The notes: generated from the sequence alone by a model not told the origin. A stretch of DNA of 64,000 nt from Mytilus trossulus (GCF_036588685.1 NW_026963301.1:434001-498000), one strand, 5' to 3'. Counted from the stretch's first letter, positions 1 to 64,000 are shown. Translations and numbers: made by a program.

Positions 1-933
1 AAAAACACAAAAATAGTGAATCCTTGGGCTTATTCTTATTGATATTTTTTTGTTTGTTTTTAAAGTAAATTCTTCTATAAAGCCTGAAGACCGAAATTGA
101 AAAAAAAAATACTGTTCGAAATAGTTCTGTTGACTGATTTTCTCAAATCATATACTTCAACTCGTATGTTAATAAGCATAATAAGGCTTTAACGAGATCC
201 TTAATACTTTCAATAAACAAAATTACAATAGTAGTCCAGAAGTAAAATGTGTTTCTAGGTATAGTAAGCAAGTCCATATACTCATAAATGTACTAGAACA
301 ATCACAAACAATCTCCTGTGGAACAAGTACAATGTATGTCTCGGGGAAATAAATCCTTTGAAATTGAGTTTATATATAAAATGAAAAATTCTTTGGAATT
401 TGTTTAAACAGAAACGTCATTCCTTGCTAAATATAAAACATGGTATAAATGTGAAGCAAAATCCAAGGAACTGTTAACTTAAAAGAAGCAAAAAATAAAT
501 ACTATATATAGGAACGCTGTTTACTGTTTGAAATAAGGTTTCTTGGTTACAAAAGTCACAATAGAGTTTCGAGATGGATCATTGGTGCGAAACTTAGTAT
601 GTCACTGTAAAATTAGGGTAAATTGGTGAGGGACAAAAAAATACCCTTACAACGGGCCATCATAGACCCCAAACAGTGTTTTTAATGGTCCTCTGATGTA
701 ACTTTCCCATTCCAACCGGACATGACTGCAAGATTTTGCAGTCAGACGGATGAATAATTTGGGCGAAGGTTTGTTTTCCGATTAGAAGTGATGATTAAAT
801 TTCTATATACCCCAATCAACCCTTGGAGTCTTATGTGTTAATGTTTATAAATAACTTTACATGTATAAAATTTGTGTAGTAGAACGTAATCAGAGATCAA
901 TAATTTAATTAGATTGAATAATTTTGCTTTCAG

Positions 934-1129
934 CCTATGCACCGCCTGGCCAGCAGTCTCAAGCCACAGTCGTGGTTACACAGCAGCCAAATGTTTTGCT
1001 CCGGCAGAACTTCCGTGAGGTACCAGTGCGTGTGACTTGTCCATCATGTAGCGCTGATATCATGACCGCAACGCAATTTGAAATCGGAATGCTGACCTGG
1101 TTAGCGGCTGGTATGATATGCCTGTTCGG
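934..1129 (+). CDS. LITAF: LITAF-like gene 1, internal coding exon (exon 1 not found in window)
   Basis: tttcag acceptor ends at 933. Translates (A)YAPPGQQ...FREVPVRVTCPSCSADIMTATQFEIGMLTWLAAGMICLFG: first CxxC plus hydrophobic segment of the LITAF domain. Donor GG|GTAAG at 1130. Confidence 0.93.
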
Positions 1130-1621
1130 GTAAGAACACTGTATTTTACAGTCAATTATTCATATAAATTAGGGGTCGATTAGGGTTGATGTTTTCTTGT
1201 TATGTCTATTGATTTTTAATTATTTTTATTTTTGTTTGGGGGTTATTATTTCTCTTATTTTGGGCTCTATTTACCGTAATTTAATTCAGAATTGAATGCT
1301 TCTTTTTGTAACTTTATTGGGGTGTAAAAAGCGTTGATTGAAGTAAATTTTGTATGAATCGTTTATCTTCCAAAGAAATCTCAGTACAAATAGTCAACTT
1401 TGCATGCGGGTTTTTTTTATATTAACCTTTTTTATATCAAACTATAGTAAATGACTCATACATGTTCAGAGACTACGGTATATCCAATGCAATAGAATCG
1501 TACATATATTGACCAGCCAAACGCAATGATGTTCCTGCAGGAACATTTATACCAGTTTTCTGTTGACTTATTTATAGCAGACAATGAAAAAAATCTGTTA
1601 ATTATGTGTCAAATGATTTAA

Positions 1622-2123
1622 GGTAGATCACCAGTATATATTTTTTGAGACAGAATTTTTTTATAATTTGCCAAAATGAAGATTTTACTATGCTCTTTTC
1701 AAAAATTTAATAAAAAGTATGGGTCACCGTGCTATTTTTCAAGCTATGAGTCGTTGAAAATTGCCAAAATTTGGTTAGTTTGTTCATGAAAATAAAAATA
1801 AAAAATGGTGTCACCGAACTTGTTTTCTTGATACAAATAAATATAAAAAATTTCCCTATTAGCCCAGTATAAATTTTGTACTAAAAGAGTTTTCTCCCCT
1901 TTAATGGCTCATTTGAAAAAAATGATTTTAAACCCAAAGAAAATGATATTTTGTTAAAATATTTTGTATAATACAATTAATTAACAAGTTTTCTTTAAAT
2001 AGAAAAAACTTCTAACAATTAAATTGCAAATCTGTCTCCAAATTTGCAGATTTAGGCAAATAACTAGACCGATTTTGTACTGTGATTGTACAATCCAAGA
2101 TGGCGGTATACCATCAATCTACC
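1622..2123. mobile_element. Kolobok-like MITE in intron of LITAF gene 1
   Basis: TTAA on both sides (1618-1621, 2124-2127); termini GGTAGAT...ATCTACC. A TTAA TSD with RR..YY ends fits Kolobok rather than piggyBac. Confidence 0.65.
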
Positions 2124-2173
2124 TTAAATGTATGAACAAATGATGACGTCAAATTTCTCTTTTTTTCTTTTAG

Positions 2174-2285
2174 GTTATGGCTTGGATGTTGTCTGATTCC
2201 ATTTTGTTTAGACGCCTGTAAAGATGTCGTCCACACATGTCCAAACTGTAACCACGTGGTTGGAAAATATAGCAAATTGTCATGA
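2174..2285 (+). CDS. LITAF: LITAF-like gene 1, terminal exon
   Basis: Polypyrimidine tract with AG at 2172-2173, phase compatible with the previous exon. Translates [36 protein letters not shown] (HxCxxC). AATAAA at 2580-2585. Confidence 0.93.
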
Positions 2286-3262
2286 GACATACAAAGTTCA
2301 AATAACGGTGTTGGAGGTTCGATACCTCGTCATTACATATCACATATATATAACTTTATGTAAATATTTATTTTGTAGCCCTCTCAAGTGTGTATTGACC
2401 ATGACCATTAACGAAATTGTTAGAAAGGCTTTTAACCCATGGTCTTCCATGGCTTTTTTATATTGTGTATATACTTTATATAACATGGAATGTAACGTTT
2501 ATATAAGTTGCTTAATGTTATTCTCAGTTCTCTTTTATATGAGAGGGTGGTATAGAGACAGGATTAAGCCGGAATGTTGAATAAAACATATCACATCAGT
2601 TTAGAATATTTGATTTGTAGGTATTTGCCGAACAGACCCTTTTGTGATTAATTTTCAAACATTCCGAGAACTTCTACAATTAATATTTTTTATTTTCTCG
2701 TAAATATTTTTATGAAAATTTCTCTATTTGTTCTTTCAAATCGACGTGTTCAAATCATGAAATATATTTTCATTTTCATTTCTTAAATGATTTCGATACA
2801 AACTCGTAATATGATAATGTGCATGTGAAATGTAAGAACTTTGCTGCCCTTTTTTAAAACTTATTTACATTTTTGTATACAATTGTATCTTATATTATGT
2901 GTTGCAAGTATTTCTTTTTTTTTTCTTGAGTGGGGAAACATATTCCATTTCAGCTCTAACCAGGCCAGAGCATTCATTTTCACCCCTCCTGAAAAATCAA
3001 ACGAAAGTCCTGTATGTGCCTTACCCAATTAAACATGATTTATTTTTACAAAATTGTATGTTCAGATTTGTATTTAAAAATTCAAGTGTCAAATAACAAT
3101 GAATGATTTTTTTCATATATATTACCAGGCTTATGCTTGTATTATTTGTTCTAGAGGCACTAGAAATGGAAATAAAAAATCATTGACAGAATTGGATTTT
3201 TTCAACACCAAAATGCTTTTATAAAATGACCGCAGATCTAATAAGGTTTCGACAAGTGAATT

Positions 3263-3557
3263 CAGTGGCTGATCAAACCATTTGAAGGGGGGGGGGGGTC
3301 CCAACCCAAGACAAAAGGGGGATCCCAACAGGCGCGGATCCAGAAGGGGGGGGTCGAACCCCCCTTTTTTTTGGACGATTAATGCATTTGAATGGGAACA
3401 TGTAATTGGAACCCCCCTTTTGTCCTGGGTTAGGAACCCCCCTTTTTAAAATGACTAGATCCGCCCTTGTCCAACTATATGTCCCCATTCAAATGCATTG
3501 ATCGTCCCCAAAAAAGGGGTTCCAACCCCTGAAACCCTCCCCCTGGATCCGCCACTG
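3263..3557. mobile_element. GC-rich nested short MITEs, hAT-like termini
   Basis: Outer termini CAGTGGCTGATC / GGATCCGCCACTG. A related inner element CAGGCGCGGATCC...GATCCGCCCTTG lies at ~3329-3469. No clean TSD. Confidence 0.5.
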
Positions 3558-3630
3558 GAAACATACACAAATACAAACATAATTAACATAATACCATTCT
3601 TTTAACGAACAAAGTGAACGTATAAATGCA

Positions 3631-5499
3631 AATGGACGTCAAGTTGGTTACTTATTCCCTATTCCCTATTCGGTATCTATTCCTTATTCCGTATTCGTTA
3701 CCTATTCCCTATTCCCTATTCGTTACCTATTCCCTATTCCCTATTCGTTACCTATTCGTTACTTATTCCCTTTTCCCTATCGTTACCTATTCGTTACGTA
3801 TTCCCTATTCCTTATTCGATTTTAAATATCCTTCCCCCTTTTTAATTGTTTATACTCTTATGTCTGGTAATAGTTCCAAATTTGTTGAGGTAAAATGATC
3901 TTTTTATGACCTATTTATATGTGTTTGTGCTCAACCGATCCTTCTACTTTATGTTCGATACTCATTTGTTCCTTATTTGATTTTTATACGTTCTACCTTT
4001 TAACTGCTTTATGTCCGTATGTTTGAAGATGGATCTTGGTTCGAAGGGATAAAATCACCGTGTTAGCGCTTGTATAAAAAAGAAGATGTGGTATGATTGC
4101 CAATGAGACAACACCCCACAATAGACCAAAATCACACAGAAATTACCAACTATAGGTCACTGTACGGCCTTCAACAATGAGATGACATGACAATCTCAAA
4201 CAATTCAAACAAAACTAACGGCCGTATTTCATATACAAAAAAATAAACGGAAAACAAATATGTAACACAAAAACAAACGATAACTACTTAATTAGCGAAT
4301 TATAAACGAGTGATGGAACGAATTAAACAAGGTAATAGTTAACATGCTCCGAAACGATGTACACCCTGCTAACATGTTTAACCCCACCACATTATGTTAG
4401 TATGTGCCTGTCCCTAGACAACAGCCTGAAATTAAGTAGTTATCGTTTGTTTTTGTGTTACATATTTGTTTTCCGTTTATTTTTATGCCGCACCTACGAT
4501 AGTAGCGGGGCATTATGTTTTCTGGTCTGTGCCTCCGTTCGTCCGTCCGTCTGTGCGTCCGTCCGTCTGTGCGTCCGTCCGTCTGTGCGTCCGTCCGTCT
4601 GTCCCGCTTCAGGTTAAAGTTTTTGGTCGAGGTAGTTTTTGATGAAGTTGAAGTCCAATCAACTTGAAACATAGTATACATGTGCCCTATGATATGATCT
4701 TTCTAATTTAAATGCTATATTAGTCTAAGAGTTTTTACCCCAATTTTACGGTTCACTGAACATAGAAAATGATAGTGCAAATTTCAGGTTAAAGTTTTTG
4801 GTCAAGGTAGTTTTTGATAAAGTAGAAGTCCAATCAACTTGAAACTTAGTGTACTTGTTCCCTTTGATAACATCATTCTAATTTTAATGCCAAATAAGAT
4901 AATTTATTCCAATTTTACGGTCCACTAAACATAGAAAATGAAAGTGCGAGTGGGACATCCGTGTACTGTGGACACATTCTTGTTTTGTATATGAAATACG
5001 GCCGTTAGTTCTGTTGTTTGAATTGTTTGAGATTGTCATGTCATCTCATTTTTGAAGGCCATACAGTGACCTATAGTTGGTAATTTCTGTGTCATTTTGG
5101 TCTCTGTGGGGTGTTGTCTCATTGGCAATCATACCACATCTTCTTTTTTTATACAAGCGCTAACACGGTGATTTCATCCCTTCGAACCAAGATCCATCTT
5201 CAAACATACGGACATAAAGCAGTTAAAAGGTAGAACGTATAAAAATCAAATAAGGAACAAATGAGTATCGAACATAAAGTAAAAGGATCGGTTGAGCACA
5301 AACACATATAAATAGGTCATAAAAAGATCATTTTACCTCAACAAATTTAGAACTATTACCAGATATAAGAGTATAAACAATTAAAAAGGGGGAAGGATAT
5401 TAAAAATCGAATAAGTAACGAATAAGGAATAGGGAATGAATAAGTAACGAATAGGTAACAATAGGGAATAGGGAATAAGTAATCAACTTGACGTCCATT
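3631..5499. mobile_element. Foldback element with long inverted arms and flanking direct repeat
   Basis: Left arm 3631-~4293 is the reverse complement of 4430-4483 plus 4984-5499. AAATGCA direct repeat at 3624-3630 and 5500-5506. Confidence 0.8.
4481..4983 (+). mobile_element. Helentron-associated non-autonomous element (HINE/DTC84-like) nested in the foldback arm
   Basis: T-rich insertion site, 5' hairpin ATGCCGC..GCGGGGCAT, (GTCC/GTCT)n microsatellite, two ~175-bp core repeats (4608, 4783) and a short 3' palindrome. It interrupts only one arm of the inverted repeat. Confidence 0.75.
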
Positions 5500-6581
5500 A
5501 AATGCATTTGACTTCTCGCAACATATTAGTTAAAACGATAAAATTGAAAATCTGTCCGGTCTTGCACATCTCTGGAACGATTAAGTGCAATAAAGCACTG
5601 ATCGACGTCCATTTTCATTGACTGTGCTAGTACACATTTTGATAATAGAGTCTGACTGAAGCCCCATGCATGTGTTTCTCATTGTGTTGAAGACTCATTG
5701 GTGACCTTGGACTGCTTTTTATTCTATGGTCGGGTTGTTGTCTTTTTGACACATTCTTAATTTCCGTTCTCAATTTTATTGCATGTAAATTTTGTCGAAT
5801 TCCACTCCGGCCTTTGTTCAGTTCAATAGTCTGATGTTACTCAACAGAATCGCATACATAAAAGTACAGATTGGCAAATTGTTGTCTGTTCAATGTTCAG
5901 TGACAGATATTCCAGGTCTGTTGATCCAAAATATATAGGGGACTGAGGTGTCAGCAACATTTATGGCTAATCCAGGTTTTTACTTGTTCTACTCCCCTCT
6001 AGTGCTAGAATGTCTTGTATGTGGACCCTCTCCGTTTCAAAATCCTGGCTTCTCAGAGCCTGACTCCGCATTGTGAATCACTGAACTATTGTTGCATGAT
6101 CGAATAGGGTTGATATGATCATTTGGCTTTGCAATAGACCATCGGACCACGAACCTTTGAAGAGTCTTTGCAAGGTTTTTTCATGTTTGGTATTCCTTTA
6201 AATGTGTTCACAGGTCCAGTCCAATTAGACGTGGCTACGTACTTATACATCCCGCATTGCCATACTGATCGTAAAATAAAAAGGAAGAGAAATTCAACAT
6301 CAAATATTTCACAGAGTAAATATCCATAAATAAACACACATGTATGAAGCCTCCTAGAGGAAGCCTCAGTGTACTATTCATAAGCTCACCACACAAAATT
6401 CAAGACACAAAACGTTAATGTTAACACGCGCCAAGGATGCAGTAACAACAGGTCTCAACTGTAGCGACCTAGTTCTTGACTCCAGGTAATCGACATATTG
6501 TTTTTACGTTACAGTTACAGTGTTGCGAAACACCCGTTTATTTACATTTTGAAATATTTAAAGAGCGGATTAGAAGAAGAT

Positions 6582-6648
6582 ATGGAGAAAGGATCACCAT
6601 ACCCTGCACAACAACCCCCACCCCCTCAGTACAATCAACCTCCACCAG
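6582..6648 (+). CDS. LITAF: LITAF-like gene 2, exon 1
   Basis: ATG at 6582; MEKGSPYPAQQPPPPQYNQPPP followed by G|GTAAGT. Phase 1 matches the exon at 9913. Contains PPxY (PPQY). Confidence 0.88.
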
Positions 6649-8549
6649 GTAAGTCTCACGATAACTGAATACTTTTCTGTATTTGTTTACATTTAAAAGA
6701 TATATGGATCGATTACTGCCCTTGGTTCTTTGTGTAAACACACTGATAAAGGAATTCGAAGTGTGTTTGTTTGGAACATTTAAACTTTTATATAGACCTG
6801 CATAAAATATTATGTAAAGAACCACACCAACCTCCTGTGGCTGTAGACAAGTTGTCAATTTGTGTGTACGTCTCGGTCGAGGTCCCGGTACATGTAGTAT
6901 CTTTATGGACCCTTTCATGCCTTTATATACTGATTTTATTATACTTTTATTTATGTGGAATTGTTCCAAATTAAGGAATTTCTTTTTTAATAAATACAAA
7001 TATACGTGTATAGGCCTAAATGTCAACTATTTTGGTAAAATGTGAAATTAAATCACCTATAAATGTCCAATTTGGCACACTAAACATAAACATAATAATT
7101 TTAAAAATGAAAAAAATAAATAAAAAATCATTAGACCGTGTCTATCACCTAAGTCAGGAAGTAAGAAACAAACAAAATAATGAAGTCACACAGTTTTACA
7201 CGTAGTTTCATCATTATTATAGTGCAAACTAAATTAAGCTCTTCGACTCGCAATAATTTGAGGGGTTAATTGATGAGGATGTAAACGTTATGGGGTTTAT
7301 AGAAACTTGAAAGATAAAGTTACCAAGATTGGAGAAATGCATAAATGAGCCAAATATATTAATAAGAGATATAAATTGGGTGCTGAGATATATATTATAT
7401 AAAGAATACTATAAAAAGTAATGTGCATCAATAATAAGGCTAGAGAAAAGTGCCCCCGAAAATTTAAAATACAACCAATGAAAACCCTGGAGTGGTGTAG
7501 CTGACATTTTGATCATGTTGATATAGGCATAACACACCAAAATGAAGGAAATCAACAGCCGGAGGTCATGCTTTTCGGTGCGGAATTTTTCTCGCTGAGT
7601 TGAAGACCTATTAGCCATGTTGCGGGAAGGTGGGGTGGGTGGCTTTGACTGATTTCTGTTTTTTTTGCATGAACAGGTTGTTTCTTTGTAATATTCCCCA
7701 TTTACATTCCAAATTTTATTCTCGGATATACTGTTTATGACGTCTTAACGCAAAATCGGTTTGATGTGTATAGAAACATGTAAGATCATGTAATAGTCTG
7801 GAAAAATCATGATTCATTTATTAGTTGAAAATTGGTCTTTTTTTGGTGTTTTCATGTCTTTATGCTAGTTTTTTGCGTGTTTACTGGCCATCTAAAGAGG
7901 TCAGTCTTTGCCAACTCATTTTTGTCTTGCACAGAGGGCACGGTGACTTAGTACAGATCGTTGACGAGGGCCAAATTTTGACTCCGGTGATTGCAAATTT
8001 AGGACTTTCTACGCCAAGTTTATCCGAGAGGCTAAAATGTCACTGCTCAATGAAGAGCATAGGGAAGATATTAAATTTAATTTGTCGAAGTTGAGTTTTA
8101 TCATCGGAATGAATTTACATTACAGAATGACTGTTGGACTCTTTATTTGACGTTTATTCCATGTGAGTTCCAACTACGAAATTGTATATATATGCAACTT
8201 CAGAATTAAGTTGGTGTTATGTTAACCTGGACCAATACATGCAAAATGTGATTGAAAAGTAGTTTGCACACAGGCCTCTGGGAATATATTTGAATAGCTT
8301 TGATATTGCCTCCGTTGTCCGCCGTCTATGCTCAATGGTGTCATTGGAACTATGTTCCTTTATTTTGCTGTCGTTTATTTGCTTCAACAAGATATTAATA
8401 AAGATGGGAAAGTGAAGATGGGTTAACACTGCACGGCGTCTCAAATAAAACAAAACGCCACGATCTTGCTCTGGCCCCAATAGCTAAAATTGACCGTCCA
8501 AACGGGTCACCGGACTAGAAATTGACCATGCCTTTAGTGGAAGTAGGGC

Positions 8550-9424
8550 TAGTCCGAGATTACTCTGACGTCCGACGGCTGTTAAGCCAGACAAGCTGGG
8601 GCCGTGGGACGTCAGAGCTTGTCCCATATCAAAAAGTGGATATTTGCCCACCCAAAATAGATGCGCTACTTCCTCGCTTCTGGAGCCGACTGAGGGCCTT
8701 GGAATGATATAAATCGGGCATCAATCTCTTCAGTTTTCATTTATCTCTTCATTATTGTAAGTTTCACCTACCTGCCAAACCTTTAATTTTCTATATTTTA
8801 ACATTTTTCACAGAGACCTATGATTTCTCCATTTTTGACTTTCACTTTCAAATGGATGTCAAATTACGAGAGATTTCGTGGCCTCGAGACTCAAATATGC
8901 AAATATTTATATTATGTTACCTCCTTTATAGGAGATTGATGAATAACGTTTAGAAGCAACCACGTTTTTTCACCTCCTTTTACAGGAGATCGGTAACTAG
9001 CATTTAGTACCGACCACGATAACAATCGGTAGCTCTCGGACATTTAGGTAACTTACAGCGTAAATGAACGAGGTGTTACATTATGGTCATTTGCACTGTT
9101 TTCTCGTGGTCACGTGATAATCTTTGAAAATGAAAGGCAACATGGAGAAATCATGGGTCTCTTTGAAAATTGTTAAAATATAGAAAATTAAAGGTTTGGC
9201 AGGTAGGTGAAACTTACATAAATGAAGAGATAAATGAAAAATGAAGAGATTGATGCCCGATTTATATAATTCCAAGGCCCTCAGTCGGCTCCAGAAGCGA
9301 GGAAGTAGCGCATCTATTTTGGGTGGGCAAATATCCACTTTTTGATATTGGACAAGCTCTGACGTCCCACGGCCCCAGCTTGTCTGGCTAAACAGCCGCC
9401 GGACGTCAGAGTAATCTCGGACTA
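8550..9424. mobile_element. Long-TIR non-autonomous DNA transposon with 9-bp TSD (MULE-like)
   Basis: ~300-bp TIRs (8550-~8852 and ~9123-9424) with ends TAGTCCGAG...CTCGGACTA. Exact AAGTAGGGC at 8541-8549 and 9425-9433. Confidence 0.85.
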
Positions 9425-9632
9425 AAGTAGGGCATACTCAAATGCATTCTTTTTAGTAGAGTTTTAAGCACTTGAAAAACACAATGACTATCATACTGTT
9501 TCAATAATCACTGATGTATCAGATTCCTTGAATACACTTCAAATCATTACCGAAATATAAACTGTAAGAATTCTGCACTTGAGTCCTCTAGCTATATAGG
9601 CTCTATATATAGCTTTATAACATCCCATTGAT

Positions 9633-9847
9633 GAGGGTCTGGATGGAAGGGGGGTGGGGTTGTTATTCTGTAAACATTTAATTTTCACCCCTTTTCTCTC
9701 TAATCTTCAAAAAATTAACCCCTTTGTTCGCTAATCTTCAAAAAATAAGACCACGCATTTCTATAATCTTCATTTTTTTACCGTTATTCTCTAGTCTTCA
9801 TTTTTAAGGGCATTATTCTTTAACCATTTAACCCCATCCAAACCCTC
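9633..9847. mobile_element. Short MITE, unclassified
   Basis: TIR GAGGGTCTGGATGG / CCATCCAAACCCTC; ATTGAT direct repeat at 9627-9632 and 9848-9853. Confidence 0.6.
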
Positions 9848-9912
9848 ATTGATCTTGCAGATTTTGATGGAAGCCCTGTGTAATGAATCAAATCTATCTC
9901 TTATTGTTTTAG

Positions 9913-10105
9913 CCTATGCACCTCCCGGTCAACAGACCGCAGCCACCGTTGTAATACAACAACCACATGTATTGCTTCGCCAGACATTCCGGGAAGTACC
10001 AGTACGACTGAATTGTCAGTCATGTCAAGCGGACATCATGACAGCAACCAATTATGAAACTGGAATGTTAACCTGGATGGCGGTCGGCATTATCTGCCTG
10101 TTTGG
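9913..10105 (+). CDS. LITAF: LITAF-like gene 2, exon 2
   Basis: ttttag acceptor. Translates (A)YAPPGQQTAAT...FREVPVRLNCQSCQADIMTATNYETGMLTWMAVGIICLFG. Donor GG|GTAAGT. Confidence 0.93.
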
Positions 10106-10627
10106 GTAAGTTATTGTCTTTTCTTTAGGTAAGTTTCATAAATCAACTGCATTCGATCTGTAATGCAGTCTTATGCGCAATACCAGCAAGAGTGGTTTTA
10201 TTTTTGCACCTGCTCCGAAAGTGGAGGAAGCGGCGAGAGTATGACATACTGTATCTAGCGTTAGTGAAAGGGGCGAGCAATTGTAAGCAAAAAGTGATTA
10301 GGTCCAGTAGCAAATTAAAGTAATAGATTGCGTAAACAGGATACTTGCTAAAATTGTTGGATTTTAGAATAATTTTCTTTCCCACAATCAATAATAGATC
10401 TCTGTACAAACTGAGCACCACTTAAAACTGTGTCACCATCTGATCGAAGTATATTTGTAATTTTGACATGTTTGACATTTATAAATAAATATTATGTAGC
10501 ATATATTGATTGTTGATTGTTTAACGTCCAGTGGCAAATATTTCATGCATGTTATTAACGAAATATGTAACATAACAGTTCCTGTATCTGCACCTGAAAT
10601 ATCAATTCAGGCAGTATATTTTTTTAG

Positions 10628-10813
<186 letters not shown>

Positions 10814-13800
10814 AGACAGTAGAACCGGAAGTGGCTGGAGAAAGTTTTAATGAAAGTTTCAACAATGTTTTAACAATGTTTCGTATTGATGTTAGTTTAA
10901 ACCTACATATGCAATTATTTTATTAACACATTTTATTTTAAGGGCATAAAGATGATTATGGAAATACTGCAAGACAGTCTGAAAATTTCAACTTTGAGAA
11001 TATAAACTAGACGAATTAGTTTAACCATCAACATACAGACATATGAAAAATATCACTCCTTATTGTTCTTTGAACTAAGTTTTTCATTCTATTAGTTGTA
11101 AACTTTTCATACTTTGGAAAAATATCCTTGACAAGTTGAAGTAACTCCAGCAAAACGGCAAGATTTTTTGGAAGTTATACTCGGACGCCTATTTTTTTAA
11201 CATTTGTTGTTAACCTTTTTTGCCTTATAACTAATGTGCAATTAAATGTTATATACATTATATAATTCATTGTTCACTTTAATCTCATTTTGAATGTCCC
11301 ATTCTATTCAATGATCCAGAAATATTACTAGAACGCCATAAGGATGAGGTTTTGTGTTGATGTACTGAAACCAGATAAACGTTCAATAAAATGATACCAG
11401 TATTTGTGTGGTTCAAATTGCTTGAAATTTTCAAATTTTTGTTAACATCTCAAGGAAAATATTTCTCGAAATTTGATTTATATACTATCTGAGCAAAATC
11501 TGTTTTAGTAAAAAAAAATATTATTTTAGTCAAAACGGGGATCTGGTGAATTATAACTGAAACAGAAATGAAAAATTTCATTTTCAAATTCTCTTCCCAT
11601 TTTATAAATATAATTTCTTATAACCTACTTTTAATCAAATTTATAATTCTATTTTTAAATTATACAATGGTTGGATGTTGAAATATACTATAGTAAGTGC
11701 CTTGAAACTATATTTGTTTTGTTGTCAAGCCTTTTATCATTTATTTTTATCTTTCATTTTCTTTTATTATTGTGTAAGTTATCTGATTAGTTTTATTGTT
11801 TTATGTTTTTACTGTTTATTAAAAAATATATGTGATTATAATAAAGTATTTTATCATCTTCTCATTATTTATTCTTCAGTTAGTGTGTTTTCATTAATTC
11901 TGCTTCTGCCAAGTAATGGCCACAATCAACGGACTGATTATACTGCCATGGTTTGGTGCGCATAATCAGGACACAGCACCTAGTAATATCTTTTACACTG
12001 GGATTTTTAAAAATACTTCAACATTTGGCTTTTCTAGCCTGCATAAACATAGTTAGGGTTTATTAAAACATTTTATTTTCTGATTAAAAAGGTTGTGCAT
12101 GGGTTATATGTCAATTAGACAGCAATATGACCATCCTTAGCCAATTTAATTAAAATATAGTTCATTATTATGAGATTATTAGATATGAATTTAAATTAGA
12201 TTGAATCATAACAATTGAAAAAAGACCTCAAGGTCGAGATAGATTGATTGTTCGTATCTTAACTTCCATTGAGAATTGTTTCATCATATTCAGGAACAGA
12301 AAAAAAACTAATAAAAAATACAATACATAGGACCTGCAGTAGGGGATGTCTGGGTTGAAGGTCGGTGAAATTTGACGTACGTTCATTTTGACTGTGTTGG
12401 ATGTACAAATACGCAGCCACGCGCTCTCAGAATAGGGACGTTAAATCTGATGTCTTGTGCAGAAAGGTTCCACGCTGTCTGCATGTCAAGAATACCAACA
12501 ACAACACTTGGATGGTTGAGGATGAGGTACAATTTTGGCCTGTTGAAAGGCAAAATTTCGGTCCAAAATTGAAATCCGAATTACATGGGTTTAACTGCCG
12601 GTCGGAAGAAGACCTGTAATGACAACATGTTTCTATTCCTCTTTTATTGTGAAAAAATAGGGAGGGGTGTGGATACATACACACAACACAGCTGGTATAC
12701 TAACTCACCCCAATTTAAAAAAAAATCCCATACCATAATTTGTAAATTCTTGTCAACGAGGTAGTACTATAGTATATGGAATTTCTTTGTAATTTCTTCA
12801 TATAAGCACATCTCGCAGTGAAAAAAAAACTTTATACTAAGAGGGACATTTTCGCGTCTTATCTGCCCAACTTGTGTCTTCATGCTTTCAAAAATGTTTG
12901 CACTGTTTTGTTGAGAGTGACATTTATATATTGGCCAGTGAAAGACGTTGGACACAGTGAATTGAAATTTAAATGACAACGTACGGCATATTTTATTTCA
13001 AAATGATAAATAAGGTTTAAACGGAATATAACAATGTTTCCTTCGATGAAGACCAGCATTCGTCTCGTATTGAAAATTTACAAATTCTGTAAATGGATTT
13101 TAATCTTAAATTAGTCATGATGATCCATATGTTTAATGACAACAAGTTTTCTGTTGTCTTTTTTTCACGAATTTATGAAAAAAGTATGTTCACCCGTTTA
13201 ACATCTACGCTAGCCAAGGGTTACGATCCACTTCCCTCTGTTGTCTTTGCAACTATGTACACAGTTGAGTAGTTTGAAATCACAGTCATACCTCGACCCT
13301 GAGACTCAGGTCGATCACAGTTATTCAAATCATTGCCGGAGAACTTTTTATATCAGGATCTAGATTGTCTGAAACGTTCTTCATAAACGTACTTCTGAAA
13401 ATGAAAACTATTTGATTTAAAGAAATATTTGGTTATCAAAATTAGAAATCGACAGATCATGAAAAGGGGTGTTAACACAAGATAAATACTTGTTTGAAAA
13501 GTCAGACAACTTGAAAACACCTACAATGTAAATAAAGTAAAGATAATGTGTAAAGGACGTTTTTGTAGAAAGGGAGATAACCATGAAGAAAATTACATAT
13601 CTATTAAAGTCACAATTTGTAACCTCCCTTGTAATTAAATACTTGAAATATTGCAAAATTTTATTAAATTAAAAGTGGCTACAAATCAAACAAAAAGGAA
13701 GTGTGTGTTAATGAACATTTAACAAAGAGGACGGTAATTTTGATGTCAACATTAATAGTAAACAATGTTCCAAGGTGATTATATTGTTGCCGTTTGATTA

Positions 13801-15269
13801 GGCGTTCAGTGGCAAGTATTTCATGCATATTTTAAGAACAATTCAATCAATCAATCAATTAGGAAGGTTCTGCAGAATTTGTTTCTTTTCAGTGGAGGGA
13901 AGGTATGTGGTCTGTCATTTGACACGATGGCTTGGTAGGCAGGGTCTTGGGCGTTTCTTTTAAAAATATCCCTAGAAGACCTACTACCCCCGTTCCTCCC
14001 AATGTTATTATATGGCTACCTTTTCCAGTAACGTACAAAGATCGTGCCGCTCTCTTATGTGCATCTGAGCGATTTTTTCAGTTATTATTTTTTTTTTTAC
14101 AGTGTGGGGTTTTCCGTTCGTTAAGTTACGTAAATACTTTGTAATTTTCAACGGTTCTGCTATAAAAAGTTGTCTGCAGCATGGTATAATCAATGGCAAT
14201 GACAGAAAGAGGCACAAAAGACTAATAAAACAAGGAAACACAAAAGGCATAATACCTGATTCCGTTGAACAGATTGAACAACACATGAAAATGCGTCACT
14301 ACTATTTATACATTAAGTGTTTGAACTTTTTTTTTTAATAAATTCAAATTGTATAGAAAGAGTTTTCACGTCTTGATCGTTTATACTGTAAATCCTAAAT
14401 TTTCTAAAACCTAAAGATATATTTTTCGTTGAAATCGATATGTCTTTGAAATTTAAATTTATACTACAAACTTGACAAAGTTGCTTCTATGAACTTTTCC
14501 TCACATAGTTTATGAGTCCGACCGAGTCGTGAACTATTAAGACTGGAACTTTTTATTTGCAAAACACTCATTTCCAAATCCGCCCGCGCCGCCTCAAATT
14601 AGAGCTACAGTGTCGTGTATATAACCAAAATGTGCGGAATGACATGGGATTTAATAATTTCTTTGGTTTTCTGTTTCCAATCTATTTTTTCTGCAATTTG
14701 ATTTATATAAACATGGGATTTTCAATATCCCATGGGAGAGGGCAAAATTCCATGGGATTGACCATTATCCCATATAGTTCCATAAAGAACAATACCAAGC
14801 ATTCTTAATACAGATACGAGAATAATATTCTTTTTAGGTCAAGGTCTTATTATTTTTTTCCCATTCATAGAAAACATTAGTTAAACAAGACTGTTTGGAA
14901 ATAGAACATACGGCTTGTAAATTGTGTACGTGTACCATCATCAAATGAGCAACTATTTAATTATTGTTAACCTCGTATACCTGAATACACATGTTTGTGT
15001 CACGCTCCATCGATATTCAAAAAGTAAGTTTATATTACTTTTTATTTGACTGACCCATTTACTTTTCCTTTACATCTTTTACAAAACCACCCTTTGCAAT
15101 GTTTAATGAGTCGTGCAGAGAAACCTACTACAGTAAAGAATAAATCAACGTATCGATTTTTACAGTTATAAGAAGTACAATAACGTCGAAAATGTATTTG
15201 CCCATGCAGAATTAGAAAAGGTGGTATTCAATTTTTTTGTACGACAACTTTTTTGTATGACATCTCAAA

Positions 15270-16130
15270 ACTAGAGGCTCTCAAGAGCCTGTGTCGCTCA
15301 CCTTGGACTAGGTACACATTAAACAAAGGACACAGATGGATTCATGACAAAATTGTGTTTTGGTGATGGTGATGTGTTTGTAGATATTACTTTACTATAC
15401 ACTCTTGCTGTTAACAATATATCTATCTATAATGCACTTTGCCCAGTATTTAGAGAGAAAAACATTTTGTAAAAAAATACCAAAAATTTTCAAAATATGA
15501 AAATAGTTAAAATTTACTATAAAAGGCAATGACTCCTAGCTAAAGGGGTCAATTGACCATTTTGCGCAATACATGTTGACTTATTTGTAGATCATTATTG
15601 CTGTTTAAAGTTTATCTATATAGACTATCTATAATAGCATTCAAGATAAAAACCAAAAACGGCAAAATTTCCTTGAAATTACTAATTCAGGGGTGGAAAC
15701 CAAACAACCGGTTGTCCAATTCATCTGAAAATTTCAGGGCAGATAGATCTTGACTTGATAAACAATTTTACTCACGTTAGATTTGCTCTAAGGCTTTGGA
15801 TTCAGAGTTGTAAGCCAAAATCTACATTTGAACCCTATGTTCTATTTTTAGCAATGGTGACCATCTTGGTTGGCTGGCCTGGTCATCAGTATATACCCCA
15901 ATGATAGTTGTGTTCAAGCTTGGTTAAATTTGGCCCAGTAGTTTCGGAGAAGATTTTTGTAAAAGATTACAAAATTTAAGAAAAACTGGTAAAATTGTCT
16001 ATAAAGGGCAATAACTCCTTTTAAAAAGGGTTAACTGAACATTTTGGTCATGTTAACTTATTTGTATATATCTTACTTTGCTGAACATTATTGCTGCTCA
16101 CAGTTTATCTCTATCTATAATAATATTCAA
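15270..16130 (-). mobile_element. HINE/pearl-like element, partial; same family as 34841-36123
   Basis: Starts ACTAGAGGCTCTCAAGAGCCTGTGTCGCTCACCT, the reverse complement of the 3' end at 36090-36123. Internal sequence also matches. Confidence 0.7.
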
Positions 16131-16803
16131 ACGGCCAATTTTCTGACAATATACTATCCATATTAGAAAAACAAATAAAACAAAGATAAACCTACGAAAT
16201 TGCAGTACAACAGGGCTACTGGCTTGGAAACAGATACATACAGCATTTGGTGGGGTAAATATATATAGTGCATCATAAGCCTATGAAGGCTGGCTGACAT
16301 AAAACATGTTTCATAATTGTATTATAATGTTATATCAGGCTGCAATTTAATAAAACAATGTATATACATACAAAAAGTTGTTCAGATTGCCAAGTCACAA
16401 TCAGAGACTGAAAGACGTAGAAGTTGGTAGCAATATGTTACTGTACGGCCTACGACAATGAGCAAAAGCCATATAGCATAGAAAGCTATAACTGGCACCA
16501 AATTGAGAAATCAAACGTTAAAAAAACACGCTCACTGACAACATATCATACCTTCACGGTCTCCACGTGCTCGCTTTTAACCAACGATATTAATAGAAGC
16601 GTATAGGAGGAAAGATAATTTATATTTTGAAAAACTAAATCAATGCAAGTACCCATAAAATCGGTCGGTGTACATGTGTTTCTGCCTTTTTTGTAACGAA
16701 AGTCTGGCCTGCAATCCTGCTTTATGCTGACAGCAATTTGGAGCAAAGATAAGTTAAAAACAGTCATATTACTGCCTCCTACAATGCAATATTCTTCACT
16801 TAA

Positions 16804-17081
16804 GGTGGTACCCAACACCTGAACTAAAATTAATTTGGCTCGTTTAATTTTCCTTTAATTTTTACAAAGTATTAACTTTGACCCTTTGACAAAAATATAA
16901 AAATTGCAAAAATTTGAACCAACCGTTTTAGCAAAAAAATTACACTGGTTATATAGCAGTTTTACAAAACTCATTTTGATCATTGAGAAGCTTTATATTT
17001 CCTTAACAACACAACGTAATTAAAATGTTTAGCTGATTTTACAGAGTTATCTCCCTGTATATTATAGTGTTAGGTACCACC
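16804..17081. mobile_element. Kolobok-like MITE
   Basis: TTAA TSD (16800-16803, 17082-17085); TIR GGTGGTACCCAACAC / GTGTTAGGTACCACC. Confidence 0.75.
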
Positions 17082-17555
17082 TTAAAGCATCTGCTCTATC
17101 ACCCTCGCATCTACATATTATTTGTACAGAATCTTTTATTACTACAAAGCAATCTTTGCAATAGTCTTTTTATGGTTCTAATGGTGACCTATTGAGTAGA
17201 AAAAAATGTGTTCCTCTTTTGGCACTTCGGCCCCAGCAATGTTTGATATGAAAGGTTTCCTCGCAGTTTATTAGGTATCGTATCTATTTCTGATTTTCAC
17301 GACATTGAATTAATTCAATTTTTTTTTTCTTCCGAACAATGTGTCATACTTCTTAAACTATATGACTAGTAAAATAAAGATAGCTTAACTACAGCCTATA
17401 TTCAAAAGAATACAGGAAAAAAACATTAAAGGAACAAGCAGTCGTAAATAAAATACTATATAATAGTTAACGAGAATATCAAACTTGTCTCGAGACAGTT
17501 TCTGGAAAAGTAGCTGCCATGTATTTGTCTAATATGAGGCAGGCATTACCTGTAA

Positions 17556-18014
17556 ATGGGGACGAAGTCTGTATGAATTATTTTTTTGTAACTTTTAAAA
17601 ATATTTGTTAAAAAAGAAACGGAAATACCGTAACGTTTCCGATTTTGGTTCTGTTTATAGGGATTTTAGTTGTGACGTTATTTAAGTATGACGTCACATG
17701 CAATGTAAACAAAGAAACGCTATCATCAGGTAACGTTTTGTCATTTCAAGAAATTATTAAAAATGAAATTGGTATTGCGTTCCTTCCTATTTATGCTAGA
17801 CTGATAAATATATATATTTTACTCAAAGATTCATAAAAACGTGACCGGAAAAAGGAAATACATTGTAGATTTCTGCGCAGGTCCGGGATTTAAAAACATG
17901 ACATAAAAAAAATTGAACGATTTTGAGTTCATTAGTACAATGAAAAATTCGGGAAATTTTCCCGAATTTTTTTTTTATTGAATTTTCTACTGTTATTGGG
18001 GACTTCGTCCCCAT
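17556..18014. mobile_element. MITE, unclassified
   Basis: Perfect 14-bp inverted ends ATGGGGACGAAGTC / GACTTCGTCCCCAT; TSD unclear. Confidence 0.6.
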
Positions 18015-19591
18015 ATTATGCAACTACATTGCATTTTGAATCGGTGATTAGTTCTCTGCATAAGTTGTGGATAGTTTGAAGAACTGTACAGTTTTCTGGA
18101 CACTTTTCTGACAGAAGCGGGAACCGTTATGGACAGTTCTGTTATACAATTCACAACAAATAGGCCAGGGGGCCCGGAGGGGGGGGGGGCGAATTCTATT
18201 ATGGTACCGAAGCACATATGTATTATTTCAAAAGAATATAAAGTGCGATGTGAACTCGGGTACATAAAAACACTCCCAATACAATGAAATAACCACTATG
18301 GTGTTGTCATGAACTAGAAGTTATAACATAAGTTCTAAAATAAAACGAATGAAATTTCTGCAATATATTATTTCCACTAGAATTTTTTTTATCAAGTACT
18401 TTTTCTTGATGAACTATAAAAGAGGGTATATAAAATAATTGTTATTACAGGGATTAAATATTACAGCATAGTTTATAATAAAATTTCCAGAGGAACTTCA
18501 AAAATCTGGTAGGAGGAACGTTGACAATGCAATACAAATATTTTACCTGTTATAAAAACCACGGAAGTGTTCCTCGACCAGTATACTATTGTCTTAATTT
18601 CAAAGGATAATAATATATCATAATAGCTAATGTAGTATTTTTTATAATAATCACGGAAACATATGAAGAATATTTTTCTTCACTTTTTACAGACGTCAAC
18701 ATGCGTAAAATTGGAATTCTCCCAATCCTTTTATTAACAATTGTTGTTAAGCAGAACCTGACTTCAGTATATTTAAAATCAAAATTGGCCATTTTAAAAC
18801 GGAGAAAGAAAAGTTGGTCAGCTGTGCATCACAATGAAGATCAGTGTCTGATTAAGATGTGTATAGATGTATGCCACCCAATTTTGTTTTTTGAGAAATT
18901 ATTGCATAATGTTGATTAAAATCGTTTCAAATAATTTCGTCTTGGCGGTTTTATTTTGGCTATTTGGAACAGCTAGTCTACGCCTTCTAAAGACACTTGA
19001 TACGCACCTAGCAAGAGAGTCAAATTCTGATAACACAACCAACGACATGAAGAATATTTTTGTTAGACTGATTTGATAATCAAATTTGCATAAACATGCA
19101 CAAACTATGACAATGAAACGTATAACTGTCGGCGCTTAAAGTACATAGTTTATTTAATCAGGCCTCAGTGATTCCCTATATAATCAACCAAATGTTTCCA
19201 ACTAAAAGGGCAGGCAGTCTCTCCCTTAAATATGCCTCTGGTGAATCAATGAATACAATTTGCAAAAAAAGACCGGAAGAAGTCTATAGAAATGTTTCAT
19301 TTTCAATGAATTTTACGCGTACCCTTTTATCGGTTATTTTTCCTCTTTATTCACAAAGGGATATCTCATCCTGCTTCCTTATTGCGCGCGTCTTCACATT
19401 TATAATTTGAATGTTTCTTTAACGGTTCCTTTAACTCTCTGGTTGTAAATCAACAATATAACTTTACAAATACTTCTGTATTTTGTAACTTCCCCTGGAC
19501 TTTGTTAAAACGTGCCAGTGCTCATCTTAGTACACGTTTACCTGACTAATTAATACGCATCCGCATTTAACGTAGTATTTCCTTCAACAAA

Positions 19592-19604
19592 ATGGAAGCG
19601 CAAG
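19592..19604 (+). CDS. LITAF: LITAF-like gene 3, probable first coding exon (MEAQ plus 1 nt)
   Basis: Good start context aaaATGG and strong donor AAG|GTAAGA. Phase 1 joins the exon at 25047 to give MEAQAPPPY. Support is limited because the exon is so short. Confidence 0.65.
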
Positions 19605-21749
19605 GTAAGACGTTTCTTCTACTTAAGATCAGTTGTCATAATTTGTTTTATGTAATATATACATTTATAGAATATAAAGAAATAAAAGGAATAAAATAGA
19701 CGAGAGGTACTTCGTCAATAAAAATCACTTAAATGTTATAAAACTGTATATTTATTTTTCTAAATAGAAGGAAATATGACAATAAGCTTAACTGATATAC
19801 GTTTTTTCATCTTTTTTTTCCTTCGTTTTTTCGTCTTTCCCCTTAACTTTTCTTAAGTTTTGTTTTCACTTTTCAAGCGTTTTTTTTTTTAATAATTCTA
19901 GTCTCTCCTTTATAGTAAGTATAAAATAATTCATAGTAATTACCTGATGATAAACGACATAAGTTTTTACAATCTTATCCAGAAGACATGCACGTAAAAG
20001 TTTTTGACAATTAACACTATTTATTTCAGTAGAAACTGTAAGTTGTACAGACAACTGAAATATGTCGTTTTTCAAAATCTGAAACAATTTTATAAATGAA
20101 AGCAAACGGCCTATTTCAAACTTAACCAAAAACATATTTCACGGACAACGACATGCACTTAAGTATGTGGCGGGACTAAAGATGTCATATGGGGAAAAAA
20201 CAATGACAACATCAAATCAAATGTTCAATTCGATTGGAAAGGGTTCTACTCTTCAAATCTGCATGTGCAGGCAAAGACACAACTTACACATTAAAGAACT
20301 ATATACACAGAACTGTAAACTTACTAAATTCTAAAGAGTAATCTTGTTCCTAGGGACTATCTATGATCCCTCTTGTAACATAGCTCTTTGTGGACCTTTC
20401 TTTACTTTCGAAAAATTGTGTTTAAAACCCCATTGTGCAAGGATAAATCACCAACGTTCCTGGATGTGTTAAAAAATTAGAGAAAGAGGGAAAAAAACAC
20501 ATACTTTTACTATCCGTAGTTCCTATATTTACTTTTAGGTAATCTCGGTTAAAGAGGCAAAAAAACCATTTACCACTGTCTCTGAGTTCATGATACAATG
20601 TTCCTGTTATAATGGAATAAAATTACATATAATTTCAAATTATCACATATGATAAAGTTACATGTATGACTATGTTTGTAGTTTCGGTGAACCCTGATAT
20701 TTCTTTATACTACTCCCTCAAATTTAAAAAGTAAAAGTAGCCCTACTCTGAAACAAAAAAGTGCTTATGATTTCTTTGTTTACTTAAAGTAACCGACCTA
20801 TTTGTAGAAATGAAACTTTTAGGGAAAATTTCTAACCAAAATTGACTTGTCTATGAGTTTGCATTAAAAAAAATCAGGATTAATGCGCTCCATTGTATAC
20901 TGATTTAACATTTCCAGAAAATCAGGATTTATTTTGGTAGTACCTCAGTTCGAGGCGTCTCTTTTTTCTTATAAGACTTTAAAGGTAAGTTGAAAATTGG
21001 CATTTAGAAAGGTGATACATGTATAATTCAGGATATACCTGGTTTCTAAGAATCAAAACTTTATATCAAATTAAAGCTGTGAAAATTGCAAAATATGGTT
21101 GAACAGATAGGGATTTTAAATGGTGGTCTTACACCTACATGTATATAATGTATAGCTTCTTTCACTTGTATCCAAAAAGCTACATGTAGTTTAATAAAGG
21201 CATAACGCCGCGAGTCTTCAAAGGTTAATTTCTGACAAAATATAATATTACTTTCCGATGGATTGCCATCTTCGCCTAAGTAAAATAACAAAATCCAATG
21301 AAAAAAACCACAAAATCCAAAACCATAATAGTAGAAGAAATAGAAATGGTAATTTGGAAAAAAAATTATGCAAAAGTCATGAAAAAAATTATCTTCAACT
21401 CTCAGCATTTGCATAATTATTCACACTGTTTGATGTCAAGGGCGACATGTATTGACTTTAATTTGTTTTGTCTGTTACGCATGTAAATGAATTATATGTT
21501 TAACCTCATGTAACACATTTACATGCGAGTGTTTCCTAATAAATCGGATTCCTCAATGTAAATTTATGAAAAGAATTCCAAAACAGAGAGGCTTCATTTA
21601 AAAACAATTGTATTTAAAAAAATTTATGACACAATGATTCATTACTGCAATTGGGTAAAATTAAATATTTTCAGTTGTAATCAAATCGTCATATTCATTT
21701 CTTAGATCATCACCCAATGACCCCATCAATCAAAAAGCAGAGTCTTAAA

Positions 21750-21950
21750 AATAGGCTGAACTCCGATGAAAATTCAAAACGAAAAGTCCCTAATTAAATG
21801 TCAAAATCGAAAGCTTCAATACATCAAACGAATGGATAACAACTGTCATATTCCTGGGTAGGTACATGCATTTTCTTATGTAGAAAATGGTGGATTAAAC
21901 CTGGTTTTATAGCTAGCGAAATCATCACTTACACGGCAGTCGCATCAAAT
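21750..21950. repeat. Interspersed repeat; further copies at ~48310-48520 and ~61160-61370
   Basis: Shared block CTGAACTCC..GAAAATTCAAAA..AAAGTCCC..CATCAAACGAATGGATAACAACTGTCATATT..GGTTTTATAGCTAG. Confidence 0.65.
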
Positions 21951-23524
21951 TCCAAATTCCAAAAGACGTCCTCTGAGAATGGTCTCGACCTGACTATGCA
22001 TTTATATTTTTTTATAATTTATAATTTGCCACTGGAATTCAATATTAACACCAATCGGTCCATTAATTAAAAGACATTTACATTTTTTTTCAATAAATCA
22101 CAGTATGCCTGATATAAAATATATTTTTTTTTTAATCACGAAGTGCCTCGTTGCAACCATATAATAAGTCTTTTTACTCAATATTTTAGTAAGAACCGAT
22201 TAAGAAATGTTTGTTTTTGCATTATCGCCATTTTTGAAAAAAACATGTTTTCTAGTATACCCTTTCTGATATTTTAAAAGTTTCAGCGAATTTTGTGTTA
22301 TACATATTTAAAATTGTATACCATAAATAAGGCATCCATAAAAACTGTCAAAAGTACTTTAACATGTTTAATTATATTAAAGTATTTAAATTCAAACTGA
22401 ACTTGATCTTAAAGCGGGACCCTCTCAAAATATACATCGATGCTTCGTCATATGATTGTGACTATGCACCTCGTGATTAAATAAAAAATATTGGTATCAC
22501 ATGCATATTTATTAAGATATATACCAAAAAAATTCTTTCAATTTAAATTTACATCATTTTCATAGCCGTTAATATTTTAATCTGTGTGCTATGTACTCAA
22601 TAACTGCAACTATATTTTTATTGATTGGTGTCAATGATATATGAAAGAATATTATGCAGTTTCAATAAAAGTTTGAATTTTAAGTTTACAACACATGCAC
22701 TGGAAGACTTCACACTAAAATTAAACTATGATATAGAAAAAGTTTTAAAAAATCGGTCAACATGCTGGGCTGTCAGTGTAATGGTGAGCTATTATAACAC
22801 AGCAATAGACCTAAACTACAAAATTTATAAATGTATTATGCTTGTTCAATGATATTCAGCGAGGCAAAATGGAGAAAACAAAAGTGAAAAAAAGGATGCA
22901 AAGCTACAGATATTGTCTGCGCTTATTAAATTCTGTTCCAAGTCAAGGAATTCGTCTGTGGTTGATGCTTTCTTTGATTTTTTTAAAAATCGGTGTGGAT
23001 GGACACATATTTCTCAGTAATTCGCAACATGTCGAGAATTGTGGCAATTTTTTATTTGTTTCCAAAGGCAGTTGCTTTGGCATGTAAAATTAAGTATTCT
23101 AATAACACATCACAGTTTTATAAATTGTGTAAGTATTTAATTATGACTCTAACTAAAGGATGCAAGTCCAATCATACCGTCCCAATTTAAAGGAAGGGAT
23201 ATGAGCGCTCGCTAACATGTTTTACTCTGAATGTGCCTGTTCCTAATGAGGATCATGTTATTCAAAGGATTTCGTTGGTTGCTGTGTAGCATATTTGTTT
23301 ATCGTTCTTTATTTTGTACATAAATCAGGCCTTTAGATTTTCGATTGAATTATTTTACTTTTGTCATTTCGAGGCCTTTTATATCTTACTATGCGGTATG
23401 GGTTTTACTCATTGCTTAAAACCGTACGTTGACACATAGGTGTTTATTTCTGTATCATTTGGTCTCTTGTGTATAGATGGCTTATTGACAATCATACTAC
23501 GTCTTATTTTTATATAAGACATAA

Positions 23525-24830
23525 TTAGGGCCCCGCCTTTAGGCGGGTCGCCCTTTAGTGATCAGTCTGTCCGTCCGTCCGTCTGTCAGTCCGTAACACT
23601 TTCGTGTCCGCTCCATATCTAGAGAACCATCATGATTTCATACTTAATACTCAACATGATTATTAACCAACACCAGAGGGTGTGTCATGTTGTATGTACA
23701 ACTTCCTAGGTCAAAGGTCAAGGTCAAAAACTTTGGTTTCAGTTGACAACCCCGTGTCCTGTGGTGAAGATTGTGTCAGCTCCATATCTAGATAACCATT
23801 ATGATTTTAAAGTTTATACTTGACATCCATTTTAACAACCACCAGATGGGCGTGTCATGATGTATGTACAACTTCCTAGGTGAAAGGTCAAGGTAAAAAA
23901 ATTTGGTTTCGAGTTGACAACCCCGTGTCCTGTGGTGAAGATCGTATCCGCTCCATATCTAGATTACCGTTATGATTTCAAAGTTTATACTTGACATCCA
24001 TTTTAACCACCACCAGAGGGCATGTCATGATGTATGTACAACTTCCTAGGTCAAAGATCAACGTCAAAAAAACTTTGGTTTCAGTTGACAATCCTGTGTC
24101 CTGTGGTGAAGATTGTGTCCGCTCTATAACTTGAGAACCGTTATGATTTCAAATATTATACTTGACACCCATTTTAACCAACACCAGAGGGTGTGTCATG
24201 ATGTATGTACCACTTCCTAGGTCAAAGGTATGTCTGTCTGTTTGTCTGTCCATCGCTAACACATTTGATCCACACTATATTTTGAGAGGACAGCTGTTAT
24301 TATTTCATACTTTATACCTGACATTTTCAACTTAACATATATATTAACCAACACCAGAGAATGTGTCATAATGTATGCTTCCTAGGTGAAAGGCCAGTCT
24401 GTCGGTCTGTCCATCCGTTCGTTGTTCTTAACAAATTGTGTCCGCTCTACCTCTCGAGAACCGTTAATATTTCATACTTTATACTTGGTGGGTCATAATA
24501 TATTTAAGGCATAATTCTAAAAATATGTGACAAATATCAATTGGGCAGCACCTTTAAACATATTGTTCAAACATCAATCCATATATCAAAAAGTCACCTT
24601 AGAGTAGTCAACAATGAGTTCACATCATGCAGTCATATCACTATTATACTATGAAAGTAAGATGAGAATATTTATCAGTTTTAACTTAAAATCTTAGATT
24701 AAAATCACACATGAGACTATTTAATAACTTCAAATAATGCTTCATATCAGATTATCCATACAACTTATTTACCCCACGTTATTGACAGCGGGGCCCACAG
24801 AGATGGCTCCCATCTCAATGATATCTAATT
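23525..24830 (+). mobile_element. HINE-type element with internal ~170-bp tandem array
   Basis: 5' hairpin and sub-terminal IR GGCCCCGC / GCGGGGCC, (GTCC)n microsatellite, core repeats at ~23605, 23773, 23944 and 24115, 3' palindrome GAGATGG-CTC-CCATCTC and T-rich end. Confidence 0.8.
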
Positions 24831-25046
24831 TTTTTTTTCTATTGTGAAATTTGATTTAAATACACGCAATTTAAATATTTTTGAAATTGTCTCCCTAAGC
24901 ATTTTGTATGAATCGAGCTTTATAGGTTATTCAACACACAAATGAACAGAAAAAATAATATTACATATATGTTTTTGGTGCTTGTCTTTTTCCCAAATTT
25001 AATAAATGGTTGTCATATAAATCAAAGACATATTTATATGTTGTAG

Positions 25047-25257
25047 CCCCGCCTCCTTATGGTCCACCAAGCTACCCACAAGGCCAGACACAACAGACGA
25101 TAGTTGTAGCACAACCGACGGTATTGGTGTCCCCACAGTACGGCGACTCTCCGGTAAGGATACAGTGTCCGGCATGTAAAGCAGATGTGATGACTTCAAC
25201 TTCTTGTGAACCTGGGATGCTGGCGTGGATTATTTGTTTAGTTTTGTTTTTCACTGG
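25047..25257 (+). CDS. LITAF: LITAF-like gene 3, exon 2
   Basis: ttgtag acceptor. Translates PPPYGPPSYPQGQ...YGDSPVRIQCPACKADVMTSTSCEPGMLAWIICLVLFFTG. Donor GG|GTATG. Confidence 0.92.
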
Positions 25258-26184
25258 GTATGCTGTAAATTCAGAAATTATTGCGCGCTTTTATTTTTGC
25301 GATTGTTGAATATTGGACACAGATCCGATTTGATTATTGCGATTTGAGGAAAGGTAAAATACAAATTTTGCAAGGGCATTTTTGTGGGGAAAAAACCCAT
25401 ATACCTTAATACATTGTATAACACGTGTCACCATATTAAAGTATATAATTATATACGATTTTTGACAGAGACAAGTACATGTCTGTGAAATAATTCCATC
25501 AAATTGAATGCGCGAGTTAAAATTTGTCAGCGCAATTTTCGCAAAAATAAAAACATCGCATTGATTTCTTTCTTGAATATCATATCATTGAATTAAATAA
25601 CTTGTTCATTAACTATCAGTATCGACAAGATTTTTGACCGTATAAGTGATCAAAATTGCATTGGAATTTTCTGGTAATTATGTATGATTATTTAATTCAA
25701 GAGTATTTCAAAATCATTACGTTATCCATGATGTGAATTTTAAAAGCTCTTTAATCTGACTACACAGTCTATAAAAATAATAAAATGCCGCTCAAAAGCA
25801 GTTTCTTTGATATTGACATTTCATTTCTATAAATTATTTATGTGATTATAACTTTAATAAATAGATACAACTCCCTCTGGATGTTGAACCGCAAGTGTTC
25901 AAAACTGCATACGAATTATAATATATTAAGTTATATTTAAATTAATCAATAATAAAATCAATTTTATAAATAACACCGATGAAAAAAGTCCCGCTGGACT
26001 TGGAAATAGCAAGAAGGTTTGAGTTCAACTAAAATGAGTGAAGAAAAAGTATATTAAAAAAATTGATGGTAATAAGACAATGTGATTATTATTAATTAAG
26101 TTCAGTGGAAATAATAGTGATTTTTCATTTATGACTATGTGGCATTTGTGCTTGTTCCATGGTAAAAGTTATGATATGAAAACC

Positions 26185-26960
26185 AGTAAAAGAGAGGCGA
26201 AAGATACCAGAGGGGTATTCAAACGTGAACGTTAATAACAAACGGACAAAGTTATCGTTATAGAAAAGAAAAAGACCATGCAACATATAAACAATAGTAG
26301 ACAAAACGGAACATAGAAAACTACTGACTGAGCAACACAAACCCACAAAAATTGTTTGGGGGAGAGTTCGATGCTCTGGTAAGGTAAGCAGATCATACTC
26401 CACATGTGGCACCCGTTGTGTCGCTCATGTTAGTAAATACCCAAGTATATTAGTAAGTCTGAGTAATGGAGAACAAAACGATGTGATTGTGGTTACGACA
26501 AAATGAACATATCCGCTATCATCTGTGAAACAGATATTCAATAACAGTTAACCAACTCGTGATTGTGTCCATAAAACTGACGAAGGGATGATTTCAACTT
26601 CACTATTTGGAACTAAAAATGGAAAGTCCAGAATTAAGAATTGGAAATCATCTCTATTTTAGTAAAATTGTATTCTCAACCGACCCTCATTGTCAATTTC
26701 TAGATGTGAGTCAAGATATGAGGCAGACTTAACAGTATCTGATGGGATAGATGTGTTAAACATAGTCACCATTTGTTTTAAATTATTTAGTAGAAAACAT
26801 CATCTATATATAGTGGAAAGTAAATTCAATGGATATTTACTGCTCACTTCTTTTCTTTCGTCGTAAGTAGTTCATGTGTGAAGTCAGTCTAGTCGGCAAG
26901 AAGAGGGGCACAGTTTGTTCCCATGGGAACACCGGTTACTTATTGAAAACAAGTACTATA
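26185..26960 (-). mobile_element. Fragmented Penelope-like retroelement
   Basis: 26185-26613 matches 28926-29345. The minus strand at ~26900-26935 translates GVPMGTNCAPLL, a PLE RT motif. Confidence 0.65.
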
Positions 26961-27693
26961 AACGTAACAAAGAAGTAAGGAGCCATGTCACTAACTGTCA
27001 TTCAATTACAAGTATCATAGAATAAGCTCACTAGTAAAAAAATACTAATCCTTGATGATATTGTTAATATGACTTCTGACCTTGTTTATGTGACTATATT
27101 TGACCTTGTTAGTTTATGTGAATATTTGACCATGTATTTGACCTTGTTAGTTGGAGTATTTAACCTTATCGGTCGTCCCACTGTCTATATCACTCTGTTC
27201 AGCTCTTAATATTATTCCGTACCATGTCTTTGTGACGTCAAATACGTAGACCCGGCCTTAATAACTTTGACCCGGACATATCAGCGACGTCATAATGTTT
27301 GAACCGACGTTAATAACTTTGACCCGAACTTATCAAGTCATCTTTTGTGTGCTGGTGAAACAAAGAAAACACTTCTGAAACACGCAAATATAGCCCGATA
27401 AATCGATTATTAGATTATCTGCATATTGATAATGTAAAATATCAACTGCTTGACAAAATATGAAGGCTTTTTGATCTCGTTCGCTACGCTCACTCGACAA
27501 AAAGCTTCATATTATGTCTCGCAGCTGATATTTTACGATATCAACATGCAGATAACCTGATAATCGGTACGTATTTGACCTTGTTAGTCAGTGTGAATAT
27601 CTGATCTTGTTAATGTTAACACTTGTATTTGACCTCGTTAATTAGTAGAGTATTAGAACTTGCTAACACATGTCTGTGATGATATCGTTTCAG

Positions 27694-27799
27694 GTTCTGG
27701 TTATGCTGTATTATTCCGCTCTGTATTGATTCTTGTAAAGACGTAACACACACGTGTCCTAACTGTAGACATGTTGTGGGGAAGTTTAGCCGAATGTGA
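27694..27799 (+). CDS. LITAF: LITAF-like gene 3, exon 3
   Basis: tttcag acceptor. Translates [34 protein letters not shown]. Confidence 0.92.
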
Positions 27800-27905
27800 T
27801 AACACGTGCCATAACTGTAGACATGTTGCGGGGAAGTTTAGGCGAATGCGATAACATTTGCCCACATTGTAGACCTGTTGTTGGAAAGTTTAGCCGAATG
27901 TGATA
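27750..27905 (+). repeat. 3 x 52-bp tandem repeat spanning the stop codon of LITAF gene 3
   Basis: Units at 27750-27801, 27802-27853 and 27854-27905. Confidence 0.9.
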
Positions 27906-28925
27906 ACTAACTGCATGTTAATCCTAACAGTTGATACTTAAACTTATGTACAGCGATCGAATCCTCTGTTAGGATCTGTTATATAGTTTTTCTTCATACT
28001 TAATGATGTACTAAGGTGAAATTTAAAAAATCATCTAGAATTTAAAATTTATACTATAAAGTCGGATGAGCATTCCATTTAGTTAAGGAACAAAATATGC
28101 ATAATCTGCTTAAAATTTTGTTAAAGGACATTTAATGAGCTATTAAAAGTCTTGTATGAAAAGAAAAATGGGTGCTATCATCGGGGGCAAATTATTTAAC
28201 CCTGTATTGAAGGAAAAAAAACAATGAATCAGAACATATGACACAAATTCCTTAACGTCACTAGATAAGTACTAGATAAAGTTCATTTATAGAAAAGTAT
28301 AACGAAATCCTATATTAAGTAAAAAAATGATTTAGACTATATTATTTGTGTTGAAAATAACACTACTCTCCTTTTCCCATAAATTAAGTTTTTGCATGTC
28401 TTCAATGTAAGCCATAGGGAATAAATTGATAGTAATTGTACTATGTGATATGCCTGCATTGCTGTACTAATTATTTATACTTTTTATGCCGTACATTTTA
28501 ACAACTTGATTAATGTCCCTTTACACAAATGTGCAGTTTATTATGACCCAACTACTTTATAAATCGGTCATATACAATGTATATTTTTCATATTTTGTAG
28601 TTTTAATATAAAGAATTATATATCATGTCGTGTACAATAGTGTAGTATACCAACATCAACAAACTGAAATGTGTATCAGTATGTTTTTAATTTGTTGAAA
28701 TACGATATTATAGAGTATAATTGCATACTTATGTTCAAATTCATTGTATTTTATTTTTAACATACATTTTGGTTATTAAATTGTTTTTATGATTATCCGG
28801 TATCCTTATAGATTTATTCAGTAATATCCAGATTTTCAATGAGACAACTTCAGATGGTGGAAAACACGAACACATATATTCTTTGAAATGTGTGCTCGTA
28901 TATAACTGTACATCCTGTTACTTTT

Positions 28926-29408
28926 TAAAGAGGGACGAAAGATACCAAAGGGACAGGCACACTCATAAATCTAAAACAAACTGACAACGCCATGGCTAAA
29001 AATGAAAAAGACAAACAGACAAACAATAGTACACATGACACAACATAGAAAACTAAAGAATAAACAACACGAACCTCACCAAAAGCTAGGGGTGATCTCA
29101 GGTGCTCCGGAAGGGTAAGCAAATCCTGCTCCACATGTGACACCCGTCGTATTGCTTATGTGATAACAAATCCGGTTAATAGTCTAATTCGGTAGGTAAC
29201 GTTCATGAAAGGGAAGGGGATTGCACTTACGACGTAAGGAACATATCCGATATCATTTGCGAAACGGTTATTTCATAACGGTTATTTAACGGTGATGGCA
29301 TTCGTAAAATTTACGAAAGGATGATTTCAACTTCACCATTTGGAACTCTTGGTTTAATAGCTGCCTTGTGAGTAGCAACCCTCTATCAAGAAAATCATGA
29401 TAGGAAAT
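28926..29408 (-). mobile_element. 5'-truncated Penelope-like element (RT C-terminus plus 3' region)
   Basis: Minus strand at ~29295-29405 translates SYHDFLDRGLLLTRQLLNQEFQMVKLKSSFRKFY, homologous to the RT tail at 56152-56675. Confidence 0.7.
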
Positions 29409-31033
29409 GTTTTAACTTTATCCAAAACTATTTTTCTAGTCCTAAGGAAGCAAACATTTAACTTCAGGGGTGGGTGCATGGAGTATTATTTTTTTGTCTA
29501 CGTAAAAAAGCATCTAACATTTCTGTTTTTGTTTTTCAATGCTATATATCAAATGATTTTCTTCTTCAAAACTTAAAAAACTATATAATATATGGGGAAA
29601 AACTTGATTTATTATGTTTTTTTTGTCATCTGCATGACTACAATATTTTGTTCAAGGATTTAGAATATTTTTTTAAGGAAAAATCCATACCCCTCCATCA
29701 AGTTAAATGGTCGTTCTCTAACATGAGATTCATTTGTGACGTCAAGTGCGCAGAATCAGTATGTCTATTTTCCTAAACTATAAATAAGAATTATTTTTTA
29801 GGGGTCAGCTAAAGCACGCCTCCGGGTTAGGGATTTTCTCGCCTGAAATGAGGAACATTTGGTGGCCTAGGTATTTCATTTGATCTTTGGTCGGTTTATT
29901 GTCTCTTTATTGGTATTTTAGTAGTCTCAATTTCATGACAGCACAATGCTTCCTGTGACATCGTAACAACAATCCACAGGAAAACAAATAGAAATATACA
30001 TAATTCGATATGGTATTCAGAAGTCGTCGTTTCTCATGATTTCTCATGATTAGAGGCTGTTTCCACACATTTGAACTCGTTTTGTCGTCTGAGGTATACA
30101 ACTACGATCATGTTCTTCCTGTTTCGTTCGCTTGGCTGTGTGGGATGTATACATACTCAGCCACATTAGAAAGAATGAGTAAGGTAAATCTAACGCATTT
30201 AACACCTGCCCTGTCCAACATACTAACATCTCATCTACGGTCAACTTTGCCTGATGGATTCAGCTATAATGATTCAAGGTCCGTTTTGTTCGTAAAGCTC
30301 TTCAGTTGGTTGACTGACAAATTCTTGGCTTTTAAATGTTTGTCTTTGGGAGCGTTCCTGATGAAGGTAAATCCAGCAAAGCGCTTCAGACATAATTATG
30401 TTTAAGTTTATTTTTCATTTTTTCCGTTTTGTTATCAAATAAAAACAAATTTCTATCTTTTCAAAACAACACATAAGTCACGTCTAGAAAAGAAGAATTT
30501 TAAAACTTAATTACATTTTTAAAATATATTCCTCCGTTCGTGTCCTTTTAGGCAATATATGCCAATTGTATCCGTGTGCATCTAGCAAGGGAAAATTTAA
30601 ATCTATTAAAATGCTTCAAATCAGATTTAAATTCACTTTTACATATTGCGTTTATCAATAACAAAGATATCTGTAAGTAGCCTTAATGTTTAAAAAAAAC
30701 CTGGGAATTTTATCATACATCCAATTTGTTTTGATATATCTAAATTTTTAAATCGATGAATTCAAATATATATTTTAAATGTTCATTATCTCATAATGAC
30801 ATTTGTGAAATCACACCATCTTTTATAATACATGAACACGCAATTATTTATTTAAAAAATATTTTTTTAATCAAATATTAAAATAAGCAAATTGCCGCAC
30901 TAGCTTCAGAAACTATCGTGCGTGCAACACTTATCAACGACAGACCCTAACTGTAGGTTAGCCGCCTGTGTATCAACAGAGCGTGTGTTAATTTATTGAA
31001 CATTTTTGTAGTGCAGGGCGTTAACTATTCACA

Positions 31034-31073
31034 ATGCAAGGACAGGGACCGTACCCCCAGCAAGGACAACCAG
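31034..31073 (+). CDS. LITAF: LITAF-like gene 4, exon 1
   Basis: acaATG; MQGQGPYPQQGQP followed by CAG|GTAAAT. Phase 1, and composition continuous with the next exon. Confidence 0.85.
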
Positions 31074-32168
31074 GTAAATTATCGAATTAATTTTATAAAC
31101 ATATTATTCTTAATTATCTGACCTGCTTTGTCGAGACTTTGACGTGAAACAGATGTCTACGAACTTACATCCATTAGTAGGTGAAATATTTATTGTAGCA
31201 TATCAAGAAGTTGGTTAATTTTTACAAAGTTACAAGTTTTCATATCTGCACATTATTGAAAAATGAAAATGTGTTATAAGAACATAACGTGCAATTAAGC
31301 AACCCGTTTTTAGTATAAATATAACGGGGACGGGTTATTTACATATAGTTAATCAGGTTGTAGCTGACATTATGCCAAGGGAAATGGTATCATGTCGAAC
31401 ATTTATACCAAGTTATCAATTCATAAATCGATACACACATTTATCATTTCTTTATAAATGCTTTCCCTTATTTCTTTCAACTTTGATTTAAATAACTTTT
31501 GATTTTTCTTGATATGATCAGCTTTGGAAAAAAATGATGAAACATTTTATGACCTTTCATTTTACTGTGATACGATCATGGGTGAATGAATGAATGAAAA
31601 ACACCAAGATAATTGCTTGACATTTCATTGCGACAGCTTGAGGGCAATACACTCTAGCTTCGCATCTCCCTTGTTCAGGTCACGTGATGTGCATACCTGG
31701 GACAATTGAAAGAAAAGTTTTAAAGGTGTTTGTAGTCATATTTTTTTCAGGGAATGTATCCTCTAGTTTAATGATTGTCTTTGCTTTTTGTGTCAAAAGA
31801 GGGTTACAATTAAAAGTCTTTCCATACTAAACTGTTGATATATTAATCGTCAAGCAGTACTAGTAACCGCGATCGAATCATATTCAGTTTTTACTTGAAA
31901 ACTGAATGATCGGCAAGCAGCATTAACAAAACACAAGGTTGTATAAAGAGTATGCCGGTATAAACAGAATTTACGAAGCACGGAAATGGAAGAAAACAAA
32001 TCCTTTTGAAGGTGTTGTTATTGATACAAAATACACATTCTGCATTGAGGATCTGGATGGGCCCTTTTCATTTCCATTCTCTTTCATTTTTAAGTTTTTT
32101 TTTGTATGCTTTATATTTAATTGACCCATTATTCTCTACCCTTAGTATTTTAGCACCCCTTCATTCTC

Positions 32169-32331
32169 CAGTGGCGGATCCAGAAAATTTCACAAGTGGG
32201 GGCCGACTGACTGACTTAAGAGGGGCCCCGCTTTAGTTCCGCTTCAGTGATTCCCTATATAAGCAACCAATTTCTTTTCCCAAAAAGGGGGAGGAGGCCC
32301 GGGCCACCTGGCCCCCCTAAATCAGCCTCTG
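32169..32331. mobile_element. Short hAT-like MITE
   Basis: Termini CAGTGGCGGATCC / AATCAGCCTCTG with TTCTC on both flanks; related to the 3263-3557 termini. Confidence 0.5.
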
Positions 32332-32949
32332 TTCTCTATTCATAATTGTTGGCCCTATTTTCTCTTTTCTTTATTTCTGTAGATTCGACCAAATATTCTC
32401 TATAATGACAAACCCATTCACACCTTCTTTTATGATCTTTTAGAGATTGATGCACACTTTGATATTATTCTATGTCTTGATTTAAATTCTTTCAAACTAA
32501 TCGTAACTTTTGTATTTATACTTATTTCATTATAAAGACCGTTAACAGTGCTAAAACCACCAGTTAACTACATGTATACCTGTTCAGGCCCTAGTAAGCC
32601 ATTGTTTGGGAATGATACTTGTAAAAATTCTATTCATTATATATATTAAGCTCCTTTATCCAACTCTGAAGTGTACGATAACACAATTGCATCATTGAAA
32701 CAAAGACAAAAAATAAATTATATGTATTTTTGTATTGTAATAATAGACTGTGACACGAATTCAGGTACCTGGTATAAGAAGATGTGGTATGAGTGCCAGT
32801 GAGACAACTCTCCATCCAAGTCATAACTTGTAAAAACTATTATTGGTCAATGTGCAACATATGGAGCCTTTGCTCACACTGAACAGCGAGTATATAAAGG
32901 GTCCCAACATGTAGTGTAAAACAATCGAAACATGAAACTTACGGTATAA

Positions 32950-33175
32950 GGGACGACATCAAAAGTTCAATGAAGGATAAAAAATTAATTCACATAGTTT
33001 TTTACTGACCCCCTTACCCCCCTCTTAACTTCATTTTGGGAAAAAATGATTGACCCATATGGATACTTGTAAAAAAATCAATGTCGGATAACCAAATCTT
33101 GCAGCAGTTCAACCCCCCACCCCAAACTATTTGAATTAAGTTTGTTATCCTTCATTGATCTTTTGATGTCGTCCC
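32950..33175. mobile_element. PIF/Harbinger (Tourist-like) MITE
   Basis: TAA TSD (32947-32949, 33176-33178); ~40-bp TIR GGGACGACATCAAAAG / CTTTTGATGTCGTCCC. Confidence 0.8.
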
Positions 33176-33468
33176 TAATCTATTATATATAAACAACGAT
33201 ACATGCACGTACGTACCACATCACCTAATGACCGGAACCGCTGTTGTTCCTGACTAAGGACAGGTGCAAACAACAGCAGTGGTTTTCAACGTTTGAACAG
33301 GCTTCAATCTTCACCTTAACCTAGACCAGTAGTATAATATTATATACAACATAGAAAGACACACTAGAATATCAGTTGAAACTCCATCAAAATGAAATAA
33401 TAACAAAACAGGTAAAGACACACTGAACAAATGACTTTTTTTTATATATACTTATTTTCATTATCAAG

Positions 33469-33736
33469 GTTATCCTCCACCGGGACAGCAAGGCCAACCA
33501 ATGTACCCACAAGGTCAACAAGGTTATCCTCAAGGTCAACCTCAGCAAGGTTACCCACAAGGTCAACCACAGACGCAGACAGTTGTAGTACAGCAGCCTA
33601 TGATTGTTAATCAGGTGTTCAGGGAGTCTCCAGTCCGTATGCAATGTCCTGCGTGTAGAGCAGATATAGTCACGGCTTTAAATTATGATACTGGGATGTT
33701 GGTGTGGATTCTTTTTGGAGTAATGTGTATATTTGG
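33469..33736 (+). CDS. LITAF: LITAF-like gene 4, exon 2
   Basis: Acceptor AG at 33467-33468. Translates GYPPPGQQGQPMYPQGQQGYPQ...FRESPVRMQCPACRADIVTALNYDTGMLVWILFGVMCIFG. Donor GG|GTATG. Confidence 0.92.
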
Positions 33737-34840
33737 GTATGTCAGATTTATTATACAATGAATGGGCGTTACAGTGTATACGGCATTTACAATGTCCGTC
33801 TGTCCGTTTGTAATTTTCGTTTCATATTTCTTACATTCTGTATTGTGCGGCAATATGATTAGCTAAATAGCTAGTGTCCTAGTCGAGGATAAATGGAGGG
33901 GGGGTTCCAACTATATATGTTCTCATCCAAATTGCATTGATCATGTTGATCGTCATGAAAGGGGGTTCCAACTAATGTACTGCCTCAAGTATAGACATAT
34001 GATGACAAGTTTATTGAAAATCATTTAGACGTGCTAATATATGATTTACATTTTGTACTTTTATCATCTATCAATTGTGCATATATATTTCCTCCTATTG
34101 TAAAATAAAATCGGGCTTGGTAGGCCAAAGTGACAACAATCTACAAGAGACAGAATGACGTAGATGAAAACAATTTTATAACTTGTCAATTTAGATTTTT
34201 GAATAATATCCGGTCGGATGTGATATACACTTACAGTCAATTTACTGAATGACACTGCGAATGTTCTATACACTTACAGTCAATTTACTGAATGACACTG
34301 CGAAGGTTCAAGTTAAACTCAATGTTAACGTTACGGTTTAAGTTTTTTTAAATTTTTTTATAAGATGATTGCATTTTTATGCACAACACTAAGTCTTAAT
34401 TTGGCCACCTAAGCATAGGAAGGGGAAACTTATATAAATTTCTATACCGAATATGTTAAACAAACAACAGGAAATAGATTGATTGACGTAATGTCCAGTG
34501 ACAAATATTTGAAGCATGCTCAATTCACAGAGAAAAACCTATGTGACTGAACATTCAATGACATATATTATTCGAATATTAATTCCGACACGATAAGAAC
34601 AGATTTTCATTCAATATATCGAATTCCGTTACTACATATGACGAGGTTGCTTAAAAAAAGGGGGGGGGGGGTGAAATGGAGTACATGACCTAGAATATTT
34701 TAAGGTATATGGGCGACCTAAATCATGTACATGTTACTCAGCTATATAGCGTTGACCTTCAATAGTCAAGTAAGGTCATTCATGAAGGGAGTGTTGCAAC
34801 TTTGGGGTCTGCCTGATGTGGACTTCTTTATCTTTTGTTT

Positions 34841-36123
34841 TTTTAGCTCACCTGACTCAAAGGGCCAAGTGAGCTTTTCTCATCACTTGGCGACCGTCGT
34901 CCGGCGTCTGTAAACTTTTACAAAAATCTTCTTCTCTGAAACTACCTGGCCAAATTTAACCAAACTTAGCCACAATCATCAATAGGGTATCTAGTTTAAA
35001 AATTGTGTCCGGTGACCTGGAATACCAACCAAGATGGCCGTCACGGCTTAAAATAGAACATAGGGGTAAAATGGAGTTTTTGGCTTATAACTCAAAAACA
35101 AAAGCATTTAGAGCAAATCTGACATGGGGTAATAGTGTTAATCAGGTCAAGATTTATCTGCCCTGAAATTTTCAGATGAATCAGACAAACCGTTGTTTAA
35201 AAGTTGCTGCCCCAAATTGGTAATTTTAAGGAAATTTTGCTGTTTTTGGTTATTATCTTGAATATTATTATATATAGAGATGAACTGTAAACAGCAAAAA
35301 TGTTCAGCAAAGTAAGATCTACAAATAAGTCAACATGACCAAAATGGTCAATTGACCCCCTAAGGAGTTATTGCCCTTTATATTCCATTTTTAACAATTT
35401 TTCGTAAATATTAGTAATCTTTTAGAAAAATCTTCTCCTCTGAAACTTCGGTGACAAATTAAACTAATCTTAGCCACAATCATCATTGGGTTATTTAGTT
35501 TAAAATTTGTGTCCGGTGACACGGCATACATGTACCAACCAAGATGGCCGCCACAGCTAAAAATAGAACATAGACGTAAAATGCAGGTTTTGGCTTATAA
35601 CTCAAAAAACAAAGCAGTTAGAGCAAATCTGACAGGAAGTAAAAGTGTTTATCAGGTCAATATCTATCTGCCCTGAAATTTTTAGATGAATCAGACACAC
35701 CATTGTTAGGTTGCTGCCCCTAAATTGGTAATTTGAAGGAAACTGTTTTTGGTTATTATCTTGAATATTACTATAGATAGAGATAAACTGTAAACAGCAA
35801 TAATGTACAGCAAAGTAAGAACTAAAAATAAGTCAGCATGACAAAAATGGTCAATTGACCCCCTAGGGAGTTATTGCCCTTTTTAGTCAATTTTGAACTA
35901 TTCATAAAATTTGTATATTTTCACTAACATGTTCCACTGAATCTATTGGGCCAAGTTCATTATAGATAGAGAAAATTGGAAGCAGCAAGAATGATTAGAA
36001 AAGTAAGATCTGCAAACACATCCCCTTCACCAAAACACAATTTTGTCATGAATCCATCTGTTTCCTTTGTTTAATATTCACATAGACCAAGGTGAGCGAC
36101 ACAGGCTCTTTGGAGCCTCTAGT
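34841..36123 (+). mobile_element. HINE/pearl-like (Helentron-associated) element, apparently full length
   Basis: TTTTAGCTCACCTG 5' end with hairpin, sub-terminal IR AGGTGAGC, 3' palindrome AGGCTC..GAGCCT and a ~500-bp internal tandem unit. Another fragment lies at ~62065-62215. Confidence 0.8.
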
Positions 36124-36467
36124 ATTATTTTCCGTTTTAACATGCAATTAAAAAAGCGTAAACATGTATATTAAAATATAAAACAAGAAGATGTGGTATT
36201 ATTGCAATTGTTACAAATATACTCCAAAGTTGAAATGAAGTGCATGATGTAAGCAATACCATGACATATAGATACCAACGCCTTTCATGAACTACAGGCT
36301 CCAAACTTGAGACGGGTGCAGTAAGAATGTTGCGAGTTTAAACGTGTTTGCTGGTACCAAACCCTAATCCCGGACTTTGGCGTCACAGTACAACATTTGG
36401 ACAAACTATAAAAAATAGTTGAAACGGACTAAATGATATCGATACAAAGCAGAAAAACAACCTACAT

Positions 36468-36757
36468 CAAGAATGTGTCTTTCGTACACGGATGCCCACT
36501 CGCTCTATCATTTTCTATATCCAGTGGACCGTGAAATCGGTGTAAAAACTCTAATTTGGCCATAAATAGTGAAAAAATCATACCTTAGGGGACATACATG
36601 TATGTACTAAGTGTATGCTAAGTTTCAAGTTTATTGGACTTCAACTTCATCAAAAACTACCGTGAAGAAAAGTTTGAACTTGAAGCAGGACAGACGAACA
36701 AACGTCCGGACGTCCGGACGAACCGACACGCACTGACCGTTAAACATAATGCCCCTC
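36468..36757 (-). mobile_element. HINE copy, same family as 4481-4983
   Basis: Reverse-complement match: CAAGAATGTGTC end, core repeat, GGAC-type microsatellite and CATAATGCCCC. Confidence 0.7.
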
Positions 36758-38934
36758 GGTATTTTATCTTTGATGTGTGACAAATGTACCGAAGATAAGT
36801 TGGAAATGGGATTAAACTGTAAGAACTCAGAACAGATCGTCATGAAATCGTGCTTACGTACCAATCATAACCAAACGGCTGTAATTGTGGTTTTGTCAAC
36901 CCGGATATTTACTTTTAAATTACATTTTAATTGTAAAGGATTGCTATGTGAGTTTCCTAAACATAAACACACGTTCGCAATTTATCTTTTTTATTACATA
37001 CAAGTTTCAAATTAAGACGATATCTAGCTGGTTTTTAACTGTATCTAACCGCGCACTCAATCTCTCTCGGACACACTTATGGCAATATGTATACTTTGGA
37101 TGCATTTGACAGGTTCCCTACTTTAACTCTCTAAGAGGAGGCTGAACGAATTAGATCAAATATGTGAGATACAATCATCCCCTCCGCACCCTAACCCCCC
37201 CCCCCCCCCCAATAAAAAAATATAGAAAACTGGCTAGGCTACTGTTAAAATTTGTATATACTTTAGTTCTTTGATTATTATTTTTTTCATTTTCAATTTG
37301 ATTCAAAGATCAACCAGGTGCGAATATATACAATATAAAGGTAAATTTGGGAATTTCCCCGTGAGGTTGGTTAATGTTCAAAAAAATTTAATGGACCTAT
37401 TGACATATCGCAAGGAGTGACAAAGGTCGCAAACATTCTTTAACCCGATTGTGTACAGGGAATATTATCAGATTGGTTTGGGACATACTGAGGACTGCCA
37501 AAAATTTCATGTTGAGGCCCAATGTGGCATAGTGTACCTAACTAACTAAAGGAAATAGAAGATTTAAAGGCTTAAGATATACTATCTTTTACTGATAATT
37601 AGTGTTTTATCTACAATTTCTAAATATAAGGGTGAACAAACGTACAATTTCTAAATATAAGGGTGAAAAAACGTATAATGTGCGAAAACGATTTTTCTCC
37701 GTCACTGGTCATAAATTATATTTGAGGGGGAAATTGGTACTAACGCCTTTATTTGGACTGTTGTGGTGCATACTAAATTTTCCTTTACCGTCCCTTACAT
37801 GAAGCTTCAAAATGTGAAATTTATTATTTTAACAAAGTATCTGAAAACCGCTGATTGAAATTTAACCATAAGGACGTTTATATTTTTGGGCGATGCGTAA
37901 TAGTGCACCAAGTATTTCAAATTTGTATGAGAACTAATATAAAGTGGTTTCACATTTCGAAATGCTTGTGTATTGTTTGATATTTTGCTCAGGGACATTT
38001 TAATGGTTTTTATTTTATACATCATAATACTATATACTATCATACACTGTAGTGTAGTTATGCATCGTTTATTTTGTTTTTGCGTAGGAGACAAAAAATG
38101 TGGAAATCCATATTACATACACAGTCTACACAATCATAATTAAATCGATCTTATCAAAAGATATATCGTGGTGACCTCTCTATCGTAATGCCTTACAGTA
38201 AATGTCAGACGATTGTTAACAAACCACAATTGTATATATTACACTAACTTAATCAAAGTTCGTCACCGAAAAAGGGTAAAAAAAATCCCTTGAACTTGAC
38301 AGTTGTGGGAAATTAATCCTACATTTTATAGAATTAAAGCTTTTCTGATTTAGTAATCTATATCTTTGGTGTTTTAAAGCACCATTAATTTTTTTTGCAT
38401 GAACCCCCTGAGGGGTTCATGCTTATATATTGGTGAGTTTTGGATGTGTCTATGGGCCACTCGATATCTCTCAGCCGGAAGTCAGAATAAATTTCTCGGA
38501 ACGTCTCGAAATTTTTCGGTCATTTATACAGATCTAAACAGGTTGTTATCTACGTCTTTGATATGGTCCCTTGATGGCCCTTGACGAAGCAATTATATTT
38601 GTTTTACAAAAAAAGTAAAAACACAAAAACGACCACTGTATACTGTGTGTATCTGGGTCAATTATAACGTTGTCTCGATAACATGTAAACTAATTATGTT
38701 TGAAGATTTAACCACGGGATGCTGACAGTGTATTTCATCATAGACTTACGTGGAGAACATTCTAGTTATACTATTTATATTAAATCGGAAAACAGAAAGA
38801 TAATATTCTAATCAAACTTATCTAATTTAATCGGAATGAAAGAAATATCTACCAAATTAATATACTGTATTTATGTTTCTGAAGAAACTAACAATGATTG
38901 AAATCAGAATATTTTCAGTTACAATTAAGGAATA

Positions 38935-39054
38935 ATAAAATTGAGAATGGAAATGGGGAATGTGTCAAAGAGACAACAACCCGACCAAAATAAAAAACAA
39001 CAGCAGAAGGTCACCAACAGGTCTTCAATGTAGCGAGAAATTCCCGCACCCGGA
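38935..39054 (-). mobile_element. 3' tail of the Penelope-like family at 55507-56675
   Basis: Near-identical to 55509-55632. Diverged + strand copies lie at ~5690-5780, ~7560-7720 and ~29800-29930. Confidence 0.75.
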
Positions 39055-39213
39055 ATATTTTTATAAATACATACCTTTTTATATAAATTGGTTATTTTGA
39101 AAGTGTATACAGGTAGTCATTAACTTCAGAACTAAGAAATTCTTCGGCAAAACCAAGTTTCCCTGCTGTATAATGTTTGAAATGATTTTAAAAGTAAAAT
39201 CAGGAAATCCTTC

Positions 39214-39979
39214 AAACGGAAAGTAAGATGAATTTATAAAATATTTAAATTTTAAACGGTCGTGAATAAAAATACTTGTGTGTTTTCAATAATAGATTAC
39301 ATAAAGCATTATTTCAAATCTTTGCAGCTCACAACAACCTTAAAAAATAATTTACAATAATTACAACAAAATTTAATTACAACCATAATGTTGATTATTT
39401 TATACTGTTTTAGTTTGTATTTAGTAGTCTTTGCTTATATTTTATATAGTAATATATTCAAATATATAGTGGAATGTTATGATTTACTAAGTATTTAATA
39501 TGACAAGATACTCTGCTTTGGTATTTTTAAATATTCGTTTGTAAAGGAAACATACAAATTAAATTTAAATAAATTCTTGAATCCTACAAAAAAAATGTTT
39601 ACAAACAATAATTATTATATTTCTACGTTTATTATTTCATCCCGTTTTAGTATTTAATAGGTTTTATTAGTAATTATTTATTTTTTTGTATTGTAATATA
39701 TCCATAAAACGGAAAGTAAGATGAATTTATAAAATATTTAAATTTTAAACGGTCGTGAATAAAAATACTTGTGTGTTTTCAATAATAGATTACATAAAGC
39801 ATTATTTCAAATCTTTGCAGCTCACAACAACCTTAAAACATAATTTACAATAATTACAACAAAATTTAATTACAACCATAATGTTGATTATTTTATACTG
39901 TTTTAGTTTGTATTTAGTAGTCTTTGCTTATATTTTATATAGTAATATATTCAAATATATAGTGGAATGTTATGATTTA
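39214..39979 (+). repeat. 273-bp local direct duplication (39214-39486 and 39707-39979)
   Basis: Near-identical copies offset by 493 bp. Separately, 39055-39216 matches 40740-40898. Confidence 0.85.
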
Positions 39980-42287
39980 GATTCATTCGATAAATACAAT
40001 GTCCATCCGCAAATGTTTGGCGTTCGGGTTTATTGATATTATATAGTATATATTTAAAATAATTTGGAAAAGATTACTAACAGTAACGTTAGTTTATTGT
40101 AAAATTGTGATTCAATTTTTCAAATTTTAACCTTATAGTATCTACATATTTTGCGATGGTACGGTTTTAAAAATTGAGTTCATTGTGTTGAACAACTAGT
40201 CTACACGTCTTGATTCGTTCACTTTATAGATCACATGTCAAATGCCAATGTCAATGAATCCGTAATCAAAACATTTAATGAAGGCCGTTTAACATTCAAA
40301 TTCAACTATGATATTAAGATATGTGATAACGCAAATGCGTATTATTTTCCTGAGTATCAGTGAGATGATTTCTATTTGCTATTTCGTGCGCTAAAATACT
40401 ACTTGCATGCAATACTATTAAGTTCACTCGTGAAAGTTTATTTTCGTTTTTGTTATCTAAATTCAAAACACGGCAGAAAGAGCTTTACATGTGACTTCCA
40501 AGCACGGTCATCATAACTAACGGTATTCTGACCTCGAGATGTTTCTCTTTTGTTTCTTTTTTGAGTCACTGTCCTATTATAAACTTTGACATTTTCGAAA
40601 AGTTAAGGATTGTCTACCCAAAGAATAGATTCCTTAACTTTGTAATGTATTTAGCCTTTTAACTTTTTTCATTAGGGGGTCACTGATGCTTTTTTTGGAG
40701 ACTTAACTCGTGTCTGAGGTACATCATTTAAATTCTGGTATATTTTTATAACTACATACCTTTTTATATAAATTGGTTATTTTGAAAGTGTATACAGGTA
40801 GTCATTAACTTCAGAACTAAGAAAGTCTTCGGCAAAACCAAGTTTCCCTGTATAATGTTTGAAATGATTTTAAAAGTAAAATCAGGAAATCCTTCAAATT
40901 TGAGATGTTTTATGAGACCAAAATAAGTCTCTTCATAAGAGGTCCCAATCAAGTGCATGTCATAGGTTTCACCGCACAAAACATCTACCATGAGTAAAGA
41001 CAGCTTCAAATACGAGTTGGTCATAAAGGCATTCATGTAGGAAACAAAATATAAAGATATGATATATAAAATATATGCATCCAGAATTCCAGATTATAAA
41101 GCAAAGTGAGAGCATAAATTTATACTGCGATAGGTTTATGCAATTTGCATAAGTCATCCGGTTAGGAGAAATGACAATTTGCCAAATGCTTATAATTGAA
41201 AAAATTATGCAAATTCCCAAGTAATAAATAAAATAATCGAACTTCAAAATGACTATTCAAATCGGCCCATTCAAATAGAAGCTGTAAACATATACTTTCA
41301 CCTAGCATCTTCTATTAACAGTCAGTTATTTCAATACAAAAGCAAACACAAATTCAGCAACAATCTTTTGGTGACACGTTAGTCAGCGGTCTTAGGTTCA
41401 TGTATTGCTTTTCTTTTTTTAAAGAAAGCAACTTGTTTTATATATTTGGTTTTTAAATTTCTTTAAAATATTGTGAAAACTTGAGGTAACATAGCACAGG
41501 CAAAGTGGGGGTGAACATTTGATTGTTTAATTTTTCCAGTAATGGTTATTAATTTATATGTAGTTATGTGGAATTTTGTATAAATTTTGTCCATAGTAGT
41601 GGACAGGCTGAAACTTTACTCTCTTTATTGAAACAAAGATAAAGTCTGCATATGATTACTTGAGAAGTGTTTTATCAAAGACTAAAAGGGGAAATAAATT
41701 GTGGTATTTCGCCTATACATGTAGGTATGATGTATGCAATGCCATAATACAGCACGTATGGATTGAAATAAGTTCGATATTTATACTATGCCGATTTGCC
41801 ATCCCTTGGGTCACTTTTCTAGATTCTGATATAAAATGTCATTATATATCAATGAATACAGTATCCCTTATTATACATTGTAGTGAGATAGAACAAAAAT
41901 ATGCATCTAATATAGCACGGAATTCACTAGGGGATATTTTCCCACATACATTGTCCATCTTACAACCGACCAGTACCATTTGAATTATCGACGTACACTA
42001 TCTTTGTCTGATTGCTTGTTTCCTAACGTCCAGTGGCTAATATTTCACGCAGGTTCAGTACAATCTGTGTTAATAAGATTTCGCAATGAAAAACGTAGTA
42101 ATATTATACAGTAATTATGAATCATTGTGATTCTGGTGTTAAGATTTTCTTGTCAGTGTTTAGGATGGAGAGAGACAATTATTTTTCTTAAAACAATTTA
42201 TTTCCTTATCCAATGCTTTGCATATTCTTATTTCGCATCCAAGGTATAATAAAGTCATCATAGATACCAGGACTAAATTTTATATAT

Positions 42288-42334
42288 ACGCCAGACGCGC
42301 GTTTCGTCTACATAAGACTCATCAGTGACGCTCG
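42288..42334 (-). ncRNA. Minimal type I hammerhead ribozyme with intact core
   Basis: Minus strand reads GAGCGUCA-CUGAUGA-GUCU(UAUGU)AGAC-GAAA-CGCGCG-UC^UGGCGU: stem I, core boxes, stem II, palindromic minimal stem III and GUC cleavage triplet. Confidence 0.88.
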
Positions 42335-42657
42335 AATCCCCAAAAGTTAAAAAAAAACACCAAATAAACTACGAAGTTGAAGAGCATTGAGATCCAAAAT
42401 TCATAAAAGTGTTGCCAAATACAGGTAAGGTAATCCATGCCTGAGGTGGAAAAGCCTTAGTATTTCAAAAAATTCAAAAACTTTGTAAACAGTTAATTTA
42501 TAAATATAACAATATCAATGATAATTCATGTCAGCACAAAAAGTGCTGACTACTGGGCTTGTGATACCCTCAGGGGAAAAAATCTCCACCAGCAGTGGCA
42601 TCGACCCAGTGGTTGTAAATACACTCATCATAGATACCAGGACTAAATTTTATATAT

Positions 42658-42704
42658 ACGCCCAACGCGCGTTACGTCTACAAAAGACTCATCAGTGACG
42701 CTCG
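42658..42704 (-). ncRNA. Second hammerhead copy, core mutated
   Basis: CUGAUGA and stem II are retained, but GAAA is changed to GUAA and GUC to GUU. Confidence 0.7.
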
Positions 42705-44026
42705 AATTCAAAAAATAAAAAAAAAACCAAGTTAATGCAGACTATAATGTAACTTCCTTTGTTGTTTTTGTTAGAATATATAATATATTTAAGGATATCA
42801 GTCTAAAATTAAATTTAAACATACTGTATAAGATAAGAAGCTTACAAGTTATAGTGTGATTATTTTGAAAGCAAACCTGATTGAGCAGTTCTTGATTTAC
42901 AGTACTTTAAATATTCATTAACAAGATGTGTAAAGGGGTGATTCTGAAAGTTTAAGCACCATCAAATTAAATCAACTAAAAGCTCCTTAATATATAGTCT
43001 GATAGTTAAATGTAAGTGGTTGATCATCTATAATTTTCTCTTCAAATTGAGGAATACAACATTTGGGATCAAAAGTGGGGAGAACTATCATCGAAAAATC
43101 ACCATCATTCCCCAATTTCTCTCACGCCCCTACACATGTGTTATTTTTTCGGTTTACAAAATATTAATGTTTATGAGATCTCTAAAGATACTGTACGAAT
43201 GGTCAAATCGAAAAATTTGAGTTGTTTCCCCTTTACCAATGGTTAATATCATACAGCTTCGCCTTTGATTATAACATAAGGATCAATAGTATACAAGATA
43301 CTATTTTGCTTTGTAATGACATGTAATGATAAGAATTTATGATTGCATAATACTACAAGACAATGAATTGTTGTTATGTTAATATCATGGTAATATTATT
43401 TCAATAACAGTTTGTTACGCTGACATATTCTCTGAAAAAAACGAATCATTTAATTATAACTGCGGACGAATATCGAAATATCTCTTGAGGAGCACGTATT
43501 TACGGTTGACCAAGGGAAATTATCCTTTCCATGGTAATGCTTAGCCAAAACATAGATCGATGCGCGAGGGAAATTCAGAGACCAATTTAGGGGGTCCCAC
43601 TTTCACTTTTATGCGAAAAAATTGGTTGAAATATTAAGGGAATCACTGGAGCATGAATGTAGCAGGCCCTCTTAGGCAGTTAATGCCCTCCTCTCCCTTT
43701 GTGAAAATTTCTAGTCCGCTACTAAAAATGGCTTTGCAATTGCGGATGAATATTAAAAAAGTTTTTCGGTGGCATGGGACGTATTCACGGTTGACCAAAG
43801 CGAATCTTCCTTTAAATGATGCCTTAACAATTAACGCGCCAGGGAAATCACGTAACAACCGCGGATGAATACTGAAATGGCTTTTCAGTGGCACGAATTA
43901 AATTTACTTTGTTTTATTGTGAGATACATGAACCCACCATTGTACACGTTGAAGCTGTCCTCAAGGACCTTAATATGCATCTACTCAACAGTTTACCATT
44001 ATTGAGAATTTTATTTTAAAAGTTAA

Positions 44027-44197
<171 letters not shown>

Positions 44198-45540
44198 TGT
44201 GGCACTCGTTATACATGACCTAAATTAAAAATGAGACTCAGTCACATGACTTACATCTAAAATGAGGCTCAGTCACATGACTTTCATTGATGTTGTGAAC
44301 ATCTATGCAATCGTAGTAAAGTTGTTTGATTATGTATCTGTAGCTGCTTTGTACCCTCTCAAAAGGTCTAAGCATTATTATTTTTTTATTTAACCTTCAT
44401 AAATCATCTTTTAAAAAGTTCTGTATCAGTGCCTAAATTATTTATGACTATGTACAAGCATCACACATTTAACTTGCTCTGATCTGTAATTAATGGAGCA
44501 ATTGAATGCACAGACACTCGTCTCAGAATTCCCCCCTAAATACCTTTATATATACAGGGATATAGGATTTTTTTTTTTGAGACGAGTGCCTGTGATTGAA
44601 TGCTATTTCCACAGTGAAATACAGTTGCCACAGGTTCAAAAGTTTTCCTAAAAACTCATCAGGGATATATATAAGGCTCATAATATTGGCGCCATACGCG
44701 CGTGTTGTCTACAAAAGACTCACTACTGACGCTCGATTCAAATTAGCGTCAACGACTGTCATTTAGAATCACAAATTATAAATCAAACTTTAAAAACTCA
44801 GGTTTACTGTTTTGTGCCTATACAATTTTCCAAGTTAAGAAGAAAAGCGGTTCTATATTTTTTGGTATGTTGTTGGTGTTTTTTTATGCAATCTTGATAC
44901 TATTGCTTTGAGCATTTTGTCTTGCCTTGTAGCTTTATGTTAAACGTTTATTGTTACTTCTACGGATAACTTTGTATTTTGTGTGGAATCATAAGAAGGA
45001 AAAAGTTACTTGTTTTTGAATAAAGACTGCCGGTTTTTTTACCATTTACATGTCTGTATAAGTTTACTTGAGCATTTTCAGATGTCTAAATATTAATTAT
45101 TTTTTTAATAATCAGCCAGCCAATAAAAAAAAATATGTTCGCCAAAAACATCTATTCTGCTTGAGATGTTATATTTTACGTTTTATCAAATCATTTCATT
45201 CGATAGATTTTATTTTTTTCTATAAATGATATTGTTTAAATCCTTTTATATATTCATCTACATGGACTTGTATTTTTTTTATCTTATCAAAAGTTATTCA
45301 TGGTTTTATCGAATTATTCATGTATACGTTAGTACCTCTATACTTTTTAATATCTACGATATAAAGTTATAAAAGTGATTTTAAAACGTCTTGTGTTAGT
45401 TTATACAGCCACACGTATAACACATTGTTTCGGGAAGCAGTATTATAATTTTATACTTACACGCGAACATACGCACGCTGTGGTAAATATTCGAAATACA
45501 TCATCAATGGAATATATAATCGATTCAATATATAAAAAAA

Positions 45541-45700
45541 AAAGAAGATGTAGTATGATTGCCAATGAGACAACTGTCCACAAGACACCAAAATGACACA
45601 ATGCATACGTGAGACTGAGGTTCCAAAAAAAGAAGATGTGGTATGATTGCCAATGCGACAACTATCCACAGAGACCAACATGACACAATGCATACGTGAG
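45541..45700 (+). repeat. Tandem duplicate (88-bp offset) of a common interspersed repeat end
   Basis: AAGAAGATGTGGTATGATTGCCAATGAGACAAC-type block at 45541 and 45629. Similar blocks at ~4080, ~5110(-), ~32777, ~36186 and ~54580(-). Confidence 0.7.
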
Positions 45701-46255
45701 AGGTTCCATATTCTAGATTCATATTTCTGTTAAAGCATATAGAATTATTTCAAGGGTGTTATAGTTTTTGTTTTGTTTTATATATACAGTCATGGGACAA
45801 CAGTGAGATCTTACTAAAAAAATGTCCTATCATTTCAACTAAAATCGTCAATGTATATTAAGCCATGTGTTCTTCTTTTTCGCCATTTTTTTTCCATTCT
45901 GTAATCCCCTCTGCATTGTAAATTGTTCCAAATAAAAATATAACAAATAGTTGAAATCTATCCCTCTACTTGTACATGTATTACTTAAAAACAGAAAGAA
46001 TACGTATACTGTAAAATTGGGTTTATTTATAAGAATAATTTATACCCGTTTTCAAACTATTCGTTTACAGGAAAATTCACACTCCGAATTTCTTGAATTT
46101 CTTGAATTATATTTTTAATATCAATTAACAGATATGTTGGGTATACCTATACGAGACAGCAAACCAACGATCCAAATCACCTGAAGACATACTTGTGTCC
46201 ATCTTCGAAGTAAGAGGATGGGACAGGATAGTTAGAGAGAACAGGACAGGATAGT

Positions 46256-48000
46256 AGGAGAGGACAGAATCGTAATCCTCGACTATATCTCAGGCGGGAA
46301 CAGGATCGTAATCCTTTACTATCTAAGAAGGGTCGTGATCGTATTCCTTGTCAATTTCAGGAGGGGACAGGATCGTAATCCTTGGCTATCTTGAGAGGGG
46401 ACAGGATCGTAATCCTTGGCTAACTCAGGACGGGTCAGGATCGTTATCCTTGGCTATCTCAGGAGGGGACAGAATCGTAATCCTTGGCTATCTCAGGTGG
46501 GGACAGGATCGTAATCCTTGGCTATCTTATGAGGGGACAGGATTGTTATCCTTCGCTATCTCACGAAGGGACAGGATCGTAATCCTTGGCTATCTCAGGA
46601 AGGGACATGATCGTAATCCTTGAAAACCTTAGGAGGGGACAGAATCCTAATCTTTGGCTACCTTAGGAGAGGACAGAATCGTTATCCTTGGTTATTTAAG
46701 AAGTGGATAGGATTGTAATCCTTGGCTATCTTAGGAGGGGACAGGATCGTACTCCTTGGCCATCTCAGGAGGGGACATGCTCGTAATCCTTGAATACCTC
46801 AGGAGGGGACAGGATCGTAATCCTTGGCTATCTCAGGAGAGGACAGGATCGTAATCCTTGAATACATGTACCTTAGAAGGGGACAGGATCGTAATCCTGG
46901 AATACCTCAGGAGGGGATAGTATCGTAATTTTTGGGTATCCCAGGAGGGGACAGGATCGTTTTCATTGAATACCTCATGAGGGGACAGAATCTTAATCCT
47001 TGGCTATCTTAGGAGAGGACAAGTCGTTATCCTTGGTTATCTTAGGAGGGGACAGGATCGTAATCCTTGGCTATCTTCCATGTCTTAGGAGGGGATAGGA
47101 TTGTAATCCTTGGCTATCTTACATGTCTTAGGAGGGGATATGATTGTAATCCTTGGCTATCTTCCATGTCTTAGGAGGGGATAGGATTGTAATCCTTGTC
47201 TATCTTAGGAGGGGCAGGATCGTAATCCTTGGCTATCTCAGAAAGGAACAGGATCTTATTCTTTGGCTATCTTAGGAGGGGACAGGATTGTAATCCTTTG
47301 CTATCTCAGGAGGGGACAGGATCGTCATCCTTGTCTATCTTAGGAGGGGACAGGATCGGAATCTGTGGCTATCTTAGGAGGGGACAGGCTTGTAATCCCT
47401 CGCTATATCACGAAGGGAACAGGATCATAATCCTTGAATACCTCAGGAGGGGACAGGATCGTAATCCCTGGTTATCTCAGGAGAGGACAGGATCATAATC
47501 CTTGAATACATGTACCTTAGGAGGGAACAGGATCGTTATCCTTGAATACCTCAGGAGGGGACAGGATCGTAATCATTGGCTATCTCAGGAGAGGACAGGA
47601 TCGTAATCCTTGAATACATGTACCTTAGGAGGGGACAGGATCGTAATCCTTGAATACCTCAGGAGGGGATAGTATCGTTATCCTTGGCTATCCTAGGAGG
47701 GGACAGGATCTTTATCCTTGAATACCTCGGGAGGGGACAGGATCGTAATCCTTGGCTATCTCAGGAAAAGAAAGGATCGTTATCCTTGAATATATGTACC
47801 TTAGGAGGGGACAGGATCGTAATCATTGAATACCTCAGGAGGGGATATTGTCGTAATCCCTGGCTATCTCAGGAGGGGACAGGATCGTTATCCTTGAATA
47901 TCTCAGGAGGGGACAGGATCGTTATTCTTGAATACCTCAGGAGGGGACATGATCGTAATCCTTGGCTATCAGGAGAGGACTTGGTAATCATCCTTGGCTA
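46256..48000 (+). repeat. 34-bp minisatellite, about 50 copies
   Basis: Consensus AGGAGGGGACAGGATCGTAATCCTTGGCTATCTC, with a GAATACCTC variant and short insertions. Confidence 0.95.
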
Positions 48001-49502
48001 GCGAAGATAACTAGTGTCAGTCAACAGATTCAAAGCGAACAAATGAAAAATATCTCAATGTCAACATACTGTCTTCAATGATTAAAACATGTATATTCCA
48101 TAAAAAAACCATTTATATTCCATATGTCAAAGTTAATAACTCCTAGTTTAAAACAAAATTAACAACAGTATATTTAACAAAAATTCAAGCACTGGCGAGG
48201 TCCCAAACTGAGACAGTCGAATGGTATGTGGAGGGGTTAAATTGGCTTTTGAGAATTTTTACAAATGGAGGAGTCATAAATCAAAAGCTTCGATCTTAAA
48301 AAAAAATAAAATAAAATCACAAAAATACTGAACGCCAAAAACAAGAAAGTCTATAATTAAATCGTAAAATCAAAAGCCAAAACACTTTATACGAATGGAT
48401 AAAACCTGTCATATTCCTGACATGGTTTCAAACATTTTCTGGTTTCCCTATTTTATAGCTAGTAAACCTACCACTTATATGACATTCGCTTACAATTCCA
48501 TAATTTTGACAACGATGCCTGCAAAAAAAAATAGACACACAGGTAAAAAAGTAAAAAAAAATGGGGTACAGCAGTCAACATTATGTTACATAAAAACAAA
48601 CAAATATGTAACAAAGAAACATAAAAATGTATATAGACAAAGCACGTAAGTAAAAAATGAAAGACAAACATACAAGAATGTACTATACATTTTTTTAAAT
48701 AGAGGATGAAGTTCATTTTCTATTTAAATGTGACACTCATTTATTAAAAATAGAGGAATTGTTGCAAAATATATCAAAATCATGTCCAAACTTTCAAAAT
48801 TTAAATATTGATAACAAATTAATTTGGATAATGAATAATGAGGATCCCAATGTACTATTTGCATTTTACAAATATATAGAAGATACTAAGAATTAAAGTA
48901 CAACTTAATCTGCAATAACTAATTCATTATAACTCTTTAATATGAATTTGGATACCCTGTTAAGCCTGCACAAATCATAAGAAGAATTTCAAATTCTTTG
49001 GCACCGTCCCTTGATGATTTTTGCTGGCTGGACACAGAATCTATAATCTTAAAAATATAATTTTAAAATATATTTTCAATAATTAAGGAGCTTGACTCAT
49101 CTGCATAAAGTACAAGTAGGGACTCCCCTTTAAGCACCGACTCTTGGTGCTTTCTGCAGATAAGTCATATTAAATATCCTTTATTAAATATACTTTGTTA
49201 TTTGCAGTATACCTCATAGTCAAATGTGGGAGTGCTTAATTGCTTTGTTTTTTATTGGGTTCTTTTTGTATTTTTTTTATATTGACATTTCTCTGCACAA
49301 ACTAATAATGCCTCATGTTTGTCTTTTCAAAATGAAGATACACTTACCGGGTGCACTTGAGTCAATTTGAACATAGTATTCATTGAATAATTATACATTG
49401 CTACTATTATATTGAGTGTATTTTCTGTGGTATATTATTTTATTTTTTTATTTTTATAACACTTGTTACATATCTTTTATTGTGTGTGTATTGCATATGT
49501 TA

Positions 49503-50546
49503 TTATCCTCGAGGCCCAAAAAACAACAAATAGATAATAAGGTTTTGGCAGTATTTGGCCACAGCTTTATCTTGAATAAAATATAACATATATGATATAT
49601 AATATGTATTTAAATTGGCAATCTTGCTCTGAAATATATTTATCAATGTCTGTATTTAATATATATGTAAATTATAATGTGGCTACCGCAAATTATGGCA
49701 GACCACTAATATAAATATATTTAAGTAATATGTCTGGTACGAGAAGTTGACTGATGAGCCCTGGTAATCAGAGGCTATCATTACTGTTCACTGAATATAT
49801 GAATGTTAAATCCAGCGCAGCGAAATGTGCTCTGCCAATGTCCAACTTTTACATCTACTTTATGTTCACTAGTTGTCTCCTACTCTCCCATCTCAGTACC
49901 ATTAGCAGAAATAAGCTGAAATATAAACTTAAAAGCAGTATCTGGTTTCTTACTTCCATTCAGAACAAATACACATGCAACACAAAATTAATTTACATTG
50001 GGAGGGTGGTGGGTTTTTTAAGAAGATTATTTTCTCGTCCAATTTTCGTCTTCTGAAACCTTGCCGTCGTATTTCGAAAAGACCAAAGCGAGGTTGCGAT
50101 CAAACTAATCAACACAAATGTTAAATACCCAACAGTGAACCACCACCTACCCAAATTAAAATATTAGAGTTTGTACCCAATGGATAACGGGCTTTAAAAT
50201 TATAGATTTTAAATCCTTTTATCCTCGAGGCCCAAAAAACAACAAATAGATAATAAGGTTTTGGCAGTATTTGGCCACAGCTTTATCTTGAATAAAATAT
50301 AACATATATGATATATAATATGTATTTAAATTGGCAATCTTGCTCTGAAATATATTTATCAATGTCTGTATTTAATATATATGTAAATTATAATGTGGCT
50401 ACCGCAAATTATGGCAGACCACTAATATAAATATATTTAAGTAATATGTCTGGTACGAGAAGTTGACTGATGAGCCCTGGTAATCAGAGGCTATCATTAC
50501 TGTTCACTGAATATATGAATGTTAAATCCAGCGCAGCGAAATGTGC
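49503..50546 (-). repeat. Split direct repeats: B2 49503-49830, A2 49831-50218, B1 50219-50546
   Basis: Two 328-bp copies, identical by eye, offset by 716 bp, just downstream of the hydrolase ORF. Confidence 0.9.
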
Positions 50547-50724
50547 CAAATTGTCCGATAAGATCAGAGTAACAACTTGATCTGATTGGACAACCGCCAC
50601 TGAAAAGAGGGGGTGAAGCTGCGCGAAGCTGTGCCAAATACAATTTAATATATATAACTTTCAAGTTACTTCCTAGTAACTTACTTGAAACGTCAGATAT
50701 AAAATGTTAACATAACAGTTAAAT

Positions 50725-51326
50725 CTAATTACAGTCGGGGAAGGTTAAATTAATGCCAAGATTCCTGATGATCATTTCTAATCCTCCCTGGAGGGTATTC
50801 AAGAAAATGTTATTTCCCAAAGACGTCAAATGCACTCCATCTTTCATTAAGAATAATTCATTAGCCTTTATCTCAGGGTAACGGATGTAACAACCATCTG
50901 ATTTGGTTAAAAATGATGCTATAGAGGTATTAACCCTCAATCTACATTTTTCCATGGCATTAATATTGTCAGAGTAACGCCAACTTGATCTCGGAATAAT
51001 TTGAGACCAGACAAAAACTGTGTCCAACATCAGTTGACGCATCCAACTGAACTGTTTCCTTATTAGTTCACAAATAGTTTTTGTACTTTCTTTCCCTATA
51101 TCATTTCCTCCAATATGTAAAACTAATATAGTTGGCGGATCTTCATATTTTAACATGGTTCTTATTTGTTTTTTCATGTCCAGCACTTTACCTCCACATT
51201 TTCCTTGCCACCAAATATTTACTCCCATCCTCTGCAGCCCCAAGTTTACCCCTCCCGGTCGTCCTCTGGCTTCCCCAAAGGCATGCTTAATAATCGAGGA
51301 TCCAACGATCCAAACTGTAGCATGTC
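50725..51326 (-). CDS. SGNH/GDSL-type hydrolase (esterase) of the Ngaro element
   Basis: Frame is open from 51357. Blocks: I VWIVGSS (upstream of the track ORF start), II GKCGG, III LHIGGND, V KDGVH. The 5' boundary is placed at a putative splice acceptor. Confidence 0.85.
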
Positions 51327-51492
51327 CTGCAATTCTTAGAAAGCAATTATTACTTGCTTATATTGATGCAGGACATACCATTTATTTACATAATATACTA
51401 TTTTAAATGCCAGCTCAAGACTGCATTATGAAATAAGCAAATTGAAACATATTTTACACACATAAATGTACATATATAATGTTCAGGCACAT

Positions 51493-52375
51493 TTAAATCC
51501 TAATGTATCGCAAAAAGGCCTGTGACTTCCAACGTCCCATTTCTTTAATTTGCTCATCAGAAATACCCTCTAATGCGCATGTAGTTGCCATTCCAATTCT
51601 AAAGGAATGGGACTTAAATCCATTGTTTTCTATACCAATTACTGACCGAGACCTTTTTAATAATGCTGAAAACTGGTATCTTGTAAGGGGGGATCCATCA
51701 AAATGACAAAATAAAGGTCCCAGATAAGGTGGGCGAACTTTAATAAAATTAGCCATTATTTGTACTGGACATGTATTTTTGTTTTTCTGCTTAGAAATAA
51801 CGATTGTTGTTCCAGAACCAAACTGATCAGTTTTAGATGACGTCAATAACACCTCTAATCTTGTATCACAAAGCTTTATATTTTCAAATTTTACAGTATG
51901 CATCTGCTTATTTTTGCAATCAACTGTTATTTCACCTACTCTCATAAAACCATGAAAGGCTAGCGAAAATGAAGTCATAAACAGTTTTGTCTCATACCCG
52001 TTTTTGCAAATCACCGCCAGTGACCTCAATAATTTTCCAATATATCTCTTGTTATAGGTAATCTAGTGTCCTTTTGATTTGGGCCCCCCAACCTTTTTAT
52101 TCCTTCAATCAATTTTCTGACCACAAATTTCTGTGTATTGTCTTCTAAATTGTTGATTTTATTAAAGTAACTTAAGCCTGATATATAGCCAGATACTGTT
52201 GAGTGGGACAATTTCTTTCTAAACATATAAACAATAAATGATGTCAAGTCATCAAGCGGAATAGGCCAGACATCAGAAAAACCATGATTTTCTCTGAATT
52301 TAACAAATATGTCCATGCTATGCAAATATGCTTTCTGTGTACTGGGTGCTAATGAATTTATAATAAGTGATTCAT
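51493..52375 (-). pseudogene. Tyrosine recombinase with two apparent 1-bp frameshifts
   Basis: Catalytic motifs FMRVGE (R), SSKTDQ (K), SHSFRIG (HxxR), MGRWKS and LRYIR (Y). N-terminal SAM-like part at 52026-52325. Frame breaks near 52033 and 52360. The ATG overlaps the RT stop (ATGA). Confidence 0.88.
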
Positions 52376-54108
52376 TTCAGTTCTGAAATCATCGACAGGA
52401 ATTCTTGTGGGATTGCTGCTGGAGAACTGTCTGCATTCGGGACCAAGTCCATAAAACGTTGTTCCTGAAATCGAGAAAGAGCATCTGCGATTGCATTATG
52501 CTCACCCTCAATATGTTGTGCCCTAAATTGTATGTTATTGTTCATAGTGAGAAAAACTAGTTGTCTTATCCATATCATAACTCTCTTTGATTTTGAGGTT
52601 CTTTTGTTCACAATGCTTACTAATGCCTGATTATCTATTCTCAACAAAATCTTTTTATTTCTAAATGAAGGACCCCATATCATGAAAGACAGCACGATGG
52701 GAATAAGCTCCAAACATGTTATATCCAATAGAATGCTAGTATCAGCCCAACTACTGGGCCACTGGTATTGTACCCAGTGACCTTGAAAATAAGCTCCACA
52801 ACCTAATAAAACATTACCTGCACTATCAGTGAATAATTCCAGACTTTCATTAGTCGACCAACATCTATCAGGAAAATAACACTGACCATTGAATTGATCT
52901 AGAAAATTTAACCAAACTCTAGCATCTGCTTTGACCTCTGAATTCAATCTGACAGTATAATAAGGCTTTCCATTCTTAACTGAAGCTATCAAATCGTAAA
53001 AACGACGAATGAATGCACGGGCTGATATAATAGCTCCTGAACAAAATGCCATTAAACCAGTAATTGATTCAAGTTCCTTCAGTGCCATTTTCTTTTTTGA
53101 CAAGACCTGATCAAGCATAAATTTAAGTTTATCCAGTTTTTCAGGGGGGATTCTAACCAACATAAGTACTGTGTCAATTTCAAGGCCTAGAAATGTGATA
53201 CATGTAGTAGGACCTACTGTTTTATTCTCTGCTAGTGGAACACCTAACTGCCTACATACTTCATTAAAAGTGTCCATCAAAATGGTACAATTATCCGTTG
53301 AACTTTCACCAGCAAAGAAAAAGTCATCCAAATAGTGGTCTAAAGTCTCAATGCCAGCTTTCAATGCAACTGTTTTATGCAAAAAGGTGGCAAATTTTTC
53401 AAAGAGGGCACATGATATAGAGCAGCCTTCAGGCAGACATTTATTAATATAATATTTCCCATCAAAGAAAATTCCCAGAAGGTCAAAATCAGCTGGGTGA
53501 ACCAATAAAATTCTAAAGGCCTGACTAATGTCCATTTTTGCGCAAAGCACGTTATTTCCTAATTCAGAGATCATCCCAACTACTTTATCAAAAGAAGAAT
53601 ACTTTACTTTACAAATTTCTGGATCAATGAAATCATTCACACTCCAGTTTGTAGGATATGACAAGTGAGTTATAAGACGCCATCCCCCGTCATTTTTTGC
53701 AACTACCCCAATAGGAGATATTCTTAAAGTTGAAATTGGTATTTTTGAAAAGGGGCCCAACATTCTACCAAGATGCACTTCTTTTTGTAATTTTAAATTC
53801 GTTTCGGTTTTGTGAACTTCTGCCGAAATGAGATTGCTTGCAAAACTCGAGATCCTTGGACCAGTATAGTTTAATCTAAACCCCTCTATAAATCCCAATA
53901 ATAACATTGCTGCATCAGTTTTGTTTTCATAATTTGACAGTAATTCTCTCAACGATTTAATTTTGACTGGGGTTTTGCCTTTGTCCCATAAATGCTCCAG
54001 GAGAACGGAATCTTGTGTTATTTTGCATTTGCCTAGGTGCAAAGGGTTGAAAATTAGAAGCTGTTTTCTGTGGTGCTTGAGGCCGGGCTGATCTGAATCT
54101 CTGAACAA
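52372..54108 (-). CDS. DIRS-type reverse transcriptase and RNase H
   Basis: RT motifs WRLITHLS, KMDISQAFR, LPEGCSIS, HYLDDF and ITFLGLEID. RNase H motifs FTDSAG, LELIPI, RIDNQA and NAIADALSR. True start uncertain. Confidence 0.95.
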   Translation of the reverse strand: MFRDSDQPGLKHHRKQLLIFNPLHLGKCKITQDSVLLEHLWDKGKTPVKIKSLRELLSNYENKTDAAMLLLGFIEGFRLNYTGPRISSFASNLISAEVHKTETNLKLQKEVHLGRMLGPFSKIPISTLRISPIGVVAKNDGGWRLITHLSYPTNWSVNDFIDPEICKVKYSSFDKVVGMISELGNNVLCAKMDISQAFRILLVHPADFDLLGIFFDGKYYINKCLPEGCSISCALFEKFATFLHKTVALKAGIETLDHYLDDFFFAGESSTDNCTILMDTFNEVCRQLGVPLAENKTVGPTTCITFLGLEIDTVLMLVRIPPEKLDKLKFMLDQVLSKKKMALKELESITGLMAFCSGAIISARAFIRRFYDLIASVKNGKPYYTVRLNSEVKADARVWLNFLDQFNGQCYFPDRCWSTNESLELFTDSAGNVLLGCGAYFQGHWVQYQWPSSWADTSILLDITCLELIPIVLSFMIWGPSFRNKKILLRIDNQALVSIVNKRTSKSKRVMIWIRQLVFLTMNNNIQFRAQHIEGEHNAIADALSRFQEQRFMDLVPNADSSPAAIPQEFLSMISELK

Positions 54109-54555
54109 TCCCAGGTGACTGAGGATTATTAGAGTTAGTCACTTTGCTATTAGTGCAATATATAACCGGATGTACCCCACTGCATTTTAAACAAGCATGT
54201 TTGTATGTGCAATATTGTTGGGTGCACGTCCCATTATAATTATATGCATAGCATTTAAGAAAATTGTTTGTTGGTTTTTGTGCAATATTGAACTCTGGCC
54301 CATTAATAGGACCTGCTGGTTGCATATACAATAACCATAGCTCAGTGTCTATGACAGACCAGGATCCAGCAGGATCCTGTGATCTACGTAGTCTAAACTG
54401 TTCATCATACAATTTCCATCCTAAACCTGCATAGCGTTTAGCCCCTAACCTGACAGTTTGCATATACTTCAACAGTTCTTGGAACTGAGATGTATGTATA
54501 GAACAATAAATACTGATATATATTAAAAAGGCATCCGTCCATATACCTATTGTGG
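53957..54555 (-). CDS. gag-like ORF1, C-terminal part
   Basis: WTDAFLIYISIY...GWKLYDEQFR...W motif and Cys/His finger CYAYNYNGTC..C..KHACLKCSGVHPVIYC. Overlaps the RT ORF in another frame; N-terminus missing. Confidence 0.82.
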
Positions 54556-55506
54556 TGCTTTTATAAATAGTTATTTGGATGTAGAGTTGTCTCATCGGCA
54601 CTCATACCTATATCCATGTAACAGAATAACACTATGACGGGATGTCTAAGTACCGGACCATGTCATATGTAACAAAGAAAGAGAAAAAGGCATGTAAAGA
54701 AAGCAAAAATAAATAAAAACAGAATACATTTTTTTAACTATAGCACTATAACACAATGACGGGATGTACAGAGCCACGTCTGAAATGGATATCAACCAGG
54801 TCCAGCTTATGTATAAAATGGTTAAATGTATGCATCCGGCACATTTATATCTCAACATTGCACACTATCTTCAATATCTTCAGTGGATATCCGAGTCGAA
54901 TATATTTGAAGCGAAGCTAACAATGGCCACAAGGAGAATAGGTTATGAGATGGCAGGCAGTAATTTCTTTTTTTTTTTTTATGTCTTTATGAGATGTTGA
55001 AATAGAAATCACACAGGAATAAATGTATACCTTTTGTAATGTTCAATGTGTTGACATTCTTATGAATTATGTATACCGTGTATTCATCTTGGTTAAAAGA
55101 CTCAAGAGAAATCCAGTTCGAACCTGACAACACTGAAATCTCAGCCTTTATTATGACAACAAAGTAAATACAAGAAGCATTATATTCTATTTGGATAATG
55201 CAGTAACATTGCTTTTTAATTAATTTGATTATACTTGATAGTCTTATAGAATTTGTTTACGATTTTGAAATGAAATGAAATTATTGGTTGTTTCATCCTA
55301 TCTAATTTACATTGATTGAGTGTTGATTTCACAGTATTATATCCGGTTTAGACTAGTCATAAGAGTAATTAATAACACAAATCAATACATTAATATCTTG
55401 AAATCGACAATCATGGTCAATTAATAGTTAATGAAAACTGAGTATTGAGAATATCGTAAAAGACCAGTAATAGTAACTGTTATGTATAGGTTTTTTTTTT
55501 ATTACA

Positions 55507-56675
55507 AATAAAATTGAGAATGGAAATGGGGAATGTGTCAAAGAGACAACAACCCGACCAAAATAAAAAAAAACACAACAGCAGAAGGTCACCAACAGGT
55601 CTTCAATGTAGCGAGAAATTCCCGCACCCGGAGGAGTCCTTCAGCTGGCCCCTAAACAAATATATACTAGTTCAGTGATAATGAACGCCATACTAATTTC
55701 CAAATTGTACACAAGAAACTAAAATTTAAATAATACAAGACTAACAAAGGCCAGAGGCTCCTGACTTGGGACAGGCGCAAAAATGCGGCGGGGTTAAACA
55801 TGTTTGTGAGATCTCAACCCTCCCCCTATACCTCTAACCAGTGTAGAAAAGTAAAAGCATAACAATACGCACATTAAAATTCAGTTCAAGAGAAGTCCGA
55901 GTCTGATGTCAGAAGATGTAACCAAAGAAAATAAACAAAATGACAATAATACATAAATAACAACAGACTACTAGCAGTTAACTGACATGCCAGCTCCAGA
56001 CTTCAATTAAACTGACTGAAAGATTATGATTTCATCATATGAACATCAGGCACAATCCTTCCCGTAAGGGGTTTAGTATCATACCATCATAACATATATG
56101 AGAAGAACATAACCCGTGTCATGCCAACAACTGTTTTTAGAATAAATGTGTTTAGTTCCGACGCAAAGACCTTATCAGTGACTCAATATTAACGCCAAAA
56201 TATGCAATCTTTAATGACTTGACAACAGTATCGTAATTATATCCCTTCTTAATAAGTCTATTCAAAGGGTTTGTAAGTTTATGAGGTGAATACTGACACC
56301 TTTGTGCTTTATAAAGAATATTTCCATAAAAAATTGGATGTGAAATACCTGAACGTATAAAAAGTCTGCATGTTGAGCTATATTTACGAATGATGTCTGT
56401 ATACCGATGATAAAATTTAGTAAATGTTTTGACTAGTTTGTGATATCGAAAACCCTGGTGTAATAATTTTTCAGTAATACATAAATTTCTCTCGTTAAAA
56501 TCTAAAACATTGTTACATACACGAGCGAATCGTACAAGTTGAGATATATAAACACCGTAAGATGGTGACAAGGGAACGTCACCATCTAAAAACGGATAAT
56601 TAACGATAGGAAATGAAAAATCATCCCTTTTATCATAAATTTTAGTATTCAGCTTTCCGTTAGTGATATAGATAT
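55507..56675 (-). mobile_element. 5'-truncated Penelope-like element (probably Naiad clade): RT C-terminus plus ~640-bp 3' region
   Basis: 56675-56152 translates IYITNGKLNTKIYDKRDDFSFPIVNYPFLDGDVPLSPSYGVYISQLVRFARVC...*, with no C-terminal GIY-YIG. Confidence 0.82.
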
Positions 56676-56849
56676 TTTTAAACCAATATCTGCGAGAAAG
56701 CTATTCCTGTTTAATATCATGCATGACACTTTAATAATTTTATTTACATTTCCGTACTTTAAACTACCAGTATCAAGATTAAATAGACTATAACAATACC
56801 ATTCGTTGACTCCTTAGCGTTACAAATGCAGATGCAAACGGAGTCCCAC

Positions 56850-57193
56850 ACGCACAAGGTGTACTCGACTTCAATCTTAATTGACAAGTACTCGTTTTTC
56901 CTGCGGAAGGTCGGTACTTCTCTATATGCGTTCCGTCTTCCTCCACCAATCAAAAATGATCGCCACGAAAGCTGAATAGTGTTGAAAATGGCATTAAACG
57001 CCAATCAATCAATCAATCAATCCTTGATACCAACATTACATAGTTACGCCCGCACGTGGCAGGTGTGCTCGACTTCAATCCCAATTGACACGCAAGGTCG
57101 AAGGTCGGTGTTTCACTGTGCACAAATAAAAAACTGAACACCAAGAAATAACCGATAGTGCTGAGAGTGGCGATTAACAAAAATCAATCAATC
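56850..57193 (+). mobile_element. Two degenerate SINE-like copies with (AATC)n tails, possibly V-SINE related
   Basis: Repeated GGTGT(A/G)CTCGACTTCAATC..GAAGGTCGGT..GTGTTGAAA.TGGC.TTAA ending in AATC repeats at ~57003-57021 and ~57182-57193. Confidence 0.45.
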
Positions 57194-57730
57194 AGTATAT
57201 ATTATTTAATTATTTTTTTGCAGAACAATTTTATTGTTTGTACGTTCCTTCATACCTTTGTTAATCCACAGATCAAGATAAAATAAATTGACTCAAAATT
57301 TATTTATCAAAATGATGAGGATAATATGTTTTCTTAGGGCTTTTTGTTCGTTGCATTTCGTGATGATATTTAATCATAAATTATTTGTTGAATTTGTTTA
57401 CAAAAATTAAACCGAGCATACTCATTACACTCAGTTCGATACAAAAATAAAACCAAACAAACACAGTTCGCCAATTGTACTTTTTTTAATAGATTTCGTA
57501 TTTGTTGATATCACTGCACTTCAACCATTATAGTTTGCATTGAGGGTCGTTAATCATTTTCTTTCATTATTATCATCCAATTAAATGCATTTTATTTTTG
57601 TGCTTTCAATTTGTTTAATGAACCAATGTAACTTTTAACTGAAATTAAATATCAATATGCACACATTGTTTTGTTAAAAAAGGTATAATTTCGCTTGTGT
57701 AAACAAAATTTAGAAAATGTGAGTGATCAA

Positions 57731-58727
57731 ATGAAATTGAGAATGGAAATGGGGAAGGTGTCAAAGAGACAACAATCCGACCAAATAAAAAAACAACAGC
57801 AGAAGGTCACCACCAGGTCTTCAATGTAGCGAGAAATTCCCGCACCGGAGGCGTCCTTTAGCTGGCCCCTAAACAAATATATACTAGTTCAGAGATAATG
57901 AACGCCATACTAAACTCTAAATTGTACACAAGAAACAAAAACTAAAATAATACAAGACTAACAAAGGCCAGAGGCTCCTGACTTGGGACAGGCGCAAAAA
58001 TGCGGCGGGGTTAAACATGTTTCTGAGATCTCAAACCTTCCCCTATACCTCTAACGAATGTAGAAAAGTAAACGCATAACAATACGCACATTAAAATTCA
58101 GTTCAAGAGAAGTCCGAGTCTGATGTCAGAAGATGTAACCAAAGAAAATAAACAAAATGACAATAATACATAAATAACAACAGACTACTAGCAGTTAACT
58201 GACATGCCAGCTCCAGACTTCAAGTAAACTGACTGAAAGATTATGATTTCATCATATGAACATCAGGCACAATCCTTTCCGTTAGGGGTTTAGTATCATA
58301 CCATCATAACATATATGAGAAGAACATATAAACCCGTGTCATGCCAACAACTGTTTTTAGAATAAATGTGTTTAGACCTTATCAGTGACTCAATATTAAC
58401 GCCAAAATATGCAATCTTTAATGACTTGACAACAGTATCGTAATTATATCCCTTCTTAATTCTGAGGTGAATACTGACACCTTTGTGCTTTATAAAGAAT
58501 ATTTCCATAAAAAAATGGATGTGAAATACCTGCAAGTCTGCATGTTGAGCTATATTTACGAATGATGTCTTTATACCGATGATAAAATTTAGTAAATGTT
58601 TTGACTAGTTTGTGATATCGAAAACCCTGGTGTAATAATTTTTCAGTAATACATAAATTTCTCTCGTGAAAATCTAAAACATTGTTACAAACACGAGCGA
58701 ATCGTACAAGTTGAGATATATAAACAC
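57731..58727 (-). mobile_element. Second copy of the Penelope-like element, internally deleted
   Basis: Colinear with 55510-56555, with several short deletions that break the ORF. Confidence 0.82.
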
Positions 58728-61700
58728 TGTTTGTTTTTGGTATATTCTATATGCTATTCCGCAAACATAATCTCTAAACAAATGGCGAAAATAGGGCGAA
58801 ACTTTTAACACCTCAAGATATGCAGTCTCTAAAAGCCATATTTTTGGTGTTTGACATCATCAGCATGAGGTCATTGATAAAGAATGTGTAGTTTCCAAGA
58901 CTGAATTCCTGTCCTTTATGGCTGTAAAAAGCTTGCTCAGAAAACAGTATGTTGCATGGGAGAGATGTTACAGTTGTCGATATTCAAATATTACGTCGAA
59001 CACATATGTGTATAAAGGCACATATTTGCCACTACCGTAAACATGTAATACTATATAGATGGGGTATAATTGACAATAAGAGAACTCACCACCAGAGTTC
59101 TAAAATGAGTTACCAGATTACATGTGCCTTTACTAAACACTCAGTCGTGTGCACTCTAGTGTGCATGTGTCTGTACCATAAATTTATATGTACTAGCCTA
59201 AATGTACATGCGCTGTGCATATATGTATACTAATCTTCATATGTATGTACTGCATATGTGTACATAATTTATTTGTACTAGAGTCTAAATGAACATGTGT
59301 CGTACATTATTTATATATATACGATAAGATGAAATATATAAGATATACTAGTCAACATGTCCCTGCACCGAACATGCACTTGTATGTACTACAGTCCACA
59401 TTTAGCTGAACTGATATGTATACTATTATAGTTTTTGTAAATTGCTTTGTTATTAATTTGGCTGTTACAAAAATGTAGTTCTTTTGTTTGAAATATATCC
59501 CCTTCATCAAAGAGTGATCTTTTAAAGCCGTCTTTACAGATTATTTTGATCGTTGTAGGTCGTACGGTGAGTCTTATCTAAAAGGTATATTTTATTACGA
59601 GATACAAGTTCTTCATTTGAAGGACTTTTGTCCTAATTGGCCAATAAAGGTCAAATATGTTTATGTTATCATCACATTCAACATAGCAAGTGACATTTCT
59701 AAATTGAAGTGTCTATTTTATTAGCCATAGGTTTGTTTGTATTTCTTGAACATGATTTTTTATTTTTTATAACTAAGTATTGTTTACGATTATTTGCTCG
59801 TACATCTATTACTTTCCAATAATACATACACAATACAAAAAGAAACACAAATTCCACAAAAGATAACACTTTTGACATGTTTGATGTTACCTTGCTTACT
59901 GTTTTGTTTTTTTTAAAAGTTTTTGCTGTACGTGGTAATTATATTGAAATATTCGATTACTCTACACGAATCAGGAAATTGCCCTGCTAGAAAACTTTTC
60001 ACCATGATTATAATGGAGACAATCTTATAATCAATACAATTAAGGTAGATGAAATGCAGTCTTTATTGAACGTTATGAAGAAACAATCTAATGTTCAGTT
60101 GGAGTAATGACCTTCTGTTGCATTGGACCACGGAAGTCTCGTTATCGCCAAAAATCTCGCATCTTTGGATATTCTTTCGTTATTATGGTAACGGAGATTT
60201 ATATCGATAAATTCCGAGTGATCCGAGGTTACAGTGGTTCATCTTTAGACTCCAATAGATTTTTTTTTTATAAAACATTGAATTTAAAGAGGCATTGTTT
60301 TAACGATAAAAAATAAACGAGAATTGATTCAACGTTTAAAACAAAACTTTAACAATAAGTCTCGAAAGTGTATGCTTGGAATGTACGAATGTATTAGTTA
60401 ACAGTGGCACACATTGTTTAAAGGTAAGAAAGTTTTACAATTTTTAATTACAAATGAAAAAAAAACCAATCTTGATGATATCAGACAATGTAATTTCAAA
60501 ATCCAAGTTGAACTGACATGAGCACTAATACAACTTGTCCAGAATATAATTCATATTTCTCATAATTGGCTTCTATAGCTTGTCTATAGAAACATTTTTA
60601 AGGATTTGGTGGCAGGGTAAGTGTTAAAAATTTAACGATGCACGCTTTTTGATATGTCAATGAAACAGTTACTGTATTGTAATTCTGATTTTGCTCTTGA
60701 TTGAGCCTTGCACGTGCCATACGCGTACGACCAGTGATAAACATGTTTGCTAATGAAAAGTATATTTTGCTCACAATAGAAAATACTTAGGTATTGGTTT
60801 CATCTGCAAAATATTCATGTATTCGATACATGGTAACTTATATGTACTAAATGTATATTAATATGATAGAACTACATTCATATACGAACCCTTTTACTTG
60901 TTTTAGTGCTTTATGTTTTCTATTTGATATTGTTTCCATTACATTTATAATTATTTAACGCTATGAAATTCTGCGTGTTTTTTTTAAAATGCAAAATAAT
61001 CCTTTTCCTCGGTAAATTGGTTTAAATTAGGCTAATGGCTATAATGATACAAATCTCTTTCTCATCAACTTTAAACAGTAGAGAAGAAACTAAGCGAAAA
61101 TACTAAATAAAAGCCGACAAATTGAAAAACAAAAACAGTAGAATTCAAAGATAAAAGGAAAAATCACGAAACTACTGAACTCCAAGGAAAATTCAAAAAA
61201 GGAAAGTCCCAAATCAAATGGCAAAATCCAAAGTTCAAACACATCAAACGAATGGATAACAACTGTCATATTGCTGACTTGGTACAGGTATTTTCTTATG
61301 TAGGAAATGGTGGATTGAACCTGGTTTTATAGCTAGCTAAACCTCTCACTTGTATGACAGTTGCATCATAAAAGACAACAAACTCACAAAAAATAAAAAC
61401 ACGTCAACAAAATATTACATAGAAACCAAACATTGAGCAAGAGAAGTACCATCAAATATCGGACATAAACGATCAAGAAGTAACTCCTCGTGTTGATCTT
61501 AAAGTCTAGTGACGAGTTGTTTGTAAATTAGTTATTTTTCAACAGGTAAAATGCTACGGATTTTGCTTATTCTGCTAATCATTAATCAACAATTGGTTAA
61601 ATAGCAATGTCGTATTAAAAGATTAAAAATATATAATCTTACCAAAAACACATTATAAATTTTTATTTTATTTCTAAGACTTTACAAATTATTTGTCCAC

Positions 61701-62222
61701 AACAATTGTTAAACCCTTCACAGATAACCACTTACGGAATATGCGACATGAATTCTTTAAAATGCAAATGAATTTCAAGGATACAAGCTTGTACTGATAT
61801 TAACACAACGAGTTTCCATTTGTGGCTTCTATCTATAAAGTTTTGCTAAAACGTCTATATTCATATTAAACAACATAACAGAAAACTCGTTGACCAAATC
61901 ATATTATTTTGAGGTTACGACCTTATATTGTTTTTATTATTTTACCATATTTAGTTTTACATCGAGCCTTTGTAAAGAAAAATATACTCAACTTTCAATG
62001 TTCTTCTTCTGTACGCTTTCCCCTCATGCATCTGAAAGAAAAACCAAGTGTATGAATTACTTGAATATTATTATAGATAGAAATAAACTGTAAACAGCAA
62101 CGATGTACAGCGAAGTAAGACCTACAAACAAGTCAACATGATCAAAATGGTCAATTGACCCCTTAAGGAGTTATTGTCCTTTATAGACAATTTTTTAACA
62201 GTTTTCATAAATGTTGTACTAT

Positions 62223-62310
62223 TTTGATGTTACGACCTTATATACTAATTTGAGGTTACGACCTTATATACTAATTTGAGGTTACGACCTTATATACTAT
62301 TTTGAGGTTA
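62223..62310 (+). repeat. 26-bp tandem repeat, about 3.4 copies
   Basis: TTTGAGGTTACGACCTTATATACTAA at 62223, 62249, 62275 and 62301; an isolated partial copy lies at ~61908. Confidence 0.85.
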
Positions 62311-62487
62311 CAACAGTCTCCGGGACAAGTTTGCAATTCCGCTGAGTGCAAAAGTTGTCACCTTAATTTTTAGAGTTAAGTCAAAACAAAGTTGATAACT
62401 TGGTTGGTATTGGTTCCCTGATATTTGTCCTAAAAATTTTTGGCTCTAGCACCACTGTTGAAAAAGTTATGCCCCTTTTTTCAACAA

Positions 62488-62945
62488 TTTCCTCAGAGGA
62501 AAAGTACTTTTCCTCAAGGGAACTCAAATTTCCCTGAAGGAAAAAGATTTTTCCTCAAGGGAAATTGTTTTTTCCTCAAGGGAAAATTATTTCCCTTAGG
62601 GAATTTGCTGCATAATTATTTCCTTTGAGGAAATTCTATTTCCTTAAAGGAAATTCTTTTTCCTTAGAGGAAATTATTTTTCCTTAGAGGAAATTCTTTT
62701 TCCTTTGAGGAAATTTGCAGCTTCAAATTTTCCTTTGAGGAAATACTTTTTCCTGTGAGGAAATTTGTAGCTTCACATTTTCCTTTGAGGAAATACTTTT
62801 TCCTGTGAGGAAATTTTTGACAAACACTTTTCCTTGGAGGAAAATTCAAGACAACAAATTTCCTCTGAGGAAATCATTGTTCTTCAAATTTCCTCTAAGG
62901 AAATTTCTGAACATTAAATTTCCCTTAAGGAAATGTTTTTCCTTA
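62488..62945. repeat. Array of palindromic TTTCCT-N3-AGGAAA motifs
   Basis: Roughly 15-20 copies with variable short spacers. Confidence 0.8.
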
Positions 62946-64000
62946 TTTTTACTTGCTAAACATTTCTTCACTACACCATGTATACAAACAGTATGAATAT
63001 AATTATTAAAAGACTGTAGAATTGATGCAAATGATATCTAAATATTTAATAATAAATGTTTGACTCAAAATTTTAATGACATTGAAAATAATACAGTCTG
63101 ACTGTTTAGATCTAAGTATTGTTTACACTTTTTATATAAATTTAACTTTGATTTATAATTTTTTTGGAGCAAATGCTTCTGTTTTCTTTGTAATTGTTTC
63201 AATGCGATACAATAATAAGCAACCAATTTGAATGTCATTATATCATTTGTGGTGTTCTAAAAAAAATAATTATATATTTGCAGATTAAATAATAAAATAA
63301 ACACTTTTCGTGTTATTTTAAATTAGAATTTCTTCTGTGTCAGCTTGTGTACAGTTATTCAATCCACTATGTAAGAATTCAGTGAATACATTATTCCATT
63401 CACTAAACAATTCCCTTCAATTCTAAGAGAAATCATTTTTGCAAATTGTTCTTCAATGATCTTCTTCTGTATATTTGATATGAGGGAGCGATGTAAATGA
63501 GTGGATAAAACTGGTGTTCCTTTTTCAACAACAAAATAGTATTTGTTCTGCATTCTCCTTTCTTTAAATTAAGATATGTTGTTGCTTTTATGCAATAGTG
63601 TTTTCGGGTATCTATGATAGAACTCCATTTTGTTTTATATGGTCATTATCACATGTTGAAATTTCCTATTTCTTTTTTGCAGGAAAGCACACATTCCATT
63701 TCAAATTAATCCAATTATGCACTATGTAAATAAATTTCAACTTTAAGTTTCCTCTTCAGTAATGACCTATTGATCATGAAAACCGAGATGTCTGATCACC
63801 TATAAATACACAAAAAAAGCAAATAAAATGTTATAAATGGAGAGAGAAACAGCAATAAATGTTTTTCATGTGTATCTTTCCTTATTAAAATACATTGAGT
63901 AAACTTGAACTCGAGAAAAATAAATAACTGCGATGTAGACTAGAAAGTATAAAATGCAAGATAAAGTATTCACGAAAAAATTAGTTGATTTACAGTAGTC

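What the first reader, a model, noticed from the sequence alone, without database searches (positions are those of the whole stretch)
42255..42715. Intronic retrozyme: 370-nt non-coding unit flanked by self-cleaving hammerhead ribozymes
Seen on the - strand: a complete minimal type I hammerhead (CUGAUGA at 42325-42319, stem II GUCU/AGAC, GAAA at 42305-42302, palindromic CGCGCG, predicted cut between 42294 and 42293). A second copy lies 370 bp away and the spacer has no ORF. Established: tandem minimal hammerheads spaced by a few hundred nt define non-LTR retrozymes, which cleave as dimers and yield circular RNAs; they have been reported in mussels and are thought to be mobilised by Penelope-like RTs. 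Inference: this family makes a ~370-nt circRNA, and the PLE families in this window are candidate helpers. This copy has one mutated ribozyme, so it may not release a monomer itself. It is invisible to ORF-based annotation.
Basis: partly seen in the sequence, partly recalled or inferred. Interest (0 to 1): 0.75.

Follow-up and report, generated by a model that had tools for sequence, protein, structure and literature searches.

The report
Aged mussel retrozyme in LITAF intron
This is a 370-base repeat bounded by two hammerhead ribozyme motifs, one of them mutated, lying backwards in an intron of a mussel LITAF gene; it is most likely an old and probably silent copy of the already published mussel retrozyme, a mobile element whose intact copies are known to make circular RNA.

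Summary
An intact type I hammerhead lies on the - strand (42331-42288; Rfam RF00163, 33 bits), and a second copy 370 nt upstream has three lesions (A13U, C17U, broken 1.1-2.1 pair). The element (42248-42730, 1.3 units, 37% GC) sits antisense in a 10.35-kb intron of a Mytilus LITAF gene. Host genus, unit size and ribozyme type match the M. galloprovincialis retrozyme, whose cleavage and circles were shown in 2020 (PMC7229834); sequence identity to the deposited clones could not be tested. Three corrections. The ribozyme is canonical, not minimal. The paper's mussel monomer cleaves alone; the dimer need is amphibian. The window's Penelope-like pieces are truncated Naiad-type ends sharing no sequence with it. 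In one RNA run the family is transcribed and 19 molecules begin one base from the predicted cut, but the flanks have next to no reads. One lead: 5 of 5 alignable insertion ends stop 39-49 nt past the cut, resembling Penelope-type internal initiation of reverse transcription. Verdict: already known, low interest.

The parts
42248..42730 (-). Retrozyme insertion, about 482 nt = one 370-nt unit plus a 112-nt repeat (1.3 units), 36% GC
   Evidence: read and contig depth falls to background outside it
42288..42331 (-). Hammerhead A: intact canonical type I (stem I 6 bp, stem II 4 bp, stem III 2 bp plus palindromic tetraloop), predicted cut 42294/42293
   Evidence: RF00163 33.0 bits, E 2.6e-6; descriptor scan
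42658..42701 (-). Hammerhead B: mutated at 42674 (A13 to U), 42664 (C17 to U) and 42663 (1.1-2.1 pair lost); likely inactive; homologous cut 42664/42663
   Evidence: (19.1 bits)
42294..42663 (-). 370-nt cut-to-cut monomer, 37% GC, no long ORF; predicted circle -84.2 kcal/mol, z -1.7 against 100 shuffles (6 as stable)
42244..42253 (-). 3' end of the insertion, 47-50 nt past cut A, at the position where other copies also stop
33469..33736 (+). Coding exon of the host LITAF-domain gene (4th of 4 tandem paralogues), followed by a GT donor
   Evidence: 90-95% identical to Mytilus proteins P0128-P0133
33737..44088 (+). Host intron, GT..AG, 10,352 nt; the retrozyme lies antisense in it
   Evidence: spliced homologues join the two exons; a contig of run X1 leaves the stretch at 44088
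44089..44197 (+). Last coding exon of the host gene
   Evidence: 100% identical over 35 aa to M. galloprovincialis P0129 and M. trossulus P0130
44647..44742 (-). Copy C: short degenerate family copy with a destroyed core, downstream of the gene; the lower boundary was judged by eye
40581..40754 (+). Copy D: degenerate copy of the second subfamily, sense to the host intron, core destroyed

Best explanation
This is a 1.3-unit repeat with one intact and one mutated hammerhead motif, antisense in a Mytilus LITAF intron, and most likely an aged, probably silent copy of the published mussel non-LTR retrozyme. Family cycle: tandem copies are transcribed, each hammerhead cuts itself as a single motif, and 350-390-nt monomers accumulate as circles (shown in PMC7229834 for M. 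galloprovincialis, not for this copy); closure is probably by an RtcB-type ligase (shown there in vitro). A Penelope-like reverse transcriptase then probably copies a circular or uncut tandem RNA from a fixed internal site 39-49 nt past the cut and stops at variable points, leaving copies like this one (inferred). This copy should not touch the host pre-mRNA, which holds the complement of the ribozyme (orientation shown). It should release a monomer poorly or not at all, because the upstream core is mutated (inferred).
For: Ribozyme and spacing. Mytilus host. The unit of 370 nt here and 355 nt in L001 lies inside the published 350-390 bp, GC is under 50%, and two subfamilies about 80% alike are seen, where the paper reports two ribozyme families. 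High copy: about 89,000 contigs laid in each of runs X15 and X16, with depth piled on the element (not a copy number). RNA run X24: 4,780 reads of 8.7 million records laid, nearly all on the element and on one other short repeat; the only listed start pile-up is 19 molecules at 42662 (depth beside 61), one base from the predicted cut at a position where this copy has a mismatch; about 4 would be expected if 10 positions were pooled. Fixed 3' ends: 5 of 5 alignable ends among 8 copies examined.
Against: Sequence identity to the published clones (MN642551-MN642576) and to supplementary Figs S4-S5 could not be checked (the motif search found 0 papers), so membership rests on host, size and anatomy. 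No clean target-site duplication. No compensatory base change in 12 pairs over 10 copies, most of them picked by a shared motif. Circles cannot be told from tandem transcripts in the reads. The start pile-up is from one run of unknown library direction, and clipping at two adjacent mismatches could add to it. 93% of the laid reads run on unlike this copy, so they come mostly from other copies. Summed contig depth does not fall steadily towards the 5' side as 5' truncation would predict (confounded by divergence). The host exon also has no reads in X24, so the empty flanks there say little about this locus.
Confidence: 0.85

Rival explanations
1. The stretch is the left-over terminal repeat (pseudo-LTR) of an autonomous, hammerhead-bearing Penelope-like element and not an independent retrozyme.
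For: In Xenopus 24 of 57 retrozyme families are homologous to known elements, nearly all PLEs, at their termini (10.64898/2026.07.22.740005). The fixed 3' end with variable 5' ends is PLE-like.
Against: No ORF adjoins the element. None of the 5 metagenome loci matches the four PLE RT queries, and L001 is a bare array of over two units. The ribozyme is canonical, not the minimal PLE type. Only Naiad-like queries were used, and 4 of the 5 loci are under 2 kb. This reading may still be true of the family's origin.
Confidence: 0.07
2. The two ribozyme copies arose by a local DNA duplication or unequal crossover (satellite-like), with no RNA step at this locus.
For: The same intron holds other local duplications (39052-39216 = 40737-40898; 39207-39486 = 39700-39979). 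No clean TSD. A satellite route is discussed in 10.64898/2026.07.22.740005.
Against: The repeat stays inside family sequence and keeps the family's unit register. Its 3' end coincides with that of 4 independent copies.
Confidence: 0.04
3. This copy is active at its locus: a minus-strand transcript is cut at A, and at B by A's core in a dimer fold, giving a locus-made circle or antisense RNA that affects LITAF.
For: Hammerhead A is intact. The 8-nt palindrome could pair between the two motifs (-13.3 kcal/mol against +2.4 for the 2-bp hairpin alone). GUU is listed among cleavable triplets (PMC3138052).
Against: Three lesions in B. Next to no reads or contigs on the flanks in X24 or X1 (mean depth under 0.5), although X1 holds the spliced host exon. 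In Xenopus 8 of 9 predicted dimer elements did not cleave.
Confidence: 0.04

Closest known systems
Mytilus galloprovincialis non-LTR retrozyme (Cervera and de la Pena 2020, PMC7229834)
   Same: Host genus, type I hammerhead, unit within 350-390 bp, low GC, non-coding, two similar subfamilies, high copy, transcribed.
   Different: This copy has only 1.3 units and one mutated ribozyme. Sequence identity to the published clones is untested. The paper's main text does not describe insertion ends or intronic orientation.
Rfam Hammerhead_1 (RF00163), canonical type I
   Same: Copy A fits all 45 model positions, including the helix III consensus.
   Different: One bit under the gathering score. The mussel motif is reported to lack most loop-loop tertiary nucleotides.
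Penelope-like element pseudo-LTR with hammerhead (for example Poseidon PAc of Anolis, PMC11167929)
   Same: Type I hammerhead in partial tandem repeats; insertions end at a fixed internal site downstream of the ribozyme cut, at an AC-rich stretch, in AT-rich DNA.
   Different: No RT/endonuclease ORF here. The ribozyme has a helix III. The fixed end is 39-49 nt past the cut here, against 85-92 nt for the main PAc start (111-118 minus 26).
Naiad PLEs (Craig et al. 2021, PMC8557442)
   Same: The RT fragments at 55505-56700 and 57728-58730 belong to a family whose longer relatives carry DKA and end without a C-terminal endonuclease.
   Different: They are separate elements, 5'-truncated, with no sequence shared with the retrozyme. 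Naiads are reported to lack canonical hammerheads.

Membership tests
Mytilus non-LTR retrozyme | Canonical type I hammerhead in the repeat | tested here: met
   RF00163 33.0 bits over the full model; helix III of 2 bp plus tetraloop
Mytilus non-LTR retrozyme | Head-to-tail unit of 350-390 bp | tested here: met
   370 nt here, 355 nt in L001; range from PMC7229834
Mytilus non-LTR retrozyme | Mytilus host | tested here: met
   6 of 8 members of the host protein's cluster are named, all Mytilus; last exon 94-100% identical
Mytilus non-LTR retrozyme | Non-coding, GC under 50% | tested here: met
   37% GC; longest ATG frames 38 and 56 aa
Mytilus non-LTR retrozyme | Thousands of genomic copies | tested here: inconclusive
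   No genome is held. About 89,000 contigs laid per run in X15 and X16 and 3 insertions in this window show a high-copy repeat but give no number
Mytilus non-LTR retrozyme | Sequence match to the cloned circRNAs MN642551-MN642576 | not testable with these tools
   Supplement not readable; motif absent from the full-text library
Mytilus non-LTR retrozyme | Self-cleavage at the predicted site | tested here: inconclusive
   19 molecules begin at 42662 in one RNA run, suggestive for the family only; library direction unknown; no assay possible
Mytilus non-LTR retrozyme | Unit-length circular RNA | not testable with these tools
   Short reads across the ribozyme fit circles and tandem transcripts alike
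Mytilus non-LTR retrozyme | Target-site duplication over 4 bp (optional in the paper) | tested here: not met
   No exact repeat of 8 nt or more, nor one of 10 or more with one mismatch, across the two junction regions
Mytilus non-LTR retrozyme | No PBS or PPT | not tested
   No specific search was run
Active retrozyme in the sense of 10.64898/2026.07.22.740005 | [quoted passage not shown] | tested here: not met
   1.3 units; copy B mutated in the core (definition)
Minimal PLE-type hammerhead | Helix III lacking; located in a pseudo-LTR beside an RT ORF | tested here: not met
   Helix III present; no adjoining ORF; definition from PMC7761336

The most novel reading that the evidence does not exclude
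Mussel retrozyme insertions carry a Penelope signature: a fixed 3' end 39-49 nt past the ribozyme cut, just before an AC-rich stretch, with ragged 5' ends. This would mark an internal start site for a hammerhead-bearing PLE reverse transcriptase that must read across the cut site, on a ligated circle or an uncut tandem RNA. It gives a handle for naming the helper enzyme, which the 2020 review says could not be deduced from any conserved motif.
Probability: 0.45. Interest if true: 0.5.

Novelty: already known. Interest (0 to 1): 0.22.

Why it matters
As a locus it matters little: it is probably one damaged copy among thousands of a family already shown to self-cleave and make circles. The transferable point is the shared 3' end of the insertions. 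If it holds genome-wide, it turns the open question of which enzyme moves animal retrozymes into a direct test, because the predicted start site can be offered to candidate Penelope-like proteins in an assay that already exists for one of them.

Tried and rejected
No whole genome is held, so copy number and genome-wide end mapping were not possible. Rfam at the gathering threshold: 0 matches in the window. The run search listed no holder on record as RNA: no RNA holder listed; the raw RNA run X24 came in as an addition by species label. A 24-nt motif found 0 loci in viral contigs, 0 in prokaryotic genomes and 5 in metagenome contigs. The PLE RT query found no confirmed locus in viral contigs; P0008, P0012 and P0014 had no Pfam family and P0012 no useful solved-structure match. 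Free folding of 4 ribozyme copies gave no signal (z between -0.4 and +1.0). Pair counts on 10 copies showed no two-sided change. The TSD search was negative; a gapped look-alike of 10-12 nt at the two junctions, seen by eye, was not counted. Copy C could not be aligned past its cut and was dropped from the end count; L001 and L005 run to their contig ends and show no 3' end. Unit against the Naiad piece and the DIRS-like element: only short low-complexity matches. Earlier findings of the scan: nothing in 3 look-ups. Depth in Logan contigs was not used as a copy number. No paper passage was found for the effect of A13U; that A13 is an essential core base is recalled.

Full report
Observation. 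On the - strand the window carries a complete type I hammerhead at the coordinates given: core heptamer 42325-42319, stem II 42318-42315 with 42309-42306, GAAA 42305-42302, CGCGCG 42301-42296, predicted cut 42294/42293, stem I of 6 bp. A second copy lies 370 nt upstream within a 112-nt repeat, so the element spans 42248-42730, about 1.3 units. Rfam Hammerhead_1 scores copy A at 33.0 bits over all 45 positions (gathering 34, E 2.6e-6) and copy B at 19.1 bits; nothing in the window reaches a gathering score. My descriptor hits once in the window and in 1 of 100 shuffled windows. Copy B differs at 42674 (A13 to U), 42664 (C17 to U) and 42663, which breaks the pair next to the cut. That A13 is essential is recalled, not from a call; GUU is listed as cleavable in PMC3138052 (passages). 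Folding energy gives no support: the free fold is no better than shuffles and the hammerhead fold costs 4.3 kcal/mol for A and 6.4 for B.

Host. Four LITAF-domain genes lie in tandem on the + strand. The fourth has an exon ending at 33736 and a last exon starting at 44089, joined by a GT..AG intron of 10,352 nt. Full-length homologues run straight across this junction, and a contig of run X1 leaves the stretch at 44088. Of 8 members of the nearest protein's cluster, 6 are named and all are Mytilus; the last exon is 100% identical over 35 aa to the M. galloprovincialis and M. trossulus proteins. The element is therefore intronic but antisense, and the pre-mRNA holds no ribozyme. Two more decayed copies lie nearby: C at about 44647-44742 (-) and D at 40581-40754 (+, sense to the intron, core destroyed).

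Family. A 24-nt motif gave 5 metagenome loci and none in viral or prokaryotic collections. The longer ones are about 80% identical to the window unit and form a second subfamily; L001 is an array with a 355-nt unit and no RT match. Four runs were laid on 41900-44300 at 86% likeness. In X15 and X16 about 89,000 contigs each were laid, with depth piled on the element, which shows a high-copy repeat but is no copy number. In the raw RNA run X24 (about 6% read), 4,780 of 8.7 million records were laid, nearly all on the element and on a short unrelated repeat near 42009-42058, in both mate directions; the element's flanks had next to none and the host exon none. 93% of the reads run on unlike this copy, so they come mostly from other copies. 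The only listed pile-up of starts is 19 molecules at 42662 (first mate on -, depth beside 61). The predicted first base after cut B is 42663, where this copy carries a mismatch, and reads starting at the cut can only be placed at B because the spacer follows there. A crude Poisson estimate expects about 4 starts even if 10 positions are pooled by clipping. This fits cleavage of family RNA in vivo, but it is one run, the library direction is unknown and duplicates cannot be excluded. Reads do not separate circles from tandem transcripts.

Literature. PMC7229834 (parts 1-4 of 6 read, the main text; supplement not readable) reports about 5,000 type I hammerheads in M. galloprovincialis, in two similar families, within repeats of 350-390 bp. 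A cloned repeat cleaved at about 0.1/min, circles were abundant by northern blot, and RtcB closed about 30% of a monomer against about 1% self-ligation. The need for dimers was shown for axolotl. PMC7761336 (passages) assigns minimal hammerheads without helix III to PLEs and says that no conserved motif points to the helper of animal retrozymes. The preprint 10.64898/2026.07.22.740005 (parts 1-3 of 5, the main text) links Xenopus retrozymes to PLE pseudo-LTRs, finds 42-44% of copies in introns, and saw cleavage in 1 of 9 dimer elements. I also saw passages of 10.1101/721605 and PMC10886601, which add nothing. The family is thus described and tested. What I could not do is compare sequences with the deposited clones; supplementary Figs S4, S5 and S9 may bear on this and on insertion ends.

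Helper claim. The PLE pieces at 55505-56700 and 57728-58730 match only residues 262-435 or less of P0008 (94% and 87%), without its YLDD at 220. Longer relatives P0012 and P0014 carry DKA and stop without a C-terminal endonuclease, the marks of Naiads, which PMC8557442 (first part of Results and passages) reports to lack canonical hammerheads. Fragments near 26.5-27 kb and 29.3 kb are more decayed. The 55.5-kb piece shares nothing with the unit beyond short low-complexity matches, and the unit finds no real match to any of them in the window. None of these pieces can supply an enzyme; a PLE elsewhere in the genome remains the likely helper.

A lead on mechanism. Of 8 copies examined, 5 had an alignable 3' end: window A at +49, D at +39, L002 at +41, L003 at +44, L004 at +40 nt past the cut (A on its own subfamily's scale, +47 on the other). 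C could not be aligned; L001 and L005 run to contig ends. Under evenly spread ends the chance of so tight a range is about 5e-6, a simple null on few copies, three of them picked by a motif at the cut. The 5' ends differ from copy to copy. The ends fall just before or at an AC-rich stretch. PMC11167929 (parts 1-2 of 4, the main text) shows an Anolis PLE starting reverse transcription inside its RNA, in an AC-rich stem-loop downstream of its hammerhead cut, at nicks in AT-rich DNA, and using uncut RNA. A copy that starts at about +45 and is longer than one unit cannot come from a cut linear monomer, so the template was a circle or an uncut tandem. One point leans against a monomer circle for this copy: A and B differ at a loop II position (42313/42683) where both forms occur in the family, whereas two passes round one circle would start identical. 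Against the truncation model, contig depth does not fall steadily towards the 5' side, though divergence confounds it. I did not find this end pattern in the texts read or in the listings of searches; repeat databases and supplements were not seen. No clean target-site duplication was found, and pair counts on 10 copies show no compensatory change.

Verdict. The feature is real and the label retrozyme is right, at about 0.85 for the published mussel family. This copy is old, antisense and probably silent. The words minimal and dimer-cleaving, and the local helper claim, do not hold. Novelty: already known. Interest 0.22, most of it from the fixed 3' end.

Noticed in passing
window 49500-54600 (-): A DIRS/Ngaro-like retrotransposon with long open frames: RT (52372-54138, PF00078), tyrosine recombinase (51493-52062, PF00589), a GDSL/SGNH-like hydrolase (50725-51357, weak PF13472), and two 328-nt direct repeats 100% identical (49503-49830, 50219-50546), so probably young.
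   Followed up: partly
window 933-44197 (+): Four tandem LITAF-domain paralogues (exon pairs near 0.9/2.2, 9.9/10.7, 25.1/27.7 and 33.5/44.1 kb); the third has two short extra repeats of the end of its last exon at 27804-27900.
   Followed up: partly
window 55505-56700, 57728-58730, 38934-39054, 5687-5780: 3' ends of one Naiad-like PLE family. At 56048-56025 (-) its 3' untranslated part has a hammerhead-core-like run that does not fit the descriptor.
   Followed up: partly
window 42009-42058: A 50-nt piece of another repeat draws strongly one-directional RNA reads in X24 (depth 420 against 39), continuing into sequence not in the window.
   Followed up: no
window 46255-48000: A degenerate tandem array of about 1.7 kb, richer in G+C than its surroundings.
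   Followed up: no
window 39052-40898: Near-identical local duplications inside the host intron: 39052-39216 = 40737-40898 (96%) and 39207-39486 = 39700-39979 (99%), beside a PLE 3' end and copy D.
   Followed up: no
window 40581-40754, 42248-42730, 44647-44742: Of three family insertions around the host gene, the only intact ribozyme is antisense and the sense copy has a destroyed core; three cases cannot show selection.
   Followed up: partly
L002 (whole contig): The family copy abuts bacterial-looking reading frames in a low-coverage marine metagenome contig, possibly an assembly chimera, which would weaken its use as an insertion end.
   Followed up: no
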